From positions 1,266 through 65,265 of the forward strand of contig CAUJJI010000052.1 in the NCBI GenBank assembly GCA_963205265.1: a stretch of 64,000 bases of DNA, read 5' to 3'. Below, in pieces: positions 1 through 64,000 of this stretch. Position numbers and translations under genes: made by a program. A model generated the notes under the pieces. The model saw only the letters and a list, made by a program, of their open reading frames with translations. It searched no databases and had not been told where the DNA came from. How positions within the stretch are numbered: position 1 is the first letter of the stretch; each line of letters opens with the position of its first letter. The stretch is from Pseudomonadota bacterium. Its GTDB lineage: Bacteria > Pseudomonadota > Alphaproteobacteria > Sphingomonadales > Sphingomonadaceae.

Positions 1-389
1 TAGACACACCATTCTGGCAAGTGCATCAGCATGTCCATCGGGACCTCGTCGATGGGCGGCGTATCGATCAGGGCCGGGTATAGCGCGGGGTCGATGCGAT
101 AGATGCCCTGCGTCATGCGCCAGCACGCGAGCGTCGTGCCCGGCATCACGGCATGCGAGATCTCGATCGGGCTCATCCTGCGCAACGAGTCCAGGACCCG
201 ATGTTCGCCCGCCATTTCGAGGGCGAGCACCAACGCCTGTCCCCCGGCGTGATCCGTGAGAAAACAGACCTCAGGCTGGGGAAACTCCAGGCGGATTTTC
301 TCGGCCGCGGACCAGAGATAAGGCAGGCGCCGCCCGGTCTCCTCCAGCAGATCCCGGGCGCGGTGGGTCTTTGGGTTGAATTGTGCCAC
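1..389 (-). CDS. hypothetical protein, N-terminal 129 codons (gene runs off the left window edge)
   Basis: Minus-strand frame is open from 389 to position 1. GTG (389-387) directly follows the TGA (392-390) of the upstream small ORF. Third positions are GC-rich. Translation begins MAQFNPKTHRARDLLEETGRRLPYLWSAAEKIRLEF. No family recognised. Confidence 0.4.
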   Translation of the reverse strand, partial: MAQFNPKTHRARDLLEETGRRLPYLWSAAEKIRLEFPQPEVCFLTDHAGGQALVLALEMAGEHRVLDSLRRMSPIEISHAVMPGTTLACWRMTQGIYRIDPALYPALIDTPPIDEVPMDMLMHLPEWCV

Positions 390-569
390 TCAGTCGGTCC
401 AGTCGCCGATTTCGATGTCGCCTTCGATGCCGTGCTCTTCGGCGTAGACCCCTGCTTTCGCGAGCAGTTCGTCGTCGGGCAGGTCGCGATCCTCGTAGCT
501 CGTGAGCACGATGCCGCCGCCTGTCGAGCCGGCATCGGCCGAGATGTATGCAGCGCGGTAGGTGGTCAT
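390..569 (-). CDS. small hypothetical protein (59 aa)
   Basis: ATG 569-567 to TGA 392-390, just below the track cutoff: MTTYRAAYISADAGSTGGGIVLTSYEDRDLPDDELLAKAGVYAEEHGIEGDIEIGDWTD. It lies 25 nt downstream of the 595-1056 ORF and abuts the next ORF. Confidence 0.4.
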   Translation of the reverse strand: MTTYRAAYISADAGSTGGGIVLTSYEDRDLPDDELLAKAGVYAEEHGIEGDIEIGDWTD

Positions 570-594
570 GATTCGCTTCGGTGGATTCGGTCTG

Positions 595-1056
595 TCAGAC
601 GCCGGCGGCCTTGCTTCGGATTTCGTCCGTGACGACGCATTCGCGCTCGGCGAGTTGGCGGTCCGGGCCGGGGTTCAGCGGAACGCCTTCTCTGTCGAGA
701 TAGTCTGTCTCGCCACCAGACTCGACCGCGCAGAATTCGCGCCCGTTGACTCTGAACCAGTACCGCGTAGCGGCGTTCGGCCAGTCCTGTTCCGCTTCGA
801 CGAATTCGGTGCCGGCAACGAGGTGCCTGCCGTCCCGGTCGCGCATCGAGACGCACCCGATCGTGGAGCCGTCGTGCCAGGCGAGGTTGTCGGCCTGGAC
901 TTCGCCGCGATCGTAGGCGTTGGCAACGATCAGCGCAGCCTCTGCGCTCGTAGCGGCGACCAGGATGCTGTTGATCCCGTCCCATTCGGCGTCGACATCA
1001 GCCGGGGAGACATCGCCTTCGGCGACCAGGTAGAGCGAGAGATGTTCATTTGCCAT
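595..1056 (-). CDS. hypothetical protein (153 aa)
   Basis: ORF track. AAGGAG Shine-Dalgarno (complement of 1063-1068) sits 6 nt before the ATG. No domain recognised. Confidence 0.65.
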   Translation of the reverse strand: MANEHLSLYLVAEGDVSPADVDAEWDGINSILVAATSAEAALIVANAYDRGEVQADNLAWHDGSTIGCVSMRDRDGRHLVAGTEFVEAEQDWPNAATRYWFRVNGREFCAVESGGETDYLDREGVPLNPGPDRQLAERECVVTDEIRSKAAGV

Positions 1057-1295
1057 GATCGACTCCTTTCGAGGACTCCCCGGCTACTCACCGCCGGTTG
1101 GTGTGATCGGCTATCCGATGAATTGAATGTAATGCAAACAAATCATCCCGTCAAGGATTTTCTGCGATGCAGACAATTCAGCGATCATCGGGGAAACCCT
1201 GATCAGCCGTTCGGCCTAGACCGCCTGGCCGATTGCCCGGCCCGGCCCGCCGGCGCACACTGCCGGCATGACCCGCCATGAGATCCGCCTGCTGT

Positions 1296-1586
1296 TCACC
1301 CGCGAGACGGTCCTGGGTCTCTACCTGCTGGCCGTCGCGGCGGCTCTACGGGCCCGTCGTCGACTCCAGGCTCGCGGGACCAGAACACGCACCCTCTAGC
1401 CGGGGTCGTGTGAAGCATCACTCGGCCGCCGTATCCGCAGCGGGCACCACCGCATGGGCTCCAGCTGATCCAGTACTGGCACCAGCCGCACGGGCCCTTG
1501 GAGCCGGCATAGAGCTCTCGGCTCCACGTCGGCGAGTAGATCGGAGCCGGGGCAGGCGGCGGGATGGGCGGCAAGCCGAGGGACAT
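1296..1586 (-). CDS. possible Cys/Trp-rich small protein
   Basis: ORF track, 96 aa. The first ~55 codons have ~90% G/C at third positions (MSLGLPPIPPPAPAPIYSPTWSRELYAGSKGPCGWCQYWISWSPCGGARCGYGG). The coding signal decays afterwards, so the extent is uncertain. Confidence 0.3.
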   Translation of the reverse strand: MSLGLPPIPPPAPAPIYSPTWSRELYAGSKGPCGWCQYWISWSPCGGARCGYGGRVMLHTTPARGCVFWSREPGVDDGPVEPPRRPAGRDPGPSRG

Positions 1587-2023
1587 GATCCGTATTCCCC
1601 GTTCGCGAACCGCGAATACGACGTAATCGGAGCCCCCGGCACGGTCTCGAACCTGCGTCTGCCGGGTACAGACCGGCTGCTCTGCCTGCTGAGCTACGGG
1701 GGCGAGGGGTTGATGGCGGGCGAGTTCTCTATCTTGACCGCCGCAGGATCAGTGCATTACGCCATCAGAAAAGCGGGCCACGACTCGGCCGAGTCTGTTC
1801 ACCGTCGCCAATTGCAGCGGCGCGGCCCGCTTTCCTGATAGTGCCGGTTACTACCCATCTTTGATCCGGCGCGCGTTTCCCGGGGAATCAACCCGGCTGG
1901 CCTTCGCGGGACTAGCGCCCGTACCCGGTCGCGCAGTTCCCCTCGGCGATAGGCTGATCGGGCCATCCTCGGGGCAGCACTGTGGATTATGCCAGTGATC
2001 AGCGCGGCGGTCATTCGGCCGAT

Positions 2024-2239
2024 TTGCCACTAGATCGCCACTGAGATTCTCATCTGAATCGAGAAATCTGGCGTAACTAGTTGATACATAAGACCTGGCG
2101 GAGAGAGGGGGATTCGAACCCCCGAAGGGCTGTTAACCCTTCAAAGCCGATTTACCAACGCTTAGACCCACTTACGTACCGCCTTCTGGCTTATCACCGC
2201 TTACCTGTTTTGACCTTTTTGCCACTGGATTTGCCACTA
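2024..2239. repeat. four same-orientation TYGCCACTR repeats flanking the att core (candidate integrase arm-type sites)
   Basis: TTGCCACTA 2024-2032, TCGCCACTG 2035-2043, TTGCCACTG 2219-2227, TTGCCACTA 2231-2239. The 13-mer GATTTGCCACTAG occurs at both 2021-2033 and 2228-2240. Confidence 0.5.
2096..2142 (-). tRNA. 3' fragment of a class II tRNA (Ser-like): variable arm, T arm, acceptor 3' strand and CCA; probable att core
   Basis: The reverse complement reads GAAGGGTTAACAGCCCTTC-GGGGGTTCGAATCCCCC-TCTCTCC-G-CCA. No matching 5' acceptor strand (GGAGAGA), D arm or anticodon arm is found upstream, so it is a partial copy. It lies 30 nt from the int stop. Confidence 0.6.
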
Positions 2240-3371
2240 GTCGATCGACTGCCCTGATGTTCCGGCCGCGGTCGGCCTTCGGGATGTGCTTCGCGTAGGA
2301 TTTCATCATCACCTGGACGCTATGTCCATGCTGGGCGGCTACCCACGCAGGGTCACAGCCGGCCGCTAGGGCGAGCGAGATGGACGTGTCCCGGCACTCC
2401 TTCGGTGGTCGGTAGCGCAGGCCTGTTGCCTTGTTGGCGCGAGCCCATACCGCCGCGATCTCCCGGCCGTCGTTGAACCGGATGCCGGTCGACGGGTGAA
2501 CCCAGACGTGCCGGCCAGCGAGCTGGGTCCGGGCGCGCTGCCGGTTCAACGCCTCGAATGCCCGGGCATTCAGCTCGACGATCCGCCTGGTGTTGGTCTT
2601 CGTGCGGTCCTTGTCCTGGCGCAGCACCCGGGCGCGTTGGATGGTCACGAGCCGGTCGTCGAGACTCACGTCGGGCCACAGCATCCCGATCTGCTCGCCC
2701 GGCCGCAGTCCGGCGAAACAGGCGAACTCGAAGAAGTCGGCCCAAGCCGGGTTGAACTTCTCCAGCCACTTCAGCAGCTTCTCGACCTCGGGGAGCGGGT
2801 AGGGGTCTGGCTCGGCGGCCTGGAATCGCAGGTTCCTGATGCCCTCGACGGGATTGGGGTGTTCGCGGTGGGCCTTGCAGACCATCTCGAACACCCCGCG
2901 CAGCGGGATCAGGATGTTGTTCTGCGTCTTCTCGCCGATCGGCCGGTCGCCGCCGGCCAGGTCGGCGAGGCGTGACAGTATGTCTTCCTGAGTGATCGAC
3001 AGCGCCGGCCTGTCCTTCCAGGCGCTGCTCCAGTAGCACTCCAGGTGGTCCTTGTAGACCTCGAACGTCGAGTGCGCCCGGCCGCGGCTCGCGATCCTCT
3101 CCCAGGCTTTCGCCCACTGGCCGAAGGTCCGGCGGCCATCCGGGGTGTGCTTCTCGGCGAATCGGTAGTCAGGGAAGTGCCGTTCGAGGTTGAACGTCCC
3201 CAGCCGGATCTCGGCGAGGATGTCGGCGCGCAGCCGCCGGGCCGCCCGCAGGTTGGGCTCGGTGGGCCGCAGGGCGAGGGTAGGGCGCAGCCGCCGGCCC
3301 TGCCAGGTGAACGTCACCTGGATCCTGTCCCCGTGGGGTTCAACGCCACCCGTGGACGACCTTCGACCCAT
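2172..3371 (-). CDS. int: tyrosine integrase (399 aa)
   Basis: Start taken at the internal ATG 3371 (MGRRSSTGGVEPHGDRIQVTFTWQGRRLRPTL, an arm-binding-type N-terminus). Catalytic-type motifs are AGLRPGE, CRDTSIS and HGHSVQVMMKSYAKH. Adjacent to the tRNA fragment. The upstream extension of the track ORF looks non-coding. Confidence 0.9.
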   Translation of the reverse strand: MGRRSSTGGVEPHGDRIQVTFTWQGRRLRPTLALRPTEPNLRAARRLRADILAEIRLGTFNLERHFPDYRFAEKHTPDGRRTFGQWAKAWERIASRGRAHSTFEVYKDHLECYWSSAWKDRPALSITQEDILSRLADLAGGDRPIGEKTQNNILIPLRGVFEMVCKAHREHPNPVEGIRNLRFQAAEPDPYPLPEVEKLLKWLEKFNPAWADFFEFACFAGLRPGEQIGMLWPDVSLDDRLVTIQRARVLRQDKDRTKTNTRRIVELNARAFEALNRQRARTQLAGRHVWVHPSTGIRFNDGREIAAVWARANKATGLRYRPPKECRDTSISLALAAGCDPAWVAAQHGHSVQVMMKSYAKHIPKADRGRNIRAVDRLVANPVAKRSKQVSGDKPEGGT

Positions 3372-3565
3372 CTGTAGTACCCCTCCATGCTCATCTGGAT
3401 TTGACCGAGCGGGTCGCGCACGAACTCGAACCCCTCCAGCCAGACACCGCGGTGGATCCGCTGGTGGACCGCATTCGGCTTGATGCCGGTCAGATTGTGA
3501 AACACTGACAGCCGGACGTATCGGGCGGTCATGCGCTGATCGGTTGCGGGCTCGCTCACCGCCAT
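3314..3565 (-). CDS. xis: excisionase-like DNA-binding protein (83 aa)
   Basis: YVRLSVFHNLTGIKPNAVHQRIHRGVWLEGFEFVRDPLGQIQMSMEGYYRWVEG resembles excisionase-like (DUF1233-type) proteins. It overlaps the int start by 58 nt, as in lambda xis/int. Confidence 0.7.
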   Translation of the reverse strand: MAVSEPATDQRMTARYVRLSVFHNLTGIKPNAVHQRIHRGVWLEGFEFVRDPLGQIQMSMEGYYRWVEGRPRVALNPTGTGSR

Positions 3566-3840
3566 TCCTCCGGGACGATCGGAAACTCATCCAGCGGCCT
3601 GTTCAGCGTCACGGTGACCGGCCCGTGCCGCATGTCGCCGGTCATCTGGCCGTCCAGTTGCCGGCGCTCGCTGTCGTTCAGGTTGCGCCACTTCGCGAGC
3701 ACGACGCCGTTGGTGGCCAGGCCGCGCGGCTGATGCTGCTGACACGGTCCTGCGCTGATGCCGCGCTCCCGGCACCATGCCTCGGCCGCCCGCTTGGCCG
3801 CGAACTCGGGCGTGTCGTCGAATGTGATGGAGTATGGCAT
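3556..3840 (-). CDS. hypothetical phage protein (94 aa)
   Basis: ORF track; start and stop overlap the neighbouring genes. Confidence 0.6.
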   Translation of the reverse strand: MPYSITFDDTPEFAAKRAAEAWCRERGISAGPCQQHQPRGLATNGVVLAKWRNLNDSERRQLDGQMTGDMRHGPVTVTLNRPLDEFPIVPEEWR

Positions 3841-4319
3841 CAGAAATTTCCCTCCGAAACCTGAAAGCAGGCCACGCCAGCATTCCGGTACGCCTTGACC
3901 AGCCGATCGCGGTCATCGAAGCAGGCAATCAGCCGCGCCCGGTCGCGCGGATCCATGGCGGCCAGCCAGCCCATTTTGAGCGTCACGTCGGGCTGGTGGT
4001 CTCCGGCGGGGCGCATGCGCAGCGGATCTTTCCACCACGGGGCGCTGTCGACATTGAAGCAAAGGCCAGTCCACGCGACGTGCTTGGCAAGCCAACCCCG
4101 AGTCTGGATCTCGACCTTGTCGCTACGGCCGGACCAGATCCAGATCTCGCTTTCCATGCTCAACTGTCGAAGCGTATCGATCACCGGCCTATTCGGTACG
4201 TCGTCCACGCACGCCGCGTAGAACGACGACCAGTCGTGGTTCGGCTTCTCGACGAAATGCCGGCGGTGGTCGATCAGGGCCAATGTGCCGTCAAGGTCAA
4301 AGATGAACAGGGGCCTCAT
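3840..4319 (-). CDS. HAD-superfamily phosphatase (polynucleotide 3'-phosphatase / nucleotidase-like)
   Basis: N-terminal DxDGT motif (FIFDLDGTLA) and a distal FDDRD acidic motif. 159 aa. Confidence 0.75.
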   Translation of the reverse strand: MRPLFIFDLDGTLALIDHRRHFVEKPNHDWSSFYAACVDDVPNRPVIDTLRQLSMESEIWIWSGRSDKVEIQTRGWLAKHVAWTGLCFNVDSAPWWKDPLRMRPAGDHQPDVTLKMGWLAAMDPRDRARLIACFDDRDRLVKAYRNAGVACFQVSEGNF

Positions 4320-4735
4320 GCCGTGCTTCCTCCTGCGATCTTCGCCAGCGGCTCGCTACCGGCCCGCATCGGCTCGTTGTACTGGACGCCGTACATCTGC
4401 GACGGATCGAGGTTCTTGGCGGCTGCGTAGTCCATCGCCAGCCGGTGCCGGATCACTTGGTGCAGGTCCCAGCACACTTTCGCGCCGTCGCTGACCTCGG
4501 CCGAGAAAATCCCCAGGCTCGACCCCCAGCCGTCGACGCCGTGCTTCATGTGCCGCGCCAGCATCCGGCCGATGACGAGCATGTCGTCGTGCCAGTCGGG
4601 GACGGCTTCCGTGGTTGGCAGCACCCGCAGCGCGTCGTGAAACTGGCCGATGCCGAGCCGGGCGTAGATCTCGGCCGCCTCGGATAGGGCGGCTGCCTGG
4701 CGCTCGGTCAGGGTCAGGGTGTAGATGATGCCCAT
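4316..4735 (-). CDS. hypothetical phage protein (139 aa)
   Basis: ORF track; ATGA-type overlaps on both sides. Confidence 0.6.
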   Translation of the reverse strand: MGIIYTLTLTERQAAALSEAAEIYARLGIGQFHDALRVLPTTEAVPDWHDDMLVIGRMLARHMKHGVDGWGSSLGIFSAEVSDGAKVCWDLHQVIRHRLAMDYAAAKNLDPSQMYGVQYNEPMRAGSEPLAKIAGGSTA

Positions 4736-5271
4736 CAGCGCCTCCTTGTCCTCATCGCATCGTCAACGTCGGCACGGATCTCGTCCGCGTGGCCCGGCGA
4801 TCCGTTCCAGTGAAACCAGGCGGTCGACAGCGTAGCCAGGCCCAGCAGATACTGCATCCGCATCGCGTCTTCCCGAACTTCTTCAAGCCCGGTCACCAGC
4901 TCGGTGTTGACGGTGACGTACCCCTCGATGTCGCTCTTCAGCGCCTCGACCTCCGTCCTCGCCTCCCACAGCGCCCGCACGGTAGCCTGCACGCTGTCAG
5001 CCGAATGCTCGTATTCCTCCGGCTCCTCCGCGATTCCCCGACGCCAGCGCTCCGCGATCTGGTCGGCGTGACGGCTGGCCGAGCAGGTGTTACTGGGGAA
5101 ATTGCGGACGGAATCGGTGTCGGTCAGCACGGCGAGCCGGGATCGAAGCGCCGCGATCTCGGCGCCCCTCGCATCCCAGGCGGCTTTGAAGTAGCGCGCC
5201 CCGATCTCGTTGTGATCGGGTGGCTGGTCCTTGCATACGGCCATGTAGGCGGCCACGAACTGATCATTCAT
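4735..5271 (-). CDS. hypothetical phage protein (178 aa)
   Basis: ORF track; tightly packed in the leftward operon. Confidence 0.6.
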   Translation of the reverse strand: MNDQFVAAYMAVCKDQPPDHNEIGARYFKAAWDARGAEIAALRSRLAVLTDTDSVRNFPSNTCSASRHADQIAERWRRGIAEEPEEYEHSADSVQATVRALWEARTEVEALKSDIEGYVTVNTELVTGLEEVREDAMRMQYLLGLATLSTAWFHWNGSPGHADEIRADVDDAMRTRRR

Positions 5272-5515
5272 CGCTACTTCCCCTGATGCCTGCGGCGACT
5301 AGCCGATAGCACGCCTGTGCCGATCGGTTGTTGGAACTCGCTTCGCGGCGGGCGCAGATCCGCACGGCGCGTTCTCGCTCCGCCTCCGCGCACGCTCGAC
5401 CATAGGCGAGTAGCTGGTCGCGGGTGAATACGTCCGTCTGCTGATCTCGGTCGACGAATCGGCCGAGGGTTGTGTAGGGCCTCGGCAGCCTCGGCAGTTC
5501 GCTGTCGTCAATCAT
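5264..5515 (-). CDS. hypothetical phage protein (83 aa)
   Basis: Start taken at ATG 5515 (MIDDSELPRL), which forms an ATGA overlap with the upstream stop at 5512-5514. Confidence 0.55.
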   Translation of the reverse strand: MIDDSELPRLPRPYTTLGRFVDRDQQTDVFTRDQLLAYGRACAEAERERAVRICARREASSNNRSAQACYRLVAAGIRGSSDE

Positions 5516-5754
5516 GCGGTTATCTCCGGTCGTTCTTGTCCTGGCACCCATTCGAGCCAACCCCCTTCATCTTCGGCCGCCTCGCACATCGCCCCATAGC
5601 ACTCGGGGTGCAGCTTGCACGTGCCAGCATCGCCGTAGTGGAAATAGCGGTACCGCTTGTACTCGGTGCCGACCGGGATACGCTGCCAGCACCAGTCGCA
5701 GCGGTGCGCCAGTCGGGCAGAACGGATAGATTGCACCGCGGTCATCTCGCCCAT
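5512..5754 (-). CDS. small Cys/His-rich (probably zinc-binding) protein (80 aa)
   Basis: MGEMTAVQSIRSARLAHRCDWCWQRIPVGTEYKRYRYFHYGDAGTCKLHPECYGAMCE. This is only the C-terminal third of the 241-aa track ORF; the rest looks non-coding. Confidence 0.6.
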   Translation of the reverse strand: MGEMTAVQSIRSARLAHRCDWCWQRIPVGTEYKRYRYFHYGDAGTCKLHPECYGAMCEAAEDEGGWLEWVPGQERPEITA

Positions 5755-5756
5755 AG

Positions 5757-6179
5757 TCAGCAAACCCCCTCGTCCGCATCGATCGCCTCGTTCACCCGGG
5801 CCACGGCCCGGATGATCTGGTCGGTCCGCAGCGTCCCGAGCACGTCGTCGGCGTGGCGCACGGCGGCGCGCAGGGCCTCCAGCTCGGCGGACGTGGCGCG
5901 GAACGGCTGGCCGGCGTCGTGGCGGCTGATCATGACCCGCAGCGCGGCAAGGCCGGCCTCGATCTGGCCTGCAGGTCGGCCAGCATCCTGCAGGGCGACC
6001 AGCATGTAATCGACCAGCGCAGCCAAGCAGTTGCGGGCGGACCAGAGCGCATCGGCGTCCCCGCTGAATTGCAGCGTCTGCAGCGCGCTGTACGACGGCA
6101 GGATCAGCTGATCGCGCAGTGGAGCGCCGATGGGCCTGCCGATCGGCCTGGGGCGGTAGCGCTTGCGGGGGCGGGTCAT
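5757..6179 (-). CDS. hypothetical phage protein (140 aa)
   Basis: Start taken at ATG 6179 (MTRPRKRYRPRPIG), which overlaps the upstream stop. This is the C-terminal part of the 314-aa track ORF. Confidence 0.55.
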   Translation of the reverse strand: MTRPRKRYRPRPIGRPIGAPLRDQLILPSYSALQTLQFSGDADALWSARNCLAALVDYMLVALQDAGRPAGQIEAGLAALRVMISRHDAGQPFRATSAELEALRAAVRHADDVLGTLRTDQIIRAVARVNEAIDADEGVC

Positions 6180-6427
6180 GCAACTTCCGCGAACAGCGGC
6201 GCGTCGCCAGCGATGCGGCGCCGGGCCATGTCGGCATAGGCCGGGGACAGCTCGATCAGGATCGCGTCGCGCTGGAGCCGATCGGCGACCAGCCCCGTGG
6301 TGCCGGCGCCGCCGAATGGATCGAGCACGGTACCGCCTGGAGGGCATCCGGCAAGAATGCACGGTTCGATGAGCGCAGGCGGGGACGTGGCGAAGTGGGC
6401 GACGGTTTGATGCGGTACAGCGTTCAT
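6176..6427 (-). pseudogene. 5'-truncated beta-class N6/N4 DNA methyltransferase (AdoMet-binding C-terminal half only, 83 aa)
   Basis: HFATSPPALIEPCILAGCPPGGTVLDPFGGAGTTGLVADRLQRDAILIELSPAYADMARRRI matches the HPxxFP...LDPFxGSGTT...IGIEL end of beta-class MTases. No DPPY/SPPY half lies upstream. It has its own GGAGGA SD plus ATG, so it may still be translated. Confidence 0.65.
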
Positions 6428-6719
6428 CAGGTCCTCCGCGAGAAACCCCGTCCTTCAGGGCGGGGAGGTAGAGCGTGCCGCGTACTGTTCTTTCGCACAG
6501 TGCTATGATTGGCCTGTTGCGCCGATTCCCTGCGATTACGCACCGGCGAGACACGTAGCACCCCGAATTGAATCGTTGGCCGTGAGTGCTCTCGCGGTTC
6601 CGGTCGGCAGGCGGCAACGCTGGAGGCCGATGTGAAGTAAGGCGATGACGAGTAGTCGCCGGCTCCGGGCATGGAGCCCCGAACTTGGGAATCCTCGTCA
6701 TTCATGGCGTGGGTGGATG
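6428..6719 (-). other. ~290 nt non-coding, lower-GC, hairpin-rich segment (possible ncRNA or decayed IS200/IS605-type remnant)
   Basis: No plausible ORF in any frame. Local hairpins: CCCCGTCCTTCAGGGCGGGG (6446-6465), GGCTCC-GGGCAT-GGAGCC (6661-6678), and GGCGATGACGAGTAGTCGCC. On the minus strand there are two 8-bp long-range complements (ATGACGAG/CTCGTCAT and CCGCGAGA/TCTCGCGG). Confidence 0.4.
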
Positions 6720-7214
6720 TCAATGCCTCTCCGGCTTGAAGAAAACCAACCAATGCGTCATTCCATGTCGCCCCGAAACCTGTCCGAATAGCGGCGCCGC
6801 CGGTGCCAGCGGCAATACCTCGGCCAGCTTCACCTGGGTCTCGTTCCATTTGAAGACGAGCGTCCCGCCGGGCGACAGGACGCGCCAGCACTCGGCGAAG
6901 CCCTGTCGTAGATCGGTGCGCCAGTCGCTGCCCAGCTTTCCGTAACGGGCTGCCAGCCACGATCGAGGGCCGGCCCGGACGATGTGTGGCGGATCGAAGG
7001 CCACGAGCCGAAACGAGACGTCAGGGTACGGCAGCGCCCGGAAATCCATCAGCACATCAGGCTCGATGCGCAGGACGCGCTGGCCGTCGTCGCGATGGCT
7101 GCGATCGGTGACAGTGACAGTCTCGGACCGGATGTCACCGAACACCGCGTGCTCGCTGGCCCTGTCGAACCACATCGCGCGGGTGCCGCAGCAAGGGTCG
7201 AGAATGGCTTTCAC
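6720..7214 (-). CDS. small SAM-dependent DNA methyltransferase (164 aa; motif I ILDPCCG, motif IV DPPH)
   Basis: GTG start at 7214 preceded by GGGGAGGGGG. VKAILDPCCGTRAMWFDR...FRLVAFDPPHIV...CWRVLSPGGTLVFKWNE is typical of short phage MTases. Confidence 0.8.
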   Translation of the reverse strand: MKAILDPCCGTRAMWFDRASEHAVFGDIRSETVTVTDRSHRDDGQRVLRIEPDVLMDFRALPYPDVSFRLVAFDPPHIVRAGPRSWLAARYGKLGSDWRTDLRQGFAECWRVLSPGGTLVFKWNETQVKLAEVLPLAPAAPLFGQVSGRHGMTHWLVFFKPERH

Positions 7215-7375
7215 GACCCCCTCCCCGGCGGCACCACCGTCCACCCGTGCCGCCTCAGCAGCCGCGCCGCCGCCTTGACCGCCGCCTGCTGCTGGTTGCC
7301 GCTGGTCCGGGGCTTCGGCGCCGGCCGGGCGGTGAGCTGCGCGGCCATCGCGGCGAAGGGGGAGCGGACGTCCAT
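7211..7375 (-). CDS. small hypothetical protein (54 aa)
   Basis: MDVRSPFAAMAAQLTARPAPKPRTSGNQQQAAVKAAARLLRRHGWTVVPPGRGS. TGATG overlap upstream and GTGA overlap downstream suggest translational coupling. Confidence 0.45.
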   Translation of the reverse strand: MDVRSPFAAMAAQLTARPAPKPRTSGNQQQAAVKAAARLLRRHGWTVVPPGRGS

Positions 7376-7656
7376 CACCGCCCCTCCGCATCATCAGGAT
7401 CCTGGTAGCCGGGCAGCTGGATTCCCCGCGCTGCCGCGACCTCGTGGATCGCGAACAGGCCGTCCTGGATGCTGCGGATCATGGCCGCGCAGTTGGCCTC
7501 GGTGGCCCCGACGCTCTGGAGATGGAGGAGCGCGTGCTCCGCGCTCCGCTGGACGAGCTGCTGCGCCGTCAACTCGGCCGCATTCATGGCCTGCAGGCTG
7601 CGCTTCCACTGCTCGATCTTCTTCGGCGAGGTGCCGGCATTCTCGATGACGGCCAT
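7375..7656 (-). CDS. hypothetical phage protein (93 aa)
   Basis: Start taken at ATG 7656 (MAVIENAGTSPKKIEQWKRS), which overlaps the upstream stop. Confidence 0.55.
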   Translation of the reverse strand: MAVIENAGTSPKKIEQWKRSLQAMNAAELTAQQLVQRSAEHALLHLQSVGATEANCAAMIRSIQDGLFAIHEVAAARGIQLPGYQDPDDAEGR

Positions 7657-7970
7657 CACCTCTCCGTCCGGTTGATCGCCGAGACGGCCTCGTCCCAGAT
7701 CCAATGGCATTCGTCGTCAAGGGCGCCGTGCGGCAGCGAAAGCGCGGCATTCGCCCCCTCGGCGAGGCTCGTCGCTGTCTCGTACTCGGCCGCATGCAGC
7801 CGCATCCATGCGCGGACCTTTCGGCGAGCGGCTGGCAACTCCAGGGCCGGGATTGGCGGCCGCGGATGACGGTCCATCAATGCAGCCTCGGTCATGATCC
7901 GGCGATCATGGACCTCATCGTTTGCTCGCTTGAGGTGCTGCCTCCAGCGATTCTCTTGCCGGACGCTCAC
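7656..7970 (-). CDS. hypothetical phage protein (104 aa)
   Basis: ORF track; overlapping start and stop. Confidence 0.55.
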   Translation of the reverse strand: MSVRQENRWRQHLKRANDEVHDRRIMTEAALMDRHPRPPIPALELPAARRKVRAWMRLHAAEYETATSLAEGANAALSLPHGALDDECHWIWDEAVSAINRTER

Positions 7971-8674
7971 GACGCCTCCCCGCGCGCGGCCCGCCGCAGC
8001 TCGATGTCGATCATCGCGCGGGGGTCGCTGTCGGTCGAAAGGCGCATCAGCCAGTACCGGTCCGACAGTCCCGCGCTGCGCATCAGCCAGTTGAGCCGCG
8101 CCGCATCCTCCCCGCCGCCGAAGCGGCGCAGGATCTCGCCGGCAGCTGCGCTCATCTGGTGGCGGTCCATTTCCGCGGTGCCGCGCTCAATGTCTTGATG
8201 CGCGTGCTCGGCGATGATCGCGGCGATCACGTCTTCGTCCGGCTCGGCCCGGGGCGGCTGGTCCTGCGCGGACACTTCGTCTGGCGTCCAATCCCCGGAC
8301 AATGCCAGACGGGCAATGCGCTGGAGGTAGCCGATCATCTGCTGCGGTGTGGCGGTCAGGGGCTTCGAGCCAGCAATCTCCGCCAGCGCCTGTTTCGCGT
8401 TGAATGCAAACAGGGCGTCACGGTTGACCCAGCCGTGCCCGGTGACGGCCGGATCGGGGCCGGAATGCTCCGGAGCCAGGGGATTGGGGGCGGCGGCGAG
8501 CATGTCCTTCCACGCGCTATACAGATCCTCCCACTGCATGTCGTGGGACGATTGATAGAGGCCTGCTTGCATCATTGCGTCGGTCGGCTTCACCGGTACC
8601 AGCTTCCAGGCGCCCACCGCTTCCTGCCGCACCGCTAGATTCGCTTTCGAGATGGACGTTATCATTTTCCCCAA
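7967..8674 (-). CDS. hypothetical phage protein (235 aa)
   Basis: ORF track; protein-like composition; no domain recognised. Confidence 0.6.
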   Translation of the reverse strand: MGKMITSISKANLAVRQEAVGAWKLVPVKPTDAMMQAGLYQSSHDMQWEDLYSAWKDMLAAAPNPLAPEHSGPDPAVTGHGWVNRDALFAFNAKQALAEIAGSKPLTATPQQMIGYLQRIARLALSGDWTPDEVSAQDQPPRAEPDEDVIAAIIAEHAHQDIERGTAEMDRHQMSAAAGEILRRFGGGEDAARLNWLMRSAGLSDRYWLMRLSTDSDPRAMIDIELRRAARGEAS

Positions 8675-9063
8675 TAGGCCCAGGTCGGCTCAACGGTCAG
8701 GATGCAATACGACCAGCCACCGCCCTCTGATCGGACCCGCCATCCGCACGGCAGCGCATCGCCGTCGCCGGTCGGCGCATCGTCGGGGCGCTCAGCGGTC
8801 AACAGCCAGCGCCAGGCCAGATCCGCCGCTTCGTCCATCGTCAGCTTCGACGGCAGCGGGTGCCCGCTCGCCTTCGGGTCTGCGTGCCAGAACAGACCCA
8901 GCTTCCCGTTTTCGACGGACGCCCAGGCTGCGACGTGGGGCCGATCGGCCTCGTGGAATAGCGCGAAGCACTGACGCAGCATCGTCGGGCCGTGACTGGT
9001 CACGTCGACGTCGAAAGTGGACGCACGGACCGATGTATCGAATTGCTCGTCCCTGGACTTCAT
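8662..9063 (-). CDS. hypothetical phage protein (133 aa)
   Basis: ORF track. Confidence 0.6.
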   Translation of the reverse strand: MKSRDEQFDTSVRASTFDVDVTSHGPTMLRQCFALFHEADRPHVAAWASVENGKLGLFWHADPKASGHPLPSKLTMDEAADLAWRWLLTAERPDDAPTGDGDALPCGWRVRSEGGGWSYCILTVEPTWAYWGK

Positions 9064-9557
9064 CGCGAGCCTCCCTGCTGCACTGAGGGGCCGGGAGCGG
9101 TGAGTGCCTTGCGCAGTCTCACGTTGAGCAACTGCGCCTGCGACGCGAACGGACCGATACGACGCTGGTACTTTGCGTACAGCTCGGCGAGATAGTCGCT
9201 CGCTTCGGCCGCGGCAACCCGAAGATCCTCCGGCACCGCCCCCTGCTGCGCCGCTGCCGCAGAGTCAGGTAGCGCCTCCCAGATCGCCTCTGCCAGCCGG
9301 GCCAGCTCGTCATTGCCCCGCTTGATCGTTCTGTCGCCGATGGGCGTCAGCCTGTCGACCAGCGGCAGGCCGTCGCCATCGTCAGTCAGCGTATACAGCA
9401 TCCGGTGATTGCGCAGCGCCTCGCTGATTGCCGTCAGCGCGTCCGGCCAGTTCCGTGCCGCCTCGGCCTCCATCGTCTTGCACGCCGGGCATTCAGGATC
9501 TCTGCGGGTCATGTCGGTCTCGTCGGGGCAGTCGCCTTGGTAGATGTGGTCAGTCAT
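9060..9557 (-). CDS. hypothetical phage protein (165 aa)
   Basis: ORF track; ATGA overlap. Confidence 0.6.
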   Translation of the reverse strand: MTDHIYQGDCPDETDMTRRDPECPACKTMEAEAARNWPDALTAISEALRNHRMLYTLTDDGDGLPLVDRLTPIGDRTIKRGNDELARLAEAIWEALPDSAAAAQQGAVPEDLRVAAAEASDYLAELYAKYQRRIGPFASQAQLLNVRLRKALTAPGPSVQQGGSR

Positions 9558-9813
9558 CGCGGGATCCCATTTCGGCGAGCACGGCGGCGAGGATCACACT
9601 GACCTCGTCGAAAACATCCATGTCGGACTGACCCCAGCCCTCGTCGCTGATGAACCGGGCGAGCGAGTCCTGCACACGGATCAGTGTTTCGGGAGTCGCG
9701 CTCCCGTAAACCTTCACCGGAAACTGTCGCACCCATCCCGGGTCGCCGTCGAACATCGGATGCCCGGCCGGCGCGACTACTGCGCGGCCGTCGGTGTGTT
9801 GGTATAGGTACAT
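9550..9813 (-). CDS. hypothetical phage protein (87 aa)
   Basis: Start taken at ATG 9813 (MYLYQHTDGRAV), 1 nt after the upstream stop at 9815-9817. Confidence 0.55.
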   Translation of the reverse strand: MYLYQHTDGRAVVAPAGHPMFDGDPGWVRQFPVKVYGSATPETLIRVQDSLARFISDEGWGQSDMDVFDEVSVILAAVLAEMGSRDD

Positions 9814-9814
9814 T

Positions 9815-10072
9815 TCAATGCTCCGTTGGGGGCGTGAACACATCAACGCTCGACGACTTCATGCTGCGCAGCTGGGCCTCAATGAACCCCTGGGCAAACT
9901 CGGTTCCGAACGTGCCCCAAAGCGCACCCCAGAACACGATCAGGATGGCAGTCATGTGGGCCTCGAACTCGTCGGGCGAATCCTTGGGCATGGACCTCAT
10001 GACGCCGATGGCCCACGTCGTCGCGGCCTCGGAGTTGGCTTTCTGCTCGGGCGTCTGTTCGGGGAGCTTCAT
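9815..10072 (-). CDS. hypothetical protein with a hydrophobic central segment (85 aa)
   Basis: ORF track; ILIVFWGALWGTFG suggests a membrane helix. Confidence 0.55.
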   Translation of the reverse strand: MKLPEQTPEQKANSEAATTWAIGVMRSMPKDSPDEFEAHMTAILIVFWGALWGTFGTEFAQGFIEAQLRSMKSSSVDVFTPPTEH

Positions 10073-10428
10073 TGGCCCTGCCCCACAAGTGCAGCCGACC
10101 GCACAATCGCCCGCCGCGTCGCCGCCACCGGATCGTCACCGTACTGCTCGATAACCTCGGTCGGATTGCCCTCGCGCAGCACATCACCGCCGCGGCGTTG
10201 TTTGACGATGACGGAGTGCTTGGGCGTGCTGTTGTAGGGGTAGGGCTCGATCGACAGGCCGAGATCGACGGCAAGAGTCAGAGCATCGCTGCTGTTGACA
10301 TCAGGCAACCAGCAGCCGTCGGTATAGCCCTCGTCGCGCTGGAGCATGATGCATTCGAGATGGTCGCTCCATCTGTACGCGCAGCCGGTCGCTTGCGCGG
10401 CCCGCTCAAGTGTCTCGCGATCGATCAT
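10069..10428 (-). CDS. hypothetical phage protein (119 aa)
   Basis: ORF track. Confidence 0.6.
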   Translation of the reverse strand: MIDRETLERAAQATGCAYRWSDHLECIMLQRDEGYTDGCWLPDVNSSDALTLAVDLGLSIEPYPYNSTPKHSVIVKQRRGGDVLREGNPTEVIEQYGDDPVAATRRAIVRSAALVGQGQ

Positions 10429-10730
10429 GACGGCTCTCCGTGTGACACAGCATCGGTTGCACGGCTGATCGCATTGCGGTCGCGCTTCATCTTCGTGATG
10501 ACGCCCTGCAAGGCCGAGATGCGGCGAGCCATGCGCCGACTATTCCGCTCCAGTCCCTCGGTTCTCTCCTTGTAGTAGTCCCGATCTCTGCGCATGTTGT
10601 CGTAGCTCGATGCCATTTTCTCGACGGCATCGGCGATGCGCTGGAGGCTGCCCATGTTGATCTCTTCACAGGTAGCGCGATCGGATACGAGGCCGTAGGA
10701 TTCTTTCGAGGCTTCGCGGAGGGTGGTCAT
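10425..10730 (-). CDS. hypothetical coiled-coil protein (101 aa)
   Basis: Start taken at ATG 10730 (MTTLREASKESYG). Confidence 0.55.
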   Translation of the reverse strand: MTTLREASKESYGLVSDRATCEEINMGSLQRIADAVEKMASSYDNMRRDRDYYKERTEGLERNSRRMARRISALQGVITKMKRDRNAISRATDAVSHGEPS

Positions 10731-11017
10731 GATTGGTCTCCTGTGCGGGCGAGGGCGGCGCGAACGTAGGCCATGGCCTCGGCCTTCGCTTCGTCGATCG
10801 TTGGTACCGGCTGGTTGCAAGTGTTCCGACGCGGTACGTCGCTGTCCCAGCCTGCGACCCAGTACCAACCGGATCCGCCTCTGTTGATGGCCGATACCAT
10901 GGCGTACCTTTTGCCGGTGGAATCGTAGAGAGTAGATCCCCGTGGGCCCGCGCAAACCCCGGCAAGGCCGGAGGGGTGTTTGTCGAGTCGCCACCGCAGG
11001 CGCAGTCCCTTGCTCAT
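10727..11017 (-). CDS. hypothetical phage protein (96 aa)
   Basis: Start taken at ATG 11017 (MSKGLRLRWRLDK). Confidence 0.55.
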   Translation of the reverse strand: MSKGLRLRWRLDKHPSGLAGVCAGPRGSTLYDSTGKRYAMVSAINRGGSGWYWVAGWDSDVPRRNTCNQPVPTIDEAKAEAMAYVRAALARTGDQS

Positions 11018-11517
11018 GATGTCCTTCCGTTGTTGATCTTGGAAAGAGCGGCCCGCGCCCCCACTACCGCTGCGTTGTATCGCGCCTCGATTCCAACGAT
11101 GCCGGTGTTCTGCGGACATACCGGCAGGATCGCCAGAACCTCGGTCAGCGCTTCCCGAAGTGCGTCGCGCTCAGCCAGCAGGCGGCCGATTGTGGCGGGA
11201 TCTGCGGCGGCGATCATCCGCATGTCCGGATGAACCACATTCGCGCACCAGTGCTTGTGATGCTCCCGCCCCGGGAATGGCTCGATCCAGTCCTGGCGCT
11301 CGTGCAGCTTGTACATCAGGTTCCCATCGGACGAGTCGCGCATCCTAACGGTAGCTCCGCTCATGCCCCACCGGACGAAATCCATGATCGTGAGGTCGTA
11401 GCGAGGGCAGCCGCCGACGAGATGAACTCGCAGGTTGTGGGCATCAAACTCCCAGCGCCATGGGCCGTCCGTCGGCCCGGCGGCCAACGCGGCCCGCAGT
11501 TCGGTGTAGCCGGTCAT
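11014..11517 (-). CDS. hypothetical phage protein (167 aa)
   Basis: Start taken at ATG 11517 (MTGYTELRAALAAGPTDGPWRWEF). Confidence 0.6.
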   Translation of the reverse strand: MTGYTELRAALAAGPTDGPWRWEFDAHNLRVHLVGGCPRYDLTIMDFVRWGMSGATVRMRDSSDGNLMYKLHERQDWIEPFPGREHHKHWCANVVHPDMRMIAAADPATIGRLLAERDALREALTEVLAILPVCPQNTGIVGIEARYNAAVVGARAALSKINNGRTS

Positions 11518-11687
11518 GACGGTTCGCTCTCTGTGGTGGCCCGAACGGCGTGCTCGAACTCCCGCATCGCGGCGCGCATCTGGCTCTTGGTCGAATCCAT
11601 CGTGTAGTGCTTCAAGGCCGATCCGCTGGCGCGCAGGATGGCATCGAGATGGCGGTCGAGTTCGTCCTTCGGTATCTGCTCTTTCAC
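11514..11687 (-). CDS. small hypothetical protein (57 aa, GTG start)
   Basis: VKEQIPKDELDRHLDAILRASGSALKHYTMDSTKSQMRAAMREFEHAVRATTESEPS. GTGA overlap upstream and ATGA overlap downstream. Confidence 0.45.
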   Translation of the reverse strand: MKEQIPKDELDRHLDAILRASGSALKHYTMDSTKSQMRAAMREFEHAVRATTESEPS

Positions 11688-12826
11688 GCCGGGATCTCCA
11701 CGTCGAGCCGCGCGACAATCGCCTGGGCACGCTCGATCAGGGACTCCGGGCTGATCCTGCCGGCCGGGCTACTGGCGATCTCACGGACTAGGGCGATTGC
11801 GTCGTCGGTAGCGTCGAAGCGGTCTTGCTCGATCTGGTGGACGCGCGCGGCCAACTGCGCGGCCTCCTCTCGCTTCGCCCGCTCGGCGACCTCCTGCCGT
11901 GCCCGTTCTTCGGCTGCGGCCACTGCCGCTTGCCGGCGTTGCTCGTCTGCAATGACGGCCAACCGATAGCGTTCCTTTTCAGCCGCTTCCCGCTCGGCTT
12001 TCATCCGGGCCTCGTGCTCGGCCTGGGCCTGCCGACGCTCGGCGGCCAGGCGGTCATCCTCGATCTTCTGCAGGCGCTTGCGCTCGGCCTCTTCGGCCTC
12101 GGCCTTCTCGCGGGCGATGCGGCGCTCAGTGGCGGTCCGCTCGGCCTCGATGCGGCGGGCTTCGGCGATGCGGGCCTCTTCTGCGCGACGCTCTTCGTCC
12201 AGCTTGGCGCGCTCGGCGACCAGGAGGGCAGCCTCCGCCGCCAGCCGCTCGGCCTCCTGCTCACGAGCCAGCGCATCGCCGTGCATCCGCTTGAGGCTGG
12301 CGACCGTCTGATCGCGGATGGCCTGCGCCTTCGGGGCGAACTCCTGGTAGGCGTCGCCGATCTCCCGGGCCTCTAGGTCGGCGATCATTGCCGCGACGCC
12401 ATCCGAGCTGCCCGGCATCACGCTCGGGATACGCAGGTCGTCGATCATCGCCTGGATCTGGGAGACTCTCCTCTGCTCGGCTTCGATCTTGGCCTGCCGC
12501 TCCGCTTCCTTGCGTTGCTCCTCGGCCTTGATGGCGGCGTCGATCGGCTCTTCCAGTTCGAGGATGGCCTTCTTGATTCGGTTCGCCTCGGTGTCGATCA
12601 GGCGCGACCGTTCGAGGGCGGGGGCTTTCAGCTCGACGCGCTTCATCTCCAGGGCGCTGCGCAGGCGGACCATCTCATGCCGGGCGGCGCGCGCCTCGGC
12701 ATTGCCCTTCGTTGTGGTGACATCAAACACAACGTCTTTGTAGCGATGGCGCAGGTCGGCAAGCCCGGCTTCGGATGGCGAATACTCCGCGATCGCGGTG
12801 GCTGGCTTCTCGGCTACTTCGGTCAT
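11684..12826 (-). CDS. coiled-coil phage protein (380 aa), DUF1351-like N-terminus
   Basis: Start taken at ATG 12826 (MTEVAEKPATAIAEY). A long Glu/Arg/Ala-rich heptad region follows. It sits directly downstream of the Exo/Erf recombination genes in the leftward transcription direction, a position DUF1351-type proteins often occupy. Confidence 0.7.
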   Translation of the reverse strand: MTEVAEKPATAIAEYSPSEAGLADLRHRYKDVVFDVTTTKGNAEARAARHEMVRLRSALEMKRVELKAPALERSRLIDTEANRIKKAILELEEPIDAAIKAEEQRKEAERQAKIEAEQRRVSQIQAMIDDLRIPSVMPGSSDGVAAMIADLEAREIGDAYQEFAPKAQAIRDQTVASLKRMHGDALAREQEAERLAAEAALLVAERAKLDEERRAEEARIAEARRIEAERTATERRIAREKAEAEEAERKRLQKIEDDRLAAERRQAQAEHEARMKAEREAAEKERYRLAVIADEQRRQAAVAAAEERARQEVAERAKREEAAQLAARVHQIEQDRFDATDDAIALVREIASSPAGRISPESLIERAQAIVARLDVEIPA

Positions 12827-13141
12827 GGCATCGTCCTGTTGGTTGTCTGGTGCCCCGCATCGCACGGGACTACCGGCATACACGCCGATTCGTGGCGACT
12901 GTTCCCGACGGTGTTACTGCTGCTGTCGCGGTTTCCCGCTACCGTCGGACCGGCGTCGGGCTACTGCCCATTCCCGTCGCGCTCCGGATGGATCCGGGGC
13001 CGGTTCGCACGGCCTTTCCGGTATCTGCCCCGGATGGCTTCATCGGCCCTTGTGGGCGGAGTGGGCGGCCCCGCAGCCATGTCCGGGTCCGCTCAACGCG
13101 CTCGGGTGAAAACGTCTTGCGGTACATGGTGCGGGGCCGGT

Positions 13142-13795
13142 TTAGGCGGCCAACCGTTCGGTGGCCATGTCTCTCATCTCTCGCACGGTGACCGATACCT
13201 CGGCGGTGAATCGCTCAAGCCCGTCGCGCAACTCGGCGAGCAGCTTCTCGTCACGGTGAACGCGGACAATGTGTAACTGCAAGGGCTCCGGGAAATCCGG
13301 ATTGAAGCTCACAAAATCGACCCACTGAAGATCGGCGATCAGGATCAGTCCGTGAACCTGCCACTTGTAGGCGGACGGCGGGGAATCGACAAGGCGCAGG
13401 TATTCATGGTGCGCGGCCTGCGCGGGGCACTTTCCCTCGATTCCGCCGTTCGGCAGCAGAAGGCCATCCGGAGATGCGCCGTAGGGCATGGTGTCGTGAC
13501 GAACGAACGCGACCTCTTGCAAGCTGCTGCCAGTTGCGATCTCGTAGTTCATCTTCAGCAGTGGCTCGCGCTCGACGCCGTTCGCGACATCCTTGCTGAA
13601 GGACAGGTCCTGAGAATGCGGAACGCCAGTCAGGGTCTCAAGTGCGAGCGCGATGCGGTAGTTCCGCCGGGTCGTCGCTTCCTCGCCGTCGCGGCCTTTC
13701 GCCATCACAGCCGCGAAGTTCGACGCAGTAGCCAGGCCCAGTCGGGCGGCCCTCCATTCCGGGGTTCGTTGATCCCCTTTGATGATCACGGCCAT
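13142..13795 (-). CDS. YqaJ/lambda-Exo-like recombination exonuclease (217 aa)
   Basis: QRTPEWRAARLGLATASNFAAVMA N-terminal signature of the YqaJ viral recombinase family; adjacent to an Erf-type annealase. Confidence 0.8.
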   Translation of the reverse strand: MAVIIKGDQRTPEWRAARLGLATASNFAAVMAKGRDGEEATTRRNYRIALALETLTGVPHSQDLSFSKDVANGVEREPLLKMNYEIATGSSLQEVAFVRHDTMPYGASPDGLLLPNGGIEGKCPAQAAHHEYLRLVDSPPSAYKWQVHGLILIADLQWVDFVSFNPDFPEPLQLHIVRVHRDEKLLAELRDGLERFTAEVSVTVREMRDMATERLAA

Positions 13796-13799
13796 GCCT

Positions 13800-14585
13800 C
13801 TATCCTTCCTGACCAGGTTCGCGCGGTTGCAGGGCGGTCAGGCGCTTCTCGATCGCCGCCTTGAATTTGCGATACGAGTCGGCGTCGTTGCGCTTGCGGA
13901 TCACCGCGAATCCGCGTTCCTTCGTGTCACGCAGTTCGTTGAGATCGACAGCTTCTTCGGCTTTCGCCAACCAGTCCGCAAGCCGGAACGAGTCAGCGTC
14001 CTCGCCGCCCGCCTGGTCTCCGTCGTCGTCCATGCCTTTGGTTGCCATACCAGTCGCGGCGAGCAGGGTGTACCTGGACAAATAGGTGACCGCCGATGCG
14101 ACCTGCTGGATGGCGTTCTTCTTGCCGGACGCGTCCGGCGGGGCGTGCATCGTGACTGTCTCGGAGTGGCCCTGAGCGTGCCGCACGATGCAGTCAACGG
14201 AGATCGATCCGTTCTCTTGCCGAATGTCCCAGCGGAAGCTCAGGCCGTGCTTCGCCATGGCCGGGCCGACGACTTCCGTGATGTCCGACAGCTCGGCATG
14301 CGCGTATCCAACGAAGTCGCCGTCCCGAGTGGTGTAGCCGACTTGCTTGCGCTTCAGGATCTCCATTGGCTCGGCCTTGAACTGCGACATGGCAAGCACG
14401 TAGGCCTTGCGAGCCTCGTCGGCATCCCATTGCTTCTTGACTTCGAGCAGGGCCGAGATCTTGGCGATATCGAATCCCTGCTGGCCCATCGATGCTTCGA
14501 TGATGCGCAGCAGGAACGACGAGTCCGAGCCGGCGGGGCGCTGCACTAGAATTTCGTGCTGTTCGGTGGTGGTGATAGCGTTCAT
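13800..14585 (-). CDS. erf: ERF-family single-strand annealing protein (261 aa)
   Basis: Start taken at ATG 14585 (MNAITTTEQHE). Central GKKNAIQQVASAVTYLSRYTLLAATG motif typical of Erf. Confidence 0.8.
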   Translation of the reverse strand: MNAITTTEQHEILVQRPAGSDSSFLLRIIEASMGQQGFDIAKISALLEVKKQWDADEARKAYVLAMSQFKAEPMEILKRKQVGYTTRDGDFVGYAHAELSDITEVVGPAMAKHGLSFRWDIRQENGSISVDCIVRHAQGHSETVTMHAPPDASGKKNAIQQVASAVTYLSRYTLLAATGMATKGMDDDGDQAGGEDADSFRLADWLAKAEEAVDLNELRDTKERGFAVIRKRNDADSYRKFKAAIEKRLTALQPREPGQEG

Positions 14586-14887
14586 GGCACTGGTCTGATG
14601 AGTCCGCGAGCAAACAGCTCGCCAACGGTTGATCGGTGCGCCTGGTCCCACTGGTCCCGGCGCTGCTCGCGGGTCAAGTGCTTGCCGCTGTCGATTTCGG
14701 CATGGCAGTACATGCACAGGGCCGCAACCCGCCAGGGAAATGCCTTCAGCCCCTTGCCTTTTCCGTCAATCGGCTGATTGCTGTGGCTAACCTGCACTGG
14801 TGAGCGACCGCAGATTTGGCAGGGCAGGGAGGCGACGTGCCCGTACAAGCGCTTCTCGTCGGCCTTGATGGGAAGTGAGTAACTCAT
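14582..14887 (-). CDS. small Cys/His protein, DUF1364/YbcO-like putative nuclease (101 aa)
   Basis: Start taken at ATG 14887 (MSYSLPIKADEK). CQICGRSPVQVSH...ALCMYCHAEID metal-binding pattern. ATGA overlap with ninB. Confidence 0.55.
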   Translation of the reverse strand: MSYSLPIKADEKRLYGHVASLPCQICGRSPVQVSHSNQPIDGKGKGLKAFPWRVAALCMYCHAEIDSGKHLTREQRRDQWDQAHRSTVGELFARGLIRPVP

Positions 14888-15291
14888 GCCGCCATCCTGT
14901 CCGGCAGATAGATGCCGTGCATTGCGCAATAGGCCATGCTGTACTCGATCAGGCTGGCGCCTCGCTTCTTGCTCATCAGGGCGGTTGACTCGCGCAGGTT
15001 GATGAACTCTCCCTCAAGTCCGGGAACCACTTCAGAGCCTTCGCCGGTAGCCGTGGCGTGACCGCTGACAAACAGGACTTTTACCTGTTTCGCGTCGCGC
15101 CGCCTATTTGCCCAGAGGAAGCCCGCCTTCGCCACGTCGCCGCAGATCGCATGAAACTTTGCGTTCTGCTCGCCGGTGCGCGTCGGCGGCTTGATCTCAA
15201 CCACGAACCCCTCGGGCGCCTCGTGGATCGCTCGCATGGCACCGTCCCTGGCGGCCTCATGGACGAGCACGAAATAGCGTCGCTCGCTCAT
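14884..15291 (-). CDS. ninB: NinB/Orf-family recombination mediator (135 aa)
   Basis: PPTRTGEQNAKFHAICGDVAK motif and a size typical of lambda NinB. Confidence 0.75.
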   Translation of the reverse strand: MSERRYFVLVHEAARDGAMRAIHEAPEGFVVEIKPPTRTGEQNAKFHAICGDVAKAGFLWANRRRDAKQVKVLFVSGHATATGEGSEVVPGLEGEFINLRESTALMSKKRGASLIEYSMAYCAMHGIYLPDRMAA

Positions 15292-15560
15292 TGCGCAGCC
15301 TCCCGCAGCCAGAACTTGAACGCGTCCTCAGCCTCCTTCATGGCCTTCGCGATCAGCGCCTTGCCGGCCTGCGGCTCCAGTAACTGCGCGTCACCGATCG
15401 CCTTGAGCACGACGTAGCCGACTTCCTGAATCTCGCGATCGGGCATCATCTCCAGTACGTCGTCTGCACTCATGGATTCGAGGCGGGCGGCGTATTGGTC
15501 CTTCTCGTCAAGGTGTCGGTGGATCGCGGCGAGATGGGCGGGTTCGAGAGGGGCGTTCAT
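15288..15560 (-). CDS. hypothetical phage protein (90 aa)
   Basis: Start taken at ATG 15560 (MNAPLEPAHL), an ATGA overlap with the upstream stop. Confidence 0.55.
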   Translation of the reverse strand: MNAPLEPAHLAAIHRHLDEKDQYAARLESMSADDVLEMMPDREIQEVGYVVLKAIGDAQLLEPQAGKALIAKAMKEAEDAFKFWLREAAQ

Positions 15561-15799
15561 GCAACCAATCTCCCCACCACAGTCCACACGTACCCGCAGA
15601 CATCAAGCAGGCCGATCAGGGCGAAGACGATTAGCGACCAGACCGCGAGTTTGTCGCGCAGGCTGGGCTCCGGGTACAGGTCGCGGATGGCCTCGCCGCG
15701 GTAGATGCGGGGATTGACGGCGGGCGAGGGTAGCCGGTGATCGGCCAGGTCGGCCGTCGCGAGGCCGGCTGCCGCTACGATCTGGTGCCGGACGATCAC
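15557..15799 (-). CDS. small membrane protein (80 aa)
   Basis: C-terminal hydrophobic helix LAVWSLIVFALIGLLDVCGYVW. Confidence 0.5.
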   Translation of the reverse strand: MIVRHQIVAAAGLATADLADHRLPSPAVNPRIYRGEAIRDLYPEPSLRDKLAVWSLIVFALIGLLDVCGYVWTVVGRLVA

Positions 15800-16518
15800 G
15801 ACTCATCCCCCACGAACTCGCCCATTTCGTTGAGGCGGTACCAGCGGTTGGGTTCGATTCCGTCGGTTCCGACGCGAGCCGTTTTCAGGTGGATCAGTTC
15901 GCCGTCGTCGTTGCGGTAGCCGACGACGATCCAGCAACCGAGCGGCGCTCGGGCGCGGCTGTTCTCGCCGGTGGCGATGGCGACGGCGTGTTGGTTGTGG
16001 TCGGGATCGTCTACGGGCTTGATCTCGGCGGTGCTGTAGCGACCGATTGCGAGCGCGGCCGACCGGTACCCCGTGGCGCTGCTCGCCGACTGGTCCCCCG
16101 TGGCGCTGCTCGCCGACCGGTACCCCGTGGCGTGCTCCGCTTTCGCGGGCTCGCACTGCGCCAGCACCCACGCGATGGACCGGCTGATGATCTCGGGGAT
16201 TTTCAGTTCGGCCTTGATCGTCAGCCGCGCGGCGGCGATCTTGGAATCATCGCTGTGGCGCGCAATCTCGCCCGAGGCCTCGACCAGCGCGAACCGGTTC
16301 GGCTTGCCGTCATCGCCGATCGGCGCGTAGTAGCCGAACACGTCGAGCGGGTATTCGCAGGCGTGCAGGCCGCTCTTGCAAACCTCGACCTTGCCGGCGT
16401 GCTCGAACGTGCCGCCCAACTGGTACTGCATGTCTCGGCACTTCCAGTCGGCGCCGAAGCCCTTCACGGCCTCGATGACCGGCTGTTTGTCTGCAGTTTT
16501 CTCTTTCTTCTTGGTCAT
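15796..16518 (-). CDS. hypothetical phage protein with internal 9-aa tandem repeats (240 aa)
   Basis: ATG at 16518 (a GTG at 16530 is also possible). N-terminal KCRDMQYQLGGTFEH...CKSGLHACEYPLDVFGYY, then ATGYRSASS/ATGDQSASS/ATGYRSAAL repeats. Confidence 0.65.
   Translation of the reverse strand: MTKKKEKTADKQPVIEAVKGFGADWKCRDMQYQLGGTFEHAGKVEVCKSGLHACEYPLDVFGYYAPIGDDGKPNRFALVEASGEIARHSDDSKIAAARLTIKAELKIPEIISRSIAWVLAQCEPAKAEHATGYRSASSATGDQSASSATGYRSAALAIGRYSTAEIKPVDDPDHNQHAVAIATGENSRARAPLGCWIVVGYRNDDGELIHLKTARVGTDGIEPNRWYRLNEMGEFVGDES
16061..16140. repeat. 27-nt tandem repeat, ~2.9 copies, in-frame inside the 15796-16518 CDS
   Basis: GACCGGTACCCCGTGGCGCTGCTCGCC / GACTGGTCCCCCGTGGCGCTGCTCGCC / GACCGGTACCCCGTGGCGTGCTCCGC. 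Confidence 0.8.
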
Positions 16519-16526
16519 GGCTGGTC

Positions 16527-16943
16527 TCACACTTGCGCGAGATCGACACTCGCGACCTCGTCGATGTCGCTGCCGGTCAGCAGCTTGATGGCCTCGTCGA
16601 TGCGGGCGAGGACGGGATCCTTGTCGCCTTCCTTGGCGACGAATGCGACGCTGTCGAGCAGGTCGCGGGCGCTGACCAGTGCGCTGTAGACCTTCCCGGC
16701 GTGCGCAGGCCGCTTGAGATCATCGGGCAGGACATCTTTCGGTCCGTAGCCCTGCGCCCGGGCGATCCGGACCGGCGGCGGAGCGTGCAGCACCCGAGCG
16801 AACAGCTCGCCGCCGTGCGCGTAGCTCAGTTCGTTCGCCAGCATGCTCATGGCGCGGTCGTCGTCGAGGACGAACCCATCAGCAACCCAGACCGGGCTGA
16901 TGGCGTACTGGACGGTCCAGATGAAGGGTTTGGTGTTCATCAC
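16527..16943 (-). CDS. hypothetical phage protein (138 aa)
   Basis: ORF track. Confidence 0.6.
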   Translation of the reverse strand: MMNTKPFIWTVQYAISPVWVADGFVLDDDRAMSMLANELSYAHGGELFARVLHAPPPVRIARAQGYGPKDVLPDDLKRPAHAGKVYSALVSARDLLDSVAFVAKEGDKDPVLARIDEAIKLLTGSDIDEVASVDLAQV

Positions 16944-17815
16944 GCGGCGGTCGGTTCGGTGGTGATGCCGACCTTGGCCAGCACGCGCTGCAGCTGGCTC
17001 GGCGAGTGGTCAAACCACTGCGACCGGACGAACAGGCGATCGCCGCGACGCATGACGGCGAACTTCACCGCACGGCCTTTGACGTAGTCGAGATTGATCG
17101 GGCCGAACCGGTCGTCCTTGCGGATAAGCGCCTTCGCCTCGTCGTCCGTGAGCGGCGCCGGCGTGAAGTGCAGGAAGCCAAGCCCCTGCGACGAGGATTC
17201 GTCGTAGACCGCCTTGACCAGCGCCACCAGGTCAACACCAGTGACGTCGATTTCGCTGTCGTTCATGGATGGCCCCCAAGCGGCGAGGGCGTCGGCCGGC
17301 GGCAGCTCGACGATCAGCGTCTCGGCGATGCTGCGGTCGCGACCGATGGTCTTCGGCGCGTAGACGCTGAACGCGTCGCGGATGACGGCGAGCTCGGTAT
17401 CGCTGAAGGCGCTGAAGCGGCCCGCGGAGGGCGCGGCCTTGATGGCGAGGGCGGCGTGCAGAACGCCAAAGCGACGGTAGACGGCAGGCAGTCGCACCCC
17501 ATCGGACCAGTGCTCCGACAGCATCACGTCCTGCCACCGGAGATAGCTGGCCTTGCTCAGGTCCGGGTTGCGGCCACCAGCCGTCCACATGCGGGCTTCG
17601 CCGCCATGATTGGCAGCGTCCCGCACCGCGGCGTCGGTCATCACGAAGGTGTCGCGCTGCCGCTCCGGGCTAGGCTCGATGGCGCGCAGGAAGATCGCCT
17701 CGGCCTGATCGCTACTGGTCGCGGCGACCGCAGTGGTGGTGGCGCTGTACTCGCCGCCGATCAGCTTCTGGAACTGGAGGATCAGGTAGATCCTCGCCTC
17801 GCCCTTCTCGCCCAT
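16940..17815 (-). CDS. hypothetical protein, first gene of the leftward early operon (291 aa)
   Basis: Strong SD (GGGAGGGAGAG immediately before the ATG). It lies 55 nt downstream of the PL-like -10 element. Confidence 0.7.
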   Translation of the reverse strand: MGEKGEARIYLILQFQKLIGGEYSATTTAVAATSSDQAEAIFLRAIEPSPERQRDTFVMTDAAVRDAANHGGEARMWTAGGRNPDLSKASYLRWQDVMLSEHWSDGVRLPAVYRRFGVLHAALAIKAAPSAGRFSAFSDTELAVIRDAFSVYAPKTIGRDRSIAETLIVELPPADALAAWGPSMNDSEIDVTGVDLVALVKAVYDESSSQGLGFLHFTPAPLTDDEAKALIRKDDRFGPINLDYVKGRAVKFAVMRRGDRLFVRSQWFDHSPSQLQRVLAKVGITTEPTAA

Positions 17816-17870
17816 CTCTCCCTCCCAGCCCCACCGCGGGGCGCGGCCCTCGGTGAAAGCCAGTTGGGAT

Positions 17871-17926
17871 ATTACACATCATGTTTATCTTGAAGTCAAC
17901 AAGATGTGTAATTCGAAGGTGTAAAT
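17871..17926 (-). promoter_or_regulatory. PL-like sigma70 promoter with repressor operators
   Basis: The minus strand reads TTGACT (17899-17894) - 17 nt - TGTAAT (17876-17871). A perfect inverted repeat ATTACACATC (17871-17880) / GATGTGTAAT (17903-17912) overlaps -10 and -35. A third half-site GGTGTAAAT lies at 17918-17926. Confidence 0.65.
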
Positions 17927-17949
17927 TGGCCTGGGGATAACCCTAGTTC

Positions 17950-17973
17950 AATGAAGAGCCCGCCCCGGCGGGC
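17950..17973 (-). terminator. probable intrinsic terminator after the cargo cassette
   Basis: Minus strand GCCCGC-CGGG-GCGGGC hairpin followed by TCTTCATT, 8 nt after the stop of the 17982-18926 gene. Confidence 0.5.
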
Positions 17974-17981
17974 GCGGGGCG

Positions 17982-18926
17982 TCAGTCGCCGACCCAGGGG
18001 CGCGTGATCGCTTGCCGCAGGAAGGCGGACGAGCGCGTGTCGCTGTCGATGGTCGTTAGGAGAAGGCGTTCAAGTGCCCAGCAGTCGGCGAGCGCCGAGT
18101 GCGGTTGCGGCCGCTTGATACCGAAATGCTCGCAGAGCGCGTCCAGGGACTGGCGACCTCCCGTCCTCCAGCGAACCGACCGGATGGAGCATGCCCAGTT
18201 CATGCCGGAAATCTGCGGAGCCAGCCGAGCCAGCATCCGCCGATCGAACGCTGCGTTGTGGGCAATGACGACGTCAGCCTGCAGGAGGATTCGCGCGATG
18301 GCCTGCCAATCGAAGCGCTGGCCGCGAAGGTCTTCGATGCTCTTGCCGTGTACCTGCTGCGCCTTCGGATGGATCGGCACCCGCGGCTCTCGGTAGCCTT
18401 CGTAGGACAGATGGTGAGTGACTAGATGGCCGTTTTTCGTCCTAACCTCTATCAGGATGCCGCCGAAGCTGATTGGCTCGTCCTCCTCCGCCAGGCCGGT
18501 TGTCTCGGTATCGACTATCGCAACGAGCGTGTGATCGGGCTGGGCGTAGACCTTCCCGTGGCCGACCTTCAGTTCCGATGCCGTGAGATTGATCAGCAGC
18601 TCGGCTGCGTTGTCGAATCGTATCCCAGGCTTGTCCGCGAGCCACGCATCGAGGTCGTCGACGGCCTGCCGGCATTCGGCAAGGCGGTCCAACAAGGCCT
18701 GGCCTGTTGGACGCGGAGCGTGGATTAGGGCGTTTGCGCTATCGGTGCGTCGTTGCGCTTCGGCCAGCGTCTCCCGCCACTTCAGGAGGGCGGGACTCGG
18801 CGTCTCGGCCGCTGGCGTTGGTTCGACCTTTTCGGGCTCCGCCGCGCGTTGCTTCGACCGCGACCAAGTGCTGGCGACGACGTAGACGATGAAGCCGACG
18901 ACGAGCAGCGACAGCATGAAGTCCAT
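17982..18926 (-). CDS. membrane-anchored DEDDh (DnaQ/RNase T-like) 3'-5' exonuclease (314 aa)
   Basis: N-terminal TM helix MDFMLSLLVVGFIVYVVASTW followed by basic residues. Exo I VAIVDTETTGL, Exo II VIAHNAAFDRRML, Exo III HSALADCWAL. Confidence 0.8.
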   Translation of the reverse strand: MDFMLSLLVVGFIVYVVASTWSRSKQRAAEPEKVEPTPAAETPSPALLKWRETLAEAQRRTDSANALIHAPRPTGQALLDRLAECRQAVDDLDAWLADKPGIRFDNAAELLINLTASELKVGHGKVYAQPDHTLVAIVDTETTGLAEEDEPISFGGILIEVRTKNGHLVTHHLSYEGYREPRVPIHPKAQQVHGKSIEDLRGQRFDWQAIARILLQADVVIAHNAAFDRRMLARLAPQISGMNWACSIRSVRWRTGGRQSLDALCEHFGIKRPQPHSALADCWALERLLLTTIDSDTRSSAFLRQAITRPWVGD

Positions 18927-18976
18927 ACAAAGGCCAAGGCAGTGTCAGGGCGTCGACTCGGCTCCGAACATCCGCC

Positions 18977-20710
18977 TCACCAGTACCCCGTCATCGTGTA
19001 GTGCACCCCATCGCGCTCATCGATCACGTAGCCACCGATGTTCCCCGACCAGACGTAGCGCCCATAGAGACCGCACATCAGCCGCTTGAACGGCTCGGTC
19101 CTCACCAGATGCGGCGGAGCGACATAGCCGGGCGGCCCGATGATCGGCTGAGGCGGCGGAAGGTAAACGTCCCAGCAGACGCGCATCACGTCGGGTCGCT
19201 CGGCCATAGTGGTCAAGACAAGTTTGACCGTGTAGCCGTCACGGGACCAAGTCCCGACCGTAGTGTTGAGCGGCAATCGCCCGCTGGCGATGTTGACCCG
19301 TGAGCCCGCGTACGACTCCCCGTTGGCCTCCACGCCGGCGATGACGCCGTCGGCAATGATCGCTTTGACACGGGTGTCGTCGTAGATCCCGACCCCGAAG
19401 GCGCTCGGAAAGCCGTCGCCCAGGCGGTTGGCGCCCATCTCATAGCGCCCATAGCTACCGAGCAGGATACTGGCCTGGCCGTCAGCGGAGGCCAATGTGT
19501 GGGCGTGGGTGTAGGGGTTGCCGGACTTCGCCGGATCCTCGGAAATGCCCTGGTAGAGGACAGCCCCGATGAGGCCTGCGTCGACGGTGTCGTCAGTGAC
19601 TGCAGGCGGTTGCGGTGCGGGCGGCGTGGGGGTGGGATCCGGAGCAGGGGGCGGCTCTGGCGCCGGGCTCGGGGTGGGTGGCCGTGATGCCGTTGGCGCC
19701 CAATCCTTGCCATCCCACGTCCAGTAGACGGTCTTGGATGATGCGTTGTACCCGGTAAGGACGGTGAGCTTGGCAGCGGAGTCGTACCTCATGTCGCTAC
19801 CACTGTAGACCACGCACGGCGTCGGCGGCGTCCCGGGCCTGCCCTCGATGCATGGAGAATCGGAAAAGGGGAATGCGGTCCAGCGTTCGCCATCCCACTC
19901 CCAGGTGTCGAAAACGCTGACCCCGGATCCACCGGGAGATCCGCCGAATAGCACCAGGCGCTTTCTGTCGGTGTCGAACGACACCTTGTGATACCCGCGC
20001 TGCGGCGGAGGATTCGCGCCAGGCAAGCTGGTCCATCCGGAGCCGTCTAGTCGCCATAGGGCTATAGGGCCGTCTATGGAGGCGGACACGAGAAGCGGAA
20101 GGCCTTCCGGTGTCGATGTAAGGGCTGCCACCGGGAGGGTTGGGGGCACAATCGCCGTTCTTGCATTGGTCCATACCCCGGCCTCCCGTACCCAAGTCGC
20201 CTTGATCCCAATTCTTTCGCGTCCAAACGAAGTCACGCCACCGATCACGACAGTGCGTTGCCGCACCGAATCTGTGACCCAAGTGCTACCTCCCTCGATG
20301 AAGTCTGGCACGTTGGGCGTGCTGCAGAAGACACGAGTCGCGCCGCCGCTGGCAAACGTGACACGGAAGTTCACGTTGTTCGCGTCCTGCACGCGGATGT
20401 TGTCCAGGGTCTGCGGTTCTCGACCCGTAACCGCCACGACACCGCATGACTGTTCGGACCACGTGAAGTTCCCGACGGCTGATGATCTGCCGGTGCCGTC
20501 CTTGAACGCCACGAAGTCGTAGGAGGTACCGGAACTGTTCTGGCAGCGCCAGACGCTCTCGGCGGCTGCGAGCGAGGTGCCGTTGAGCAGCGACTGAACC
20601 GGCGACCCGCAGGCCTGCGGATTCGCCGACACCGCCGAATCCGATCCTCCGCCACCTCCGCACCCGGCCAACAGCACCACCGCAACCGCGATCCCCGTCG
20701 TTCTCATCAT
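18977..20710 (-). CDS. lipoprotein with Kelch-like repeat region and Pro-rich linker (577 aa)
   Basis: Start taken at ATG 20710 with GGGAGGGG SD. Signal plus lipobox MMRTTGIAVAVVLLAGC. Kelch-like RGYHKVSFDTDRKRLVLFGGSPGG...FDTWEWDGERWTAF. Linker PTPSPAPEPPPAPDPTPTPPAPQPP. The upstream 72 codons of the track ORF were rejected. Confidence 0.75.
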   Translation of the reverse strand: MMRTTGIAVAVVLLAGCGGGGGSDSAVSANPQACGSPVQSLLNGTSLAAAESVWRCQNSSGTSYDFVAFKDGTGRSSAVGNFTWSEQSCGVVAVTGREPQTLDNIRVQDANNVNFRVTFASGGATRVFCSTPNVPDFIEGGSTWVTDSVRQRTVVIGGVTSFGRERIGIKATWVREAGVWTNARTAIVPPTLPVAALTSTPEGLPLLVSASIDGPIALWRLDGSGWTSLPGANPPPQRGYHKVSFDTDRKRLVLFGGSPGGSGVSVFDTWEWDGERWTAFPFSDSPCIEGRPGTPPTPCVVYSGSDMRYDSAAKLTVLTGYNASSKTVYWTWDGKDWAPTASRPPTPSPAPEPPPAPDPTPTPPAPQPPAVTDDTVDAGLIGAVLYQGISEDPAKSGNPYTHAHTLASADGQASILLGSYGRYEMGANRLGDGFPSAFGVGIYDDTRVKAIIADGVIAGVEANGESYAGSRVNIASGRLPLNTTVGTWSRDGYTVKLVLTTMAERPDVMRVCWDVYLPPPQPIIGPPGYVAPPHLVRTEPFKRLMCGLYGRYVWSGNIGGYVIDERDGVHYTMTGYW

Positions 20711-20775
20711 CCCCTCCCTGGCTGTGCAGGGATCGTAGCCCGGCGGGCGAGGGCGGGGTATCGGGGTTGGCCCGG

Positions 20776-21162
20776 TCAGCTGGTGGCGGGTGGAGTTGAC
20801 TGCCTCGGCGCTTCGGCAGGCGTAGTGGCCGCGGCTGGCGGTGCCACGGTCGTAGTCTGAGCAAGCCTCTGCCAGCCCTGATAGGCGAGTGCGGCCGTTG
20901 CGACGATGGCCAGCGTTGCAATCCACTTGTAAATCTCGGCATTTGCCGACTTTACGTCTGCGCGGATCGAGGCCACGTCGAGCTTGGAGTCAAGCTTGTC
21001 GACCACGGTCTTGACGTCGCCGACCTTGGTGCGTAGATCCTTGATGTCAGCGTCGACCGCCGACAGACGTTCCTCGACCCTCGTAAAGCGGTCTTCCATG
21101 CGGTCGCCTCGGGCATCGAGCCGGATGATGGCTTTTTCGAGTTCTGTCAGGCGCGTTTCCAT
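20776..21162 (-). CDS. coiled-coil protein with C-terminal TM helix and Pro/Thr/Ala tail (128 aa)
   Basis: Start taken at ATG 21162 with GGAGGAGG SD. METRLTELEKAIIRLDARGDRMEDRF...IYKWIATLAIVATAALAYQGW...TTVAPPAAATTPAEAP. Confidence 0.65.
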   Translation of the reverse strand: METRLTELEKAIIRLDARGDRMEDRFTRVEERLSAVDADIKDLRTKVGDVKTVVDKLDSKLDVASIRADVKSANAEIYKWIATLAIVATAALAYQGWQRLAQTTTVAPPAAATTPAEAPRQSTPPATS

Positions 21163-21262
21163 GCCGCCATCATCACCTCCTCCACCGTGTCGGTCAACTC
21201 GTCGTTCGGGCGTACGCGGTTGCTCAAGGCGCGCCAGTCGTGGATACAACTCCGTCACCGAG

Positions 21263-21616
21263 TTAGTCACGTATCGGCGCCTCCCCGTCGGGTTGCTCTG
21301 CGCTCGCCAAGACGAGCGCGATCTGATGAAGCCGGTCGGCCGCTTTAGCGAACAGCCCATGAGATTCGGCCATGGCATCGGCGGCACTGCGTAACTCTCC
21401 GACCGGATTATCGGCACTCGCGCCGACTCCCTTGATGCTCTCAGCCAGAGCGATCTGCGATGCCAGGATCGACACGCCTACGCCCTGGAGGCTTGTCAAG
21501 ACTTCAGTGATCATCTGAATGATGGCCACCTGAACGGTGCTCGAATACGGCGCTTCTTTCGCCGCCGATCTTGCGATCTTGAGTACACGCTCGAAGTCTG
21601 CATCGCTGATGGCCAT
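21263..21616 (-). CDS. small helical hypothetical protein (117 aa)
   Basis: Start taken at ATG 21616 (MAISDADFERVLKIARSAAKE). It lies 88 nt downstream of the repressor gene on the same strand. Confidence 0.55.
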   Translation of the reverse strand: MAISDADFERVLKIARSAAKEAPYSSTVQVAIIQMITEVLTSLQGVGVSILASQIALAESIKGVGASADNPVGELRSAADAMAESHGLFAKAADRLHQIALVLASAEQPDGEAPIRD

Positions 21617-21704
21617 TACCTCTCCTAGAACCCTGTCCCCGGCGCCCACCCGTCACACAATCCTGCAACTGTCACAGAGGTTGTCGCGGGCCTGGTTGCG
21701 CCCG

Positions 21705-22418
21705 TCACCGCGGATAGATCGCCGCGACTTTGTGGATTGATTCGATCTTGTCCAGCGACTCGGTCAGCCCCGGGTACCCGGGGTTCAGTGACCCGAAAGC
21801 GGCCTCGCCGTCGCGGATGTAGAGCAGCTTTTTCAGGGCCTTGCGCTGATCTTTCAGGCGGACGACGACGGTGTCTCCGGGCTGCGCCTCGACGCCGGGC
21901 ACGACGAGGATGCGATCGCCCGAGCTGAACTTCGGGGCCATCGAGTCACCCCGCACCCGCCGCGCGTAGGCGCTCTTGTCCCTGGATGCATTCGGCACCC
22001 GCCCGTCGCCGTGACCGGGCGGGTATCCGTACTCATCGAAGAACCCGTCTGGCCCGCCCAGCACGTCCCCAACGACAGGCGACCACCCGCCATCGGGTGG
22101 CGCTTCCGCGTCCTCCAGTTCGTCGTCGATCTTCGGCCGGCCCGAGCCTCCTGTCCCCTCGGGTTTCCCCTCTGGGTGGGTTTTCACGGGGGAGGAAGCG
22201 GTCTTGGTCAGGTCTTCGGGTAGTGGCTGTCGACCCGTCAACTGGTCAATGGTGATACCGAGCGCGTCCGCGATCTTTCCGTGACGCCACGTTGGTAGGT
22301 CGCGACTTTTCCAGTTTGTGACATCGGACGACGACGCGCCGACCTTCTCGGCGAGCTGGGTCTGATTCCAGCCGCGAGCCCTCATCACGAACAGAGCGAT
22401 GTCGACAGGTCGATCCAT
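21705..22418 (-). CDS. cI: CI-type phage repressor (N-terminal XRE HTH plus C-terminal S24/LexA-like peptidase)
   Basis: WNQTQLAEKVGASSSDVTNWKSRD helix-turn-helix. RRVRGDSMAPKFSSGDRILV with downstream K (RKALKKL) matches the S24 Ser/Lys dyad region. Divergent from the Cro-like gene. Confidence 0.9.
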   Translation of the reverse strand: MDRPVDIALFVMRARGWNQTQLAEKVGASSSDVTNWKSRDLPTWRHGKIADALGITIDQLTGRQPLPEDLTKTASSPVKTHPEGKPEGTGGSGRPKIDDELEDAEAPPDGGWSPVVGDVLGGPDGFFDEYGYPPGHGDGRVPNASRDKSAYARRVRGDSMAPKFSSGDRILVVPGVEAQPGDTVVVRLKDQRKALKKLLYIRDGEAAFGSLNPGYPGLTESLDKIESIHKVAAIYPR

Positions 22419-22451
22419 CTAGCGAGCATAAACAGAATGTGAGTCCCTCTG

Positions 22452-22480
22452 TTACACGCTGTGTTGACTTTGATCTAAAC
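22452..22480 (+). promoter_or_regulatory. left half of a split PR-like promoter (operator half-site plus -35)
   Basis: TTACACGCTGTG-TTGACT(22464-22469)-TTGATCTAAAC parallels the PL architecture. It is interrupted by the IS insertion. Confidence 0.55.
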
Positions 22481-22554
22481 CCCCTCTGTCAAGATAGTTG
22501 GCATGTCGACCGATGCCAGAATTCTTGAATCGAGGGGCAGTTAGGAAAGTCAGG

Positions 22555-23046
22555 ATGTCGAGGTATACGAAAGAGAAGAAGGAGCACGCGCTGGGGCTGA
22601 TGAGCCCACCGCAGAACCTGCCGACAGCGGAGGTGTCCAGGCGCACGGGGATCAGCGAGCCGACGCTGTACGGCTGGCGCAACCAGGCCCGGGCAACGGG
22701 GCGAGCGGTGCCGGGAGACGGCAGCAATGCCGAGGATTGGAGTGCGCAGGACAAGTTCGCGGTAGTGGTCGAGACGATGGGGCTGGCCGAAGCAGAACTG
22801 GCCGAGTACTGCCGGCGCAAAGGCCTGTACGTCGAGCAGATCGAGCGCTGGCGCGAGGCTTGCCTGCAGGCTAACGCCGGTGGCACCGAGCGAGTCAGCG
22901 CGACGGCGCTGGCCGAGGAGCGACGGCGCAGCCGAGGGCTGGAGAAGGAACTGCGACGCAAGGAGAAGGCGCTGGCGGAGACGGCGGCGCTGCTGGTGCT
23001 CAGCCGAAAGCTCGAGGCGTTGTGGAACAAAGGCGAGGACGCATGA
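22555..23046 (+). CDS. IS3-family transposase OrfA (HTH)
   Basis: Start taken at ATG 22555 (MSRYTKEKKEHALGLM...EVSRRTGISEPTLYGWRNQ), followed by a leucine-zipper-like C-terminus. Confidence 0.85.
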   Translation: MSRYTKEKKEHALGLMSPPQNLPTAEVSRRTGISEPTLYGWRNQARATGRAVPGDGSNAEDWSAQDKFAVVVETMGLAEAELAEYCRRKGLYVEQIERWREACLQANAGGTERVSATALAEERRRSRGLEKELRRKEKALAETAALLVLSRKLEALWNKGEDA

Positions 23047-24086
23047 CAGCGTTGCCGCAACGCCAGGAACTCGTCGCGCTGGTGCGGGCGGCGCAGGCCA
23101 GTGGCGCCCGGCTGAAGCCGGCCTGTGAGGAACTGGGTATCTCGCTGCGCACCTGGCAGCGCTGGAGCGACGGCGAGCAAGTGCCCGCCGATGGCCGGCC
23201 GCAGGCAAAGCGGCCGGTGCCGGCCAACAAGCTCAGTGCCCAGGAGCAACGCGCGGTGCTGGACACCTGCCTGCAGCCGCGCTTCGCGGACATGCCGCCG
23301 ACGCAGATCGTGCCGATTCTGGCTGATGAAGGCTGCTACCTGGCCAGCGAATCGACCTTCTACCGACTGCTGCACGCTCACGATGCGCAACAGCACCGGG
23401 GTCGGCAACGACAGCGCTGCCGCAAGCCGGCGCCGATGCACGTCGCTCGCCGGCCCAATGAAATTTGGTGTTGGGATGTCACGTACCTGCCCAGCCAAGT
23501 GAGGGGCCTGTTCTTTTATCTGTACGCCGTCATCGACCTGTACAGCCGAAAGATCGTCGCCTGGGAGGTGCACGCCGCCGAGAACGGTGAGCTGGCCGCC
23601 GAACTGATCGAACGGGCCCGCTGGCGCGAGCATCTGCGAGGCAAGCCCGTGATCCTGCACGCCGACAACGGCGCGCCTCAGCGTTCGCTGACCTTGCGCG
23701 CGAAGCTGCGGGAACTGGGCATCGAGCCCAGCTACAGCCGGCCCGGCGTCAGCGACGACAACGCCTTCATCGAGTCCTGGTTCCGTACGCTGAAGTACAT
23801 GCCGGCCTGGCCCAGCGTCGGCTTCACCGATCTTGATCAGGCTCGCGCCTGGGCGCTGAAGTTCATCGACTGGTACAACGGCTCGCATCGCCATCGCGGG
23901 ATCGGCTTCGTCACCCCGAAACAGCGTCACAACGGCCAGAGCAAGGCCATCCTCGCTCGTCGTCGCGACGTCTACGAAGCTGCCAGGCGCGCTCATCCCG
24001 AGCGCTGGAAGCGCGACATCCGGCGATGGTCCGAGCCCGATCATGTCTGTCTCAACAAGCGTGAACAGGAGAGGCGTTCCGCATAG
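23043..24086 (+). CDS. IS3-family transposase OrfB (DDE/rve integrase core)
   Basis: ATGA overlap with the orfA stop, in the -1 frame. DDE context WCWDVTYL, LHADNGAPQ, SDDNAFIESWFRTLK. Confidence 0.9.
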   Translation: MTALPQRQELVALVRAAQASGARLKPACEELGISLRTWQRWSDGEQVPADGRPQAKRPVPANKLSAQEQRAVLDTCLQPRFADMPPTQIVPILADEGCYLASESTFYRLLHAHDAQQHRGRQRQRCRKPAPMHVARRPNEIWCWDVTYLPSQVRGLFFYLYAVIDLYSRKIVAWEVHAAENGELAAELIERARWREHLRGKPVILHADNGAPQRSLTLRAKLRELGIEPSYSRPGVSDDNAFIESWFRTLKYMPAWPSVGFTDLDQARAWALKFIDWYNGSHRHRGIGFVTPKQRHNGQSKAILARRRDVYEAARRAHPERWKRDIRRWSEPDHVCLNKREQERRSA

Positions 24087-24129
24087 ATCCCTTCTTGCTC
24101 GACACGCCATCTATCTTGACAAACACCGC

Positions 24130-24145
24130 AAACATCGTGTGTAAT
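24130..24145 (+). promoter_or_regulatory. right half of the split PR-like promoter (operator half-site plus -10)
   Basis: AAACATCG-TGTGTAAT. The -10 TGTAAT (24140-24145) ends 6 nt before the cro ATG (24152). Confidence 0.5.
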
Positions 24146-24151
24146 GTATGA

Positions 24152-24454
24152 ATGGCCGACGCTGATCAAATACACCGTCTCGAGACGCCACAAGGCATGG
24201 CCGTCGATGCCGCAGGCGGTCCGGCGGCCGTCGCAAGCACGATAACGCGACTCACCGGGCGCGATATCTCGATCCAGCGACTTTGCAACTGGATGACGCG
24301 GGGCGTACCGGTGGAGTTCTGTCGGCCGTTCGTAGAAGCGGTCGATGGGCTGGTCTCGGTTGCCGACCTCCGTCCCCATGACTGGGATCTGATCTGGCCC
24401 GAGCTAGTCGACGTCGACCACCCCGCTCCCAACCCCGAGCGAAGCGAGGCATAG
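24152..24454 (+). CDS. cro: Cro/YdaS-like DNA-binding protein (100 aa)
   Basis: Divergent from cI. AVASTITRLTGRDISIQRLCNWMTRGVPVEFCRPFVEAVDGLVSVADLRPHDW resembles YdaS/Cro-family proteins. Confidence 0.7.
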   Translation: MADADQIHRLETPQGMAVDAAGGPAAVASTITRLTGRDISIQRLCNWMTRGVPVEFCRPFVEAVDGLVSVADLRPHDWDLIWPELVDVDHPAPNPERSEA

Positions 24455-24655
24455 ATGACCCCTGACAAGCGCCCTTGGCTCGTCGGCGAGGCTGGCCCGG
24501 AGGTGGTGCGCGCCGCCCCGGCGCAACGCAGGAAGGGCAGGGCTGCGCTGACCGAAGCCGACGTGAGGCGGATCGCGCGGGAAGAGGCGGAGGCTGTTCA
24601 GGCCGAGCACGCCTCGGTACGGCAGGCTATGCGCGAGTCCCGTCGCCGCTCTCTC
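24455..24655 (+). pseudogene. possible 5' remnant of a gene interrupted by the tnpB-containing block
   Basis: The ATG abuts the cro stop. High GC3 for ~66 codons (MTPDKRPWLVGEAGPEVVRAAPAQRRKGRAALTEADVRRIAREEAEAVQAEHASVRQAMRESRRRSL), then the coding signal collapses. The same reading frame resumes at ~26705. Confidence 0.3.
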
Positions 24656-24920
24656 GAAGGATTGTCACAAGCCTCGAAACCCCATTCAAAGCCCGAAGCG
24701 ACCCCTCCAGCTCAGCTGGAAACCACTCCTGAGCAATCGGCGCCTCTGCATCTTCGCGAGACCGAGTCGAGACAAGCCGAAGGCAGTCCTCCGCTTCCTT
24801 CAAGAACAGGGTCGTTGCTTCGTCTGTTTCGCAGGTTCTGGCGATGAGCAGCGAGATGCACGTCTTCAAGGCCTCGATCTCGCCCGACTGGGTTGCAGAT
24901 TCTTTGACGTTTTCGTCCAT
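24627..24920 (-). CDS. reverse-strand orphan protein (97 aa, helical)
   Basis: Start taken at ATG 24920 (MDENVKESATQSGEIEALKTCISLLIARTCETDEATTLFLKEAEDCL). Lower GC than the surrounding sequence. Confidence 0.5.
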   Translation of the reverse strand: MDENVKESATQSGEIEALKTCISLLIARTCETDEATTLFLKEAEDCLRLVSTRSREDAEAPIAQEWFPAELEGSLRALNGVSRLVTILRESGDGTRA

Positions 24921-25102
24921 GGGTCGCTCCCGTCGTGGAAGTCTGGTTGGTGGAACACCCATTCAACCACGGCGGGCAGCGACCTACCCCACAGCAGAGA
25001 GGGCGGAGTAGGCGATGGCCGGCTCGTCCAAGCCCCTGGGCCCACCTGGCGCCGCAGAAAAGCTGGCCGCGTGGCTTCTTGATCGCCCCCCGTTTCTTTG
25101 GG

Positions 25103-25489
25103 TCATTCGCCTTCATCAGTGGTTGACGGACCGGATTCTGGAGCGGGTCTTTGGCCCTCAGATGGACTCGCCGAGGTACGTCGCACCAGAAAGTCGGTCC
25201 GGTCGCGAAAGCCGGCCAGATGGAGGTGGTTCGTCGTGATCTGCCCGGATACATCGAACAGGGATACGTGGTCGACCGGTGCCCCCGGTATCGCGAGGTC
25301 CCGGTACAGCAGGTCGATCGGCTTGGCCGACAAGCCGCAGATTGCCACCGAGTTCTCGTCGGTCAGGGCGGTCTCGAACTCGGCGAACTCGCGTCGGACG
25401 CAGGCCATAACCCGCTGCGCTCGTGCCGCCTTGTCGATGTTGCGTGCGCCCTTCGAAGCGAAGTGGATCAGCAAGAGATATCGAGTCAC
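25103..25489 (-). CDS. reverse-strand orphan protein (128 aa, GTG start)
   Basis: GAAGGGGG SD 5 nt before the GTG at 25489. High GC3 for ~100 codons (TRYLLLIHFASKGARNIDKAARAQRVMACVRREFAEFETALTDENSVAICGL). Divergent from tnpB. Confidence 0.55.
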   Translation of the reverse strand: MTRYLLLIHFASKGARNIDKAARAQRVMACVRREFAEFETALTDENSVAICGLSAKPIDLLYRDLAIPGAPVDHVSLFDVSGQITTNHLHLAGFRDRTDFLVRRTSASPSEGQRPAPESGPSTTDEGE

Positions 25490-25623
25490 GGTCGCCCCCT
25501 TCGGCGGTCAATCGGTGGTTGGCGCCTCGATTGTCCATCGTTGCGGGGCGACCTCCCCTCCGCAGGTGCCCGCATGAATCCGGACACCGACACCGCCTGC
25601 TGGCAGTCGATGCGAGGCGTCAG

Positions 25624-26667
25624 ATGCAACTGACGTACCGATTCCGGTTGAAAGACAAGCACGACGCCGAGCTGCGTAGGCAGGCCTGCGCGGTCAATTT
25701 CGTCTGGAACTTCTGCGGCGAAACGCAGAGGTCGGCGCTGCGGTGGCGCAAGCAGTGGCCGAGCGGGTATGACCTGAACAGACTCACGGCGGGATCGTCA
25801 AAGGAACTCAATCTGCATGCTCACACGATCCAGCAGGTGTGCCAGACCTTCGCCCGATCTCAGGATACCAAACGCAAGCCGATGCTGCGTTGGCGTGGCA
25901 AGAGGTCGCTCGGCTGGGTGCCGTTCAACAAGGGCCATGTCCGGTTCGACGGCGAAGCGCTCGTCTTCCGTGGCGTGCGGTACTTCGCATGGCTGCATCG
26001 CGATCTCACCAATGGCCAGACGTTCGGCGCCGGCTCGTTTTCGCAGGACGCGCGTGGTCGCTGGTACATCAATCTGCCGGTCGAGGTCGAATTTCTCGAC
26101 AATGCGCATGGCGACGCCATTGGAATCGATCTTGGCCTGAAGGACCTGGCGACGATCAGCACGGGCGAAAAGATCGAAGCGCCGCGCTGGTACCGCCGGC
26201 AGCAGGAACAACTGGCGGTAGCGCAGCGGGCGCACAAGAAGAAGCGCGTTAAGGCGATCCACGCCAGAATCGCGAACCAGCGCAGGGATCACCTGCACAA
26301 GCTTTCAACCCGCCTCGTGCGGTCGCACGGGGCGATCTTCGTCGGCAACGTGAATGCAGCCGGCCTGGTGAGAACGAAGATGGCGAAGTCCGTCCTCGAT
26401 GCCGGGTGGGCGACGTTCCGAAAGAACCTCGAGTACAAGGCCATCAGGCATCAGGTTCTGTTCGATGTTGTCAATGAAGCGTTCTCCACCCAGACGTGCT
26501 CGTGCTGCGGGGCCATCCCTGCCAGCAGTCCGAAAGGTAGGGCCGATCTCGGAATGAGGCGATGGCGGTGCTGCGAGTGCGGAGCGGAACACGACCGCGA
26601 CGTGAATGCAGCCCGGAACATTGCCGCTCGCGGACTGGCGAGCCTCGCAGGAGGAGCCCATGCCTGA
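25624..26667 (+). CDS. tnpB: TnpB (IS1341-type RNA-guided RuvC nuclease, 347 aa), no TnpA partner
   Basis: Start taken at ATG 25624 (MQLTYRFRLK). RuvC motifs AIGIDLGLKD and EHDRDVNAARNIAARG. Zinc finger CSCCG...CCECG. Confidence 0.9.
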   Translation: MQLTYRFRLKDKHDAELRRQACAVNFVWNFCGETQRSALRWRKQWPSGYDLNRLTAGSSKELNLHAHTIQQVCQTFARSQDTKRKPMLRWRGKRSLGWVPFNKGHVRFDGEALVFRGVRYFAWLHRDLTNGQTFGAGSFSQDARGRWYINLPVEVEFLDNAHGDAIGIDLGLKDLATISTGEKIEAPRWYRRQQEQLAVAQRAHKKKRVKAIHARIANQRRDHLHKLSTRLVRSHGAIFVGNVNAAGLVRTKMAKSVLDAGWATFRKNLEYKAIRHQVLFDVVNEAFSTQTCSCCGAIPASSPKGRADLGMRRWRCCECGAEHDRDVNAARNIAARGLASLAGGAHA

Positions 26668-26703
26668 GGACCGGATGCCCCGGCTTTCAGGCGGGGAGCA
26701 GTC
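26480..26703 (+). ncRNA. predicted omega/reRNA scaffold spanning the tnpB 3' end and the right end (boundaries approximate)
   Basis: By analogy with characterised TnpB elements. Local stems are CTCGC-GGACTG-GCGAG and a terminal hairpin CCCCGGCTTTCAGGCGGGG (26678-26696), followed by AGCAGTCA. The guide would be read from about 26704 onward. Confidence 0.35.
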
Positions 26704-26869
26704 ATGGCAGTCCATCACGACATTCGCCGCCCAGGCCGCCCCGGAGCGCCGGCAGACCGCTGTCGAGGCTGCAATGCGCATGTGGGACAGCATGCACCCC
26801 GGCGCCAGCGCCGACGAGTCGCTGGCGGCTTATGTGCGCATCGAGCGGCTGTTCGGGAGCGGGTCGTGA
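26660..26869 (+). CDS. hypothetical protein; 3' coding segment resuming after the tnpB right end (69 aa if started inside the element)
   Basis: Strong GC3 signal from ~26705 (SITTFAAQAAPERRQTAVEAAMRMWDSMHPGASADESLAAYVRIERLFGSGS). An in-frame GGAGGAG SD plus ATG at 26660 lies inside the tnpB 3' end. Confidence 0.5.
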   Translation: MPEDRMPRLSGGEQSWQSITTFAAQAAPERRQTAVEAAMRMWDSMHPGASADESLAAYVRIERLFGSGS

Positions 26870-27072
26870 CTGACCTCTTCGCGCCCGTCAAGGTCGAGGC
26901 CGCCTGCGCCGAATGCGCGAAGGGCGGCATCGTCTACCAGATGACCTGTGACTCATGCTGGGTGCGGTGGTTCAAGGCGTTGCCGAACCGCCGGCTGAAG
27001 ATCGCGGCGTGGCGCAGCCGGCCGGACTTGCATCAACGGTTACGCCAGGACGCCGGCCATGCCGCTCACTGA
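26866..27072 (+). CDS. small Cys-rich protein (68 aa, GTG start)
   Basis: GTGA overlap with the upstream stop. VTDLFAPVKVEAACAECAKGGIVYQMTCDSCWVRWFKAL. Confidence 0.5.
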   Translation: MTDLFAPVKVEAACAECAKGGIVYQMTCDSCWVRWFKALPNRRLKIAAWRSRPDLHQRLRQDAGHAAH

Positions 27073-27631
27073 AGGCGACATCGCGCGCATCGTCGGCCGC
27101 CAGGTGCTCGACCGCAAGTGCGTCGTGCTGGTCGACCGCTGCAACTGGACGGGCAGCGAATGCGACGTGCTGGCCGTCACGACAGACCTGCGCGTCATCG
27201 ACGTCGAGATCAAGACGAGTCGCGCCGACTTCAAGGCGGATCGCCGCAAGGACAAGTGGTGGCGCCGCTATGGCTGGCAGTACGGCACGCCGGAGCCGAA
27301 GCCGACGCCGCTGGAATGGCCGCGTCGCGTGTGGAAACACTACTTCGCGATGCCCGCCGACATCTGGTCGGATGACCTCGCTGAATTCCTGCCGTCGCCG
27401 GCCTGCGGTGTGCTGTTGATCGGTGACTCCGCGGGCGAAACGCATCGCGGACACGTCACCAATCCGCTCTACCGGGTCAGGTGCAAACGGCGCGCCAAGC
27501 CGTGCCGCGACGCCGACCGGCTGACACCCGCGCAGGTGATGGCAGTCGCCCGTCTGGCCAACCTGCGCATGTGGGATGCCTACGAGAGGCGGGATAGGGC
27601 GGTGCGGCCGGCGGCAGGGGTGGCGGCATAG
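27059..27631 (+). CDS. MmcB-like PD-(D/E)XK nuclease (190 aa)
   Basis: ECDVLAVTTDLRVIDVEIKTSRADFKADRRKDKWW...HYFAMPADIW matches the MmcB-family pattern. Confidence 0.7.
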   Translation: MPLTEGDIARIVGRQVLDRKCVVLVDRCNWTGSECDVLAVTTDLRVIDVEIKTSRADFKADRRKDKWWRRYGWQYGTPEPKPTPLEWPRRVWKHYFAMPADIWSDDLAEFLPSPACGVLLIGDSAGETHRGHVTNPLYRVRCKRRAKPCRDADRLTPAQVMAVARLANLRMWDAYERRDRAVRPAAGVAA

Positions 27632-27726
27632 TGTTCACGCACACGGATAGGGTAGCTCCCGAAGAGGCGGTCTTCCCGGCCCGCTCTGCCGTCGTGCCCC
27701 TCTTGCCGGGGTCGTCGGGACGACAG

Positions 27727-28272
27727 ATGAGCAAGGACTTTTTCGCGCAGTACATGGACCCGCGCTGGCAGAAGCTGGCCGCTCGGATGAAGGAGGCCGC
27801 AGGCTGGGAGTGCACCAACTGCGGCTCTGGCGAGCAGACGCTTCACGTCCACCACAAACAGTACTTCAGGGATCGCAAGGTCTGGGAGTATGACGAGGCC
27901 GAGTTGATGGTCCTCTGCAAGGACTGCCATGTCACTGCAGACAAGCACCGCGAGCTGGTGAAGCGGATGCTATCGCTCGAATCCACGTTCGGTATCCCAG
28001 CGGTTCTGGCCGGCTTCCTCGACTTCGACGAGAACATCCGAGCGGTCGCCCCGGAGGTGTTGGACGAGGCCCGGTTCGTGGCGCCGCTTGAGTATGCGGC
28101 AGGCTTCATCGCCAGCATCGCGGCTAGAGGGCTATCGATCGACCAGATGTACCAGGTGGCGTACTTCGCCGCCAGTCTCACCAGAAAGACTTCCGAGGAG
28201 CGCATGCGCCTCGCGACGTCTGGCGCTCTTTTCGGTCGCGATGGCGAGGACTGGAGCATCGTCGATGCCTAA
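27727..28272 (+). CDS. HNH-motif protein (181 aa)
   Basis: Start taken at ATG 27727. CTNCGSGEQTLHVHHKQY...LMVLCKDCHVTADKH. Confidence 0.65.
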   Translation: MSKDFFAQYMDPRWQKLAARMKEAAGWECTNCGSGEQTLHVHHKQYFRDRKVWEYDEAELMVLCKDCHVTADKHRELVKRMLSLESTFGIPAVLAGFLDFDENIRAVAPEVLDEARFVAPLEYAAGFIASIAARGLSIDQMYQVAYFAASLTRKTSEERMRLATSGALFGRDGEDWSIVDA

Positions 28273-29437
28273 CCGGATCGTTCGCGAAGGCATCTTGACC
28301 AGCGCCCGCATGGCGACGCTGGACTGGGCGTCGGAGGTTTTCTTCCGGCGTCTGATGTCGGTCGTGGACGACTTCGGCCGCTACTACGCGGATCCGGGCT
28401 TGCTCAGGGCGGCCTGCTACCCGAGGCAGTTGAACAAGGTATCCGACTCGGACATTGGGAAGTGGATGCGATGCGTCGCTGAAGCGGCCCTTGTAAGGGT
28501 GTACCCGGCAGAGGACGGGGAGCGGTACCTGGAGATTGTCAACTTCGGGCAGCAGGTGCGAACGAACAAGTCAAAATTCCCCGGGCCGAAAGGCGAGCCG
28601 AACGGGCGACCCCTGCCAAATGAAAGTGATGTAGAAAGCGTACTTGAAGAGCACATCCGAAGTACCGGCGAGTTTTTCGGTCTGGTGGTCACTGGCGTGC
28701 GCAGACAGGTTAGGGTTGGTGACAGCTATATAGATCTACTGCTTGATACATCGGCAGGTCCGTGCGTGATCGAGCTGAAGCGCGGGAATGTGACCGACAA
28801 GCACCTGGCACAGATCGTTCGATACCTCGCATTGGTTCCCGAGTCCTTCGGAGTCCTTATCGGAGCAGCGATCGGGCCACGAATGAACAAGGGCGAGGCG
28901 GCCGATTCCGGGGTTGCCATCTGCACATACACGGATGACATGGTGTTCTCCGTGAATGTCACAAGCGATCACATCATATCCTCCGTATTCTCGGTAAATC
29001 ACGGTAAGTCACGTGCGCACCTAGACGTATCCGTATTCGGAGACGTATCCGTATCCGTATCCGATGCACTCCCTTCGGTCGTGCCGCGCGCCCGAGGGCG
29101 CCCGAGCAAGCGATGCCCCGAGGACTTCGAGGTCACTGCCGAGCTACGGGCCTGGGCGGCGGAGAAGGCGCCCGGCGTTGACGTCGACCGCGAGACCGAG
29201 GCATTCCGGGACTGGGAGTTTCGCGATGCCAAGTCGGACTGGCCGGCGACATGGCGACGGTGGATGCGCAAGGCGGCGGAAGACCTGCAAACCCGAGGCG
29301 GGCGGACAAACTCTCGTCCGTTGGATGCCAAGGAGGCTGGCCGCGCCGCCGCGGCCGCATCGATCTACGGAACCGGACAACCCCTGGACCTGAGCCATGG
29401 AACACGTGAGCAAGAGCCTTTCACTATCGACGTTTAG
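28265..29437 (+). CDS. replication initiator (O-like) with an inserted NucS/DUF91-type PD-(D/E)XK domain and a DnaT-like C-terminus (390 aa)
   Basis: Start taken at ATG 28265 (MPNRIVREGILTSARMATLDW...). The middle segment SYIDLLLDTSAGPCVIELKRGNVTDKHLAQIVRYLALV...GVLIGAAI is lower in GC. C-terminus PEDFEVTAELRAWAAEKAPGVDVDRETEAFRDWEFRDAKSDWPATWRRWMRKA. Iterons lie inside the gene. Confidence 0.7.
   Translation: MPNRIVREGILTSARMATLDWASEVFFRRLMSVVDDFGRYYADPGLLRAACYPRQLNKVSDSDIGKWMRCVAEAALVRVYPAEDGERYLEIVNFGQQVRTNKSKFPGPKGEPNGRPLPNESDVESVLEEHIRSTGEFFGLVVTGVRRQVRVGDSYIDLLLDTSAGPCVIELKRGNVTDKHLAQIVRYLALVPESFGVLIGAAIGPRMNKGEAADSGVAICTYTDDMVFSVNVTSDHIISSVFSVNHGKSRAHLDVSVFGDVSVSVSDALPSVVPRARGRPSKRCPEDFEVTAELRAWAAEKAPGVDVDRETEAFRDWEFRDAKSDWPATWRRWMRKAAEDLQTRGGRTNSRPLDAKEAGRAAAAASIYGTGQPLDLSHGTREQEPFTIDV
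28982..29064. repeat. iteron-like short direct repeats (candidate origin of replication)
   Basis: TCCGTATTC (28982-28990); CGGTAAATCACGGTAAGTCACG (28992-29013); GACGTATCCGTAT twice (29024-29036 and 29042-29054), followed by CCGTATCCGA. They lie in a locally lower-GC patch inside the O-like gene, as in lambda ori. Confidence 0.55.
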
Positions 29438-29942
29438 CCAGGCCGAAGTCCCGGAGAGAATCCGCGTGCTGTTCGTGATCCTGCACGGCCGCTACGGCAA
29501 TCAGTTGCTCGACAAGTACCGGTTCTTGCAGAACGGCGTCGACAAGGGCATGGAGATCGCGCAGCGCACCTGGGCAATGGACCTCGCGGCGTTCGACGAC
29601 GACACGATCCTGAAGGCCATCGCGGCCGCCAAGGCCGAGCATCCGGTGTGGCCGCCGACCAGCGGCGAGTTCGCGACGCTCTGCAAGCGGCTGCGCCGTC
29701 CGTCCAGGCCCGCCGAGGCGGCGCCGCAACTGGGCGTGTCTCGGGAGTTGCGATCGAAGTACGTCCGCGGCCTCCGAGAGGACATCGCCCGCACGCTGGC
29801 CAGCCGCGCCGGCATGAAATCGAACGCCAGCGGACTCGCGGGCCTGCTGTCGAACATCGCCGCCGCCGTGGGTCTGGCCGGTGGCGACGAGGCGAAGACT
29901 CTGCTGGCGCTCGAAGACCAGTACCTGCGGAGCCGAGCATGA
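29397..29942 (+). CDS. lambda P-like replication protein (helicase loader) (181 aa)
   Basis: IAQRTWAMDLAAFDDDTILKAIAAAKAEHPVWPPTSGEFATLCK aligns by eye with lambda P IRRQWVLAFRENGITTMEQVNAGMRVARRQNRPFLPSPGQFVAWCR. Confidence 0.65.
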   Translation: MEHVSKSLSLSTFSQAEVPERIRVLFVILHGRYGNQLLDKYRFLQNGVDKGMEIAQRTWAMDLAAFDDDTILKAIAAAKAEHPVWPPTSGEFATLCKRLRRPSRPAEAAPQLGVSRELRSKYVRGLREDIARTLASRAGMKSNASGLAGLLSNIAAAVGLAGGDEAKTLLALEDQYLRSRA

Positions 29943-30220
29943 GCGCCATCAAGCCGGGAATGTTGTGCCGCATCGTCTGCAATCACCAGCCGCGGCATCG
30001 AGATCGCGTAGTCACTGCGGTGCAGCGCGTGGAACTGGACGGACCGCGGTCGGGGTGGCTCGTGAATGCTGACTGGCTGACAGGCATGCTGGAGGCATAC
30101 CGGCGGATGGATGATTCGTGCCTCCAGCCGATCAGCGACCCCGACGTTGACCTGATCGTCGAGACCGACGCCCTGCACGACAACCTGCTGGACGCACTGA
30201 CGATGACGAGGGCGGGATGA
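29939..30220 (+). CDS. hypothetical protein (93 aa)
   Basis: ATGA overlap with the upstream stop. MSAIKPGMLCRIVCNHQPRHRDRVVTAVQRVELDG. Confidence 0.55.
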   Translation: MSAIKPGMLCRIVCNHQPRHRDRVVTAVQRVELDGPRSGWLVNADWLTGMLEAYRRMDDSCLQPISDPDVDLIVETDALHDNLLDALTMTRAG

Positions 30221-30369
30221 AGCACCGGCGCGGCTACATCAACCTCAACTTCGGCGCCATGTTCGCCGGGTTCGTCATCGCCGGGATTGCGATCGGCATC
30301 CTGATTGCATGGCTCGCGCCGATCGTCTGGTCGTGGGTGCGACCGCTGATTCACGGGTGGACGGCATGA
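30217..30369 (+). CDS. small membrane protein (50 aa)
   Basis: MKHRRGYINLNFGAMFAGFVIAGIAIGILIAWLAPIVWSWVRPLIHGWTA. ATGA overlaps on both sides. Confidence 0.45.
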   Translation: MKHRRGYINLNFGAMFAGFVIAGIAIGILIAWLAPIVWSWVRPLIHGWTA

Positions 30370-30545
30370 AGCAGGACCGCTGGTACGTCGAGATCCGCGA
30401 CACCCGCCGCGCCGAGAACCCGTGGCGGCAGATCGGGGAGTGCGCAAGCCGAGCCGATGCCCGACAGGTCCGGAGCCAGATGACGATTCACGGGCTGATG
30501 GAGGCGCGGATTCTGCAGTACGAACTCAAGGGGGTGGTGCGATGA
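30366..30545 (+). CDS. small hypothetical protein (59 aa)
   Basis: MKQDRWYVEIRDTRRAENPWRQIGECASRADARQVRSQM. ATGA coupling. Confidence 0.45.
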   Translation: MKQDRWYVEIRDTRRAENPWRQIGECASRADARQVRSQMTIHGLMEARILQYELKGVVR

Positions 30546-30706
30546 AGCGGGAATGCGTGTGGCTGTTGGAGTTCAGAACCGGAGCGTCATGGGGCTGGAT
30601 CTCGGCGTTTCGATCTCGTAGGCGTGCGCGCGATGGCGTAAAAGATTGGATGTTGCCCGATGAGTCTCGTCGGCAGTACCGCATCCGGAAGTACGTCCCG
30701 GCATGA
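30542..30706 (+). CDS. small hypothetical protein (54 aa)
   Basis: MKRECVWLLEFRTGASWGWISAFRSRRRARDGVKDWMLPDE. ATGA coupling. Confidence 0.45.
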   Translation: MKRECVWLLEFRTGASWGWISAFRSRRRARDGVKDWMLPDESRRQYRIRKYVPA

Positions 30707-30909
30707 ACCTGCCGACCGACAACGAGAAGTTCGCCGCCGCCCAGGCGCACGCGCGACGCGAAGGCCTGGAGGTCGAGTTCCTGCGCTGCGCGATTGACGC
30801 GCTGGAAGCCGGCGACTCGGCTGAGTCAGCGGCGGTTCGCGGACTCTACGAATGGGACCTCCTGCCGTTCGATGGCAAGCGGTTCGTCCTACCGGAGGCA
30901 GGCAAGTGA
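30703..30909 (+). CDS. small hypothetical protein (68 aa)
   Basis: ORF track. Confidence 0.5.
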   Translation: MNLPTDNEKFAAAQAHARREGLEVEFLRCAIDALEAGDSAESAAVRGLYEWDLLPFDGKRFVLPEAGK

Positions 30910-31166
30910 CGGAAACGTACAAGGCTTGGCGCATCTCGCCGAGCGGGAAGGCCGAAGAAGTGGAGATTGAGATTGGACAGGCCCGCGGCCTGGGCGGGTG
31001 GGTCTGCTCGACAAAAGGGAAGTGGTTCGACCCGAAGAAGCTCCACGCCAACCGCCAGGAAGCCGTCGCCGCCGGCATCCAGATCGTGGACGCCGAGATC
31101 GCGCGGAACGCCCGGCAGCACGAGCGACTGCTGAGAAAGCGGGACACGTTGCTGAAGGCGCGGTAG
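30906..31166 (+). CDS. small hypothetical protein (86 aa, GTG start)
   Basis: GTGA overlap. VTETYKAWRISPSGKAEEVEIEIGQARGLGGWVCSTKGKWFDP. Confidence 0.5.
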   Translation: MTETYKAWRISPSGKAEEVEIEIGQARGLGGWVCSTKGKWFDPKKLHANRQEAVAAGIQIVDAEIARNARQHERLLRKRDTLLKAR

Positions 31167-31217
31167 GAAATTCAACGGCACGCCGGCGCCGCCGAGCCGG
31201 AAAGCGAGACCCAAGTC

Positions 31218-31358
31218 ATGACCAAGCAGCAGATCATCGAAGCAATTCAGGACTATTTCGGGGAAACCACCAGGCCCGCGAGCCAGACTCTGGATGATTT
31301 GGAGGAGATCCGCGACGAGTGCCAGCTCTACATCGACAGCCTGTCGACAGAGGACTGA
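31218..31358 (+). CDS. small hypothetical protein (46 aa)
   Basis: MTKQQIIEAIQDYFGETTRPASQTLDDLEEIRDECQLYIDSLSTED. Confidence 0.35.
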   Translation: MTKQQIIEAIQDYFGETTRPASQTLDDLEEIRDECQLYIDSLSTED

Positions 31359-31360
31359 CC

Positions 31361-31567
31361 ATGTTCCAGCGCATCGGAACCTGCTCGATCTGCGGCGGCG
31401 ATGTTCATGGCCACTACGGCGCATGGCACGGCGTACTGCCGCCGCCACCGCCGACATGCTCCCAGTGCGGCGCCGTGCCGAAAGGCACGAGCGATGTGAT
31501 CGAGATGGAGCCGCGAAGGGGCGTGCTGCCATACACCGGCACGGCGAGCGGCTGGAGGCTCTGGTGA
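31361..31567 (+). CDS. small zinc-ribbon-like protein (68 aa)
   Basis: MFQRIGTCSICGGDVHGHYGAWHGVLPPPPPTCSQCGAVPKG. Confidence 0.5.
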   Translation: MFQRIGTCSICGGDVHGHYGAWHGVLPPPPPTCSQCGAVPKGTSDVIEMEPRRGVLPYTGTASGWRLW

Positions 31568-31821
31568 TGTGGATCTGTCACGACTGTGCCACCGCCCGCG
31601 GATCGAGGCTGCGGGGCGTCGCGACGTTCCACGAGGACATCTGCGACTGGTGCGGCTCAGTTGCCATCGTCACAGAGCCCCGGGACTACACCCCTCGGCC
31701 GGCGCATCCGGAGCAGGTGCAGGCCATGCCGGCCCTCGCCGACAGCGGTCAAGATCTGGACGCCATCGGCCGAGCATGGGCAGCGGAGCGGCGCAGGACG
31801 GGGCGGAAATGGTCAGTCTGA
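31567..31821 (+). CDS. small Cys-rich protein (84 aa)
   Basis: MWICHDCATARGSRLRGVATFHEDICDWCGS. TGATG overlap upstream. Confidence 0.5.
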   Translation: MWICHDCATARGSRLRGVATFHEDICDWCGSVAIVTEPRDYTPRPAHPEQVQAMPALADSGQDLDAIGRAWAAERRRTGRKWSV

Positions 31822-32231
31822 GCTTGCCCTATCCGATCAGCGCGAATCGCTACTGGAGGACGTCCACTCGTGGAGGTGTCGTCCGAACACATGTCTCCGT
31901 CGAGGCTCAAGCATTCCGAGAGGCCTGCGCGTGGACCGCTAGGGCGGCTGGCGTCCGAGAGCCGTTAGACGGCTGGCTGGCGTTGGAGATCACCGTGCAT
32001 CCCGTAGAGCCGAAGAGCGCCCCGGCACGGCTGAGACGAGAAGGACCGGACTGGCATCTTGCGCTGCGCTGCATCGACATCGGGAACGCAGAGAAGGTTA
32101 CCGCGGACGCTCTGCAGGGGGTCTGCTATCGCAATGACGCTCAGATCATCGACATCCGCGTCAGGAGAGGCCTGCCGGTGAACGGCGGCGGCATGACCGT
32201 GGTGATCAAACGTCCGGGGAGCGCCGGGTGA
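31809..32231 (+). CDS. rusA: RusA-family Holliday junction resolvase (140 aa)
   Basis: MVSLSLPYPISANRYWR...DIGNAEKVTADALQGVCYRNDAQIIDIRV aligns with E. coli RusA (LPWPPSNNRYYR...DLDNLQKAAFDAL...DDAQV). Confidence 0.85.
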   Translation: MVSLSLPYPISANRYWRTSTRGGVVRTHVSVEAQAFREACAWTARAAGVREPLDGWLALEITVHPVEPKSAPARLRREGPDWHLALRCIDIGNAEKVTADALQGVCYRNDAQIIDIRVRRGLPVNGGGMTVVIKRPGSAG

Positions 32232-32437
32232 GCAAGCCGAAGATCCTGCGCATGAATGGCCAGTGGGTCTGTGCGACGGGCATGGAGCGCCTTCCTACGA
32301 TGATCATCTGCGACTCGCCTTCCGGCGCTGGAGAAACGCCGTTCGAGGCCTATCAGGACTGGCGCCGCCAGAACCGCCCTCTCTGGATCGAAAGACTGTG
32401 GGATTGGGCGACACGAGGGATGACGGTGTACCAATGA
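32228..32437 (+). CDS. small hypothetical protein (69 aa, GTG start)
   Basis: ORF track; GTGA overlap with rusA. Confidence 0.5.
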   Translation: MSKPKILRMNGQWVCATGMERLPTMIICDSPSGAGETPFEAYQDWRRQNRPLWIERLWDWATRGMTVYQ

Positions 32438-32488
32438 CCGAGATCCCGGCCTAGTGAAGATCAATCGAACCGAGAAGGAAGCGAATAC

Positions 32489-32863
32489 ATGAGCGACATC
32501 TTGCTGCTGTACCTGGTCACCCGCGCCGGCGCGATCGGCAGTCTGTTCGGCAACGTGGCCATAGCCATTCTGATGTTTGGCGCGTTCGGACTGCTTGCCA
32601 GAGGTGTGTGGATCAGTGATCTTGTGCCGGGCGACGAAGAGGCTGCTGCTTGGAGGCAGTGGCGCCGAATCGCGGTCTGCCTCGCGGTGATGGCAGCCAC
32701 GTCCGGATTCCTGGGCGTCGCCATTCCGAACAGCAAGGACATGGCCATCATCATCGGCGGCAAGATCGCCCTCGATGCCGCCAGAAGCGAGACCAGTCAG
32801 GAGATCGGCGCCGAGGTCTTGGCTGCCGTCCGGGCTCAACTGAAGGCGGCGGCGAAGGAATGA
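32489..32863 (+). CDS. membrane protein, about 3 TM helices (124 aa)
   Basis: GAAGGAAG SD. It is preceded by the only sizeable lower-GC gap in this gene string. Hydrophobic segments ILLLYLVTRAGAIGSLFGNVAIAILMFGAFGLL and IAVCLAVMAATSGFLGVAI. Confidence 0.6.
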   Translation: MSDILLLYLVTRAGAIGSLFGNVAIAILMFGAFGLLARGVWISDLVPGDEEAAAWRQWRRIAVCLAVMAATSGFLGVAIPNSKDMAIIIGGKIALDAARSETSQEIGAEVLAAVRAQLKAAAKE

Positions 32864-33147
32864 TCCCCAGCCCCCAGGCCATTGCCCTGGCCAAGAAGGT
32901 CCACGCAAGGGCCGTCCGCCGGCGCGGCGAGGCGGCGAAGGCACTGCCCGCCAAGCAACTCCAGGACGAGGTCGAACGCCTGGAGAAGTTGGTCGGCGAG
33001 CAGCAGGAGATCATCCGCAGCTACTACCGGATCGTCGCAGTCGTGCGGATCATGGTGCGCAGGTGGCTCGCCGATCGGTACACGGGCCGCGTCGACCACT
33101 GGAAGGACTTGGCCCGTCAGATCGAGGTACTGGACAGATGCAAGTGA
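32860..33147 (+). CDS. hypothetical protein (95 aa)
   Basis: ATGA overlap. MIPSPQAIALAKKVHARAVRRRGEAAKALP. Confidence 0.5.
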   Translation: MIPSPQAIALAKKVHARAVRRRGEAAKALPAKQLQDEVERLEKLVGEQQEIIRSYYRIVAVVRIMVRRWLADRYTGRVDHWKDLARQIEVLDRCK

Positions 33148-33392
33148 CCATCAGACGCTTTGTCGACGGCCGCCCGGTCGACGCCTTCGAGCCCGCCGAG
33201 GAGTTCCGGCCGATGGTCTACGGCCTGGACCAGCTGGAGGTCGGCGACGAGAAGTTCATCCCCTACGGCGACTTGGATCCCTACGTCCTGCGCCACCGGC
33301 TCAGCGCGGCGTTCTGGCGGGCGGCGGAGAAGGGCCGGCACTTCACGCAGCGGGCGAGGGTGGATGGCGTAACGGTTCGGAGGGTTGAATGA
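33138..33392 (+). CDS. hypothetical protein (84 aa)
   Basis: MQVTIRRFVDGRPVDAFEPAEEFRPMVYGLDQLEVGDEKFIPYGDL. Confidence 0.5.
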   Translation: MQVTIRRFVDGRPVDAFEPAEEFRPMVYGLDQLEVGDEKFIPYGDLDPYVLRHRLSAAFWRAAEKGRHFTQRARVDGVTVRRVE

Positions 33393-33763
33393 TGTGGTCG
33401 GATAACCAAGAGCGGTTCTACGGCGCAACGAAGGCGGAGATGGCACGTGCCATTGCGATGAAAGACCTGGGTATGAAACGCGATGCGGGGCCCGAAGTGG
33501 TCACCACCGCTCAGGACATGAGGAAGTGGTTTGCCGGCGGGCTAATGAAGAACCGCCCAATCTACGCCACCGAGCCGCCCCAGGTTTTCGGCGACTACCG
33601 TGTTTCACGTGGATCAGACGGTTGGCACGTCAGCGGGCCGGAGGGGTTCTACAAGCATTTCCACCTGCACCAGCGCTTGCACGCCGAGCTGTTCGCGGCG
33701 GCGCTGAACCTCAATCTGGATGAGGTCGGGCGGATTGGCCGGGAACTTCGAGGGATTGCATGA
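33389..33763 (+). CDS. hypothetical protein (124 aa)
   Basis: ORF track; ATGA overlap. Confidence 0.55.
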   Translation: MMWSDNQERFYGATKAEMARAIAMKDLGMKRDAGPEVVTTAQDMRKWFAGGLMKNRPIYATEPPQVFGDYRVSRGSDGWHVSGPEGFYKHFHLHQRLHAELFAAALNLNLDEVGRIGRELRGIA

Positions 33764-34161
33764 TCGACCCCAGAACCCACAGCGACTTGCTCAACTGGGC
33801 CAGATGGGCGAACCATGGAGACGATGGCGGCCCGCCAGTCCAGCGACAAGCGGCGAGCGCAGAGGGCAGGCACATCCCGGACGCGGACACCGTTTTCGAG
33901 GAATCGCAGGACAAGCCCACCCCGATCTTCGAGACCCGAGCGCGGATCGTCCAGGGCGTCTATGACAGCCGGCTGAGTCATGCCGAGCGGAAGGTGCTGC
34001 AGGCCGAGTATGCACACCGGAAGCGGTATCTGCGGGAGACTCGACGCGGTGCGTGGGTGTTCAGCCGGCCCGCCGCCGCACGGACGCTTGGTATGCCGAT
34101 GAGGATCTACAGTGAGATGCTCGGCCGTTGTTGCCGGCTTGTTCGCGAGGCGCTGGGTTGA
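33760..34161 (+). CDS. putative late-gene antiterminator (Q-like) (133 aa)
   Basis: It is among the last genes before the late operon. N-terminal HSDLLNWARWANHG and central RLSHAERKVLQAEYAHRKRY resemble the phage antitermination Q family. Assigned from position and motif only. Confidence 0.5.
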   Translation: MIDPRTHSDLLNWARWANHGDDGGPPVQRQAASAEGRHIPDADTVFEESQDKPTPIFETRARIVQGVYDSRLSHAERKVLQAEYAHRKRYLRETRRGAWVFSRPAAARTLGMPMRIYSEMLGRCCRLVREALG

Positions 34162-34382
34162 AATACGGTCGTGAGGTCATCTCGCTGCTGGCGGCCCACC
34201 CCGGTCGGGAGTTCCGTTTCAAGGAGATCCAGACCTACGTCTGCCTGACGCTCAGGATCCAGCGGGCGAACACCACGAAGGTCGGCGTCCAGCGAGTGCT
34301 GTCGACCCTATCCGAGGAAACCAAGTCCATCCGGGTCATCCAGGGCAAGCGGCGGAATCGATATGTCTGGATTGGTACATGA
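34158..34382 (+). CDS. small hypothetical protein, winged-helix-like (74 aa, TTG start uncertain)
   Basis: The frame of track ORF 34128-34382 is used. The TTG at 34158 overlaps the Q-like stop. KYGREVISLLAAHPGREFRFKEIQTYVCLTL... Confidence 0.35.
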   Translation: MKYGREVISLLAAHPGREFRFKEIQTYVCLTLRIQRANTTKVGVQRVLSTLSEETKSIRVIQGKRRNRYVWIGT

Positions 34383-34455
34383 AGTCCATGAGTATCGGCA
34401 CGCAGTTCGGTACATTACGTGCAGGGAAGTTGCGTCCAGCGCTTCCATCGCCTTC

Positions 34456-34528
34456 AGCCGCGTAGAGAAGCAGTCAACTCGTTGGGCTCATAACCCGAAG
34501 ACCGCTGGTGCAAATCCAGCCGCGGCAA
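34456..34528 (+). tRNA. initiator-type tRNA-Met(CAT)-like gene, degenerate
   Basis: Hand-folded cloverleaf. Acceptor AGCCGCG/CGCGGCA with a 1:72 A-A mismatch. Anticodon arm TTGGG-CTCATAA-CCCGA is 1 nt from my recollection of the E. coli tRNA-fMet sequence and has three G:C pairs next to the loop. T arm GCTGG-TGCAAAT-CCAGC. Discriminator A. The D loop lacks GG, the T loop has G at position 55, and the 3' end is CCC rather than CCA. Confidence 0.55.
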
Positions 34529-34580
34529 CCCTGTCTCCTCCACCTCCTCTCTGAGATGGATTGCCCTTCTGGGCGTTTTC

Positions 34581-34608
34581 TTCGAATATCACAGTTTTTG
34601 TGATATCA
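34581..34608 (+). promoter_or_regulatory. candidate late promoter/operator with a perfect palindrome
   Basis: TTCGAA-ATATCACA-GTTTT-TGTGATAT-CAT. Palindrome ATATCACA/TGTGATAT lies at 34586-34606. TATCAT is a possible -10, 16 nt after TTCGAA. A second TCACAGAATCGGTGA dyad sits just before the first late ORF. Confidence 0.45.
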
Positions 34609-34641
34609 TGCGCTTGTCTTCGGTCACAGAATCGGTGATTT

Positions 34642-34824
34642 ATGACAGGCGAAGAGTACCGGGTGGCCTTGCGCAGGCTCGGCTGGTCCCAGGCCAAATT
34701 GGCGGGGCGGCTCGGATTCCATGTGAATTCCGCAACCAACTGGGGCAAATCGGGTCCGCCGGCCCATGTTGTTGAGTATCTGAGGGTGATGTTGCTGGCC
34801 CGGGAGATGCTCGATGGCGCTTGA
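34642..34824 (+). CDS. small XRE-type HTH protein (60 aa)
   Basis: EEYRVALRRLGWSQAKLAGRLGFHVNSATNWGKSG helix-turn-helix pattern. First ORF of the rightward late block. Confidence 0.65.
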   Translation: MTGEEYRVALRRLGWSQAKLAGRLGFHVNSATNWGKSGPPAHVVEYLRVMLLAREMLDGA

Positions 34825-35494
34825 GACGATCAGGGCCGTCCGAGAGATCCAGGCCGAGACCCTGCTGGCGTTCTCGACCGGGAAGGACGCGATCGCGGCA
34901 TGGCTCGCCGTCCGCGAGCACTTCGACCGGGTCCATCCGTACTACTTGTACCTGATCCCGGGTCTGGAGTTCGTCGAAGAGTCCCTCGACTACTACGAAG
35001 GGTTCTTCGGAGAGCGCATCGCCAGACTTCCGCACCCGAGCCTTCATCGGTGGCTGAACAATCTGGTTTTCCAGCCCCCAGAGCGTTGCGCGGTGATCGA
35101 GCAGGCGGGTTTGCCGAATCACAGCTATGTCGACGCGTGTCGCGTGCTGTGCGAGGACAAGGGGCTGCCGAATCTGCTCGCGGCTGACGGCGTCCGGGCG
35201 GCGGACAGTCCGATGCGTCGCATCGCGATATCCCGGCATGGCCCGATCAGCAAGCGGTCCAGCAGGTATCACCCTATCTGGGATCTGGTGAAGACCGATT
35301 TGGTCGACCTGTTCAGAAAGAGCGGCGCGAGGCTGCCGGTCGACTACCGGATCTGGGGCCGGAGCTTCGACGGTATCGATGCGCGGTTCCTGGTGCCGAT
35401 GAAGCGACATCTCCCGAGGGACTACCGGCGAGTACTGGAATGGTTCCCGCTCGCGGAGATGGAGGTCTATCGATGGGAGAGGGCCCATGGATGA
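34814..35494 (+). CDS. PAPS-reductase-like (PP-loop ATPase fold) protein (226 aa)
   Basis: N-terminal LLAFSTGKDAIAAW resembles the SGGKDS PP-loop. The size and the position just upstream of the terminase genes are typical of phage PAPS-reductase-family proteins. Confidence 0.6.
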   Translation: MALETIRAVREIQAETLLAFSTGKDAIAAWLAVREHFDRVHPYYLYLIPGLEFVEESLDYYEGFFGERIARLPHPSLHRWLNNLVFQPPERCAVIEQAGLPNHSYVDACRVLCEDKGLPNLLAADGVRAADSPMRRIAISRHGPISKRSSRYHPIWDLVKTDLVDLFRKSGARLPVDYRIWGRSFDGIDARFLVPMKRHLPRDYRRVLEWFPLAEMEVYRWERAHG

Positions 35495-35891
35495 CCGAGT
35501 CCGGAGGGCGAAGGAAGAGGCCGCCGCGAAGATCCGCCGAGTTCGCGCAAGAAGGCGCGCTCCGTATGTCGACATGCCGGAACCGACCGGCGACGCCGAA
35601 GTGGACAGCTTCGCTGATCTTGACGCGGTGCAGGCCGGCTTCAGGAGGCGAGCCAAGGATGAATCGGCCCGCTTCAACGAAGTCACGGACAGTGAATACT
35701 GGTTCGCGGTCTGCTTCAAGACTCGGGCACAGAGAGAGGCTTTCCTGGCGGCGATCAAACAGTCGCCGGACGGCAAGTACCTCGACGGCGAAGCCATTGC
35801 CAGGGCGCTCGGCATTGAGTTGCCCGAGGCCGATGTGAAGTTCCATGACGTATCTCGTGTCGATAAGACATGGATTGAATTTGCGAGGTGA
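35487..35891 (+). CDS. hypothetical protein (134 aa)
   Basis: ORF track. Confidence 0.55.
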   Translation: MDDRVRRAKEEAAAKIRRVRARRRAPYVDMPEPTGDAEVDSFADLDAVQAGFRRRAKDESARFNEVTDSEYWFAVCFKTRAQREAFLAAIKQSPDGKYLDGEAIARALGIELPEADVKFHDVSRVDKTWIEFAR

Positions 35892-35893
35892 CC

Positions 35894-36007
35894 ATGCGTG
35901 GACGAATGAATGCCGGTCAACGGCGAGCCTACAACGCGGCCTTGGCTCGCGGCCTTTCGCCTCGAACCGCCCGCCGTCGTGCGGCTGCCGCCCTAGCGGG
36001 GTCGTAA
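35894..36007 (+). CDS. possible Arg-rich peptide (37 aa)
   Basis: MRGRMNAGQRRAYNAALARGLSPRTARRRAAAALAGS. Fills the gap before terS. Confidence 0.25.
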   Translation: MRGRMNAGQRRAYNAALARGLSPRTARRRAAAALAGS

Positions 36008-36016
36008 AAACACCAG

Positions 36017-36517
36017 ATGCGTTGTGGGGCTAAAACCCGCTCGGGCGCGCCGTGCAAATCACGAGCCATGCCCAACGGCAGGTGCAGGATGCATGGAGGT
36101 ACGGCATCCAAGACCCACAAGGGGAATCAAAACGCCCGGACCCACGGCATCTACAGCAATGTCCTGACCGATCAGGAGAAAGCGCTGTGGATCGAAGTCG
36201 AGCTCGGTAAGGTCGACGACGAGCTGCGGCTGTGTCGCATTCGGCTGGTCAGGGCGCTTGAGGCCGAGAAGGAAGCGACCGGCTTAGAGCTTGAGGTCAG
36301 GACCGAGAAGCCGATGATGGTCGGCGGAGTCCCGGTGACGGATGAAGATCCGGTCGAGGAGCGGACCTACCGGCGCAGGGATTACCCGGCGATCATCGAC
36401 AAGCTGATGGGCCGGATTGAAAGCCTCGAGCGGACCCGCCAGGAGTTGAGCAAGGGGGCGGGAAGCCCGGACGTGGCGAAGGCTCTGGCCGATGCCATCG
36501 CAAGCCTACCGGATTGA
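36017..36517 (+). CDS. terS: terminase small subunit (166 aa)
   Basis: CGAKTRSGAPCKSRAMPNGRCRMHGGTASKTHKGNQNARTHGIYS motif seen in a class of phage small terminases. Immediately upstream of terL. Confidence 0.7.
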   Translation: MRCGAKTRSGAPCKSRAMPNGRCRMHGGTASKTHKGNQNARTHGIYSNVLTDQEKALWIEVELGKVDDELRLCRIRLVRALEAEKEATGLELEVRTEKPMMVGGVPVTDEDPVEERTYRRRDYPAIIDKLMGRIESLERTRQELSKGAGSPDVAKALADAIASLPD

Positions 36518-37833
36518 GCACAGGCAACCTCGCGCTTGATCGCCAGTTGGCGCGCTGGTATCCGCTGATTCCCCATTCCGTTCAGTTGGCTCTCGTCGCT
36601 GCGGTGCCGTCTGGTGTTCGGTTCCCGCTGGTTCCGGCGGGACGAAGAAGCGGGAAGACGGAGAGGTTCAAGCGGTTCCTCGTGAAGCAGGCGAGCCGGA
36701 TTCCTGGTCCTTACTTCGCCGCGGCGCCGACGCACGACCAGGCGAAGAAGATCTTCTGGGACGACCTGAAGGCGTTCTCGCTTTCGGCCATGCACCCGAA
36801 GAGACCGTCCGAGTCCGACCGGATCATCTACCTACCCAACGGCAGCGAGATTCACGTCGTGGGCCTGGACAAGCCGCAGCGGATCGAGGGCGTCCCGTGG
36901 AAGGGCGGCGGGATTGACGAGTTCGCCGACATCAAGGCCGATGCCTGGGAAGCCAACATCCTGCCGGCCCTGAACACGGTCAACCCGCTGGACCCGGACT
37001 ACCGGGCGTGGTGCTGGTTGCTGGGCGTTCCGGACGGTCTGAACCACTACTACGACCTGTGCTCTCAGGCCGAGACGGGAGCAGACCCGAACTTCAAGGT
37101 ATTCCACTGGAAGTCCGCCGAGATTCTTCCGCCGGACGTCATTGACGCCATGAAGCGGGCGATGTCGGCCAAGCAGTTCCGACAGGAGTTCGAGGCTTCC
37201 TTCGAGACCGCCTCGGGCAGGATCTACGAGGACTACAGCAAGGCCAATCACACCGGCGAGACGATCCGGCCGCATGAGCAACTGATGTGGATGCACGATC
37301 AGAACTACACGCCGCTGTCGTCGGCTATCGCTGTCAGGCGGGATGACGACATCCTGATTCTTGACGAGATCGTGCTGACTAGCGCCGTGTCGAAGCAGTC
37401 CGCCGTGGAGTTCGTCGAGAAGTTCGCCGGTCACCAAAACAAGGATGTCATCCTGTACGGCGATCCGGCGGGAAGGGCCGGCGAGAAGCATGGCCACGCG
37501 TCCGACTACACGGATATCGAGGGCGTGCTGAGGGTGGAAGGCTGGAAAGTGACCCGGAAGGTTCGACCCGCCGCGCCCGCAATCAAGGACCGGCAGAACG
37601 CGGTGCGCGCGAAGATCAGGACTGCTGACGGCCATACGTCCTTGTTCGTCAATCCCGTCACTGCGAAGTGGTGCGACAAGGGCCTGGCAACGGTTCAACT
37701 GAAGGAAGGATCGACCTTCCAGGAAGACCAGTCCAACAAGTACCAGCACATCACGACGGCCATAGGCTACTGCGTGGATCGTGAGTGGCCTGCCGTGAAG
37801 AGAACTGCTACCGTCTCCCCGCTGCGCGCATGA
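36514..37833 (+). CDS. terL: terminase large subunit (439 aa, TTG start)
   Basis: Walker A-like VPAGRRSGKTE. The size and the position before the portal gene fit terL. A C-terminal nuclease-type acidic region is present. Confidence 0.85.
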   Translation: MSTGNLALDRQLARWYPLIPHSVQLALVAAVPSGVRFPLVPAGRRSGKTERFKRFLVKQASRIPGPYFAAAPTHDQAKKIFWDDLKAFSLSAMHPKRPSESDRIIYLPNGSEIHVVGLDKPQRIEGVPWKGGGIDEFADIKADAWEANILPALNTVNPLDPDYRAWCWLLGVPDGLNHYYDLCSQAETGADPNFKVFHWKSAEILPPDVIDAMKRAMSAKQFRQEFEASFETASGRIYEDYSKANHTGETIRPHEQLMWMHDQNYTPLSSAIAVRRDDDILILDEIVLTSAVSKQSAVEFVEKFAGHQNKDVILYGDPAGRAGEKHGHASDYTDIEGVLRVEGWKVTRKVRPAAPAIKDRQNAVRAKIRTADGHTSLFVNPVTAKWCDKGLATVQLKEGSTFQEDQSNKYQHITTAIGYCVDREWPAVKRTATVSPLRA

Positions 37834-39215
37834 ACGTCAATGACCCGAGCCCCGCAGTCACAGAGATGGCTGCGGACTGGCCTATGGTCGACGCCCTGAT
37901 GCAGGGCACCCGTGCGATGCGGGGCAAGGGTACGGCCCTGATGCCAAGATGGCCGGCTGAGGAGCAGGACGCCTACGCCGCGCGTCTTTCGCAGGCAACG
38001 CTGTTTCCGGCGTTCCGAAGAACAGTCGGCGTCATGGTCGGCAAGCCATTCTCGAAGGAACTGACCTTTGGGGACGACGTGCCGGCGCGCATCGTCGATC
38101 TCTGTCAGGACTGCGACCTTCAAGGCCGAAGTTTGCATGTATTCGCTGTCGACGTGGCAACGGAGTGCATGGCGAAGGGGATCTCCGGGGTGCTCGTCGA
38201 GTATCCGCGGGTTGCCTCTGGCGTCCGCACGCAAGCCGATGAGGCCAGGGTCGGCGCTAGGCCCTACCTGGTCCATGTCAAGGCAGGACAGGTGCTCGGC
38301 TGGCGCACAGAACCGAGTCCAGGCGGCGCGACACGTCTCGTCCAGCTTCGGCTGATGGAGACTGTCGAGGAGCCCGAGGGCGAGTTCGGCACCAAGGATG
38401 TCCCGCAGGTTCGCGTCCTGGAGCCCGGCCGAGTGAGGCTGTTTCGAGAGGGAAAGGAGGGCAAGTTCGTCGAGGTCGAGTCGTGGTTCACTACGATCAC
38501 TGAGATTCCCTTCGTTCCATTCTACGGATTCCGCAAGGCGTTCATGGTCGGCGATGGCCCGCTCACGGATCTTGCCTATCTGAACGTCAAGCACTGGCAG
38601 TCTCAGTCGGATCAGGACTGGATCACCCACGTTGCTCGCGTTCCGATCCTCGTGACTGTCGGTGCCGATCATACCGACGTGATTGTCGGAGCGTCGACGG
38701 CCATCAGGCTGCCCGAGAATGCCGACATGAAGTATGTCGAGCATACCGGGGCCGCAATCGACGCCGGTAGGCAATCGCTCGACGACCTGGAAGACCAGAT
38801 GCGGCAGACCGGCGCAGAGCTTCTGGTTCTGAAAAGCAGTGGCCCGGAACGATCGGCTACCGAGGCGTCAAACGATGCCGATGCCAACAAGTCTGACCTG
38901 CAGCGGATCTCCGAGGGCTTTGAAGACAGCCTGGACCAGGTACTCCAGTTCATGGCGGACTGGCTCAAGCTACCCAGGGGCGGCCACGTCGAGCTATTCA
39001 AGGAGTTCGGGCTGTCCAGCCTGTCCGACGCCATGGCGACATTGATCCTGAGCGCTCAGTCTCAGGGCCTGATCTCGAAAGAGACCGCCCTGAACGAGTT
39101 CAAGCGTCGGGGCATCCTGTCGGCCGAAGTTGATCCGGAAGCCGAGGCTGAGAGGGTCCAGCAGGACGGACCGGCGCTGGGACTGATGGATGACGGCCAA
39201 CGAAAGGCTGCTTGA
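37830..39215 (+). CDS. portal protein (461 aa)
   Basis: ATGA overlap with terL. MNVNDPSPAVTEMAADWPMVDALMQGTRAMRGKGTALMPRWPAEEQDAYAARL is typical of DUF4055-type portals. Confidence 0.8.
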   Translation: MNVNDPSPAVTEMAADWPMVDALMQGTRAMRGKGTALMPRWPAEEQDAYAARLSQATLFPAFRRTVGVMVGKPFSKELTFGDDVPARIVDLCQDCDLQGRSLHVFAVDVATECMAKGISGVLVEYPRVASGVRTQADEARVGARPYLVHVKAGQVLGWRTEPSPGGATRLVQLRLMETVEEPEGEFGTKDVPQVRVLEPGRVRLFREGKEGKFVEVESWFTTITEIPFVPFYGFRKAFMVGDGPLTDLAYLNVKHWQSQSDQDWITHVARVPILVTVGADHTDVIVGASTAIRLPENADMKYVEHTGAAIDAGRQSLDDLEDQMRQTGAELLVLKSSGPERSATEASNDADANKSDLQRISEGFEDSLDQVLQFMADWLKLPRGGHVELFKEFGLSSLSDAMATLILSAQSQGLISKETALNEFKRRGILSAEVDPEAEAERVQQDGPALGLMDDGQRKAA

Positions 39216-40278
39216 GGAGTCGATCCGCCACGCGGTCTACTTCTCGCGGTACTCGAACGGGGTTGTCAGGCGGTTTATCGCGTTGTTGAACCGTGTCGAT
39301 GCCGACCTGTTCGCTCAGTTGGCGGTTGCCCTGGAAGGGATCACGGAAGACCGGCTGGAGCGCCTGGAGTCGGTGCTGTTCTCGGTCCGGACGCTGAACA
39401 TCCAGGCGTACCGCGAGGCCGGCCTACTCCTACGCGCCGAGCTTCGTGACCTGGCCGCCTATGAGGCGTCCTATCAGGCGCAGATGATCGAGGGGCTGGT
39501 CCCGGTTCGGGTGCACACGGTGTCACCCGATACCGTCTACGCGGCTGCGCTGGGCCGACCTTTCCAGGGGCGCTTACTGACCGAGTGGTCAGATAGCATC
39601 GAGGCAACCAGGATGACGAGGATCCGGGACGCGATCCGGATCGGCATCACCGAGGGCCAGACGACGGGCGACATCGTCCGCCGGGTCCGTGGTACGCGGG
39701 CCAAGGGCTACCAGGACGGCATCATCGAGATCGACCGGCGCAGCGCCGAGACCATTGTCCGGACGGCCTTGGCTCACACTGCTCAGGTGGCGCGGACGCA
39801 GTTCGACGAAGCGAACCTGGACCTGATCAAGGGCTTCAAGTGGGTGTCGACCTTGGACGGACGGACCTCGAAGCTCTGCATGGTCAGGGACGGCAAGCGG
39901 TACGACACGGAGTACAGGCCGGTCGGGCATAGCATCCCCTGGCTATCCGGGCCGGGTCGGCTTCACTTCGGCTGCCGGTCGACCAGTACCCGCATCCTGA
40001 AGTCCTGGCGCGAGATGGGCATTGACCTGGACGAAGCCCTGGCCGGAACCCGGGCGAGCCTGGACGGGCAGGTGCCGGCCGAGATGACCTACGGGCAGTG
40101 GCTGAAGAAGCAGCTGGCGGATGTCCAGGACGACGTTCTCGGACCCGTCAGGGGTAAGCTTTTCCGACAGGGCGGCATCGAGTTCGACAAGTTCGCCAAC
40201 GACAAGGGCGTATGGCTGGACTTGGATGCCCTCCGGAAGCGTGATGCTGCCGCCTTCAAGCGGGCGGGCCTAGAATGA
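39190..40278 (+). CDS. head morphogenesis protein (SPP1 gp7 / Mu F-like) (362 aa)
   Basis: FKWVSTLDGRTSKLCMVRDGKRY...GPGRLHFGCRST motif of the MuF family. Follows the portal gene. Confidence 0.8.
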   Translation: MTANERLLEESIRHAVYFSRYSNGVVRRFIALLNRVDADLFAQLAVALEGITEDRLERLESVLFSVRTLNIQAYREAGLLLRAELRDLAAYEASYQAQMIEGLVPVRVHTVSPDTVYAAALGRPFQGRLLTEWSDSIEATRMTRIRDAIRIGITEGQTTGDIVRRVRGTRAKGYQDGIIEIDRRSAETIVRTALAHTAQVARTQFDEANLDLIKGFKWVSTLDGRTSKLCMVRDGKRYDTEYRPVGHSIPWLSGPGRLHFGCRSTSTRILKSWREMGIDLDEALAGTRASLDGQVPAEMTYGQWLKKQLADVQDDVLGPVRGKLFRQGGIEFDKFANDKGVWLDLDALRKRDAAAFKRAGLE

Positions 40279-40282
40279 GCCC

Positions 40283-40522
40283 GTGCCAGACTTCAAGGTC
40301 ATCGACGGAACGCCGCCACCAGACACGCCGAAGGAGCGCGTCAGGAGGCGCATACGCGCCGTCGCGCCACCGCACATGTTTTCGTGCCACCGCTGTGGTG
40401 GCCTGGAAACGATCGAAACCAAGATCGGGATGACGTTCAAGAACGGCCGCCCTTCCGGTGGCACGAAGACCTGGCTCTGCGCGCTGTGCTTCATGCGCGG
40501 CGAGCGAGTCGTATTGAAGTAA
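40283..40522 (+). CDS. small zinc-ribbon protein (79 aa)
   Basis: FSCHRCGG...WLCALCF. Confidence 0.5.
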   Translation: MPDFKVIDGTPPPDTPKERVRRRIRAVAPPHMFSCHRCGGLETIETKIGMTFKNGRPSGGTKTWLCALCFMRGERVVLK

Positions 40523-40541
40523 CCGACCACTAACTTATCAA

Positions 40542-40577
40542 GGCCCGCACGGGAAACCGTAGCGGGCCTTTTCATTT
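40542..40577 (+). terminator. intrinsic terminator
   Basis: GGCCCGC-ACGGGAAACCGTA-GCGGGCC followed by TTTTCATTT. Confidence 0.7.
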
Positions 40578-40660
40578 CAAGGCCGCCCGGACGGATGTCT
40601 CGGCGGCCTTTCTGTTTTGGTCGCGGATGCGGCCGCAGCCCGGGTTGGATGGCCCATCAC

Positions 40661-41401
40661 ATGAAGCTCAAGCTCAACGCAGAAGGTCACGCAGTTGTTG
40701 TCGACGGCAAGCCGGTCTATGTGCATGACGACGGGAAGGAAGTTCCGTTCGATGCGCCCTCGACTGTCCAGACGATCAGCAGGCTCAACGCCGAGGCGAA
40801 ATCCCACCGGGAGCGCGCCGAAGCTGCTGAAGGCAAGCTGAAGCCGTTCGAGGGCATCGAAGACCCCGCGGCGGCTCGCAAGGCCCTGGAGACGGTCGCG
40901 AACCTCGATCAGAAGAAGCTGGTGGATGCCGGCGAGATCGAGAAGGTCAAGGCGGAGATCGGCAAGGCGTTTCAGGCAAAGCTCGACGAGGCCAACAGCC
41001 GCGGCGACAAGCTGGAATCGCAACTGGTCAGCGAGCTGCTCGGCGGCGCCTTCTCTCGGTCGAAGTTCATCGCCGAGAAGCTCGCCATCCCTGCCGACAT
41101 CGTTCAGGCGACCTTCGGAAACCGCTTTCAGATCGAAGACGGGCGCATCCGAGCCAAGGATGCGAACGGCAAGGACATGTACAGCGTTACCCGTCCCGGG
41201 GAGATCGCTGACTTCGAGGAAGCCCTAGCTCTGATCGTCGATGCCTACCCCAACAAGGATTCCATCCTCAAGGGCACGGGTCAGTCCGGCGGCGGAGCAG
41301 GCGAGAGCAAGAGCAACGGCACGAAACAGGGTGACCTCGGCGGTGACAAGGCCGCACGAGTGACGGCGATCAAGTCGAGGTTCCCGGGTCTATCTACGTA
41401 A
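40661..41401 (+). CDS. scaffolding protein (246 aa; alternative ATG at 40649)
   Basis: Helical and charged, located between the MuF-like and major capsid genes. MKLKLNAEGHAVVVDGKPVYVHDDGKEV... Confidence 0.65.
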   Translation: MKLKLNAEGHAVVVDGKPVYVHDDGKEVPFDAPSTVQTISRLNAEAKSHRERAEAAEGKLKPFEGIEDPAAARKALETVANLDQKKLVDAGEIEKVKAEIGKAFQAKLDEANSRGDKLESQLVSELLGGAFSRSKFIAEKLAIPADIVQATFGNRFQIEDGRIRAKDANGKDMYSVTRPGEIADFEEALALIVDAYPNKDSILKGTGQSGGGAGESKSNGTKQGDLGGDKAARVTAIKSRFPGLST

Positions 41402-41410
41402 GGAAACAAG

Positions 41411-42373
41411 ATGGCACTGACGAACATGAAGGTCTTCAATGAGGCCCTTCAAACCACCACGATCGAGACGCTCGGCCAGATGGTCGACAAGTTCAACGCG
41501 GCGTCGCGCGGATCGATCATCCTGACCACCGAAGGATTCCAGGGCGACTTCCGCCTGGAGAACCAGTGGCAGGGCCTTCACGCGGCCCAGCGTCGCGTAG
41601 ATCGCTATGCCGCGAACAACGCGGCTGCCGCGACCCCGCTGGTTCAGATCCAGGAAGCCGGCGTCAAAGTGGCCGGGGGCTTCGGTCCGACGCTCTGGGA
41701 GCCCGGCCAAATGGCCTGGGTGAACAAGAGCCCCGAAGAGGCCGTCGAGGTCATCTCCCGGAATCTGGCCGAGGCAATCCTTCAGGACCAGCTCAACACC
41801 ATCATCGCGGCCCTGATTGCTGCCATCGAGGCCCGCGGCACGCTGACGACCTTCGACCAGGGGGCCGGACCGATCACGTACGCGGGCATGAACCAGGCGC
41901 ACGCGAAGTTCGGCGACCGCTCGGGTGCCATCATCGCCAACGTGATGGATGGCGTCAGCTACCACGGGCTGATCGGGCAGAACATCACCAATGCCAACAA
42001 CCTGTTCAAGTCCGACGGCGTGACCATCGTCGACATCCTCGGGCGGCCGACCATTGTCACCGATGCCCCGGCGCTACGCGAGAGCGGTGTGGGCGCGGAC
42101 GCCAAGGCTCTTGGCCTCGTTGCTGGCGCCGGCGTCGTTTACGACGGGAGCGAGCTTATCGTCAACGTCCAGACGACCAACGGCAAAGAGCGCATCGAGA
42201 CCACGATGCAGGCCGACTACGACTTCGGCATCACCGTGAAGGGTTACGGCTGGAACGTCGGCACTGGCGGGAAATCCCCGACGGACGCCGAGATCTCGAC
42301 CGGCGCCAACTGGGACAAGATCGCCACCTCGGTCAAGCACACCGCCGGCGTGCTGGTCCTGGCGGATATCTGA
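41411..42373 (+). CDS. major capsid protein (320 aa)
   Basis: AAGGAAA SD. The position after the scaffold gene, the size and the composition are typical. The overlapping 346-aa track ORF was rejected. Confidence 0.8.
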   Translation: MALTNMKVFNEALQTTTIETLGQMVDKFNAASRGSIILTTEGFQGDFRLENQWQGLHAAQRRVDRYAANNAAAATPLVQIQEAGVKVAGGFGPTLWEPGQMAWVNKSPEEAVEVISRNLAEAILQDQLNTIIAALIAAIEARGTLTTFDQGAGPITYAGMNQAHAKFGDRSGAIIANVMDGVSYHGLIGQNITNANNLFKSDGVTIVDILGRPTIVTDAPALRESGVGADAKALGLVAGAGVVYDGSELIVNVQTTNGKERIETTMQADYDFGITVKGYGWNVGTGGKSPTDAEISTGANWDKIATSVKHTAGVLVLADI

Positions 42374-42606
42374 TGGCGACGCAGCGGGGAAAGAACGCCC
42401 CACAGATCGAGGATCGTATGGAAGACCAGCCGAAGGAAGACCCGCCAGTCGATGATCCGGCCGCGCAAGCCCCGGACGAGGTCCGGATCGTCGTGCTCAA
42501 AGAGACGCACATCGGCGGCCAGCCCGTCGAAGTCGGCGAAGAGTTGACGGTCAAGCGCCAGGACGTCGCCAAGCTGCTCAAGCATAGGATGGTGCAGGAG
42601 GCCTGA
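42373..42606 (+). CDS. small acidic head-associated protein (77 aa)
   Basis: TGATG overlap with the capsid stop. MATQRGKNAPQIEDRMEDQPKEDPPVDDPAAQAPDEVRIVVLKE. Confidence 0.5.
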   Translation: MATQRGKNAPQIEDRMEDQPKEDPPVDDPAAQAPDEVRIVVLKETHIGGQPVEVGEELTVKRQDVAKLLKHRMVQEA

Positions 42607-43064
42607 TGCTCGTCGTCGAGGACGGATCCGGCCTGGAAGACGCAGAGGCCTATGCCTCCGTCGCCCAGGCCAACGCCTATCACTCGGCGATGGACAATTC
42701 CTGGACCGGAACCGACGACGCGAAGGAAGCAGCCCTTCGCCGGGCCACGCAGTACATCGACACGAACTACCGGTTCAAGTCGGAGCCCGTCTCCGACAGC
42801 CAGGCGCTGGAATGGCCTCGGTCCGGCTACTCGTGGCCTGAGAGGTCGGTGGTCAAGGCCACGATGGAGCTTGCAGCCAAGGCGATCGTCGGCGATCTCT
42901 ACGCCGATGTCGAAGCCTCTGCCGTGCAGTCCGAGACTGTCGGTCCGATTTCGGTTACCTATGCCGCTCGTCTGAATGGTGGCCAGAAGCGCTTCACCGT
43001 GGCCGACAAGCTGCTGGCCGGCCTCGTGTATGGGCAGGGGCAGGCGAGGGTGGTGAGGGCCTGA
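42606..43064 (+). CDS. head-tail connector/adaptor (gp6 or DnaT-like family) (152 aa)
   Basis: EDAEAYASVAQANAYHSAMDNSWTGTDDAKEAALRRATQYIDTNYRF pattern. Confidence 0.6.
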   Translation: MLVVEDGSGLEDAEAYASVAQANAYHSAMDNSWTGTDDAKEAALRRATQYIDTNYRFKSEPVSDSQALEWPRSGYSWPERSVVKATMELAAKAIVGDLYADVEASAVQSETVGPISVTYAARLNGGQKRFTVADKLLAGLVYGQGQARVVRA

Positions 43065-43408
43065 TGTACCTGCGCCTTGCCGAGACTGCTCGACGGCTGA
43101 TCGAGAAGTTCGGCGGGCCGATGACCTTGCAGGTGGTCAATCAATCGGCCTACGACCCGGCGACCGGCACAGCCGCGCTGCCGGCCAGCAACCATCAGTT
43201 CGTCGGCGTCAAGCTGGACTACCAGCAGCGAGAGATCGACGGCAAGCTCGTCTTGGTTGGGGACCAGAAGGTCTACATGCCGGCGGCGCTCAGCCCGAAG
43301 TTCGGCGACCTGATCTTGGTTGACGGTTCGGTCTTCAAGGTCATTCGATCCAAGCCTCTGGCGCCTGGTGGTGTTCTGGTCTTCAGCGAGATTCAGGTGC
43401 GCGGATGA
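43064..43408 (+). CDS. head-tail joining protein (114 aa)
   Basis: Assigned by position; overlapping start. Confidence 0.5.
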   Translation: MYLRLAETARRLIEKFGGPMTLQVVNQSAYDPATGTAALPASNHQFVGVKLDYQQREIDGKLVLVGDQKVYMPAALSPKFGDLILVDGSVFKVIRSKPLAPGGVLVFSEIQVRG

Positions 43409-43794
43409 GCTTTGTTTCCGATCTCGACAAGTTCGCGAAGACCTTCAACGCGAACACCGAGATGGTCACGAAGAAGGTCGCCATCGAGATCGGCAACAGC
43501 CTCGTTCAGATGTCACCGGTCGACACCGGCCGCTTCAGGGCCAACTGGCAGCACGGGTATGGCGTACCCAACCTCGCCACAACCGAGCAAACGGACAAGG
43601 GCGATGCGACATCAGGTCGTCTGGAAGCTTCGATCCTCTCGGGCTACGGCGATGTCACCTATATCACGAACTCGCTCCCGTACGCCAAGCGCCTGGAGGA
43701 TGGCTGGTCCAAACAGGCGCCCAGCGGCATGGTCCGAATCACCGCGGCTCGCTTCCAGCAGTTCGTGAAGCTCGCCGTGACGGGGCTTGAATGA
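43405..43794 (+). CDS. HK97 gp10-family neck/tail-completion protein (129 aa)
   Basis: SPVDTGRFRANW motif. Confidence 0.65.
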   Translation: MSFVSDLDKFAKTFNANTEMVTKKVAIEIGNSLVQMSPVDTGRFRANWQHGYGVPNLATTEQTDKGDATSGRLEASILSGYGDVTYITNSLPYAKRLEDGWSKQAPSGMVRITAARFQQFVKLAVTGLE

Positions 43795-44198
43795 GCCAGG
43801 CCAAGGTCCGGGCTCTGCTGGAAGGGCGCCTAAAGACCTGGGCCGAAGCTCAGGGCCTGGCGGTTCACTGGCAGAACGTCATGCTGCCGCAGCCAGCCGG
43901 AACGTACCTGCAGTGCTTCCTGCTGCCGGCGCCCACCGTGAGCGAGGATCTTCTGGGGGCGCATCGGTCGTTCACTGGCGTCTTCCAGATCTCCGTTGTC
44001 ATCGAGCGCGGCCTAGGCCCGGGGCCGGGGGAGTCTATCGCCGAATCCCTCTCGGCCCTGTTCCCGAACAACCTGCGGCTTACGGGCCCCGGGCTCACCG
44101 TGCAAGTCATCTCGCCCGTCTCCTGTGGTCGGTCCGAGCAAGAGCCGGACTGCTACTACCTGCCGGTCAGTTTCGCCTACAGGGCTGACCTGATCTAG
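43791..44198 (+). CDS. tail terminator-like protein (135 aa)
   Basis: Located immediately before the tail tube gene; a DUF4128/gpU-like position. Confidence 0.5.
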   Translation: MSQAKVRALLEGRLKTWAEAQGLAVHWQNVMLPQPAGTYLQCFLLPAPTVSEDLLGAHRSFTGVFQISVVIERGLGPGPGESIAESLSALFPNNLRLTGPGLTVQVISPVSCGRSEQEPDCYYLPVSFAYRADLI

Positions 44199-44241
44199 GC
44201 CCGACGGGCCAACCGCACAACCGCCTTCGGGCGGTTTTTTT
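44198..44241 (+). terminator. intrinsic terminator (double hairpin)
   Basis: GGCCCGACGGGCC, then CCGCC-TTCG-GGCGG followed by TTTTTTT. Confidence 0.7.
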
Positions 44242-44277
44242 CGCTTCTGGCGCTCAGGCGCCTCTGTCGAAGGGTCG

Positions 44278-44946
44278 TTGACCCTCGAAGGAACTATCAT
44301 CGCTGTTTCGCTACCAAACGGTTCTCTGGTCGCTATCGCGTCCGGCTATGGCACGCCGGTCGCCATCTCGGCGATCTCCAACGCCAACCCTGGCGTCGCG
44401 ACCGCTGCCTCCCATGGCTTCGTGGACGGCGACTACGTCGAAGTCACCTCGGGTTGGTCTAAGCTGACCGACCGCGTTGTCCGCGTCGACGGGTCTGCCT
44501 CTGGCGTCTTCGACCTGGAAGGCATCGACACCACCAAGACGAACCTGTTCCCCGTCGGCGGTGGTGCAGGGTCGGCACGGAAGGTCACCGGCTGGACGCA
44601 GCTGGCGCAGATCACCGGATCCACGTCCAGCGGTGGCGAGCAGAACTTCCTGAACTACCAGTTCCTCGAGGCCGACTCCGAGAAGCGGATCCCGACGACC
44701 AAGACGGCCGCCGGCATCGAGTTCACGGTGGCCGACGACCCGACCCTCCCGGGCTATATCCTGGCGAAGGAAGCGAACGACGACCGAGTGCCTCGCGCTG
44801 TCCGGGTGACGCTGTCCAACGGCGGGATCCTGCTCTACAACGCCTACATCAGCCTGAGCGTCATCCCGTCCCTAACCGTGAACGAACTCATGACTGTACA
44901 GGTCACGCTGTCGTTCTCCGGTGATCCGGTGCGGTACGCCAGCTGA
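44278..44946 (+). CDS. major tail tube protein (222 aa; non-ATG start uncertain)
   Basis: Located before the chaperone pair. Beta-rich composition with a C-terminal Ig-like segment. Confidence 0.7.
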   Translation: MTLEGTIIAVSLPNGSLVAIASGYGTPVAISAISNANPGVATAASHGFVDGDYVEVTSGWSKLTDRVVRVDGSASGVFDLEGIDTTKTNLFPVGGGAGSARKVTGWTQLAQITGSTSSGGEQNFLNYQFLEADSEKRIPTTKTAAGIEFTVADDPTLPGYILAKEANDDRVPRAVRVTLSNGGILLYNAYISLSVIPSLTVNELMTVQVTLSFSGDPVRYAS

Positions 44947-45260
44947 TGTTCAAGCTCAACCCAGAGCCGACCTTCCGCGCGAAGGTCGAGATTCCCGTTC
45001 CCGGCGCGAAGCCAGAACCGGTCGAGTTCATCTTCCGGCACCGCACGCAGAAGGCGCTGGCGGATTGGATCAAGGCGACGGCGGAGGCCAAGCCAGCCGA
45101 CATCGACTTCATCCTGGAGATCGTCAGCGGCTGGGCAGGAGTCGATGCTGGCTTCGAACGCGAGACCGTCGCGGCACTGCTGGACAACTACCACGGCGCC
45201 GCCGAGGCGATCCGTGATACCTACCTGCGCGAACTGACCTCGGCCCGCCTAAAAAACTGA
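44946..45260 (+). CDS. tail assembly chaperone (gpG-like) (104 aa)
   Basis: Located between the tube and tape measure genes. It ends at a slippery heptamer. Confidence 0.75.
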   Translation: MFKLNPEPTFRAKVEIPVPGAKPEPVEFIFRHRTQKALADWIKATAEAKPADIDFILEIVSGWAGVDAGFERETVAALLDNYHGAAEAIRDTYLRELTSARLKN

Positions 45261-45559
45261 CGGACGTAACTGAGCGGCTCCATCAGGGCCGTCCGGACAG
45301 GGCGGAGCTTGCGCGGTACGGGCTGACCGAGAGCGACTTCGAGGACACCGAGGTCTGGCCCGACAACGTCGAGACGCTGAACGTCTACTGCGCGATGAAC
45401 ACCCAGTGGCGGGCCGGCGCCGGCGGGTTGATTGGCCTGGACTACGGCGCTCTTCCTGTGGTCATGAGGTTCGTCGGCGTCAAGAGAGACCGATGGACGG
45501 ATGTCTTTGAGGGCATCCGTCTGATGGAAGCAACCCACCTGAAGCTGCTCAGACGATGA
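44946..45559 (+). CDS. tail assembly chaperone fusion (gpGT-like) made by -1 programmed frameshift
   Basis: The -1 frame from A AAA AAC (45251-45257) is open to the TGA at 45557-45559. It encodes ...FEDTEVWPDNVETLNVYCAMNTQWRAGAGGLIGLDYGALPVVMRF, which is DUF1799-like. Confidence 0.7.
45251..45257 (+). promoter_or_regulatory. -1 ribosomal frameshift slippery heptamer A AAA AAC
   Basis: X XXY YYZ heptamer 1 nt before the gpG-like stop. Confidence 0.7.
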
Positions 45560-48210
45560 ACGTAGCGTCGCTTGGAATCAAGATCGATTCCTCCGACGCC
45601 CGACGTGCGTCCACTGAACTCGACAAGCTGACTGGCGCCGGCCGGGGCGCCGAGCGCGCCGTGGAGCGAATCGGGAGCGCAGGGCGCGCGGCTGCGGATG
45701 GACTGAACAACGTCGAGCGCGCGGCGGCGTCTCTCAATCGAGCCACGAAGGCGATGTCCCGGCTTGTTCCGGCGCTCGGCTTGGCCGAAGTGGCCCGTCA
45801 GGCCATCCAAGCGAGCGATGCCTACAGCGGCATGACCGCCAGGCTATCGCTCGTGACTGATGGCGCCGGTCAACTCGCCCTCGTCCAGAAGGAGCTATAC
45901 GACCTCGCCCAAGAGACCAGGGCTCCGCTAGGCGAAACGGTGGATCTGTACTCCCGGATGGCCCGGGCCACAAAGGACAGCGGCGTCAGTGCCCGCGACC
46001 TCCTGAAGGTCACGGAGATCGTCAACAAGTCCTTGATCGTCTCCGGGACCACGACTGCTCAGGCCTCTGGCGCTCTTCTGCAGCTGAGCCAGGGTTTCTC
46101 CGCCGGCGTGATCCGCGGCGAGGAGTTCAACAGCGTCCTGGAAGGCGCGCCGCGAATCATGCAGGCTATTGCCGACGGCCTCGGCAAGACGGTCGGCGAA
46201 CTGCGCGTGTTCGCCTCGGAGGGCAAGCTGACCGCCGACGTCGCCATCGGCGCGCTACTCAGCCAGCAGGGCAAGCTGAACGAAGAGTTCGCCCGGATGC
46301 CGGCGACGGTAGGCCAAGGCCTACAGCAGGTCTCGAATGCCTTTCTGGCGTTGATCGGTCAGATCGACAAAGCCTCTGGGGCGACAACCGGCCTTGCTCA
46401 TGCCTTGCAGGGCCTGTCCAAGTTTGTCGCCGATCCGGATGACTTCTTCAACGATCTTTTCCCCGAGGCGCGCCTGAAGATCTTCGAGGCAACCATCGGG
46501 AGCATCCAAGGTCGTCTAGCGGAACTACGGGCGCAGAAGGACGAGAACCTACTTCCTCGCGTGCTGGGCGTTGGCAAGACGCTGATCCAGGACATCAAGG
46601 AGGCCGAGTCCGCGCTTGCCCGTGTCATCGAACGACGGGACCGGCTTGCCCGAAAGATTGGCGGCGAAGCGGATACCAAGGGGGCCGACCCGCTGGCCGA
46701 GGGAGACGAACAGGCCAAGCGGCGCGCCGCAGCCCAGCGAGCGTCGTCTGTGTGGGACGGCCTCGCCAAGAAGTACCAGACCGCAGCCGAGAAGCACGCC
46801 GAAGTCGCCAAGCAGATCCGCGAGACGGGTTTGGCCGCCGGCAAGTCCGAAGCCGAGATCAACAAGCTCATTGCCGCCGCGGCTCCAAAGGCCGGGATCG
46901 GTAAGGCTGCGGCCGACGCGGTTCGGCTGCGAAAGGCTGACCTAGCCAGGGACTTGGCCGACATCCAGCGGGCGCTGCGGGGCATGTCCGCCGACTACCG
47001 TAATACGGAATCGCTGCTTGAGGCTTCGCGCGCTGCCGGGTTGATCTCGGAGCGAGAGTACTTCGACGAGCGTATCCGACTGCTCAATCTTACGAGCGAA
47101 GTTGAAGAACAGGCTCTCCAGAAGGAGATCAACCGCCGACGCCAGGAGAAGCTGACCGGCTCCGAACAGGTCGAGAACCTTCGCCACATCGCCGACGCCG
47201 AAGCGGAGCTGGGCCGGAGGCGAGACGACACGTCCGCCCAGGAGAAGGTGCTCCTGATCCAGCAGGGGGCTGCGCTGAAGCGCAACGACCTAGCCTACCA
47301 GCAGGCATCTGCATCGGCCCAGGAGTACTACGACATTCTCGTACAAGGCCAGCAGCGAGAGCTGTCGGCGATGGGCGCCGGTGACCAGGAGCGTCGGCGC
47401 CTCGCCGGCCTGGAGCAGATCGAGGACCGCTACCAACAGCAGCTCTTCGACCTCAGTCGCACCCGGCTTGCTGCCCAGACCGACGATCAGAGGAAGCAGA
47501 TCGATGATCAGGTTGCGCTCGTCCGGTCATTCCGGGATCGCGCCCTCTCGACCTATGACGAGTACTGGTCCTCTGTCTTAGAAAAGCAACAAGATGCCTC
47601 GATTGGTCTGAAGGAGGCGGTCAGCAACTACCTCGACGAGGCGAACAACGCTGCCCTGCAGACCCAGCAAGCCTTCGAGGGCGCATTCAGGGGGCTCGAA
47701 GACCTGTTTGTCGAGGTCGTGAGGACAGGCAAGCTCAACTTCAAGTCTCTTGCCGACTCGATCATCGCCGACGTCGCGCGGATGATGGGCCGCCAGGGGA
47801 TGTCCCAACTGCTCGGGATGATGGTCGGCGCGGGCGGGGCATCGGGTCCTCAGGAGCTTGGCCTGTGGACGACAGGACTGGCCAATGCCAAGGGCAACGC
47901 CTTTGCCCCTAGCGGACTGGTTCGGTTCGAGAAGGGCGGGGTGGTGGCCACGCCCACGTTGTTCAGGTTCGCCAACGGCGCCGGGTTCTCTCCGGGGCTC
48001 ATGGGGGAGGCGGGACCGGAGGCGATCATGCCTCTCAAGCGGGGGCGTGACGGAAAGCTCGGGGTCCAGGGCGCCGGATCGACGGTGACCGTGACCAACC
48101 ACATTGCCGTCGGCTCGAACGATCCCAACGAGGTCAGGCGGGCCATGAAGGCCAGCCAGCAAGCTACGGTCGCGCAGATCTCGGACATGCTGGTGCGTGG
48201 ACAGCTCTGA
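45556..48210 (+). CDS. tape measure protein (884 aa)
   Basis: Length, helical repeats, the conserved LMGEAGPEAIMPL motif, and the position. Confidence 0.9.
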   Translation: MNVASLGIKIDSSDARRASTELDKLTGAGRGAERAVERIGSAGRAAADGLNNVERAAASLNRATKAMSRLVPALGLAEVARQAIQASDAYSGMTARLSLVTDGAGQLALVQKELYDLAQETRAPLGETVDLYSRMARATKDSGVSARDLLKVTEIVNKSLIVSGTTTAQASGALLQLSQGFSAGVIRGEEFNSVLEGAPRIMQAIADGLGKTVGELRVFASEGKLTADVAIGALLSQQGKLNEEFARMPATVGQGLQQVSNAFLALIGQIDKASGATTGLAHALQGLSKFVADPDDFFNDLFPEARLKIFEATIGSIQGRLAELRAQKDENLLPRVLGVGKTLIQDIKEAESALARVIERRDRLARKIGGEADTKGADPLAEGDEQAKRRAAAQRASSVWDGLAKKYQTAAEKHAEVAKQIRETGLAAGKSEAEINKLIAAAAPKAGIGKAAADAVRLRKADLARDLADIQRALRGMSADYRNTESLLEASRAAGLISEREYFDERIRLLNLTSEVEEQALQKEINRRRQEKLTGSEQVENLRHIADAEAELGRRRDDTSAQEKVLLIQQGAALKRNDLAYQQASASAQEYYDILVQGQQRELSAMGAGDQERRRLAGLEQIEDRYQQQLFDLSRTRLAAQTDDQRKQIDDQVALVRSFRDRALSTYDEYWSSVLEKQQDASIGLKEAVSNYLDEANNAALQTQQAFEGAFRGLEDLFVEVVRTGKLNFKSLADSIIADVARMMGRQGMSQLLGMMVGAGGASGPQELGLWTTGLANAKGNAFAPSGLVRFEKGGVVATPTLFRFANGAGFSPGLMGEAGPEAIMPLKRGRDGKLGVQGAGSTVTVTNHIAVGSNDPNEVRRAMKASQQATVAQISDMLVRGQL

Positions 48211-48818
48211 TGGCGGACTACGTCTGGCCGGTAGACGATCCCCGGTTCAAGGTCGAGTCGTTCGCCATGGGCATCCAGCCCTTCGTTCAGGTCGCGCCGT
48301 CGAACTTCGGTGGCGGGATCGTGACGTCGGAGATCCCCGGGGCTCGGTGGGTTGCCGAGGTCGCGATGCCGGACACCGCGAAGGCCCAGGGGCATCAGCA
48401 GCCGATCGAAGCGCTCCTGGCCATGATCCGCGGGCCGGCCAATCGGCTGATCATGGGTCACCTCGGGCATCGCTTCCCGGCGGGAACGCTTTCTGGGACT
48501 GTTCTGTCCGGTGGCGCGCTCCAGGGCGCGCTGACGATGACACTGATCGGCACAGGGAAGCCAGCTCCGGGCGACATGCTCACCGTGATCACGGCCGACG
48601 GCAACCAGTGGGTCATGGTCACCAGGGCCGTCGAGGCCCCCGGGGGGTCCGACATCTGGTTCTCGCCACCTCTGCGGGAGGCGGTGGCGGCATCCAGCGT
48701 GGTTACGTACCTGAACACAACGACGCGCTGGATCATCCTGCCCGCTCCGGTTCTCGTGGAGTACCGGTTTGCCGTCAACACCGGCGTGTCGTTCCGTCTC
48801 ATCGAGGTCTGGAATTGA
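48210..48818 (+). CDS. minor tail protein (distal tail position) (202 aa)
   Basis: ATGA-type coupling to the tape measure gene; assigned by position. Confidence 0.6.
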   Translation: MADYVWPVDDPRFKVESFAMGIQPFVQVAPSNFGGGIVTSEIPGARWVAEVAMPDTAKAQGHQQPIEALLAMIRGPANRLIMGHLGHRFPAGTLSGTVLSGGALQGALTMTLIGTGKPAPGDMLTVITADGNQWVMVTRAVEAPGGSDIWFSPPLREAVAASSVVTYLNTTTRWIILPAPVLVEYRFAVNTGVSFRLIEVWN

Positions 48819-49213
48819 TCGACTACGGGCCGGCTGACGTCCTGCTCGATGAAGACAGGCTAATCCACTGCCACCTCATCGAGATCGAGACGCCGGTTTC
48901 GGTGATGCGCTTCAACACCACGGGTTGGCGGCTCGACTGGGATGGCAAGACCTGGAACCCAGGAGATGGCATCCAAGAGGTCGAGCTTCCCGCCGAGAAC
49001 CCGAACCTGGAAGCGCTCAACTCGAAGATCGTGATACCGGCACTCAATCCAGCCACAACGAGCCTCGCCCTCAGCGTGAACCTTCACGGAAGATACGCGG
49101 CCATCTGGCACGCGGTGTTCGATCCGGATACCTACAGGATTGCCGGCTCTGCCAAGGTTTTTTCTGGCCGGGCCAGCCATCTCTCTCTGAAGACGGCAGC
49201 AGTCAGTGTCTAA
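48815..49213 (+). CDS. minor tail protein (132 aa, TTG start)
   Basis: TTGA overlap. IHCHLIEIETPVSVMRFNTTGWRLDWDGKTWNPGDGI resembles DUF2163-type tail proteins. Confidence 0.5.
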   Translation: MIDYGPADVLLDEDRLIHCHLIEIETPVSVMRFNTTGWRLDWDGKTWNPGDGIQEVELPAENPNLEALNSKIVIPALNPATTSLALSVNLHGRYAAIWHAVFDPDTYRIAGSAKVFSGRASHLSLKTAAVSV

Positions 49214-49538
49214 CCTCTGGTTCCTGGGCTTCGACCCTGACGGCGGGAATAGCTGGGCAGGAGAGGATGATGCCGCAGGCGCCGACTCTCCGCTGCTGAT
49301 CCGGGCTTCTCCGGCAAGGATCAACGTCGGCCAGAGAACTCGGCTAATCGTGGAATCGATTGACCCCTCGCATGAAGGCCGTCAGGTGACGTTGACGCTT
49401 TCCAATCCTTCGGCGATCGCTGTCAGTCTGACAGCGATCCTGGAGCGCGACGCTTTTGGCTCGGTCTCCGCCGCCTTTGAGGTTACTGGACTCCTGAACG
49501 GAGAGTCCACTGAGGTGGTAGCGACGATCAATGGCTAA
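49206..49538 (+). CDS. small Ig-like-domain protein (110 aa)
   Basis: RINVGQRTRLIVESIDPSHEGRQVTLTLSNPSAIAVSLTAILERDAFGSVSAAFEVTGLLNGESTEVVATING resembles a bacterial Ig-like fold. Confidence 0.5.
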   Translation: MSNLWFLGFDPDGGNSWAGEDDAAGADSPLLIRASPARINVGQRTRLIVESIDPSHEGRQVTLTLSNPSAIAVSLTAILERDAFGSVSAAFEVTGLLNGESTEVVATING

Positions 49539-49818
49539 CTTTTCATTCGAAGTCGTTGGGCAGACGGCCGAATCGCGGCCGGTGACCATCACCGTTCAGA
49601 ACCCGCCGGCTCCGACTCCTTACGAGGCCGGAGGATTCATGGCGTGCGAGGTCAACCTGGAGTCAGCATTGTCCCTGGCGATGCGGGCGCGGACCCGGCG
49701 ACTGACGCACGAGGACCAGGTGTCGAGATATCCGGACGACGAGGGATTCCTGCACGCCGACGGTCTTGAAGGCCGCGAGTTCGTGTTCTTCACGAAAGAA
49801 AAGCAGAAGCGGGGATGA
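49531..49818 (+). CDS. hypothetical tail-module protein (95 aa)
   Basis: ORF track. Confidence 0.45.
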   Translation: MANFSFEVVGQTAESRPVTITVQNPPAPTPYEAGGFMACEVNLESALSLAMRARTRRLTHEDQVSRYPDDEGFLHADGLEGREFVFFTKEKQKRG

Positions 49819-50195
49819 GGCATCCGGATTGGCCGTTGAGACTCGTCGATTTCATCGAATCACGGCGGAACTCTCCGTTCGTCTGGGGGTCTAACGACTG
49901 CCTGTGCTTCGCGGCCGATGCCCTGATCGCTATGGGCTGCGATGACATCCTCGCCGGCCGCAGAGGGGGGTGGGCCACCGAGGCAGGGGCCAAAGAGCTT
50001 CTGTCGGCCGAAGGCGGGCTCGAGGCGGCGCTCGACGCGCGCTTTCCGCGCGCCGCGGCGCCGAAGCGCGGAGATATCGGGGTGCTGGATGACATGACTG
50101 TGGGGCTTGTCTATCCGCCGCACGTCATTGTTCCTGGCGAGCAGCACATCCGCATGATCCGAGCGCGGGCCTGCAGAGCATTCTGGTCGACCTGA
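49815..50195 (+). CDS. NlpC/P60-like tail-associated peptidase (126 aa)
   Basis: FVWGSNDCLCFAADA catalytic-Cys context. It sits before the J-like gene, as in lambda gpK and GTA gp14. Confidence 0.55.
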   Translation: MRHPDWPLRLVDFIESRRNSPFVWGSNDCLCFAADALIAMGCDDILAGRRGGWATEAGAKELLSAEGGLEAALDARFPRAAAPKRGDIGVLDDMTVGLVYPPHVIVPGEQHIRMIRARACRAFWST

Positions 50196-53111
50196 ATGAA
50201 TCCGATTCGGCTAACTGTGGCGCTTCTGGCGCTCACGGCGACGACGTGCGCCCAGGCCACTGGCGCAGAGGTCGCCCTTGTCGGGCTTGGAATGACAGCG
50301 GCCGCGGCGGCATTCACGGCAACCGTCCTGCAAGCAACTGTTGTTTTGTACGGGTTGTACAAGGCCAAGACCGCTCGGAACAAGGCGCGGCGCGCCGCCG
50401 ACGGAGGTATCGAGGATAGACGATCCTCCGTCGGATCGACGGATATGGCCCGCTCCATCGTCTACGGCGAGCGCCAGGTCGATGGCCGAGTGATGTTCAT
50501 CTCCGAGGCGCGAGAAGACCGGCCAGGCCTACTGCCGGGGGAAGAGCCGAAGTTCTACATCGTCAAGGCCCTTGAGCCCGACCACGAAGTTGATCGGATC
50601 GTCGACATCCAGTTCGATGGACGACCAGTCGGGCCGTTTCAGACCGACCCGAACGACGTGGAAGGCGGCGTTCCGGTTGGCCCAGGAAGCTTCTACTACA
50701 AGCAGTCGTTCGGCTCCGCAACGTATGACGGCATCGTCCCTTCGTGGGGCGTAATCGACATCCCGGGCCGGTCGGTCACCAAGGTCTTGTCGCTGCTGGT
50801 CGGTGACGCGGCCTTCGACGATCCGGGTCGGCCGAATGACGAGCCGGCACCGATATTTACATCCCTGCCGGAAGGCAGTCGAGCTATCTCCCTTGGTGGC
50901 GTCGTCGTCGGAACTCAGTTCTCCGGCAAGCACTTCCGCCTGACCTACCAGTACGAGATCAACCAGCCGCTAGTGCGGGTTTGGTTCTATCGCGGCACGC
51001 AGGAGCAGAAGGCGTGCCGCAAGATCATGGAGGTCTCGGGAGGGACCGTATCGCTCGAATCCACGGACATCGTCAACGACGGCGGCGTGTGGACGAGTCG
51101 GGCCAGGTTGAGAGGCACGCCATATGTCGTTGTGGAGATCACTCCGGATTTCGAGAAGTTCCCGAGCATGCAGCCCTACATCACGGCGACCGTGAAAGGA
51201 AAGAGGGGTTTGCTCGTCCACGGCGGAACGGGGTGGAGCCGGAATCCAGCGGATCACATCTACGACTACCTGCGCACCGAGATAGGCGTCCGGGAAGACG
51301 AGATCAACATGGATCTGCTGGAGGCAGCCCATACCGCTTGCGCTGACGAGGTGATCTCGCACTACGACTACAACAACATCAAAAAGGGCGAGGGCGCGAG
51401 CGATCAACTTCCGATTCCCGTGTCCGAGCCGCGCTACGCCTGTGACGCCGTTCTGTCCACCGAGGTTCGGATGGTTGACAACCTCCGATATCTACTGGCT
51501 TCGATGGCGGGGTCGTGTGTCTACTCGGGGGGGCGGTTCGACATTCGCGCCGGGGTAGCCGAAGTCTCGGACGTGACCCTGACGGCCGCCGATCTCGGGC
51601 CTGGCGGGGTCCAGGTCGACCCCTTCACGCCATACCTGGAGTCGTTCAACGCTGTCCGCGGGCGGCATACACGCCGAAAGCGGATTTACAGCGAACAGGG
51701 CGGGATCTTCCTAGGCGACGAGGCGTACAGCTACACGACCACTGACTATCCGCCCTACAAGAGTCAGTTCTACATCAACCAGGACCAGGGCGAGGTTAAC
51801 TGGGAGGAGGTTGATCTTCCCTGCGTCACGTCGGAGTACCAGGCCCAGCGCATCGCCAAGCTGCTGCTGCATTTGAATCGCAATGGGCTGATGTTCACTG
51901 CCGAGTGGCGAATGTCCGCGGCTCGGTTCTCTGCAGGCGAGGTGGTCAACGTCTCTCTTCCTGCCTCGGGGTTCGTCCAGAAGCCATTCAGGATCATGAG
52001 CAAGGAGTCCGACGCCAAGACCGGCTTGATTAGGATGACGATGAAGGAAGAGCCAGCCGCAGTCTACAACTTCAGTTTCGATGAGGCGGAAGATCCGGAT
52101 CCGGCACCGAATACAAAGCTGACACCGGTCGATGTGGTCGAGGCGCCGCAGAGTATTTCGATCGACTCTAGCGCTGCCGTGGCGCGTTACGGCCTGGATG
52201 GCTCTGTGGTGCCTATTGCGAGGGTCACATGGGACCGGCCAGCCAGCTACGGAATCCTGTACGGCGGTCAGGTCGAGGTTTGGTACAAGTTCGGTCAGGA
52301 TATCAATTGGCAGAAGCAAAGCCTGCCCGGAAACACTGAGTTCTTGGAGGTCCCCGTTCTCCGTGGGCTGGACATAGTCGGCCAGATCCGGTTCATCAAC
52401 GCGGTCCAAGCGCCAGGACCATTCGCACAGTTCTCGAAGCGGCTCACCGACGTCCCAACACAGTACTTGGTTGGAAATCTTCTTGTCAATGCTCGGTTCG
52501 AGTCGTTCACGCAGACATCGAGACCCGACCCCAACTATCCCGCGTATCTTTGGTACATCCCAGGTTGGTTTGGAGTCACTGGATCATCTCCGAACGGCTT
52601 CCCAATTCCCGGTGTTGGTGATGTCATGCCGTTTCCCTATGCAATCAAGAAGGGCGACCCTGGTCGACTTGGGGCTTTTGATACGGGAATCATGTCCTGG
52701 GCCGATTTTCACGGATCCAATTACAGAACTCAGTGGGTTGAGTCGCAAGCCATCGAGGTTCAAGGAACTTCTCGGCTAGTCGCATTTGCTCACGTCTGGG
52801 GGCAACATGGGTACGTGAGCATCAGTGTCGTTGAGTACGAGCCAAGTGGAGACTATGTGCGGGAGCATGAGTCAGAGCGTGTCATGTTTACAGCGGCCGG
52901 AGTAGCGGGGATTGACAGGATGAGGCAGGTAGGCGTGTTCGTGAACTTGACGCGGTACGGAGATTCACCGACCACGCGGGTTAGGCTTCGGCTGAATCAT
53001 TATCGCCACCCCGGAATGCCAGATAACTTCGTCACGGCGGCAAACTTCGCCCGGCCGTATCTGGGCTACGCGTCTGAAGGGCAGGTGACGCGGCCCGCTT
53101 GGAGCTCGTAA
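50196..53111 (+). CDS. host-specificity / central tail fibre protein (gpJ-like) with a hydrophobic Ala/Gly/Thr-rich N-terminal extension (971 aa)
   Basis: SIVYGERQVDGRVMF motif near the N-terminus, an FN3-like segment around 52.1-52.4 kb, and the size. The first ~60 aa are hydrophobic (gpI-like?). Confidence 0.8.
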   Translation: MNPIRLTVALLALTATTCAQATGAEVALVGLGMTAAAAAFTATVLQATVVLYGLYKAKTARNKARRAADGGIEDRRSSVGSTDMARSIVYGERQVDGRVMFISEAREDRPGLLPGEEPKFYIVKALEPDHEVDRIVDIQFDGRPVGPFQTDPNDVEGGVPVGPGSFYYKQSFGSATYDGIVPSWGVIDIPGRSVTKVLSLLVGDAAFDDPGRPNDEPAPIFTSLPEGSRAISLGGVVVGTQFSGKHFRLTYQYEINQPLVRVWFYRGTQEQKACRKIMEVSGGTVSLESTDIVNDGGVWTSRARLRGTPYVVVEITPDFEKFPSMQPYITATVKGKRGLLVHGGTGWSRNPADHIYDYLRTEIGVREDEINMDLLEAAHTACADEVISHYDYNNIKKGEGASDQLPIPVSEPRYACDAVLSTEVRMVDNLRYLLASMAGSCVYSGGRFDIRAGVAEVSDVTLTAADLGPGGVQVDPFTPYLESFNAVRGRHTRRKRIYSEQGGIFLGDEAYSYTTTDYPPYKSQFYINQDQGEVNWEEVDLPCVTSEYQAQRIAKLLLHLNRNGLMFTAEWRMSAARFSAGEVVNVSLPASGFVQKPFRIMSKESDAKTGLIRMTMKEEPAAVYNFSFDEAEDPDPAPNTKLTPVDVVEAPQSISIDSSAAVARYGLDGSVVPIARVTWDRPASYGILYGGQVEVWYKFGQDINWQKQSLPGNTEFLEVPVLRGLDIVGQIRFINAVQAPGPFAQFSKRLTDVPTQYLVGNLLVNARFESFTQTSRPDPNYPAYLWYIPGWFGVTGSSPNGFPIPGVGDVMPFPYAIKKGDPGRLGAFDTGIMSWADFHGSNYRTQWVESQAIEVQGTSRLVAFAHVWGQHGYVSISVVEYEPSGDYVREHESERVMFTAAGVAGIDRMRQVGVFVNLTRYGDSPTTRVRLRLNHYRHPGMPDNFVTAANFARPYLGYASEGQVTRPAWSS

Positions 53112-55681
53112 TGCCATTGACGACTGCGCAGGGCCTGCGCGATGACTGCGTGCTCGGGAATGTCGGCATGGGGTTCATGGGCCCGCCAGAGGCGCCGAGC
53201 CCCTGGGGGCACAACGACGGCGGGTACATCAATGACTGGCCGATTCCTAGCCCCGGGGGCTGGCAGAGCGCCCAAGGAACCTATCGGCTTCAGCCGTGGT
53301 TTGCGATTCTTTCGCCGGTCGTGGATAACCCTTCATTGGGCAAATGCCGCGTTCAGCTCCGCAAATGGAGATGCTATTTCAGAAACCGGTCCACGAAGGC
53401 ATTTGGCCTTGTTTCTGGTGGCGGGCAGGGGTCGCCGACCGGTGGCGACAGACCTTATGCACGGTCATACTACCGGTTCTCTCCGCAGGAGACGCGACTG
53501 ATATCGGAGTTTTTCGATTCTCCGAATGGATATCAGGTTGCTCCAAGTGGCGGAATCACCCAGCGGATGGTTACGGACTGGGCCATTCATGGCTATGAGT
53601 ATGGGATGGTCTATCCTGACTTCGGGCTTCAGGACTGCTTTGCCACAGTTCTTCAGGCGAGGATAGTCCCAATTGATGACTCCATCGAGTATGCATGGTC
53701 AGCTTGGACGGCTGGTCTCAATGTCGGGTCGGACAACTACAATTCCGGCTTCGTTGCCGAGCATACCCATGGCCGATTCAAGAAGCTTACAAATCGCTGG
53801 CAGACGTTCTGCGCTGCGACCACGAGACGTCCTAACGGGACTGGCGCTGGTGACAAACCGAATCAGGGGCCAGGGATCACAGATGGGGATTTTCTGTCGA
53901 CCTGCGCAAGCCTTGTTCCTGACGACGAGGAGATTTGGTTGGAACGCGGCGCGTATAGCGCCGGAACGAACACTCAGACCCTAGTGCTTCGTAGATCGGC
54001 ACCGACGGCGACGAACAAGTCCTATTCTCTGTTGAAGCGCAAGGGCGAGTTCTCCGGCGGGCCGTCGTCTGTCGTGATGACCGCAGGCACGACTAGCGTG
54101 CAGTTTCAGGTGACGGTTCCGGGTTCGCCGTCTGGCGCACAGCAGATCCTCTATATCACCGACGGTTCGTCCGAGGATCACTGGGGCGATTTCGTGATCG
54201 GTAATGGCTCATCTACGGGTGAGCCTGGCGGAGGCGATCCAGGCGGGGTGGCTGGTGACTATACTCGGACGAACCTGCTCCTTCGGTCCGGGGATTGCTC
54301 GATCTCGCCATGGAGCTTGGAGGGCGGTTCCGCCGATACGCCCGATGGTAATGGCTGGCAGTTACTGACGAACGGCAGCGACTATATCAGACAGTCCGTT
54401 GCGGGACATAATGCCGGGGAGCCATCGACGCTGCAGGCCGAGTTCTCGCAGGGCACGGCGAGCTGGGTACAGTTGCGTATCTCCTCTGATGACTGGTCGA
54501 GTGGCTGCCACCAGTTCGTCAATTTGACGACCGGCGAATTGGGACAGGGCACCGTGCATGGCGCAGCCTCGGGCTTGTCTTGTGTCGTCAGCGCTGTTCC
54601 GGGCGGTGGGTATCGTGTACGGCTGACCGTGAGCATGCCGGCGACTACTCGTCGCGCGCTAGTTAAGGCCGCCGGCACTGGCGACTCCTGGGACTGGGAA
54701 TCGGCGCTGACGATCTACGCCAGGCGCTGGATGTTCCAGACCGGCCCTCGGGGCACGAACCATATCCCGACCACCGCTTCAACAGTGACGCGGACGCTGA
54801 CCTCGGTGGCGATCTCTGGTTCGGCTTCCGTTGCCCCTGGCTCCGTGACCTCGGGTACTGTCACGCTGTCGGACAACGCGAGCGTTGGTTGGGACCAGTT
54901 CGCGGACATCGAGGTCGCTTCCAGCGCCCCCGAGGTCGTCAGCGTTGGCCAGCCGGCGGGAGAGACGAACGCGGTCGGTCAGGTGACATTCCTGTACACC
55001 GCAGTTTCTGCGGGCCCGGCGAACCTCTCCGCGGTGGGTGGTGACGTGGTGAGCGGAGCCTACGCAGTGACCGTGTCCGGTTCCGCCGTGTTTCTGGATC
55101 CGCCGGCCGCCCCAGTGGTTTCGGTCGTCAATTCCGATACCCTGAGCGTCAGTGTCGGGTCTGTCGACAGCGATGCCACACACGTGGTGATCGAGGGGGC
55201 CACATCGGCGAAGCCCGGCGTCTTTATTGTCCTTGCTATGGTCCCGGTCGGATCGTTGCCGGCGACGATCACCGGGCTTGATCCGGGGACGACCTATACC
55301 TTGCAGGCCAGGGCAACAGTTGGATCGATGACATCTGTCGCGGGCCCGGGCACTGTGGCCACGACGAAGCGCCTTTTTGTCGAGGCCTACGCGTCCACCA
55401 GGGCGCTGAATCAAACCGGGGTGGATATCCAAGTGTTCCGTCCGGCCCCTTCCGGCCGGGCGCTGCCCGTCGGAGCGCGGATTGCCTACTTGACGAATCA
55501 GACATTCGGCGCGGCGGCGGTAGTGGTGGCAGGTATCCAGCAGGCTCCGATCCGGGCTGAACTTTCCGCCCAGACGGATCCTCCGCTTCGCGATGGAGAT
55601 CGACTGAGTGCAATCGTCACCCTGAACGCTCCTCGTCGGACGACGCAGGCGACGAGCAACGCAGTAGTTGTTGAGGCATGA
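53111..55681 (+). CDS. tail fibre protein with Ig-like and FN3-like domains (856 aa)
   Basis: Start taken at ATG 53111, overlapping the upstream TAA. A Big-like segment (VSVGQPAGETNAVGQVTFLYTAVSAGPANLSA) and an FN3-like segment (ATITGLDPGTTYTLQARA) are present. Confidence 0.75.
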   Translation: MPLTTAQGLRDDCVLGNVGMGFMGPPEAPSPWGHNDGGYINDWPIPSPGGWQSAQGTYRLQPWFAILSPVVDNPSLGKCRVQLRKWRCYFRNRSTKAFGLVSGGGQGSPTGGDRPYARSYYRFSPQETRLISEFFDSPNGYQVAPSGGITQRMVTDWAIHGYEYGMVYPDFGLQDCFATVLQARIVPIDDSIEYAWSAWTAGLNVGSDNYNSGFVAEHTHGRFKKLTNRWQTFCAATTRRPNGTGAGDKPNQGPGITDGDFLSTCASLVPDDEEIWLERGAYSAGTNTQTLVLRRSAPTATNKSYSLLKRKGEFSGGPSSVVMTAGTTSVQFQVTVPGSPSGAQQILYITDGSSEDHWGDFVIGNGSSTGEPGGGDPGGVAGDYTRTNLLLRSGDCSISPWSLEGGSADTPDGNGWQLLTNGSDYIRQSVAGHNAGEPSTLQAEFSQGTASWVQLRISSDDWSSGCHQFVNLTTGELGQGTVHGAASGLSCVVSAVPGGGYRVRLTVSMPATTRRALVKAAGTGDSWDWESALTIYARRWMFQTGPRGTNHIPTTASTVTRTLTSVAISGSASVAPGSVTSGTVTLSDNASVGWDQFADIEVASSAPEVVSVGQPAGETNAVGQVTFLYTAVSAGPANLSAVGGDVVSGAYAVTVSGSAVFLDPPAAPVVSVVNSDTLSVSVGSVDSDATHVVIEGATSAKPGVFIVLAMVPVGSLPATITGLDPGTTYTLQARATVGSMTSVAGPGTVATTKRLFVEAYASTRALNQTGVDIQVFRPAPSGRALPVGARIAYLTNQTFGAAAVVVAGIQQAPIRAELSAQTDPPLRDGDRLSAIVTLNAPRRTTQATSNAVVVEA

Positions 55682-57354
55682 TCGAGCTGCGACTGTCCGG
55701 TGGGGCGAGCAACGCCAATGTCTTTCAGTCGATAGGCGGAGCTATGTCCTCGTTCCAGGCTCCGGCAAGGCTTATGCCTTCGGTCACGCCTGGGCTACGG
55801 GGATCCGGCGTCACATGGTACTCGTGCGTTTATGTCAGAGCGAGTAGTCCGGAGACAGCTATTCGAGCGTGGGTCGGGTCCGATACTCCGTCACCGAATT
55901 CGACAATCGCTATCGGCTGGGGTGCCGCGAAGAACACCACTCAATCGTCTGTTGCGAATCAACTGACACCGCCTAGCGGCGTAACGTTTTCCAGCCCAAC
56001 GAGCTATGCGGGCGCGCCGACAGGGGATAGCTACGCCGTCAACGACTACCGTGCGCTATGGATTCGCTACACCCTGAATCCTGGGTCCACACTGATTCCG
56101 CTGGATGTATTTACGATTCGAATCGAGGCCCCCCCGTCAGCGCCTTCGAGTGTGTCGCCGCCAGTGCTTAGTGGTACGGTGCAGCGCGGACAGACGCTAG
56201 CAGCGACGGTGGGCACTTGGACGGGTAGTCCTTACAGCTATGCGTACCAGTGGCAGCGCAGCGCCGACGGGACGACCTGGACATCCATCTCCGGCGCTAC
56301 AGCGTCGAGCTACTTCCTGCAAGACATCGACGTCGGGCAATACATCCGCTGTTTAGTCACGGCCACCAACGTGGGCGGATCCAGTTCCGCGTCGTCAGCG
56401 CCGACTACCGTGGTCGTTCCGACGCTCCCCGTGAGCCTGACGCCTCCGGTCATCACCGGGACGGCGACGGTCGGCCATGTGCTAACGCTGGTCAACGGAA
56501 CGTGGGCATATGCCGCGACCTTCACCTACCAGTGGCAGCGGTCGAACGACGGCTCGACGGGCTGGGCCAATATTGGCGGGGCGACGAGTACGACGCACAC
56601 GCTTGCGGGTGGGGACGAGGGCAAGTTCGTTCGGTGCGTGGTCACTGCGACGAATGTCAGCGGTAGCGCATCAGCGTCCACCGCGGCATCGGCTCAGGTT
56701 ACTTCGGCTTCCGTCCCTCCGTCAGTCCGAGCCTTCAGCAGCGGGACTTCCGGCGAGACGAACACGACGACTCACACGGTGACCATGCCGACGGGCATTG
56801 TCGCCGGTGATCGGATCCTGGTGCTCTTTTGCTTCGACGGCGACCACGGTTTCACGTGGAATCACGCGGCCTTGGGGCCGTGGTCGGAAGTCTTCAAGCA
56901 GGAGAACAACTGGACCGTAAACTTCCTCGGCTACACGCGGATCGCCGCAGGTACCGAGTCGGGTCAGTCGATGAACATCACGACCGATAGCGCCCAACTC
57001 TCGGCGTGGCAGGTCTATGTGATCCGCGACTGCGCCGCCATCTCGGCTTCGGGCGAGAACAGCGCCGGATCGACGACGTCTATGGATCCGCCGGCACACA
57101 GCCCGGCATGGGGAGCGGCGGGCACGACGCTCTGGATTGCCGCTGTTGGTCACGACAACGGTTTCGTCTCCCCGACGGCCTATCCGGCCAACTACACCGA
57201 TGGGGCGCATACGCTGCGCAGTCCTGCAGGCGATGGCTGCGGAGTCGCCTCGGCCCGACGCTCATTGAGCGCGGCGACGGAGAACCCTGGCGCGTTCACC
57301 TTTTCGAACACCGCCTGGTACGCAGCAGTCACGATCGCCTGTCAGCAGGCGTAG
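55678..57354 (+). CDS. tail fibre / receptor-binding protein with two tandem Ig-like modules (558 aa)
   Basis: Repeats PPVLSGTVQRGQTLAATVGTWTGSPYSYAYQWQRSADG...YIRCLVTATNVGGSSSASS and PPVITGTATVGHVLTLVNGTWAYAATFTYQWQRSNDG...FVRCVVTATNVSGSASAST. Confidence 0.75.
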   Translation: MIELRLSGGASNANVFQSIGGAMSSFQAPARLMPSVTPGLRGSGVTWYSCVYVRASSPETAIRAWVGSDTPSPNSTIAIGWGAAKNTTQSSVANQLTPPSGVTFSSPTSYAGAPTGDSYAVNDYRALWIRYTLNPGSTLIPLDVFTIRIEAPPSAPSSVSPPVLSGTVQRGQTLAATVGTWTGSPYSYAYQWQRSADGTTWTSISGATASSYFLQDIDVGQYIRCLVTATNVGGSSSASSAPTTVVVPTLPVSLTPPVITGTATVGHVLTLVNGTWAYAATFTYQWQRSNDGSTGWANIGGATSTTHTLAGGDEGKFVRCVVTATNVSGSASASTAASAQVTSASVPPSVRAFSSGTSGETNTTTHTVTMPTGIVAGDRILVLFCFDGDHGFTWNHAALGPWSEVFKQENNWTVNFLGYTRIAAGTESGQSMNITTDSAQLSAWQVYVIRDCAAISASGENSAGSTTSMDPPAHSPAWGAAGTTLWIAAVGHDNGFVSPTAYPANYTDGAHTLRSPAGDGCGVASARRSLSAATENPGAFTFSNTAWYAAVTIACQQA

Positions 57355-57380
57355 ATACCTTCGATTTTCAGGGAAGAAGA

Positions 57381-57809
57381 ATGTCAGACAAGTTCGTGCT
57401 TGACGGGTACGGCGTCAACCGGAAGTTCGTCGACACCGGAATGACAGATCCCTACGGCAAGCCGGTCCATGCCGAGGTCATTGCGTTCGACGGCACCCCC
57501 GGCGGCTCGACAGTCATCCCACCAGGGGGCGGGGATCCGGTTGCGCTGCCGATCAACGGAACGCTGGTCGACGGTACGCCGCTCGTCATCGCCGTCGCAT
57601 CCGGCGTGCTCGCGCCCGGCGCCGTGTGGGTCAATCCGGGCCCGGGTGACGCGGTCCGCATCCGGTACAGGGTTGATGCGGCTGCGCCGTGGGTGACGCT
57701 GTATGAGGGGGGAACCTATTTCGATGACGTGCGCGAAGGGAAGGTGCAGGCGTACGAGTTCACGCGGACTGCAGGCGCTGGAACGACCTCGAAGTGGGGG
57801 ATCGTTTGA
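57381..57809 (+). CDS. hypothetical tail-fibre-module protein (142 aa)
   Basis: GGGAAGAAG SD directly before the ATG at 57381. Confidence 0.55.
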   Translation: MSDKFVLDGYGVNRKFVDTGMTDPYGKPVHAEVIAFDGTPGGSTVIPPGGGDPVALPINGTLVDGTPLVIAVASGVLAPGAVWVNPGPGDAVRIRYRVDAAAPWVTLYEGGTYFDDVREGKVQAYEFTRTAGAGTTSKWGIV

Positions 57810-58336
57810 TGGCGGCGCATGCGGGTGAGCGGCTGGCCAAGTTGCTCAACGACGTTCTGTACGCCAGCGCAATTTCGGTTTCGCACACCGGTACAACGGC
57901 GCAGACGCTGTTGGCCACGATCCCGGTTCCGGGGCGGCGCCTGGGGGCGAACGGTCTGCTGAGAATCGATGCAATTTTCTCGACGCCCGGTGCGAACAGC
58001 AACGCGAAGAACATTGCAATAACGTACGGCGGGCCAATCGCCGGCGGCACCCAGGGCACAACCTATCTGTACCTGTTCAACGCCCAGATCAACAACGGGG
58101 GCACCAACGCGACGCACCGCGGCATCTGGACGATGCGAAACCGCGGCAGTGAGTCCTCGCAATTGTTCATGCCCAACTCGATGCCTATCGATTTTCAGTC
58201 TCGATCGTCAAGCGCTGTCGGAACGGCGGCGGTGGATACGTCCGTGGATCAGACGATTCGGATCTACGCAACATTGGCAAATGCTGCGGATACGGTGACG
58301 CTGGAGTCGATCGTTGTCGAGGTTCTCAGGCCGTGA
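57809..58336 (+). CDS. hypothetical tail-fibre-module protein (175 aa)
   Basis: TGATG overlap. MAAHAGERLAKLLNDVLYAS... Confidence 0.55.
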   Translation: MAAHAGERLAKLLNDVLYASAISVSHTGTTAQTLLATIPVPGRRLGANGLLRIDAIFSTPGANSNAKNIAITYGGPIAGGTQGTTYLYLFNAQINNGGTNATHRGIWTMRNRGSESSQLFMPNSMPIDFQSRSSSAVGTAAVDTSVDQTIRIYATLANAADTVTLESIVVEVLRP

Positions 58337-59502
58337 CGACAGTCTACGTCGATCCATCTCGGTCCGGCGCCGGGACTGGGGTCCACGGTGATCCGTTCCG
58401 GCTGTTCTCGTCGATCAACTGGGGCATCGCTACCGAGGTCTTGATTCGCAGAGGCACTACCTCACACGAGAGGTTGTGGCCCACTGCGCCTGTCCGAATC
58501 GCCCCCTTCGACGTTGGGGCTGAGCCCGTGATTGACGGCCAGGGGGTTAGGAACAACGGCATCGTTTCGCAGGGCGTTGCGCTGACGATCGAGGACATTC
58601 TTTGCATCAATCACACCGATCACGGAATTAATCTTTGCTCCACAGCGCTGGGGCCGCTGACTGGCACTCGTCTCAAGCGATTGCAGTCTTACGACAACGG
58701 AGCCGACGGAATCGCGATTCGGCCGTGGTATCAGGATGCCCAGATCGAACCATCGAGCGACATCGAGATAGTGCAATGCGTCGCGGACAGGAACGGCGGA
58801 TTTGGGATAGCACTGGTCAACTACTTGACCGGGGCGTGGATCTTTCAATGCACCGCGGATCAGAACGGACACGCTATCGCAGCATGGGGTCTGTATGCAG
58901 CCCCGCTTAACACCGAGCCAGCTTGGTCCCTCGTGACTGGCACTGTCTATGAAGGTACGTTGGCCGGCCTGTACGCGAGTCGGACACTGAGCGCTGTGCT
59001 GACGAACGGGCTGCCTCAAGTGAAGCTGAGCGAGGCCAGCAGCATGGAAGTAGTTGGGCCGGGGCAGTGGAAGCAGTCAGGGTCGGCAGTTCGCATCAAC
59101 ATCGGCAAGCCGATGGCCAGCATTCGCGCGATCTGCCGGGTCGCAGAATGCACGAGCATCCTGTTCGAACAGTGTCGCGGCACCAGGACGGTCAACACCG
59201 GTGGCGGCGACGGCTGCGGGGGCGGTTTCGATCACGGCGTCGAGAACAGCGAGTTCCGAGACAGCGTCTTCGCGAACAACGAGGGGCGGGGCGTGATTTC
59301 GCATATCTGCGGAAGCGGCATCAAACTGGTCCGCCCATTGACGTACGGCAATAGCGAGGGCGGGGCCAGGCTGCGATCGACGATCGTGCCCGTAGTCGAT
59401 GCGCCGGATTGCAGAGAGTCTGTCGCGGTTTCCTGCCAGGACTCATACCCGATCTACACCCCGCGTCAAGATCGGTTCGCGACGATTCGGAGGGTGTTGT
59501 GA
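58333..59502 (+). CDS. right-handed beta-helix (pectate-lyase-fold) protein, depolymerase/tailspike-like (389 aa)
   Basis: VYVDPSRSGAGTGVHGDPF start, then repeated DNGADGIAI / DRNGGFGIAL / DQNGHAIAAWG coils. Confidence 0.65.
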   Translation: MTTVYVDPSRSGAGTGVHGDPFRLFSSINWGIATEVLIRRGTTSHERLWPTAPVRIAPFDVGAEPVIDGQGVRNNGIVSQGVALTIEDILCINHTDHGINLCSTALGPLTGTRLKRLQSYDNGADGIAIRPWYQDAQIEPSSDIEIVQCVADRNGGFGIALVNYLTGAWIFQCTADQNGHAIAAWGLYAAPLNTEPAWSLVTGTVYEGTLAGLYASRTLSAVLTNGLPQVKLSEASSMEVVGPGQWKQSGSAVRINIGKPMASIRAICRVAECTSILFEQCRGTRTVNTGGGDGCGGGFDHGVENSEFRDSVFANNEGRGVISHICGSGIKLVRPLTYGNSEGGARLRSTIVPVVDAPDCRESVAVSCQDSYPIYTPRQDRFATIRRVL

Positions 59503-59602
59503 CGCTACCCCGCCCACCGTCTCCACGCCAGCAGCCCCAGGCCGCCGAGCATCAGGCCGATGGTGGCCGGCTCTGGACAAATCGCCACCCACGGAGCCAT
59601 TG

Positions 59603-62326
59603 ATGCCCGCTGGATCCGAAATTGTTGCCGCGATCCGCGAGATCGCTGGCGCGGCAGCATCGGAGATCGCCGGTGCGGGTGATCGCGCCCTGGCTGATCA
59701 GATGGCCCGCGACCGCGCGGCAGTCCTCGCACTCGCCCAGCGGGTCGACGCGCCGCGGTCGTGCGCGGTGCTGACGGCCGCCCAGCTCCAACAGATCGAG
59801 GATCACATCGTGTCGATACTGAAAATGCGGGGCGGCGTCTTTCCCACTCCTGCCCCTGGCCCGGCGCCCGAGCCGCCTCCTGCGCCGGAGCCGCCGGCAC
59901 CCGAACCTCCTGCGCCCGCGCCGCTGCCCATCCCTGAGGTGGAAAATCTACTCGCCAGCCAGGACCTCCGCAATGAGGCCTGGACGAAGCTCGACGTGAC
60001 CGCGACGGGCGCGGACTCCATTCGCGAGACCGCGAACACGGCTGACCACGCGGTCAACTTCAGCGTCGAGCGCGGCCCTGGTGCACGGCCATTCGCGCTG
60101 TTCGCCGACATCGAGCAGGTTGGTCGGCGATACGTGACGTTTCTCGTGTTCGCAGACGACTACAGCGCAGCCTGCTCGGCGACGTTCGATCTGCAGGAAC
60201 ATGAGGTGGTTCGAGCGCAGGCTGAGATCTCCTCGCTGTGGACGAGCATATCGGCGTCGGTCGAGGTGAATCCAGGCAACGGCCGGTTGCGGTGCACGCT
60301 GGAATTCACGACCGATGCTGTGTCGGAGGGGTTCGTCGGCATCATCCGCGCCCATCCCAGTGAACTCACGGGGTCGTATGCAGGCAACGTGTCTGCTGGG
60401 TTCAACGCGTCGAACCTCTGGCTCTATGAACTGCCGGCGCCGGAGATCGACGACCTCGACATTCCCGCCGGCGCTCAGGTCATCTACGTCTCGCCCGACG
60501 GGAGCGATTCGAACGACGGCGCCTCGCCGGAGACTGCCGTCCAGACGCTTCAGCGGACGCAGACGCTGATCCGTGCCGTTCGCGCCGGCACGTGGCCCGC
60601 GGGAGGCATTCTCGTGGCGTTCGCGCCGGGCAGACATCAGGTAGACCAGACGCTGGTGCTGAGCAATCTCGACAGGGGCGACGAGGCCGCTCCGGTCATC
60701 TATCGGGGCATGACAGTCGGCGGAAAGCGGGCGGCGCGACTCGTCGGCTCTGTGCCGCTCGCCGGCGCCTCGACGAGCGCCGTCAGCGGTCGTCCGGACC
60801 TGATCCGTCTAACTGTCGGCGCTGATCTCGTCGCGGGCTCGGAGGTCGTGCGCAATGGTACGCCGATGACCGTCGCGCGTTGGCCGAACTCGGGATACGC
60901 GACGATCTCAACGGCGTCAGGTACGACGGTCACGCTGAACGGGTCACCCCCGAGCCTGCCGGCGAGCACTTCTGCGCGAATCGAGGGTTTCGTCGAGCAC
61001 GAGTGGCGATTCGACTCCCACGCGGCGACGATCTCGGGTACGACGATCGTCGGCGCCTCAGGGACGTACGTTGTCGGCAAGCGGGCGTTCATCTCCGGTG
61101 CTGTCGAGTTGCTCGACACGGTGAACGAGTACTTGCTGGACCCATCGACCGATAGCATCGTGTTGACGGCCGCGATCGCGAGTGATCCGACGTTGGAGGT
61201 CACAGTGGTGAATTCGGTGGTGACCGGAGACGGCGTCAGCCACATTCGGTTCGAGGACCTGACCATCGGCAACTGCCGCTCGCATGGCCTGGAGTTGCTG
61301 AACGTCGACGACTGCGTCGCCGAGCGCTGCGAGTTTGCGAACGCTAGTGGTCAGGGTATCCGGATCTCGGGCGTCAGGAGCGGGGCGCGGCGTTGCCACA
61401 TCCACGACACCGGCGAGACCGGTCTCTACATGTACGGCGGCAGCTTCACGACGCTGGAAGCGAGCCTGAACTTTGCCGACCGCAACTACATCGAGAAGGT
61501 CGGCCGCAAGGTGCGGGCGTACAGTCCGGCCATCACGTCGCAGGGAGTCGGCAGCCTGATCGTCGGCAACGTGATCAGGAACCTTCCACACGTCGGCATC
61601 ATCTTCACCGGCAACAACCACACGATCGCCTTCAATGACATCACCGATGTCGTCCGGGAGGCGGGTGACATGGGGGCCATTTATTCGGGCCGGGACTGGA
61701 CGGCACGCGGCAACCTGATCCGCGGCAATCTGATCTATGACATCACTGCCCCGGCGACCGGCGATCCGCGCGGCATCTACCTCGACGACCAGTTCAGTTC
61801 GGCGACGATCGAGTCGAATATCTTCTCTAACGTGAAATACGGTGTCTTCATCGGCGGCGGCCGCGACAACGTGACGCAATCGAACATGTTCTTCGGTTGC
61901 AATCCGGGCGTCTACTTCGACTCGCGCGGTCTCGACTTCGGCTGGCTGATCGCCGGCAACCAAGCGACGCTCGAAGCCAACCTTGCGGCGCGTGCGATCA
62001 CGTCGTCACCATGGGCGACAGCGTATCCCGAGCTTGCGGCCATGGCCGCGATGTCGAGCGGCGATCGGATGAAGCCGGCGGGCAATCGCTACCACACCAA
62101 CGTGTTCGTCGACAGCACGCCGCTCACGACCTCGGGCGCGAGCGCCCCGGGGAATGTGATCGACACGCTCGGGCCGTCGATCACCGTGGGCGGCCCTTGG
62201 CCGGGCAAGCCCCAGCGGTCGTGGATCAATGCGGTCAAGGCCGTGGATCCGTCGATCGGGTGGGCCTTCCCATGGGACGAGTTCGAGCTACTCAATTCGG
62301 CGGCGCAAGCGGCGAAGGCGGGTTGA
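59603..62326 (+). CDS. large beta-helix protein, second depolymerase/tailspike-like (907 aa)
   Basis: Start taken at ATG 59603. N-terminal helical region plus Pro-rich linker (PAPGPAPEPPPAPEPPAPEPPAPAP). VIYVSPDGSDSNDGASPETAVQTLQRT, then parallel beta-helix repeats (GNCRSHGLEL, NASGQGIRISG, HDTGETGLYMYG, NLPHVGIIFTGNNH, FSNVKYGVFIGGG). Confidence 0.7.
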   Translation: MPAGSEIVAAIREIAGAAASEIAGAGDRALADQMARDRAAVLALAQRVDAPRSCAVLTAAQLQQIEDHIVSILKMRGGVFPTPAPGPAPEPPPAPEPPAPEPPAPAPLPIPEVENLLASQDLRNEAWTKLDVTATGADSIRETANTADHAVNFSVERGPGARPFALFADIEQVGRRYVTFLVFADDYSAACSATFDLQEHEVVRAQAEISSLWTSISASVEVNPGNGRLRCTLEFTTDAVSEGFVGIIRAHPSELTGSYAGNVSAGFNASNLWLYELPAPEIDDLDIPAGAQVIYVSPDGSDSNDGASPETAVQTLQRTQTLIRAVRAGTWPAGGILVAFAPGRHQVDQTLVLSNLDRGDEAAPVIYRGMTVGGKRAARLVGSVPLAGASTSAVSGRPDLIRLTVGADLVAGSEVVRNGTPMTVARWPNSGYATISTASGTTVTLNGSPPSLPASTSARIEGFVEHEWRFDSHAATISGTTIVGASGTYVVGKRAFISGAVELLDTVNEYLLDPSTDSIVLTAAIASDPTLEVTVVNSVVTGDGVSHIRFEDLTIGNCRSHGLELLNVDDCVAERCEFANASGQGIRISGVRSGARRCHIHDTGETGLYMYGGSFTTLEASLNFADRNYIEKVGRKVRAYSPAITSQGVGSLIVGNVIRNLPHVGIIFTGNNHTIAFNDITDVVREAGDMGAIYSGRDWTARGNLIRGNLIYDITAPATGDPRGIYLDDQFSSATIESNIFSNVKYGVFIGGGRDNVTQSNMFFGCNPGVYFDSRGLDFGWLIAGNQATLEANLAARAITSSPWATAYPELAAMAAMSSGDRMKPAGNRYHTNVFVDSTPLTTSGASAPGNVIDTLGPSITVGGPWPGKPQRSWINAVKAVDPSIGWAFPWDEFELLNSAAQAAKAG

Positions 62327-62664
62327 TGATTATCCGCCGCATCCTCGACTGGTTCGATCCGGCGCATGTCCCGGCGTTGAAGGGGTCCATCTTCGGCGGG
62401 GCTGCCTGGGGGTTCGATTTCATCCGCGTCGGCCTCAAAACTGCGCCGTCCGCACCTGAGCTTCTGCTCGGCGTCCCGCCGGAGCGCTGGGCGGCATATG
62501 CGTCGATGCTCGCTGCATGCGTCGCGCTCGTTTCGCTGTTCAGCACGCTGCCGCGTGCGTTCCGGGCCGCGGGTTGGTGCTGCAGGCAGATGCGGCTGTC
62601 GATCATGTGTTTCGCCGGCCGCGTGCGGCGGGCATGGATGTGGATCAGGGAGAGATTGCGATGA
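62326..62664 (+). CDS. membrane protein, holin candidate (112 aa)
   Basis: TGATG overlap with the upstream gene. Hydrophobic segments GSIFGGAAWGFDFIRVGL and WAAYASMLAACVALVSLFSTL, with a basic C-terminus. Upstream of the endolysin gene. Confidence 0.5.
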   Translation: MIIRRILDWFDPAHVPALKGSIFGGAAWGFDFIRVGLKTAPSAPELLLGVPPERWAAYASMLAACVALVSLFSTLPRAFRAAGWCCRQMRLSIMCFAGRVRRAWMWIRERLR

Positions 62665-62903
62665 GCACTGATATGCGCAAGCGGCTTGAAGAGGTCGCGA
62701 AGGCCGCCGAGGACCAGGTCAAGGACTCGGCTCGCGACGCCGAGCGTGCTGTTCGCTACGCGGCCGACGGCATCACGGATGAAATCGAGGAGCGCACCGG
62801 CCGACCGCTGAACCGCGACTACATGCGCATCTTCCTGGTGCTCGCGATCATCGGGGCAGTCGTGCTGGTCGTCGTGGGCGTTCGGGCGCTGTTCGGCCGG
62901 TGA
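62661..62903 (+). CDS. small protein with a C-terminal TM helix, holin/antiholin candidate (80 aa)
   Basis: ATGA overlap. YMRIFLVLAIIGAVVLVVVGVRALFGR. Confidence 0.5.
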   Translation: MSTDMRKRLEEVAKAAEDQVKDSARDAERAVRYAADGITDEIEERTGRPLNRDYMRIFLVLAIIGAVVLVVVGVRALFGR

Positions 62904-63394
62904 CCAACACCCGGGCCGCGATCCTCGCCGCGCTGTCGGGTCTGGCCGCGGGTGGCGCGACCTGGCTGTCGGTGATCGGCGCCGCCGGCGACTTCATCGT
63001 GCCCAGCGAGGGCTGGGTCCGGACGACCTACGTCGATCCGGCCGGTCACGCCACGGTGTGCGCCGGCAACCGCAGTGCGGCGTTGCCCGGCCTGACGTTC
63101 ACGGACGACGAGTGCTGGCTGCTGTTTCTGTCGGATCTGATCCCGCACGTCATCGGGATCAAGAAGCTGATCGGCGACACGAGCGGCTTCACGCTCGACG
63201 ACTGGGTGGCGATGGTCAGCCTGTCGTTCAACGTGGGCCTGCAGGCGTTCGCACGATCGACGCTGCTCGCCAAGTTTCGTGCCGGCGACCGCGAGGGGGC
63301 GCGCGCCGAGTTCGCGCGCTGGGTTCACGCCGGCGGCGAGGTGCTACCCGGGCTCGTCGTGCGGCGGGCGCTCGAAGCAGCGAGGATGTCGTGA
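62900..63394 (+). CDS. GH24 lysozyme with N-terminal signal-anchor-release (SAR) segment (164 aa)
   Basis: E-8aa-D-5aa-T catalytic spacing in SEGWVRTTYVDPAGHATVCAG. It is preceded by a weakly hydrophobic Gly/Ala-rich segment AAILAALSGLAAGGATWLSVIGAAG. Confidence 0.85.
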   Translation: MTNTRAAILAALSGLAAGGATWLSVIGAAGDFIVPSEGWVRTTYVDPAGHATVCAGNRSAALPGLTFTDDECWLLFLSDLIPHVIGIKKLIGDTSGFTLDDWVAMVSLSFNVGLQAFARSTLLAKFRAGDREGARAEFARWVHAGGEVLPGLVVRRALEAARMS

Positions 63395-63939
63395 TCCCTG
63401 CCGCGCTTGAGCCCTATGCCCTGGCCCTGGTGGCCGCCGGCGGCATCGCGATCGGCGCCGTCGGCATGGGCTGGGCGCAGCAGGCCCGGGTGGCCCACCG
63501 GGACAACGAGATCGCGCGCATGCGGCTCGACGCCATCGCTGCCGGCCTGGACGCTCGGCGCGCGGCCGACGCCGCGTCGGCGCAGATCGCCGGCCTGTCG
63601 ACTGACCTGGCGCAGGCGTCCCGTCATCAGAGAGAAATCCATGTCGAGACCATCCGCGAGGTCGAGCGCACTGCCAGCCCTGATCGTGTCTGCCTCGGCG
63701 ATCGCACTCGGGGCCTGTTGCAACGCGCCCAGGGTCGAGCAGCCGAAGGTCCGGGTGCCGGCGAGCCTGCTGGCCCCGGCCCCGGACCTGCCCCCGATCC
63801 CGGCCGATCTGCCAGCGAGCTCGCCGTCGCCGGCTGGATGACGGCGGCGCTCGGGCAGTATGCCGAGCTGCGAGACCGGCACCGGGCGCTGGCCGGCGCT
63901 GTCCGGGCGCTGCCGTGCGTCGAGGTTATCGGGCCCTAG
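63391..63939 (+). CDS. Rz: i-spanin (Rz-like) (182 aa, GTG start)
   Basis: GTGA overlap with the endolysin stop. N-terminal TM ALALVAAGGIAIGAVGMGW, then a coiled-coil periplasmic domain. Confidence 0.7.
   Translation: MIPAALEPYALALVAAGGIAIGAVGMGWAQQARVAHRDNEIARMRLDAIAAGLDARRAADAASAQIAGLSTDLAQASRHQREIHVETIREVERTASPDRVCLGDRTRGLLQRAQGRAAEGPGAGEPAGPGPGPAPDPGRSASELAVAGWMTAALGQYAELRDRHRALAGAVRALPCVEVIGP
63641..63841 (+). CDS. Rz1: o-spanin (Rz1-like lipoprotein) embedded in the Rz frame (66 aa)
   Basis: The alternative frame inside Rz encodes MSRPSARSSALPALIVSASAIALGAC (lipobox), followed by a Pro-rich mature part. Confidence 0.65.
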   Translation: MSRPSARSSALPALIVSASAIALGACCNAPRVEQPKVRVPASLLAPAPDLPPIPADLPASSPSPAG

Positions 63940-64000
63940 CCGAAATCCGGCGGGTCGCGCGGCGGGTCGCGGGGTGGCAATTCCAACTCGATGCCGCCCA

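Follow-up and report, generated by a model that had tools for sequence, protein, structure and literature searches.

Four genes between the repressor gene and the early-left promoter of a lambdoid prophage: a probable patchwork of three accessory units

The repressor operon is a classic site of anti-phage functions, including rexAB and BstA. In lambda, rexA and rexB lie 3' of cI, co-oriented with it and upstream of OL/PL, and their order is that of a cytoplasmic protein followed by a membrane protein; RexB is polytopic. Superinfection exclusion is also mediated by lipoproteins, such as T5 Llp, phi80/N15 Cor and mEpimmI Lpp (PMC11893012). Among DEDDh proteins, TONDOs are prophage- or plasmid-borne ISG20-like exonucleases that defend against RNA phages, usually together with an auxiliary domain or a partner ORF (PMC13344964). 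In the P. aeruginosa phage Fc02, a gene on the repressor transcript encodes Olg1/Sie1, a DEDDh-like product that excludes superinfecting phages; this 7.9-kDa polypeptide is soluble, and its gene lies upstream of the repressor gene in the B3-like transposable phage (PMC9936078). In human cells, cytosolic DNA is cleared by TREX1, a DEDDh DNase with a tail anchor (PMC11904002).

We analysed a 64,000-nucleotide stretch of a Sphingomonadaceae contig (the window), in which four genes, A to D, occupy the interval between a repressor gene and the early-left promoter of a lambdoid prophage, which is the position equivalent to that of lambda rexAB. The features of this region are as follows.

22419-22486, minus strand: PRM-like region 5' of cI with an operator copy at 22452-22465 (sequence read and motif match)
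21705-22418, minus strand: cI-type repressor gene, HTH and S24 self-cleaving peptidase
21263-21616, minus strand: gene A, 117 aa, helical according to the first-pass annotation, in the partner position upstream of B and overlapping it
20776-21270, minus strand: gene B, about 164 aa, start revised from 21162
18977-20710, minus strand: gene C, 577-aa lipoprotein with signal peptide and lipobox LLAGC (Cys17, Gly at +2)
17982-18926, minus strand: gene D, 314 aa, N-terminal TM anchor and DEDDh 3'-5' exonuclease
17958-17973, minus strand: intrinsic-terminator-like hairpin GCCCGCCGGGGCGGGC with 6 G-C pairs, then TCTTCATT
17871-17926, minus strand: PL-like promoter TTGACT-17 nt-TGTAAT with two convergent operator copies

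Like rexAB, the cassette lies 3' of cI and is co-oriented with it, the A-B order corresponds to that of RexA and RexB, and repressor-linked prophage defence genes such as BstA occupy a comparable slot. However, the cassette proteins have no RexA/RexB match in Pfam or PADLOC, B combines a coiled coil with a single TM helix at its C-terminus, and the slot appears to hold three unrelated units rather than one pair. The cI product matches Peptidase_S24 (5e-14), HTH_26 and Phage_CI_repr in Pfam and the transcriptional repressor family phrog_4 in PHROG (3e-26), and cI is presumed to be the first gene of the lysogenic operon. The four cassette genes are real: their ORFs were confirmed on the minus strand at the coordinates reported previously, each shows the coding pattern GC2 < GC1 < GC3, and an independent gene caller also predicted them in other contigs of the same phage. 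All four are co-oriented with cI and are followed by a single terminator-like site, with none before 17973. Only three terminator-like sites were seen in 17500-24600, this hairpin among them; it agrees with the GC hairpin and T-rich tract reported to close the cassette, and probably ends a cI-A-B-C-D transcription unit. The GC3 values of cI and the cassette are 0.68-0.78, compared with 0.85-0.88 for the adjacent early-left genes, a difference that speaks for mosaicism. When we inspected other prophages, the same position was filled by varied cargo, and the interpretation of the interval as a cargo slot is strongly supported.

The PL-like promoter was said to be flanked by operators, and a 14-bp motif, TTACACNNNNTGTT, indeed overlaps both of its hexamers. 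Exactly four copies were found in the 64 kb against 0.02 expected, a statistic that is optimistic because the motif was derived from the same four sites. Two copies are at PL, at 17872-17885 (plus) and 17898-17911 (minus), overlapping the -10 and -35 hexamers, and two are in the cI-cro interval. The PRM-like region possibly contains a weak promoter, GTAACA-18 nt-TATGCT, which ends 6 nt before the cI ATG and would thus produce a leaderless cI mRNA.

The first-pass descriptions of B, C and D held up when their domains were examined. Gene B encodes a short N-terminal region, a GGGGDDGG motif, a coiled coil, a conserved juxtamembrane motif, a TM helix and a Pro/Thr/Ala tail, and its product is predicted to be a Gly-rich, coiled-coil, tail-anchored membrane protein. 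Its start is most likely the GTG at 21270 rather than the ATG at 21162, as the upstream in-frame peptide holds the conserved family motif GGGGDDGGM in the alignment and GGAGG sits 9 nt 5' of the GTG. The supposed 100-nt gap between A and B therefore becomes an overlap, in which the B start runs over the A stop codon by 8 nt (GTGACTAA), making translational coupling probable. Gene A has a good SD, AGGAGAGG, and no match in Pfam, PHROG, PADLOC or NCBIfam; among 5.8 billion proteins it found only itself, with no relatives beyond copies of the same prophage.

Exhaustive HMMER searching identified 54 relatives of B, five of them below 1e-10. The B ORF of the window scored 1.5e-53 against the family HMM, a value that is partly circular because the window sequence is a row of the alignment from which the HMM was built, and it matched phrog_3556, a PHROG family of unknown function, at 7e-7. 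A repressor gene lies upstream on the same strand in 11 of the 13 readable contexts (the window and 10 relatives). This repressor is of the S24 type in nine of the ten relatives, L193 having only a sub-cutoff HTH_31 match. A small, probably translationally coupled partner of 104-140 aa is always encoded upstream of the B relatives, and its stop overlaps or abuts the B start, the overlaps being 4-23 nt as in the A-B arrangement. No homology was detected between A and the Zn-ribbon partners (phrog_4293) of most B relatives, although the N-terminal part of A weakly resembles the partner in L185 (E 9e-4), so that the A-B pairing is a matter of position and gene overlap.

In the C protein, an N-terminal region without a model is followed by about four Kelch-type blades (~140-345), a Pro-rich linker (~343-375) and an all-beta C-terminal region. 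Its repeats matched Kelch proteins in BLASTP (E 2e-17 to 9e-20). The AF2 model was confident for 140-345 only, with low confidence elsewhere, and its best Foldseek match was the KEAP1 Kelch domain (E 3e-7). Gene C is a near-orphan, with no relatives beyond copies of the same prophage. Like Llp, Cor and Lpp, which block receptors or DNA entry, C is a phage-encoded lipoprotein with a classic lipobox. In contrast, Llp, Cor and Lpp are small, and in mEpimmI the genes belong to the structural-gene cluster, while C has 577 residues and a Kelch propeller, is encoded in the repressor operon and shows no detectable likeness to them or to anything else.

D consists of a TM anchor (2-29), a Pro-rich disordered stretch, a three-helix linker (45-121) and a DEDDh domain (132-310), and no obvious ribosome-binding site was recognised upstream of its gene. 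The domain matches Pfam RNase_T above cutoff (2e-12), and the putative catalytic residues D139, E141, D228, H276 and D281 are invariant in the alignment with its relatives. D is judged to be a DEDDh 3'-5' exonuclease of the epsilon/ExoX type with an intact catalytic motif. Its nearest solved structures and sequences are DNA exonucleases, namely PolC-exo, Pol III epsilon and ExoX. In Foldseek, the AF2 domain model (pLDDT about 90) gave TM-scores of 0.71 for Pol III epsilon and 0.69 for ExoX, compared with a target-normalised score of about 0.5 for TREX1, which the D sequence profile did not detect at E 0.01. By the positive-inside rule, the exonuclease domain should lie on the cytoplasmic side. 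D resembles TREX1 in combining a DEDDh 3'-5' exonuclease, a linker, a single membrane anchor and a predicted cytoplasmic catalytic domain, but it is anchored at the N-terminus and the kinship is at superfamily level only. The closest relatives of D (41-51% identity) also have a single TM helix, which is N-terminal in P0013 and P0011 (extended ORF) and C-terminal in P0014, P0016, P0017 and L010, the latter four matching the TREX1 layout exactly. D is a member of a small membrane-anchored subfamily with the helix at either end.

By description, D resembles TONDOs as a DEDDh exonuclease on a prophage, although those are ISG20-like RNA 3'-end trimmers acting on ssRNA phages while D is closest to DNA exonucleases. 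D is also membrane-anchored, and the word 'transmembrane' appears nowhere in the main text of PMC13344964. Compared with Olg1 as described, D is a complete DEDDh enzyme of 314 aa with a membrane anchor, and its gene lies 3' of cI in a lambdoid prophage. Its DEDDh domain matched the PADLOC profiles for the candidate system PDC-S48 (3e-14) and for Cas-associated DEDDh (1e-25); the former match is confined to profile positions 6-175 of 411, leaving D without the rest of PDC-S48, and no cas genes lie near D. Apart from such domain-level DEDDh matches, PADLOC returned only coiled-coil noise for the cassette, in keeping with the earlier statement that the combination matches no described defence system.

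Four other prophage lineages carry a D-subfamily member just 3' of the repressor gene or of a gene in the repressor position. The relative follows the repressor gene directly in L002 and L184, and in L002 an operator-flanked promoter comes next; in L010 it follows a 145-aa gene without a family match in the repressor position, and in L003-L006 it is two genes further along. Another relative lies near an integrase instead of a repressor, and P0014 is on a Burkholderia chromosome, where no phage genes are visible within 8 kb of it. The repressor linkage of the D family is thus frequent but not universal, in a small sample of seven contexts.

Based on these observations, we suggest, with a probability of roughly 0.55, that the cI-PL interval is a cargo slot carrying three unrelated, lysogen-expressed exclusion or defence morons. 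The units would be stacked in the slot and probably co-transcribed with cI from the PRM-like promoter up to 17958-17973. In the A-B unit, A would be a small cytoplasmic protein. B would be held in the inner membrane by its tail anchor, with a coiled coil on the cytoplasmic side that probably brings about oligomerisation; if RexA/RexB are a guide, A and B may act as a sensor and a membrane effector, or alternatively as a block to DNA entry. The C lipoprotein is probably routed to the outer membrane. It carries a partial Kelch propeller, a fold that binds proteins or glycans, and its most likely effect is to mask or modify a surface receptor in the manner of the exclusion lipoproteins Llp, Cor and Lpp. 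D would be an epsilon/ExoX-like 3'-5' DNA exonuclease on the cytoplasmic face of the inner membrane that most likely trims or degrades free 3' ends of entering linear foreign DNA. Its tether would keep the exonuclease off the chromosome, a rationale shared with the tail-anchored TREX1 of animal cells. Against such end-trimming, resection of terminally redundant ends would not necessarily block circularisation. The B and D families are unstudied and recur right behind prophage repressors elsewhere, and their units are good candidates for blockers of other phages.

The first-pass annotation read the cassette as one envelope-spanning, lysogen-expressed machine, in which a factor in the cytoplasm, a coiled coil in the inner membrane, a lipoprotein in the outer membrane and a membrane nuclease could act jointly on incoming DNA or on the cell surface. 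The single strand, the short spacers and the lack of a terminator-like site until after D are compatible with this, as is the assignment of three of the four products to the membrane or envelope. Envelope proteins also adjoin B or D relatives in other prophages: L194 has a small lipoprotein, L193 and L003 have a secreted SNase, and L184 has a secreted protein of 122 aa. L003 also encodes a coiled-coil/TM/Pro-tail protein built like B, whose upstream partner has 97 aa. Nevertheless, the four genes occur together in no phage but this one, an outcome that the first-pass annotation itself had named as refuting its reading. A and C are orphans, B relatives carry neither C nor D, and the D-relative loci have no A, B or C homologues, the B-family HMM finding no member there. 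In addition, the swap of the anchor between the termini in the D subfamily fits simple tethering better than a fixed complex interface, and nothing physically links D to an outer-membrane lipoprotein because its exonuclease domain is predicted to be cytoplasmic. We consider a single machine improbable, and the four genes appear instead to be a patchwork of three independently mobile accessory units.

Separate units might also serve purposes other than phage exclusion. As lysogenic-conversion cargo they could benefit the host, with C changing the surface (adhesion, serum or predator resistance), D breaking down conjugative or transforming ssDNA on entry and B modulating membrane stress. Kelch propellers are generic binding modules, C resembles no known exclusion lipoprotein, epsilon/ExoX-type enzymes generally act on ssDNA 3' ends, and one D relative is chromosomal without phage context. 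Yet in unrelated prophages both families, B and D, are linked to the repressor operon, and nucleases (SNase, DEDDh) and a toxin-antitoxin-like pair fill the same slot in relatives, which makes host benefit an unlikely explanation. A Panacea-type toxin-antitoxin-like pair in the slot of L010 would rather suit upkeep of the prophage itself, as would the small-gene overlaps of A-B and its relatives, which are typical of toxin-antitoxin systems. A-B would then be an addiction pair of a small membrane toxin and a cytoplasmic partner, and D, by removing ssDNA near the membrane, would lessen RecA activation and spontaneous induction of a prophage whose repressor is self-cleaving. We find this improbable, since Pfam, NCBIfam and PADLOC revealed no similarity to toxin-antitoxin families, it is not obvious what the membrane tether of D would do in SOS control, and a literature search turned up no precedent. 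Least credible is that the genes are ordinary early or lytic ones, for example for a recombination or replication exonuclease, adjoining cI by chance. In favour of this, the domain family of D is called 'DNA polymerase exonuclease subunit' in PHROG (phrog_192, 4.5e-34), DnaQ-like exonucleases are found in lytic phages, and an ERF recombinase is present in the same phage. However, the cassette lies upstream of PL with a terminator-like site between them and is oriented as cI, the lytic-phage matches span the catalytic domain only (31-34% identity), a membrane anchor is not expected on such an exonuclease, and L002 shows the same repressor-to-promoter placement. The preferred reading remains that of three exclusion or defence units in a cargo slot.

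Outside the cassette, an IS3-family element absent from the first-pass annotation separates cI from cro and splits the operator region.

22487-24121, plus strand: IS3-family insertion sequence with 23-nt inverted repeats and orfA/orfB
24131-24454, plus strand: fourth operator copy (24131-24144) and cro-like gene (24152-24454)

The fourth operator copy overlaps a TGTAAT -10 hexamer and is followed by the cro-like gene, which has a YdaS/Cro-type Pfam match at 1e-5, below cutoff. The insertion may have altered or abolished the normal regulation of the operon. The element matches NCBIfam transpos_IS3 at 6e-59 and is present in every independent contig with the same cI.

The window holds a lambdoid prophage of about 64% G+C whose other phage genes include an ERF recombinase, terminase, portal and beta-helix tailspike, and whose integrase gene adjoins a tRNA-Thr gene that is likely the attachment site. 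A tRNA-Met gene (34456-34530) was also seen within the phage, upstream of the terminase region. It is well known that lambdoid prophages carry exclusion genes, expressed in the lysogen, between cI and the early-left promoter PL. The first-pass annotation placed four ORFs in this cI-to-PL interval (the slot), downstream of cI on the same strand, and we confirmed them in the sequence at their positions, with a revised start for the second gene. All four show the coding pattern GC2 < GC1 < GC3 and were also called by an independent gene caller in other contigs of the same phage. We designate them A to D in the following feature list.

1629-1703: tRNA-Thr gene, beside the integrase gene
2172-3590: integrase gene, adjoining the tRNA-Thr gene
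17871-17926: PL-like promoter
17958-17973: intrinsic-terminator-like hairpin with six G-C pairs and a T-rich tail, at the end of the gene run
17982-18926, minus strand: gene D
18977-20710, minus strand: gene C
20776-21270, minus strand: gene B, with the revised start
21263-21616, minus strand: gene A
21705-22418, minus strand: cI repressor gene, HTH plus Peptidase_S24
22452-22465 and 24131-24144: two operator-motif copies flanking the cI-cro interval (OR region)
22487-24121: IS3-family element with 23-nt terminal inverted repeats and orfA/orfB, inserted in the cI-cro operator region

The hairpin that closes the gene run is one of three terminator-like sites in 17500-24600, the other two being a weak one inside C and one on the opposite strand. 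Directly beyond it lies the PL-like promoter (TTGACT-17 nt-TGTAAT), and a 14-bp motif, TTACACNNNNTGTT, overlaps both PL hexamers in two convergent copies (17872-17885 and 17898-17911). The 64-kb window contains exactly four copies of the motif where 0.02 would be expected, a statistic that is generous because the motif was derived from the same four sites. No further copy was found in the window with one mismatch allowed, and this lack is informative all the same. Since the operator motif is confined to the PL and cI-cro regions and PL lies directly past the hairpin, the cassette occupies the rexAB-equivalent position that had been assigned to it, between the repressor gene and the repressor-controlled early-left promoter.

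When we compared base composition across 15796-22418, cI and the four cargo genes showed GC3 values of 0.68-0.78 versus 0.85-0.88 for the adjoining early-left genes, and A had the lowest overall G+C (0.596). This step fits horizontally acquired cargo. The DNA of 17000-22500 showed no similarity to 50,697 phage records, Rfam gave no match in 16500-25500, and in IMG/VR the PL-proximal 291-aa protein had no relative and cI had distant relatives only. Every contig with an identical copy of the cI, A, C or D protein represents the same phage from one project (ERR106433xx), IS element included, and the variability of the slot was therefore judged from unrelated prophages.

D encodes a protein of 314 amino acids. 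In its AF2 model, a transmembrane (TM) helix at residues 2-29 is followed by a disordered stretch rich in Pro, a linker of three helices (45-121) and a DEDDh domain (132-310). Its proposed identity as a DEDDh (DnaQ-like) 3'-5' exonuclease holds: the Pfam RNase_T profile scores 48.4 bits against a cutoff of 24, residues D139, E141, D228, H276 and D281 are invariant across the D subfamily, and the domain, confidently modelled by AF2, can be superposed on Pol III epsilon and ExoX. By sequence profile and fold, D is closest to the DNA exonucleases PolC-exo, Pol III epsilon and ExoX; the target-normalised Foldseek TM-scores were 0.71 for Pol III epsilon, 0.69 for ExoX, about 0.6 for RNase T and about 0.5 for TREX1/2. 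TONDO/ISG20-like defence exonucleases are ISG20-related DEDDh enzymes that block ssRNA phages by trimming RNA 3' ends, and in the profile and fold searches with D, ISG20 was not detected (at E 0.01). Because basic residues follow the N-terminal helix, the positive-inside rule would place the exonuclease domain on the cytoplasmic side. The N-terminal anchor of the first-pass annotation stands, and no clear ribosome-binding site was seen before D.

Three assignments of D to known groups were rejected. NCBIfam NF006615/PRK09182 gave 109.6 bits against a cutoff of 207 with a match limited to residues 132-297, and the NF006615-type chromosomal members of about 300 amino acids from our genome scan have no TM helix and a different C-terminal extension. 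PADLOC PDC-S48 (profiles of 411 or 512 positions) was matched only at positions 6-175 of 411. The CRISPR-associated DEDDh (Cas2-DEDDh type) gave a domain match of 1e-25, but D has phage neighbours and no cas genes.

The closest relatives of D (41-51% identity) form a small subfamily, most with a single membrane anchor at either end. The anchor is N-terminal in D of the window, in the relative P0013 and in P0011 once its ORF is extended, and it is C-terminal in P0014, P0016, P0017 and an IMG/VR protein in locus L010. The extended P0011 ORF starts abutting the repressor stop codon and has the same layout as D (TM, Pro-rich, helical linker, exonuclease). Since the anchor moves between the ends while the enzyme is predicted to stay cytoplasmic, this pattern argues that tethering itself is the selected feature of the subfamily. 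The genomic contexts of seven D relatives were readable. In locus L002, the relative directly follows an HTH repressor, and a promoter flanked by inverted repeats follows the exonuclease gene, giving the repressor-cargo-PL layout of the window. The relative in L184 comes after an S24 cI and one 122-aa protein (predicted secreted), that in L010 after a 145-aa gene in the repressor position with no family match, and that in L003-L006 shares its interval with an SNase (predicted secreted). One further relative lies near an integrase, and another in a Burkholderia chromosome, where no phage genes were visible around it. A genome scan with the D alignment returned mostly the TM-less chromosomal subfamily of about 300 amino acids, and a degenerate DNA pattern designed for the D subfamily added just one more copy of the L010 protein.

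Gene A encodes a 117-aa protein with no match in any family library (including Pfam, PHROG, PADLOC and NCBIfam) and, among 5.8 billion proteins, no relative but itself. The first-pass annotation had started B at ATG 21162, leaving a gap of 100 nt between A and B, and this was not borne out. In the B relatives identified by exhaustive HMMER searches, a Gly-rich motif (GGGGGDNGGM) immediately precedes the Met that had been taken as the start, and RHGGGGDDGGM is encoded in frame at the equivalent place of the window. The start of B thus almost certainly lies upstream, with GTG 21270 as the candidate; GGAGG is located 9 nt upstream of this codon, which overlaps the A stop as GTGACTAA. The small gene directly upstream of B in the related loci (the partner) also overlaps B, by 4-23 nt, and based on these overlaps we suggest that A and B are probably translationally coupled.

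Read from the revised start, B spans about 164 amino acids. A short segment at the N-terminus is followed by the Gly-rich motif and a heptad coiled coil; next come a conserved juxtamembrane motif (with the consensus IRAxVEKAHTDIYKW, which reads IRADVKSANAEIYKW in the window), a single TM helix and, last, a Pro/Thr/Ala tail. B of the window shows every feature of the family, namely GGGG[DE]xxGGM, the coiled coil, the juxtamembrane motif, the TM helix, the Pro-rich tail, an overlapping upstream ORF and a repressor, and it matched the B-family HMM at 1.5e-53, a value that is partly circular because the window sequence is a row of the source alignment. B also matched phrog_3556, which has no function assigned, at 7e-7. 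Of the 276 positions of the phrog_3556 profile, B and its relatives cover the C-terminal half alone (about 154-267). A partner-sized N-terminal part fused to a B-like part would agree with the length of the profile.

All remaining Pfam, PHROG and PADLOC matches of B, including those to LmuB/JetC and similar, were sub-threshold coiled-coil noise. We rejected DUF7310 (30.4 bits against a Pfam threshold of 40), XhlA haemolysin (19 against 34.7, again coiled-coil noise) and the DUF1664 coiled-coil membrane protein (below the gathering threshold), all three of which were below threshold in ten B relatives as well. Spanins pair an i-spanin, whose TM helix is N-terminal and whose coiled coil is periplasmic, with a small o-spanin lipoprotein, both encoded in the lysis cassette. 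B and C were rejected as such a pair, in that the TM helix of B is C-terminal and its coiled coil cytoplasmic, C has 577 amino acids and both genes lie in the repressor operon; the PHROG Rz-like match of B (E 0.005-0.006) is coiled-coil noise. We also rejected A and B as RexA and RexB. Their location agrees and, as in RexA/RexB, a cytoplasmic component is followed by a membrane component, but no Pfam or PADLOC RexA/RexB match or homology was found, and RexB is a polytopic membrane protein whereas B combines just one TM helix with a probably oligomerising coiled coil.

The linkage of the B family to repressors is even stronger than that of the D family. Of the 13 readable B contexts, 11 (the window and ten relatives) have a repressor gene upstream in the same orientation. 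In nine of these ten relatives it is of the S24 type, L193 giving only a sub-cutoff HTH_31 match. These relatives behind S24 repressors come from prophages of 57-67% G+C and from at least one more distant lineage. A partner of 104-140 amino acids precedes B in every case. In loci L185, L189-L193 and L194, this is a CxxC...CxxC protein matching phrog_4293, and in three other loci it is unrelated and without a family match. A occupies the partner position; its best comparison with any partner reached E 9e-4 over the N-terminus, and homology to the Zn-ribbon partners or to the helical partners of L187 and L188 was not established. Solitary B-family genes without an upstream repressor were observed in L195-L197, L199 (about 4905-5357) and L198 (4980-5381), one of them adjoining a tRNA-like sequence and greB-like chromosomal genes, and these may be remnants of decayed prophages. 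Searches of the 50,697 phage records gave nothing, either by tblastn with the B relative P0131 and two partner proteins or by blastn with the module of locus L092.

C encodes 577 amino acids starting with a lipoprotein signal, MMRTTGIAVAVVLLAGC, with Cys17 followed by GGGGGS. The proposed LLAGC lipobox was upheld, as the signal (VVLLAGC, with Gly at +2) has the typical properties of bacterial lipoprotein signals, namely a basic n-region, a hydrophobic h-region and an L-[AS]-[GA]-C lipobox. According to the +2 Asp sorting rule known from E. coli, the lack of Asp at this position favours sorting of C to the outer membrane. The Kelch-like repeat of the first-pass annotation was likewise found, at residues about 140-345: four W-x-W-D-G-x-x-W repeats align to Kelch-annotated proteins (BLASTP E 2e-17 to 9e-20), and Foldseek of the model matched the KEAP1 Kelch domain (E 3e-7, probability 1.0, about 219 columns), with the Pfam Kelch profile at 14.9 bits against a cutoff of 50. 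The region amounts to about four blades, and the modelled propeller may be incomplete or completed by unmodelled sequence. C also has a Pro-rich linker and an all-beta C-terminal region. The AF2 model has an overall pLDDT of 49, being reasonable for 140-345 and too poor for interpretation in the N- and C-terminal domains. Database matches of C beyond itself are distant Kelch proteins only, covering 8-40% of its length, and tblastn against the 50,697 phage records gave nothing.

The genes are real, their domain content, anchoring and position are established, and two of the families recur behind repressors. The first-pass annotation regarded the four genes as a single envelope-spanning module, and their shared strand and short spacers speak for one four-part machine. 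This is improbable, since the four genes never occur together outside this phage: no co-occurrence was found in other prophages, the outcome named beforehand as speaking against the module. A and C are confined to this phage, and the distributions of B relatives and D relatives do not overlap. When A, B, C and the 291-aa protein next to PL were compared by BLASTP with all ORFs of the loci fetched to that point (D relatives included), no match resulted, and the B-family HMM found no member in the D-relative loci. Judged from these distributions, the apparent four-gene operon system is three independently mobile units (A-B, C and D).

We propose that the interval would hold these three units as stacked accessory units, expressed together with cI in the lysogen. 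Cargo slots linked to repressors have already proved a source of new phage-defence functions, and P22 SieA is known to block DNA entry. The D and A-B families are absent from PADLOC, Pfam (above threshold), NCBIfam and the function-annotated PHROGs, and neither turned up among about 50,000 sequenced phage isolates. We tentatively suggest, with a probability of about 0.35, that the D family and the A-B pair are previously undescribed anti-phage or superinfection-exclusion families, with D as a TREX1 counterpart destroying foreign DNA ends at the inner membrane face. Genes of benefit to the host and unrelated to phages are a less probable account, and roles in prophage maintenance are about as doubtful as the four-part machine. 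The terminator and the orientation of the genes with respect to PL contradict a reading as ordinary lytic genes, which is very improbable.

What we infer for the function of the three units is as follows. D would most likely act on linear DNA, attacking its free 3' ends at the inner membrane face, the arrival point of phage genomes, and the membrane tether would limit its access to the chromosome, as for TREX1. A-B could be an abortive-infection effector, a DNA-entry block like SieA or a toxin-antitoxin-like pair. TREX1 is a tail-anchored DEDDh DNase in which tethering is a design principle (PMC11904002). In P. aeruginosa phage Fc02, a repressor-transcript gene with DEDDh similarity excludes superinfecting phages (PMC9936078), and the TONDOs, which are prophage-borne DEDDh enzymes, protect against RNA phages (PMC13344964). 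These last two precedents make a defensive role of D credible, although D differs from both in being complete, membrane-anchored and of the DNA-exonuclease type. C might bind a surface protein or glycan via its Kelch module. The best comparison for it is with Llp, Cor and Lpp, exclusion lipoproteins with which it shares the lipobox alone (PMC11893012).

What is new here is modest but concrete: a four-gene appearance resolves into three mobile units, two of them from uncharacterised, repressor-linked families. These offer two candidates, a single-gene membrane-tethered DNA exonuclease with a logic like that of mammalian TREX1 (D) and a cytoplasmic partner with a tail-anchored coiled coil (A-B). 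Should the families prove protective, they would represent new mechanisms acting when DNA enters the cell; otherwise they would still be useful for marking the lysogenic operon of uncultured prophages.

Interspersed among these genes in the slots of the relatives is further cargo, namely small lipoproteins, SNase nucleases (predicted secreted) and a Panacea-type toxin-antitoxin-like pair. SNase-type genes were seen at 6557-7018 of L003, beside a D relative, and at 5002-5514 of L193, beside a B relative; the former product has a hydrophobic N-terminus and the latter a predicted signal peptide. Nucleases predicted to act at the envelope seem to be a recurring cargo type of the slot. The D relative of L003 also has beside it (minus strand, 7083-7427 and 7489-7782) a 97-aa ORF and, following this, a gene for a 114-aa protein in which a coiled coil is combined with a single TM helix and a Pro-rich tail; the 114-aa protein resembles A-B in architecture only and was missed by the B-family HMM and BLAST. 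Two genes of L010 (6934-7958, minus strand) converge on the D relative. One encodes an antitoxin-type protein judged DUF4065/Panacea-like by visual inspection of its sequence, the other a partner of 144 amino acids, and the two have the look of a toxin-antitoxin-like pair within this cargo slot.

Several further observations concern the immunity region. A candidate PRM within 22419-22486 (GTAACA-18 nt-TATGCT) ends 6 nt before the cI ATG, with an operator abutting its -35 hexamer, and no Shine-Dalgarno sequence is present at cI; these two features suggest a leaderless cI mRNA, as in lambda. The IS3 element, found in every independent contig carrying this cI, shows no clean target-site duplication around it. 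It begins exactly 17 nt past a PR-like -35 hexamer, TTGACT (22465-22470), and its right end gives TTGACA, 18 nt upstream of a TGTAAT -10 hexamer before cro. Hybrid promoters at the two ends may drive the transposase and cro. The immunity/early-right region contains a second mobile element, a TnpB/IS605 OrfB gene (Cas12f1-like TNB domain) at 25423-26667, which closely follows the cro-like gene on its downstream side.

Follow-up and report, generated by a model that had tools for sequence, protein, structure and literature searches.

The exonuclease gene described here lies in the immunity region of a lambdoid prophage, within a 64,000-nucleotide stretch of sphingomonad DNA (the window), and encodes a DEDDh (DnaQ-like) enzyme with an intact active site and a predicted N-terminal membrane anchor. 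The protein is not a singular oddity: it belongs to a large, unnamed family (550 representative clusters in a profile search at E ≤ 1e-30), and since members of this family usually adjoin phage repressors, destruction of foreign DNA on entry is a probable role. To the full reading, a membrane-tethered 3'-5' DNA exonuclease that is expressed in the lysogen and attacks the free ends of entering DNA, we give an even chance. Somewhat more tentatively, this widespread family of repressor-linked, membrane-anchored DEDDh exonucleases may add a second, evolutionarily separate class of 'entry-point' nucleases to that of SNIPE, a nuclease that is tethered by its N-terminus, faces the cytoplasm and cuts phage DNA as it is injected (Saxton et al., bioRxiv 10.1101/2025.11.03.685801; cited as Nature 2026 in PMC13434031).

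Table 1. Features of the exonuclease gene, its product and the surrounding immunity region (positions in the window; residues of the 314-aa product)
Feature	Position	Strand	Remarks
pL-like leftward early promoter	17871..17912	-	TTGACT 17894-17899, 17 nt, TGTAAT 17871-17876
Terminator-like site	17958..17973	-	G+C-rich hairpin, then TCTTCATT; 9 nt past stop codon
Exonuclease gene	17982..18926	-	314 aa, ATG start; alternative start Met4 = 18917
DEDDh 3'-5' exonuclease domain, residues 132-310	17997..18533	-	followed by subfamily-specific C-terminal RPW motif
Exo III, H276/D281	18084-18101	-	DEDDh domain
Exo II, D228	18243-18245	-	DEDDh domain
Exo I, D139/E141	18504-18512	-	DEDDh domain
Predicted three-helix bundle, residues 45-122 (H45-68, H75-96, H107-122)	18561..18794	-	AlphaFold2; without known family
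Basic cluster SRSKQR, then Pro/Glu/Ala-rich spacer, residues 22-44	18795..18863	-	sequence, AlphaFold2
N-terminal hydrophobic helix, residues 3-21 (FMLSLLVVGFIVYVVASTW)	18864..18920	-	predicted signal anchor, N-out/C-in
576-aa predicted lipoprotein (MMRTTGIAVAVVLLAGC...)	18977..20707	-	upstream neighbour; without family match
128-aa coiled-coil protein, C-terminal hydrophobic helix	20776..21162	-	weak DUF7310/XhlA-like matches
117-aa protein of unknown function	21263..21616	-	first gene downstream of cI
CI-type repressor (HTH + Peptidase_S24)	21705..22418	-	same strand as exonuclease gene
IS3-family element	22487..24121	+	inserted in cI-cro operator region; context only
Cro/YdaS-like gene	24152..24454	+	first of rightward early operon; other edge of immunity region

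All segments quoted in the initial annotation are present in the 314-residue open reading frame, namely MDFMLSLLVVGFIVYVVASTW followed by SRSKQR, VAIVDTETTGL (residues 134-144), AHNAAFDRRML (residues 222-232) and HSALADC (residues 276-282); the observation made there is confirmed, and its interpretation is partly supported. Public gene callers start the protein at Met4, which gives 311 residues (P0001), and the hydrophobic helix is kept with either start. Only the N-terminal segment (residues 1-21) exceeds the Kyte-Doolittle threshold applied (2.17 over 19 residues), consistent with the single helix described earlier; no Lys or Arg precedes the helix, and three basic residues (SRSKQR) lie within the six residues directly after. 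Its summed insertion energy on the Hessa scale is negative (-0.5 to -1.3 kcal/mol), and the AlphaFold2 model of the whole protein, computed with the family alignment (pLDDT 92, pTM 0.81), predicts a helix at residues 2-28. The segment looks like a signal anchor and not like a cleaved signal peptide, because both a positively charged n-region and a conserved cleavage motif are missing. An exported periplasmic nuclease whose N-terminal helix is removed as a signal peptide would find some backing in the V-A-S at residues 17-19, which could fit the -3/-1 rule, and in the export signal of an SNase-like neighbour gene in the locus of one relative. It is scarcely credible, however, in view of the uncharged start (MDF...), the hydrophobic run of 17-19 residues with three basic residues directly behind it, and the 48 relatives that tail-anchor the same catalytic domain, an arrangement that leaves the domain cytoplasmic.

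The earlier prediction that the nuclease domain faces the cytoplasm is supported by the charge distribution across the family. Within 12 residues of the anchor, N-anchored members carry 3.44 Lys/Arg on the exonuclease side versus 0.17 on the far side, and C-anchored members 2.40 versus 0.65. Whichever end bears the anchor, Lys and Arg are invariably concentrated next to the exonuclease, which should place this domain in the cytoplasm. The segment between anchor and nuclease, previously described as a linker of about 110 residues, includes a short Pro/Glu/Ala-rich spacer, which has the lowest pLDDT of the model (70-74) and no secondary structure; the remainder is a confidently predicted three-helix bundle (pLDDT 92-95, AlphaFold2 with the family alignment). 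The bundle is poorly conserved in sequence (mean column identity 18%), and Pfam scans of 26 homologous N-extensions and of residues 22-131 of the window protein gave zero matches.

A single terminal hydrophobic anchor is present in 66 of the 154 family members examined, N-terminal in 18 and C-terminal in 48; all 111 DEDDh homologues at greater distance lack one (Fisher p = 1.4e-19), so that terminal anchors occur in this family beyond chance. The N-terminal anchors start at residues 1-7, except in one 525-residue outlier (residue 55), and the C-terminal ones are followed by tails of mostly 0-11 residues, with one of 21. The five catalytic residues are all kept in 65 of the 66 anchored proteins. 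Tethering is not universal, because the other 88 members have no detectable anchor, and anchored and unanchored proteins are interleaved in a neighbour-joining tree. That DEDDh enzymes are 'normally soluble', as had been assumed, is not always true, eukaryotic TREX1 being tail-anchored. Several N-extended relatives lacking a TM helix appear to begin with an amphipathic membrane-targeting helix, an observation that is only suggestive given its weak statistics (p = 0.04).

Cultured carriers of the family include Caballeronia sp. S22 (WP_371882209.1) and Burkholderia sp. BCC1998 (WP_321925297.1). A tblastn search of 50,697 sequenced phages with the window protein and a C-anchored relative returned no close homologue from cultured phage records; its matches were DnaQ genes of large lytic phages, all of them distant. 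When GTDB genomes and IMG/VR were scanned with profile patterns, the yield was mostly generic PRK09182-like DEDDh proteins (≤147 bits against the family profile), so that little could be learned on genomic context; the only in-family protein among the matches came from a Methylotenera MAG (L036). Two family-specific degenerate DNA patterns recovered two usable IMG/VR loci, L177 and L189, which encode the same protein. No membrane-anchored bacterial DEDDh exonuclease in prophages was found in the literature.

The assignment to the DEDDh exonucleases is firm. Residues 137-284 match Pfam RNase_T/PF00929 (48.4 bits against a cut-off of 24), PHROG 192 ('DNA polymerase exonuclease subunit') matches at 4.5e-34, and D139, E141, D228, H276 and D281 are invariant in alignments of 9 and 99 sequences and correspond to the active-site residues of ExoX and of the PolC exonuclease domain. 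In the predicted model the exonuclease domain (pLDDT >90) adopts an RNase H-like fold that superimposes on Pol III epsilon (2gui, E 1e-9, TM 0.72) and ExoX; 4fzx was matched at E 8e-9. The fold searches of PDB and BFVD matched the exonuclease domain alone, and none of their matches reproduced the whole architecture.

In sequence-profile comparisons the nearest solved relatives are DNA exonucleases, with the PolC exonuclease domain at 2e-20, ExoX at 2e-12 and epsilon at 5e-12. These values bear on the question of an RNA-directed enzyme, engaged in RNA 3' trimming of the TONDO/ISG20 kind or in the turnover of RNA or small oligonucleotides at the membrane, which we regard as quite unlikely. The DEDDh domains of RNase T, Orn, ISG20 and the TONDO defence proteins do act on RNA, and RNase T structures are among the fold-search matches; this capacity for RNA, together with the action of TONDO proteins against RNA phages, is also a point against the preferred mechanism. 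Yet the profile comparison favours the DNA exonucleases far over RNase T (8e-5 only), and cytoplasmic RNA targets would give a membrane anchor no obvious rationale. Moreover, the authors of the TONDO work set these proteins apart from other defence DEDDh domains.

Several named families were considered and rejected. The scores for Pol III epsilon are far below the cut-offs (54.3 versus 222.7 for TIGR01406 and 45.4 versus 196 for NF004316), as is that for NF006615 (PRK09182; 109.6 versus 207 bits), of which only positions 49-215 of 307 are matched and the C-terminal ~90 positions are not; the protein also falls far under the curated cut-off of the ExoX family. It ends ~30-33 residues past Exo III, with a tail that contains the subfamily motif ...RPWVGD, and this leaves no room for a polymerase-binding tail. 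PADLOC returned matches at the domain level (1e-25 and 3e-14), including CRISPR-associated DEDDh PDLC01247 at 1.1e-25. Of candidate PDC-S48, whose models have 411 or 512 positions, only positions 6-175 of 411 were matched, and in ten relatives the furthest match reached about position 237 of 411. As these matches are domain-level only, the window protein is not PDC-S48. No cas or CBASS genes were found near the exonuclease gene, whose neighbours are cI, genes of unknown function, a lipoprotein gene and phage early genes.

The prophage comprises an integrase gene beside tRNA-Thr, an Erf/NinB/exonuclease module, cI, a Cro-like gene, and genes for terminase, portal and tape measure, in agreement with the earlier view of a repressor-linked phage gene. 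The exonuclease gene shares the strand of cI, is the fourth gene after it and lies shortly before the leftward early promoter; in phage lambda this place is taken by rexAB. A terminator-like hairpin appears to close this cI-side block. Beyond it, the pL-like promoter, which was called by reading the sequence and is absent from the list of the consensus scanner, is flanked on both sides by an inverted repeat, ATTACACATC/GATGTGTAAT, that looks like operators; in our reading this promoter would drive a 291-aa gene, NinB, Erf and the exonuclease of the recombination module. The gene had been termed a moron. The terminator that follows it fits this label, but it does not read as a strict moron: no promoter of its own was detected, and it looks like the last gene of the cI-side block. 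A crude scan of the 50-bp gap 18927-18976 detected no sigma-70 consensus site. The G+C content of the gene does not stand out from that of its surroundings, so the profile reveals no compositional island there.

This arrangement is relevant to the possibility that the enzyme is an accessory of phage replication or recombination, for example a proofreading subunit or an enzyme that processes ends for the Erf/NinB recombination module. Relatives carry the name 'DNA polymerase III epsilon subunit' in databases, and the recombination module starts just downstream of the exonuclease gene. Such a role is nevertheless very improbable: the gene belongs to the cI side, ahead of the early promoter, and is parted from the recombination module by the terminator, the epsilon score and the missing polymerase-binding tail speak against a proofreading subunit, a membrane anchor is hard to square with replisome function, and a close homologue occurs in none of the sequenced cultured phages searched.

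Because the gene is the last of a block that begins with cI, it is probably expressed during lysogeny, as rexAB is in lambda. Expression in this particular prophage is uncertain, since the gene has no recognisable promoter to itself and the IS element parts cI from the operator region. Matching sequence occurs in metagenomic runs only, and in two wastewater metatranscriptomes RNA contigs match the neighbouring lipoprotein gene (95-97%) and not the exonuclease gene.

Linkage to a repressor extends to the relatives. In 9 of 12 informative genomic contexts the gene lies next to a prophage repressor: in seven it is downstream of the repressor on the same strand (the window gene, P0002, P0004, P0007, P0122, P0125 and L189), so that the rexAB-type placement is common to six relatives besides the window gene, and in two it is convergent with and adjoins an S24 repressor (P0124 and P0135). 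P0008 is found at the integrase end of a prophage and P0127 at the cargo end of a P4-like integrative element, while P0005 is the only one in plain chromosome. Neither a protease nor a sensor or partner gene is conserved beside the exonuclease gene, and the neighbours vary in every context.

The varying neighbourhood weighs on a further alternative, in which the protein is a toxin-like effector of abortive infection, kept inactive by its anchor until infection releases or activates it and then degrading the nucleic acid of host and phage alike. Abortive infection is the mode of action of many prophage genes linked to repressors, rexAB among them, and sensing or autoinhibition could be the task of the three-helix bundle. 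SNIPE, moreover, becomes toxic once its anchor is removed (Saxton et al.). Still, the lack of a conserved protease, sensor or partner gene, and the fact that an intact circular chromosome is not open to attack by an exonuclease without a prior break, leave this alternative only a slim chance.

According to the preferred reading, an uncleaved N-terminal signal anchor would hold the exonuclease at the cytoplasmic face of the inner membrane, with the flexible spacer and the small three-helix bundle joining anchor and catalytic domain. The tethered enzyme would encounter linear DNA where it comes through the inner membrane, chiefly the end of a superinfecting phage genome that enters first and perhaps also incoming single strands, and would degrade it from the free 3' end, so that the invader could not circularise or recombine. 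The circular chromosome would be spared because it offers no free ends and because the enzyme is kept away from the 3' ends of replication and repair in the nucleoid. Self and non-self would thus be told apart independently of sequence, modification or sensor cues, by the free 3' end that the invader, and not the chromosome, shows at the inner membrane. The anchor would have been gained many times and at either terminus, and the same activity may, by blocking natural transformation, also save the prophage from being cured. Degradation at the point of entry, which the initial annotation had raised, is now more plausible owing to the SNIPE precedent and the conserved position beside repressors; we infer that the gene is expressed in the lysogen, that its product acts on DNA and not on RNA, and that it serves in exclusion or defence. 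Against this mechanism stand the 3'-recessed ends of cos phages with 5' overhangs, since a lone 3'-5' exonuclease acting on such ends would not obviously stop an infection.

With the same architecture and location, the target could instead be the incoming single-stranded DNA of natural transformation, or of conjugation, so that curing or replacement of the prophage is blocked. ExoX/epsilon-type DEDDh enzymes, to which the closest relatives belong, readily degrade single-stranded DNA from the 3' end; transforming DNA passes the inner-membrane channel 3' end first, the family genes sit in lysogeny modules, and mobile elements whose DNases inhibit transformation exist, as exemplified by IdeA of a Vibrio cholerae ICE. 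On the other hand, nothing in the context ties the gene to competence genes, and the precedent for an entry nuclease is phage-specific, because SNIPE and Zorya reportedly do not block plasmids. We consider this target fairly unlikely.

If attack on entering phage DNA is indeed the function, a gene common in prophages, annotated at present just as 'exonuclease domain-containing protein' or 'DNA polymerase III epsilon-like', would be a superinfection-exclusion or defence factor with a very simple mechanism, an exonuclease stationed where foreign DNA ends appear. For annotation, the genes of this family should not be named replication proofreading subunits. The family is readily testable, being a single-gene system with cultured carriers in which clean catalytic and anchor mutants are possible.

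Among known phage-exclusion and defence proteins, PDLC01247, PDC-S48, Cap18 and the TONDOs have the catalytic superfamily in common with the window protein. TONDOs act on the 3' ends of RNA phages, and some are found in prophages with auxiliary domains; a membrane anchor is not described for them. The P. aeruginosa phage Fc02 encodes Olg1, a 7.9-kDa exclusion protein that is co-transcribed with the repressor and has a DEDDh BLAST match according to its authors; it is too small for an active exonuclease and offers only a weak lead. Lambda RexAB, P22 SieA/SieB and other exclusion proteins expressed by lysogens share with the window protein an association with the membrane, predicted for the latter, and a location on the repressor strand between cI and the leftward early promoter, but they show no sequence relationship to it and are channels, membrane proteins or sensors, with no such nuclease among them. 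E. coli Exonuclease X, Pol III epsilon and PolC provide the closest solved structures and sequences, whereas they are soluble and contain neither the anchor nor the three-helix bundle.

TREX1 is a mammalian DEDDh 3'-5' DNA exonuclease that is tail-anchored in the ER membrane and removes 'misplaced' DNA. Its order of DEDDh domain, linker and C-terminal TM tail anchor, with the domain in the cytosol, is the architecture of the 48 C-anchored relatives, while TREX1 is eukaryotic and the window protein N-anchored. The fold search indicated no specific TREX1 relationship beyond the superfamily, with a TREX1 homologue and TREX2 at ranks 34-41. If the proposed function holds, membrane tethering would have evolved convergently, and the family would be a bacterial parallel to TREX1.

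In its design the protein resembles SNIPE, which associates with the tape measure or with host entry proteins. Both are single-gene systems with one N-terminal TM helix, N-out and the remainder cytoplasmic (predicted for the window protein), a non-catalytic middle domain and a C-terminal, cytoplasm-facing nuclease, and for both a spatial discrimination of self and non-self at the site of DNA entry is proposed. SNIPE homologues have very variable N-terminal regions, with one TM helix in 59% and two in 7%, that is, in a majority and not in all, as is the presence of an anchor a partial trait in the window family. The nucleases, however, are unrelated, a GIY-YIG endonuclease in SNIPE and a DEDDh exonuclease without GIY-YIG match here; DUF4041 of SNIPE is replaced by a three-helix bundle of ~78 residues; and the window family is anchored at either end and characteristically linked to prophage repressors. 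While activity has been demonstrated for SNIPE, the window protein is known from its sequence and a predicted model. It would be a functional analogue of SNIPE built on an unrelated nuclease, which would extend the principle of immunity by subcellular location to another enzyme class.

The element in the window is a lambdoid siphovirus-type prophage, in which the exonuclease gene lies on the same strand as cI, with three genes in between. Nine bases past its stop codon is a G+C-rich hairpin with a T-rich tail, and beyond the hairpin a good promoter (TTGACT-17-TGTAAT, 17871-17912), with the inverted repeat ATTACACATC/GATGTGTAAT on both sides, reads into the early-left genes. The cro-like gene is preceded by a -10/operator sequence related to that of this leftward promoter. 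As a cI-strand gene followed by a hairpin and then the leftward promoter, the exonuclease gene sits where lambda carries rexAB, with cI on one side and the leftward early promoter on the other. The repressor-linked prophage locus proposed in the initial annotation is thus borne out. Its term 'moron' fits less well than 'last gene of the cI-side block', since a crude sigma-70 consensus scan of the upstream gap (18927-18976) found no promoter of its own and no compositional anomaly was found at the gene.

TTACAC/GTGTAA half-sites, probably repressor operators, occur at the leftward promoter, upstream of cI (22452-22458) and at the rightward promoter (24138-24146). Of the four genes that follow cI, three have products predicted to be envelope-associated (the coiled-coil protein, the lipoprotein and the anchored exonuclease). 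Contigs from two wastewater metatranscriptomes are 95-97% identical to parts of the lipoprotein gene, which places a close relative of it in RNA-seq libraries elsewhere, although such libraries may also contain DNA.

An IS3-family element has inserted inside the cI-cro operator region, and no target-site duplication was seen at it. Its right end provides a TTGACA -35 sequence, 18 nt upstream of a resident TGTAAT -10 sequence before the cro-like gene, and the two look like a hybrid promoter. Because the element parts cI from a portion of the operator/promoter region, regulation of the prophage may be altered. With the TnpB-type gene of the early-right region, the regulatory half of the prophage contains two insertion elements.

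Features of the prophage (window positions) and predicted segments of the exonuclease (residues)
Feature	Position	Strand	Remarks
Integrase	2172-3590		Beside tRNA-Thr
Recombination module			Exonuclease/Erf/NinB
Exonuclease gene	17982..18926	-	ATG-initiated ORF, 314 aa
Predicted lipoprotein	18977-20707	-	576 aa; lipobox LLAGC; directly upstream of exonuclease gene; no family match
Coiled-coil protein	20776-21162	-	128 aa; C-terminal hydrophobic helix; weak DUF7310/XhlA-like matches
Protein of unassigned family	21263-21616	-	117 aa
CI-type repressor	21705-22418		HTH + Peptidase_S24
IS3-family element	22487-24121		23-nt terminal inverted repeats
IS3 orfA	22498-23046
IS3 orfB	23022-24086		rve domain
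Cro/YdaS-like gene	24152-24454
TnpB-type gene	25423-26667	+	OrfB_IS605 + Cas12f1-like TNB domain
tRNA-Met	34456-34530	+	Within prophage, upstream of packaging genes
Terminase, portal, tape measure protein			Tape measure lambda-type
Helix	residues 2-28		AlphaFold2
Unstructured Pro/Glu/Ala-rich spacer	residues 29-44		AlphaFold2
Three-helix bundle	residues 45-68, 75-96, 107-122		AlphaFold2
Exonuclease domain	residues 132-310		AlphaFold2

Called from Met4 (311 aa), the protein is identical on eight public contigs of one biofilm-metagenome study. Pfam RNase_T (PF00929) matches residues 137-284 with 48.4 bits against a cut-off of 24, and PHROG 192 ('DNA polymerase exonuclease subunit') gives 4.5e-34. 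All sequence strings quoted in the initial annotation were found in the protein, and the DEDDh motifs described there are intact: D139, E141, D228, H276 and D281 do not vary in either of two alignments, one of 9 sequences from the closest relatives and one of 99 sequences, and they line up with the catalytic residues of Exonuclease X (ExoX) and the PolC exonuclease domain. Fold searches of the PDB and BFVD gave matches confined to the catalytic domain, with Pol III epsilon (2gui, E 1e-9), ExoX, the DinG exonuclease domain and a CRISPR-associated DnaQ domain at the top. Since, by sequence profile, every one of the closest solved relatives is a DNA exonuclease (PolC exonuclease domain 2e-20, ExoX 2e-12, epsilon 5e-12), whereas RNase T reached only 8e-5 in the same comparison, DNA is favoured as the substrate. 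RNA could serve instead, but this profile ranking speaks against an RNA-directed activity, placed third in plausibility among five alternative functions.

Assignment to established exonuclease types was rejected, as the protein scores 54 against a curated cut-off of 223 for the epsilon subunit, 110 against 207 for PRK09182-type exonucleases, and far under the curated family cut-off for ExoX. Its C-terminus lies 33 residues past Exo III, leaving no room for a polymerase-binding tail. PADLOC returned domain-level matches only ('DEDDh, Cas-associated', 1e-25; PDC-S48 over positions 6-175 of 411), as it did for ten relatives, and no cas or CBASS genes were seen near the gene. Two motifs absent from both epsilon and ExoX were observed: G-K-T-x-R-S-x-T-[YF] follows Exo III family-wide, and a conserved [RN]-P-W-x-P (residues 309-314, nt 17985-18002) closes the N-extended proteins, which carry an extra region before the exonuclease domain.

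Only the N-terminal 19-21 residues of the protein are strongly hydrophobic (Kyte-Doolittle 2.17), and the summed Hessa-type insertion energy of this helix is negative. No Lys or Arg precedes the helix (MDF...) and SRSKQR directly follows it, in agreement with the single N-terminal helix and adjoining basic residues annotated initially. AlphaFold2 with a generic alignment modelled only the exonuclease domain well, while an alignment limited to the N-extended subfamily gave a confident model of the whole chain (mean pLDDT 92.2, pTM 0.81). According to this model, the supposed 110-aa linker does begin with a short spacer, but its remainder would be a small folded domain, a three-helix bundle. The sequence of this region is poorly conserved (mean column identity 18%), and no Pfam family was found for it in any of 26 homologous N-extensions.

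In a word-indexed search, the protein looked like a near-orphan, with the next best match at 51% identity over 57% of its length. A profile of the protein and its close matches, run against 1.84 billion representative proteins, retrieved 550 clusters at E<=1e-30. Among the few close matches of the word-indexed search, P0004 has an N-terminal hydrophobic helix directly followed by the exonuclease domain, and in P0005, P0007 and P0008 the domain comes first and the helix is at the extreme C-terminus. Anchors were surveyed in 154 proteins (the best 150 of the 550 plus close matches), with the domain placed by a local HMM and an anchor defined as a 17-residue window of Kyte-Doolittle >=1.9 in a flanking region, a conservative threshold since it missed P0004. 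An N-terminal anchor was present in 18 proteins (starting at residues 1-7, except in one 525-aa outlier at residue 55) and a C-terminal anchor in 48 (tails mostly of 0-11 residues, one of 21); 88 (57%) had no detected anchor. In contrast, a terminal anchor is absent from all 111 of the more distant DEDDh homologues taken from the word-indexed search (Fisher p = 1.4e-19 versus the family).

Of the 66 anchored members, 65 retain all five catalytic residues. Counted up to 12 residues from the anchor, Lys/Arg average 3.44 on the exonuclease side versus 0.17 on the far side in N-anchored proteins, and 2.40 versus 0.65 in C-anchored ones. By the positive-inside rule, this excess predicts a cytoplasmic catalytic domain in both architectures, as initially proposed for the prophage protein, with almost nothing on the other side of the membrane. 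The selected trait looks like an active exonuclease tethered at the cytoplasmic membrane face, which argues strongly against a cleaved signal peptide; an exported nuclease ranks last in plausibility among the five alternatives.

On a crude neighbour-joining tree, N-extended and C-extended forms (extra region after the domain) each make up a few large blocks, within which anchored and unanchored members are interleaved (42 parsimony changes), pointing to an anchor that was gained or lost repeatedly. Several N-extended members without a TM helix (P0147, P0138, P0146, P0131, P0123, P0137 and P0152) start with a short basic amphipathic helix, e.g. MNWLKAFLRFGKK and MSIWKALGRAWGSIFK, which could mediate peripheral membrane binding; the statistics are weak (p = 0.04). 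A 302-aa variant at two relatives' loci (L177, 409-1317; L189, 10883-11791) has its hydrophobic helix at 231-247, with a tail of 55 aa after it, and would be bitopic, exposing a small domain to the periplasm, not tail-anchored.

The survey of genomic contexts covered the prophage gene and twelve other members, and yielded 12 informative contexts, P0003 lying outside them on contigs too short to judge. A prophage repressor adjoins the gene in nine of the 12, including the present one, and 11 lie in mobile elements. On the repressor's strand, P0002 immediately follows an HTH repressor, P0004 comes after an HTH repressor plus a gene for an exported SNase-like protein, and P0007 lies two genes past an HTH+S24 repressor with a stop/start overlap; P0122 overlaps the end of an S24 repressor and P0125, from Caballeronia sp. 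S22, starts six bases past one in a complete lambdoid prophage. On the IMG/VR contig L189, the gene directly follows an HTH protein diverging from a cII/primase operon, and P0124 and P0135 are convergent with and adjacent to an S24 repressor. P0008 lies at the integrase/excisionase end of a prophage, P0127 at the cargo end of a P4-like integrative element, and P0005 (Burkholderia) in ordinary chromosome. Because the remaining neighbours differ in every context, the exonuclease behaves as an independent module of one gene. At locus L004 (6557-7018), the gene between repressor and exonuclease is for a staphylococcal-nuclease-like protein that carries an N-terminal export signal; at L166 (5102-5470), the product of the gene in this place is 122 aa long and has a classical signal peptide. 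An exported nuclease-like protein beside an anchored exonuclease would put nucleases on both inner-membrane sides of one immunity region.

Computation establishes the exonuclease domain with its catalytic site intact, along with the predicted anchor, the predicted orientation and the repressor linkage; we infer the rest. The closest functional precedent is SNIPE, which combines an N-terminal TM helix (N-terminus periplasmic), a cytoplasmic DUF4041 and a C-terminal GIY-YIG nuclease, is constitutively membrane-located, cleaves the DNA of phages while it is being injected, and is toxic without its anchor; the N-terminal membrane-targeting regions of its homologues are highly variable (10.1101/2025.11.03.685801). 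The prophage exonuclease has the same layout, although its component parts are unrelated, and on this basis it is proposed to degrade linear DNA from its free 3' end as the DNA emerges at the inner membrane. Self-tolerance would be built in, because an intact circular chromosome has no ends, and the tether would concentrate the enzyme where invading ends appear and also keep it off replication and repair 3' ends. By analogy, such degradation of entering DNA is plausible. It is uncertain that 3'-5' resection alone would stop phages with 5'-overhang cos ends, and the IS3 insertion between cI and its operator region counts as a weak point for this prophage, as do, for the family, the 57% of members in which no anchor was detected. 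The most plausible alternative is a block to incoming single-stranded DNA in transformation or conjugation, followed by an abortive-infection effector; an accessory role in replication or recombination ranks fourth.

In databases, members of the family are labelled simply 'exonuclease domain-containing protein' or else 'DNA polymerase III epsilon-like', and no close homologue was found in sequenced cultured phages. Full-text literature searches turned up no account of a bacterial DEDDh exonuclease that is anchored in the membrane and linked to prophage repressors, the only near lead being a small Fc02 exclusion protein, for which its authors claim a DEDDh BLAST match. The initial annotation is upheld for the architecture, the orientation and the prophage/repressor linkage, and the finding is strengthened by membership in a large, coherent and testable family. 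The C-anchored branch of this family mirrors mammalian TREX1, which is tail-anchored. As SNIPE has already established the concept of a membrane-bound nuclease at the site of DNA entry, the family is not categorically new.
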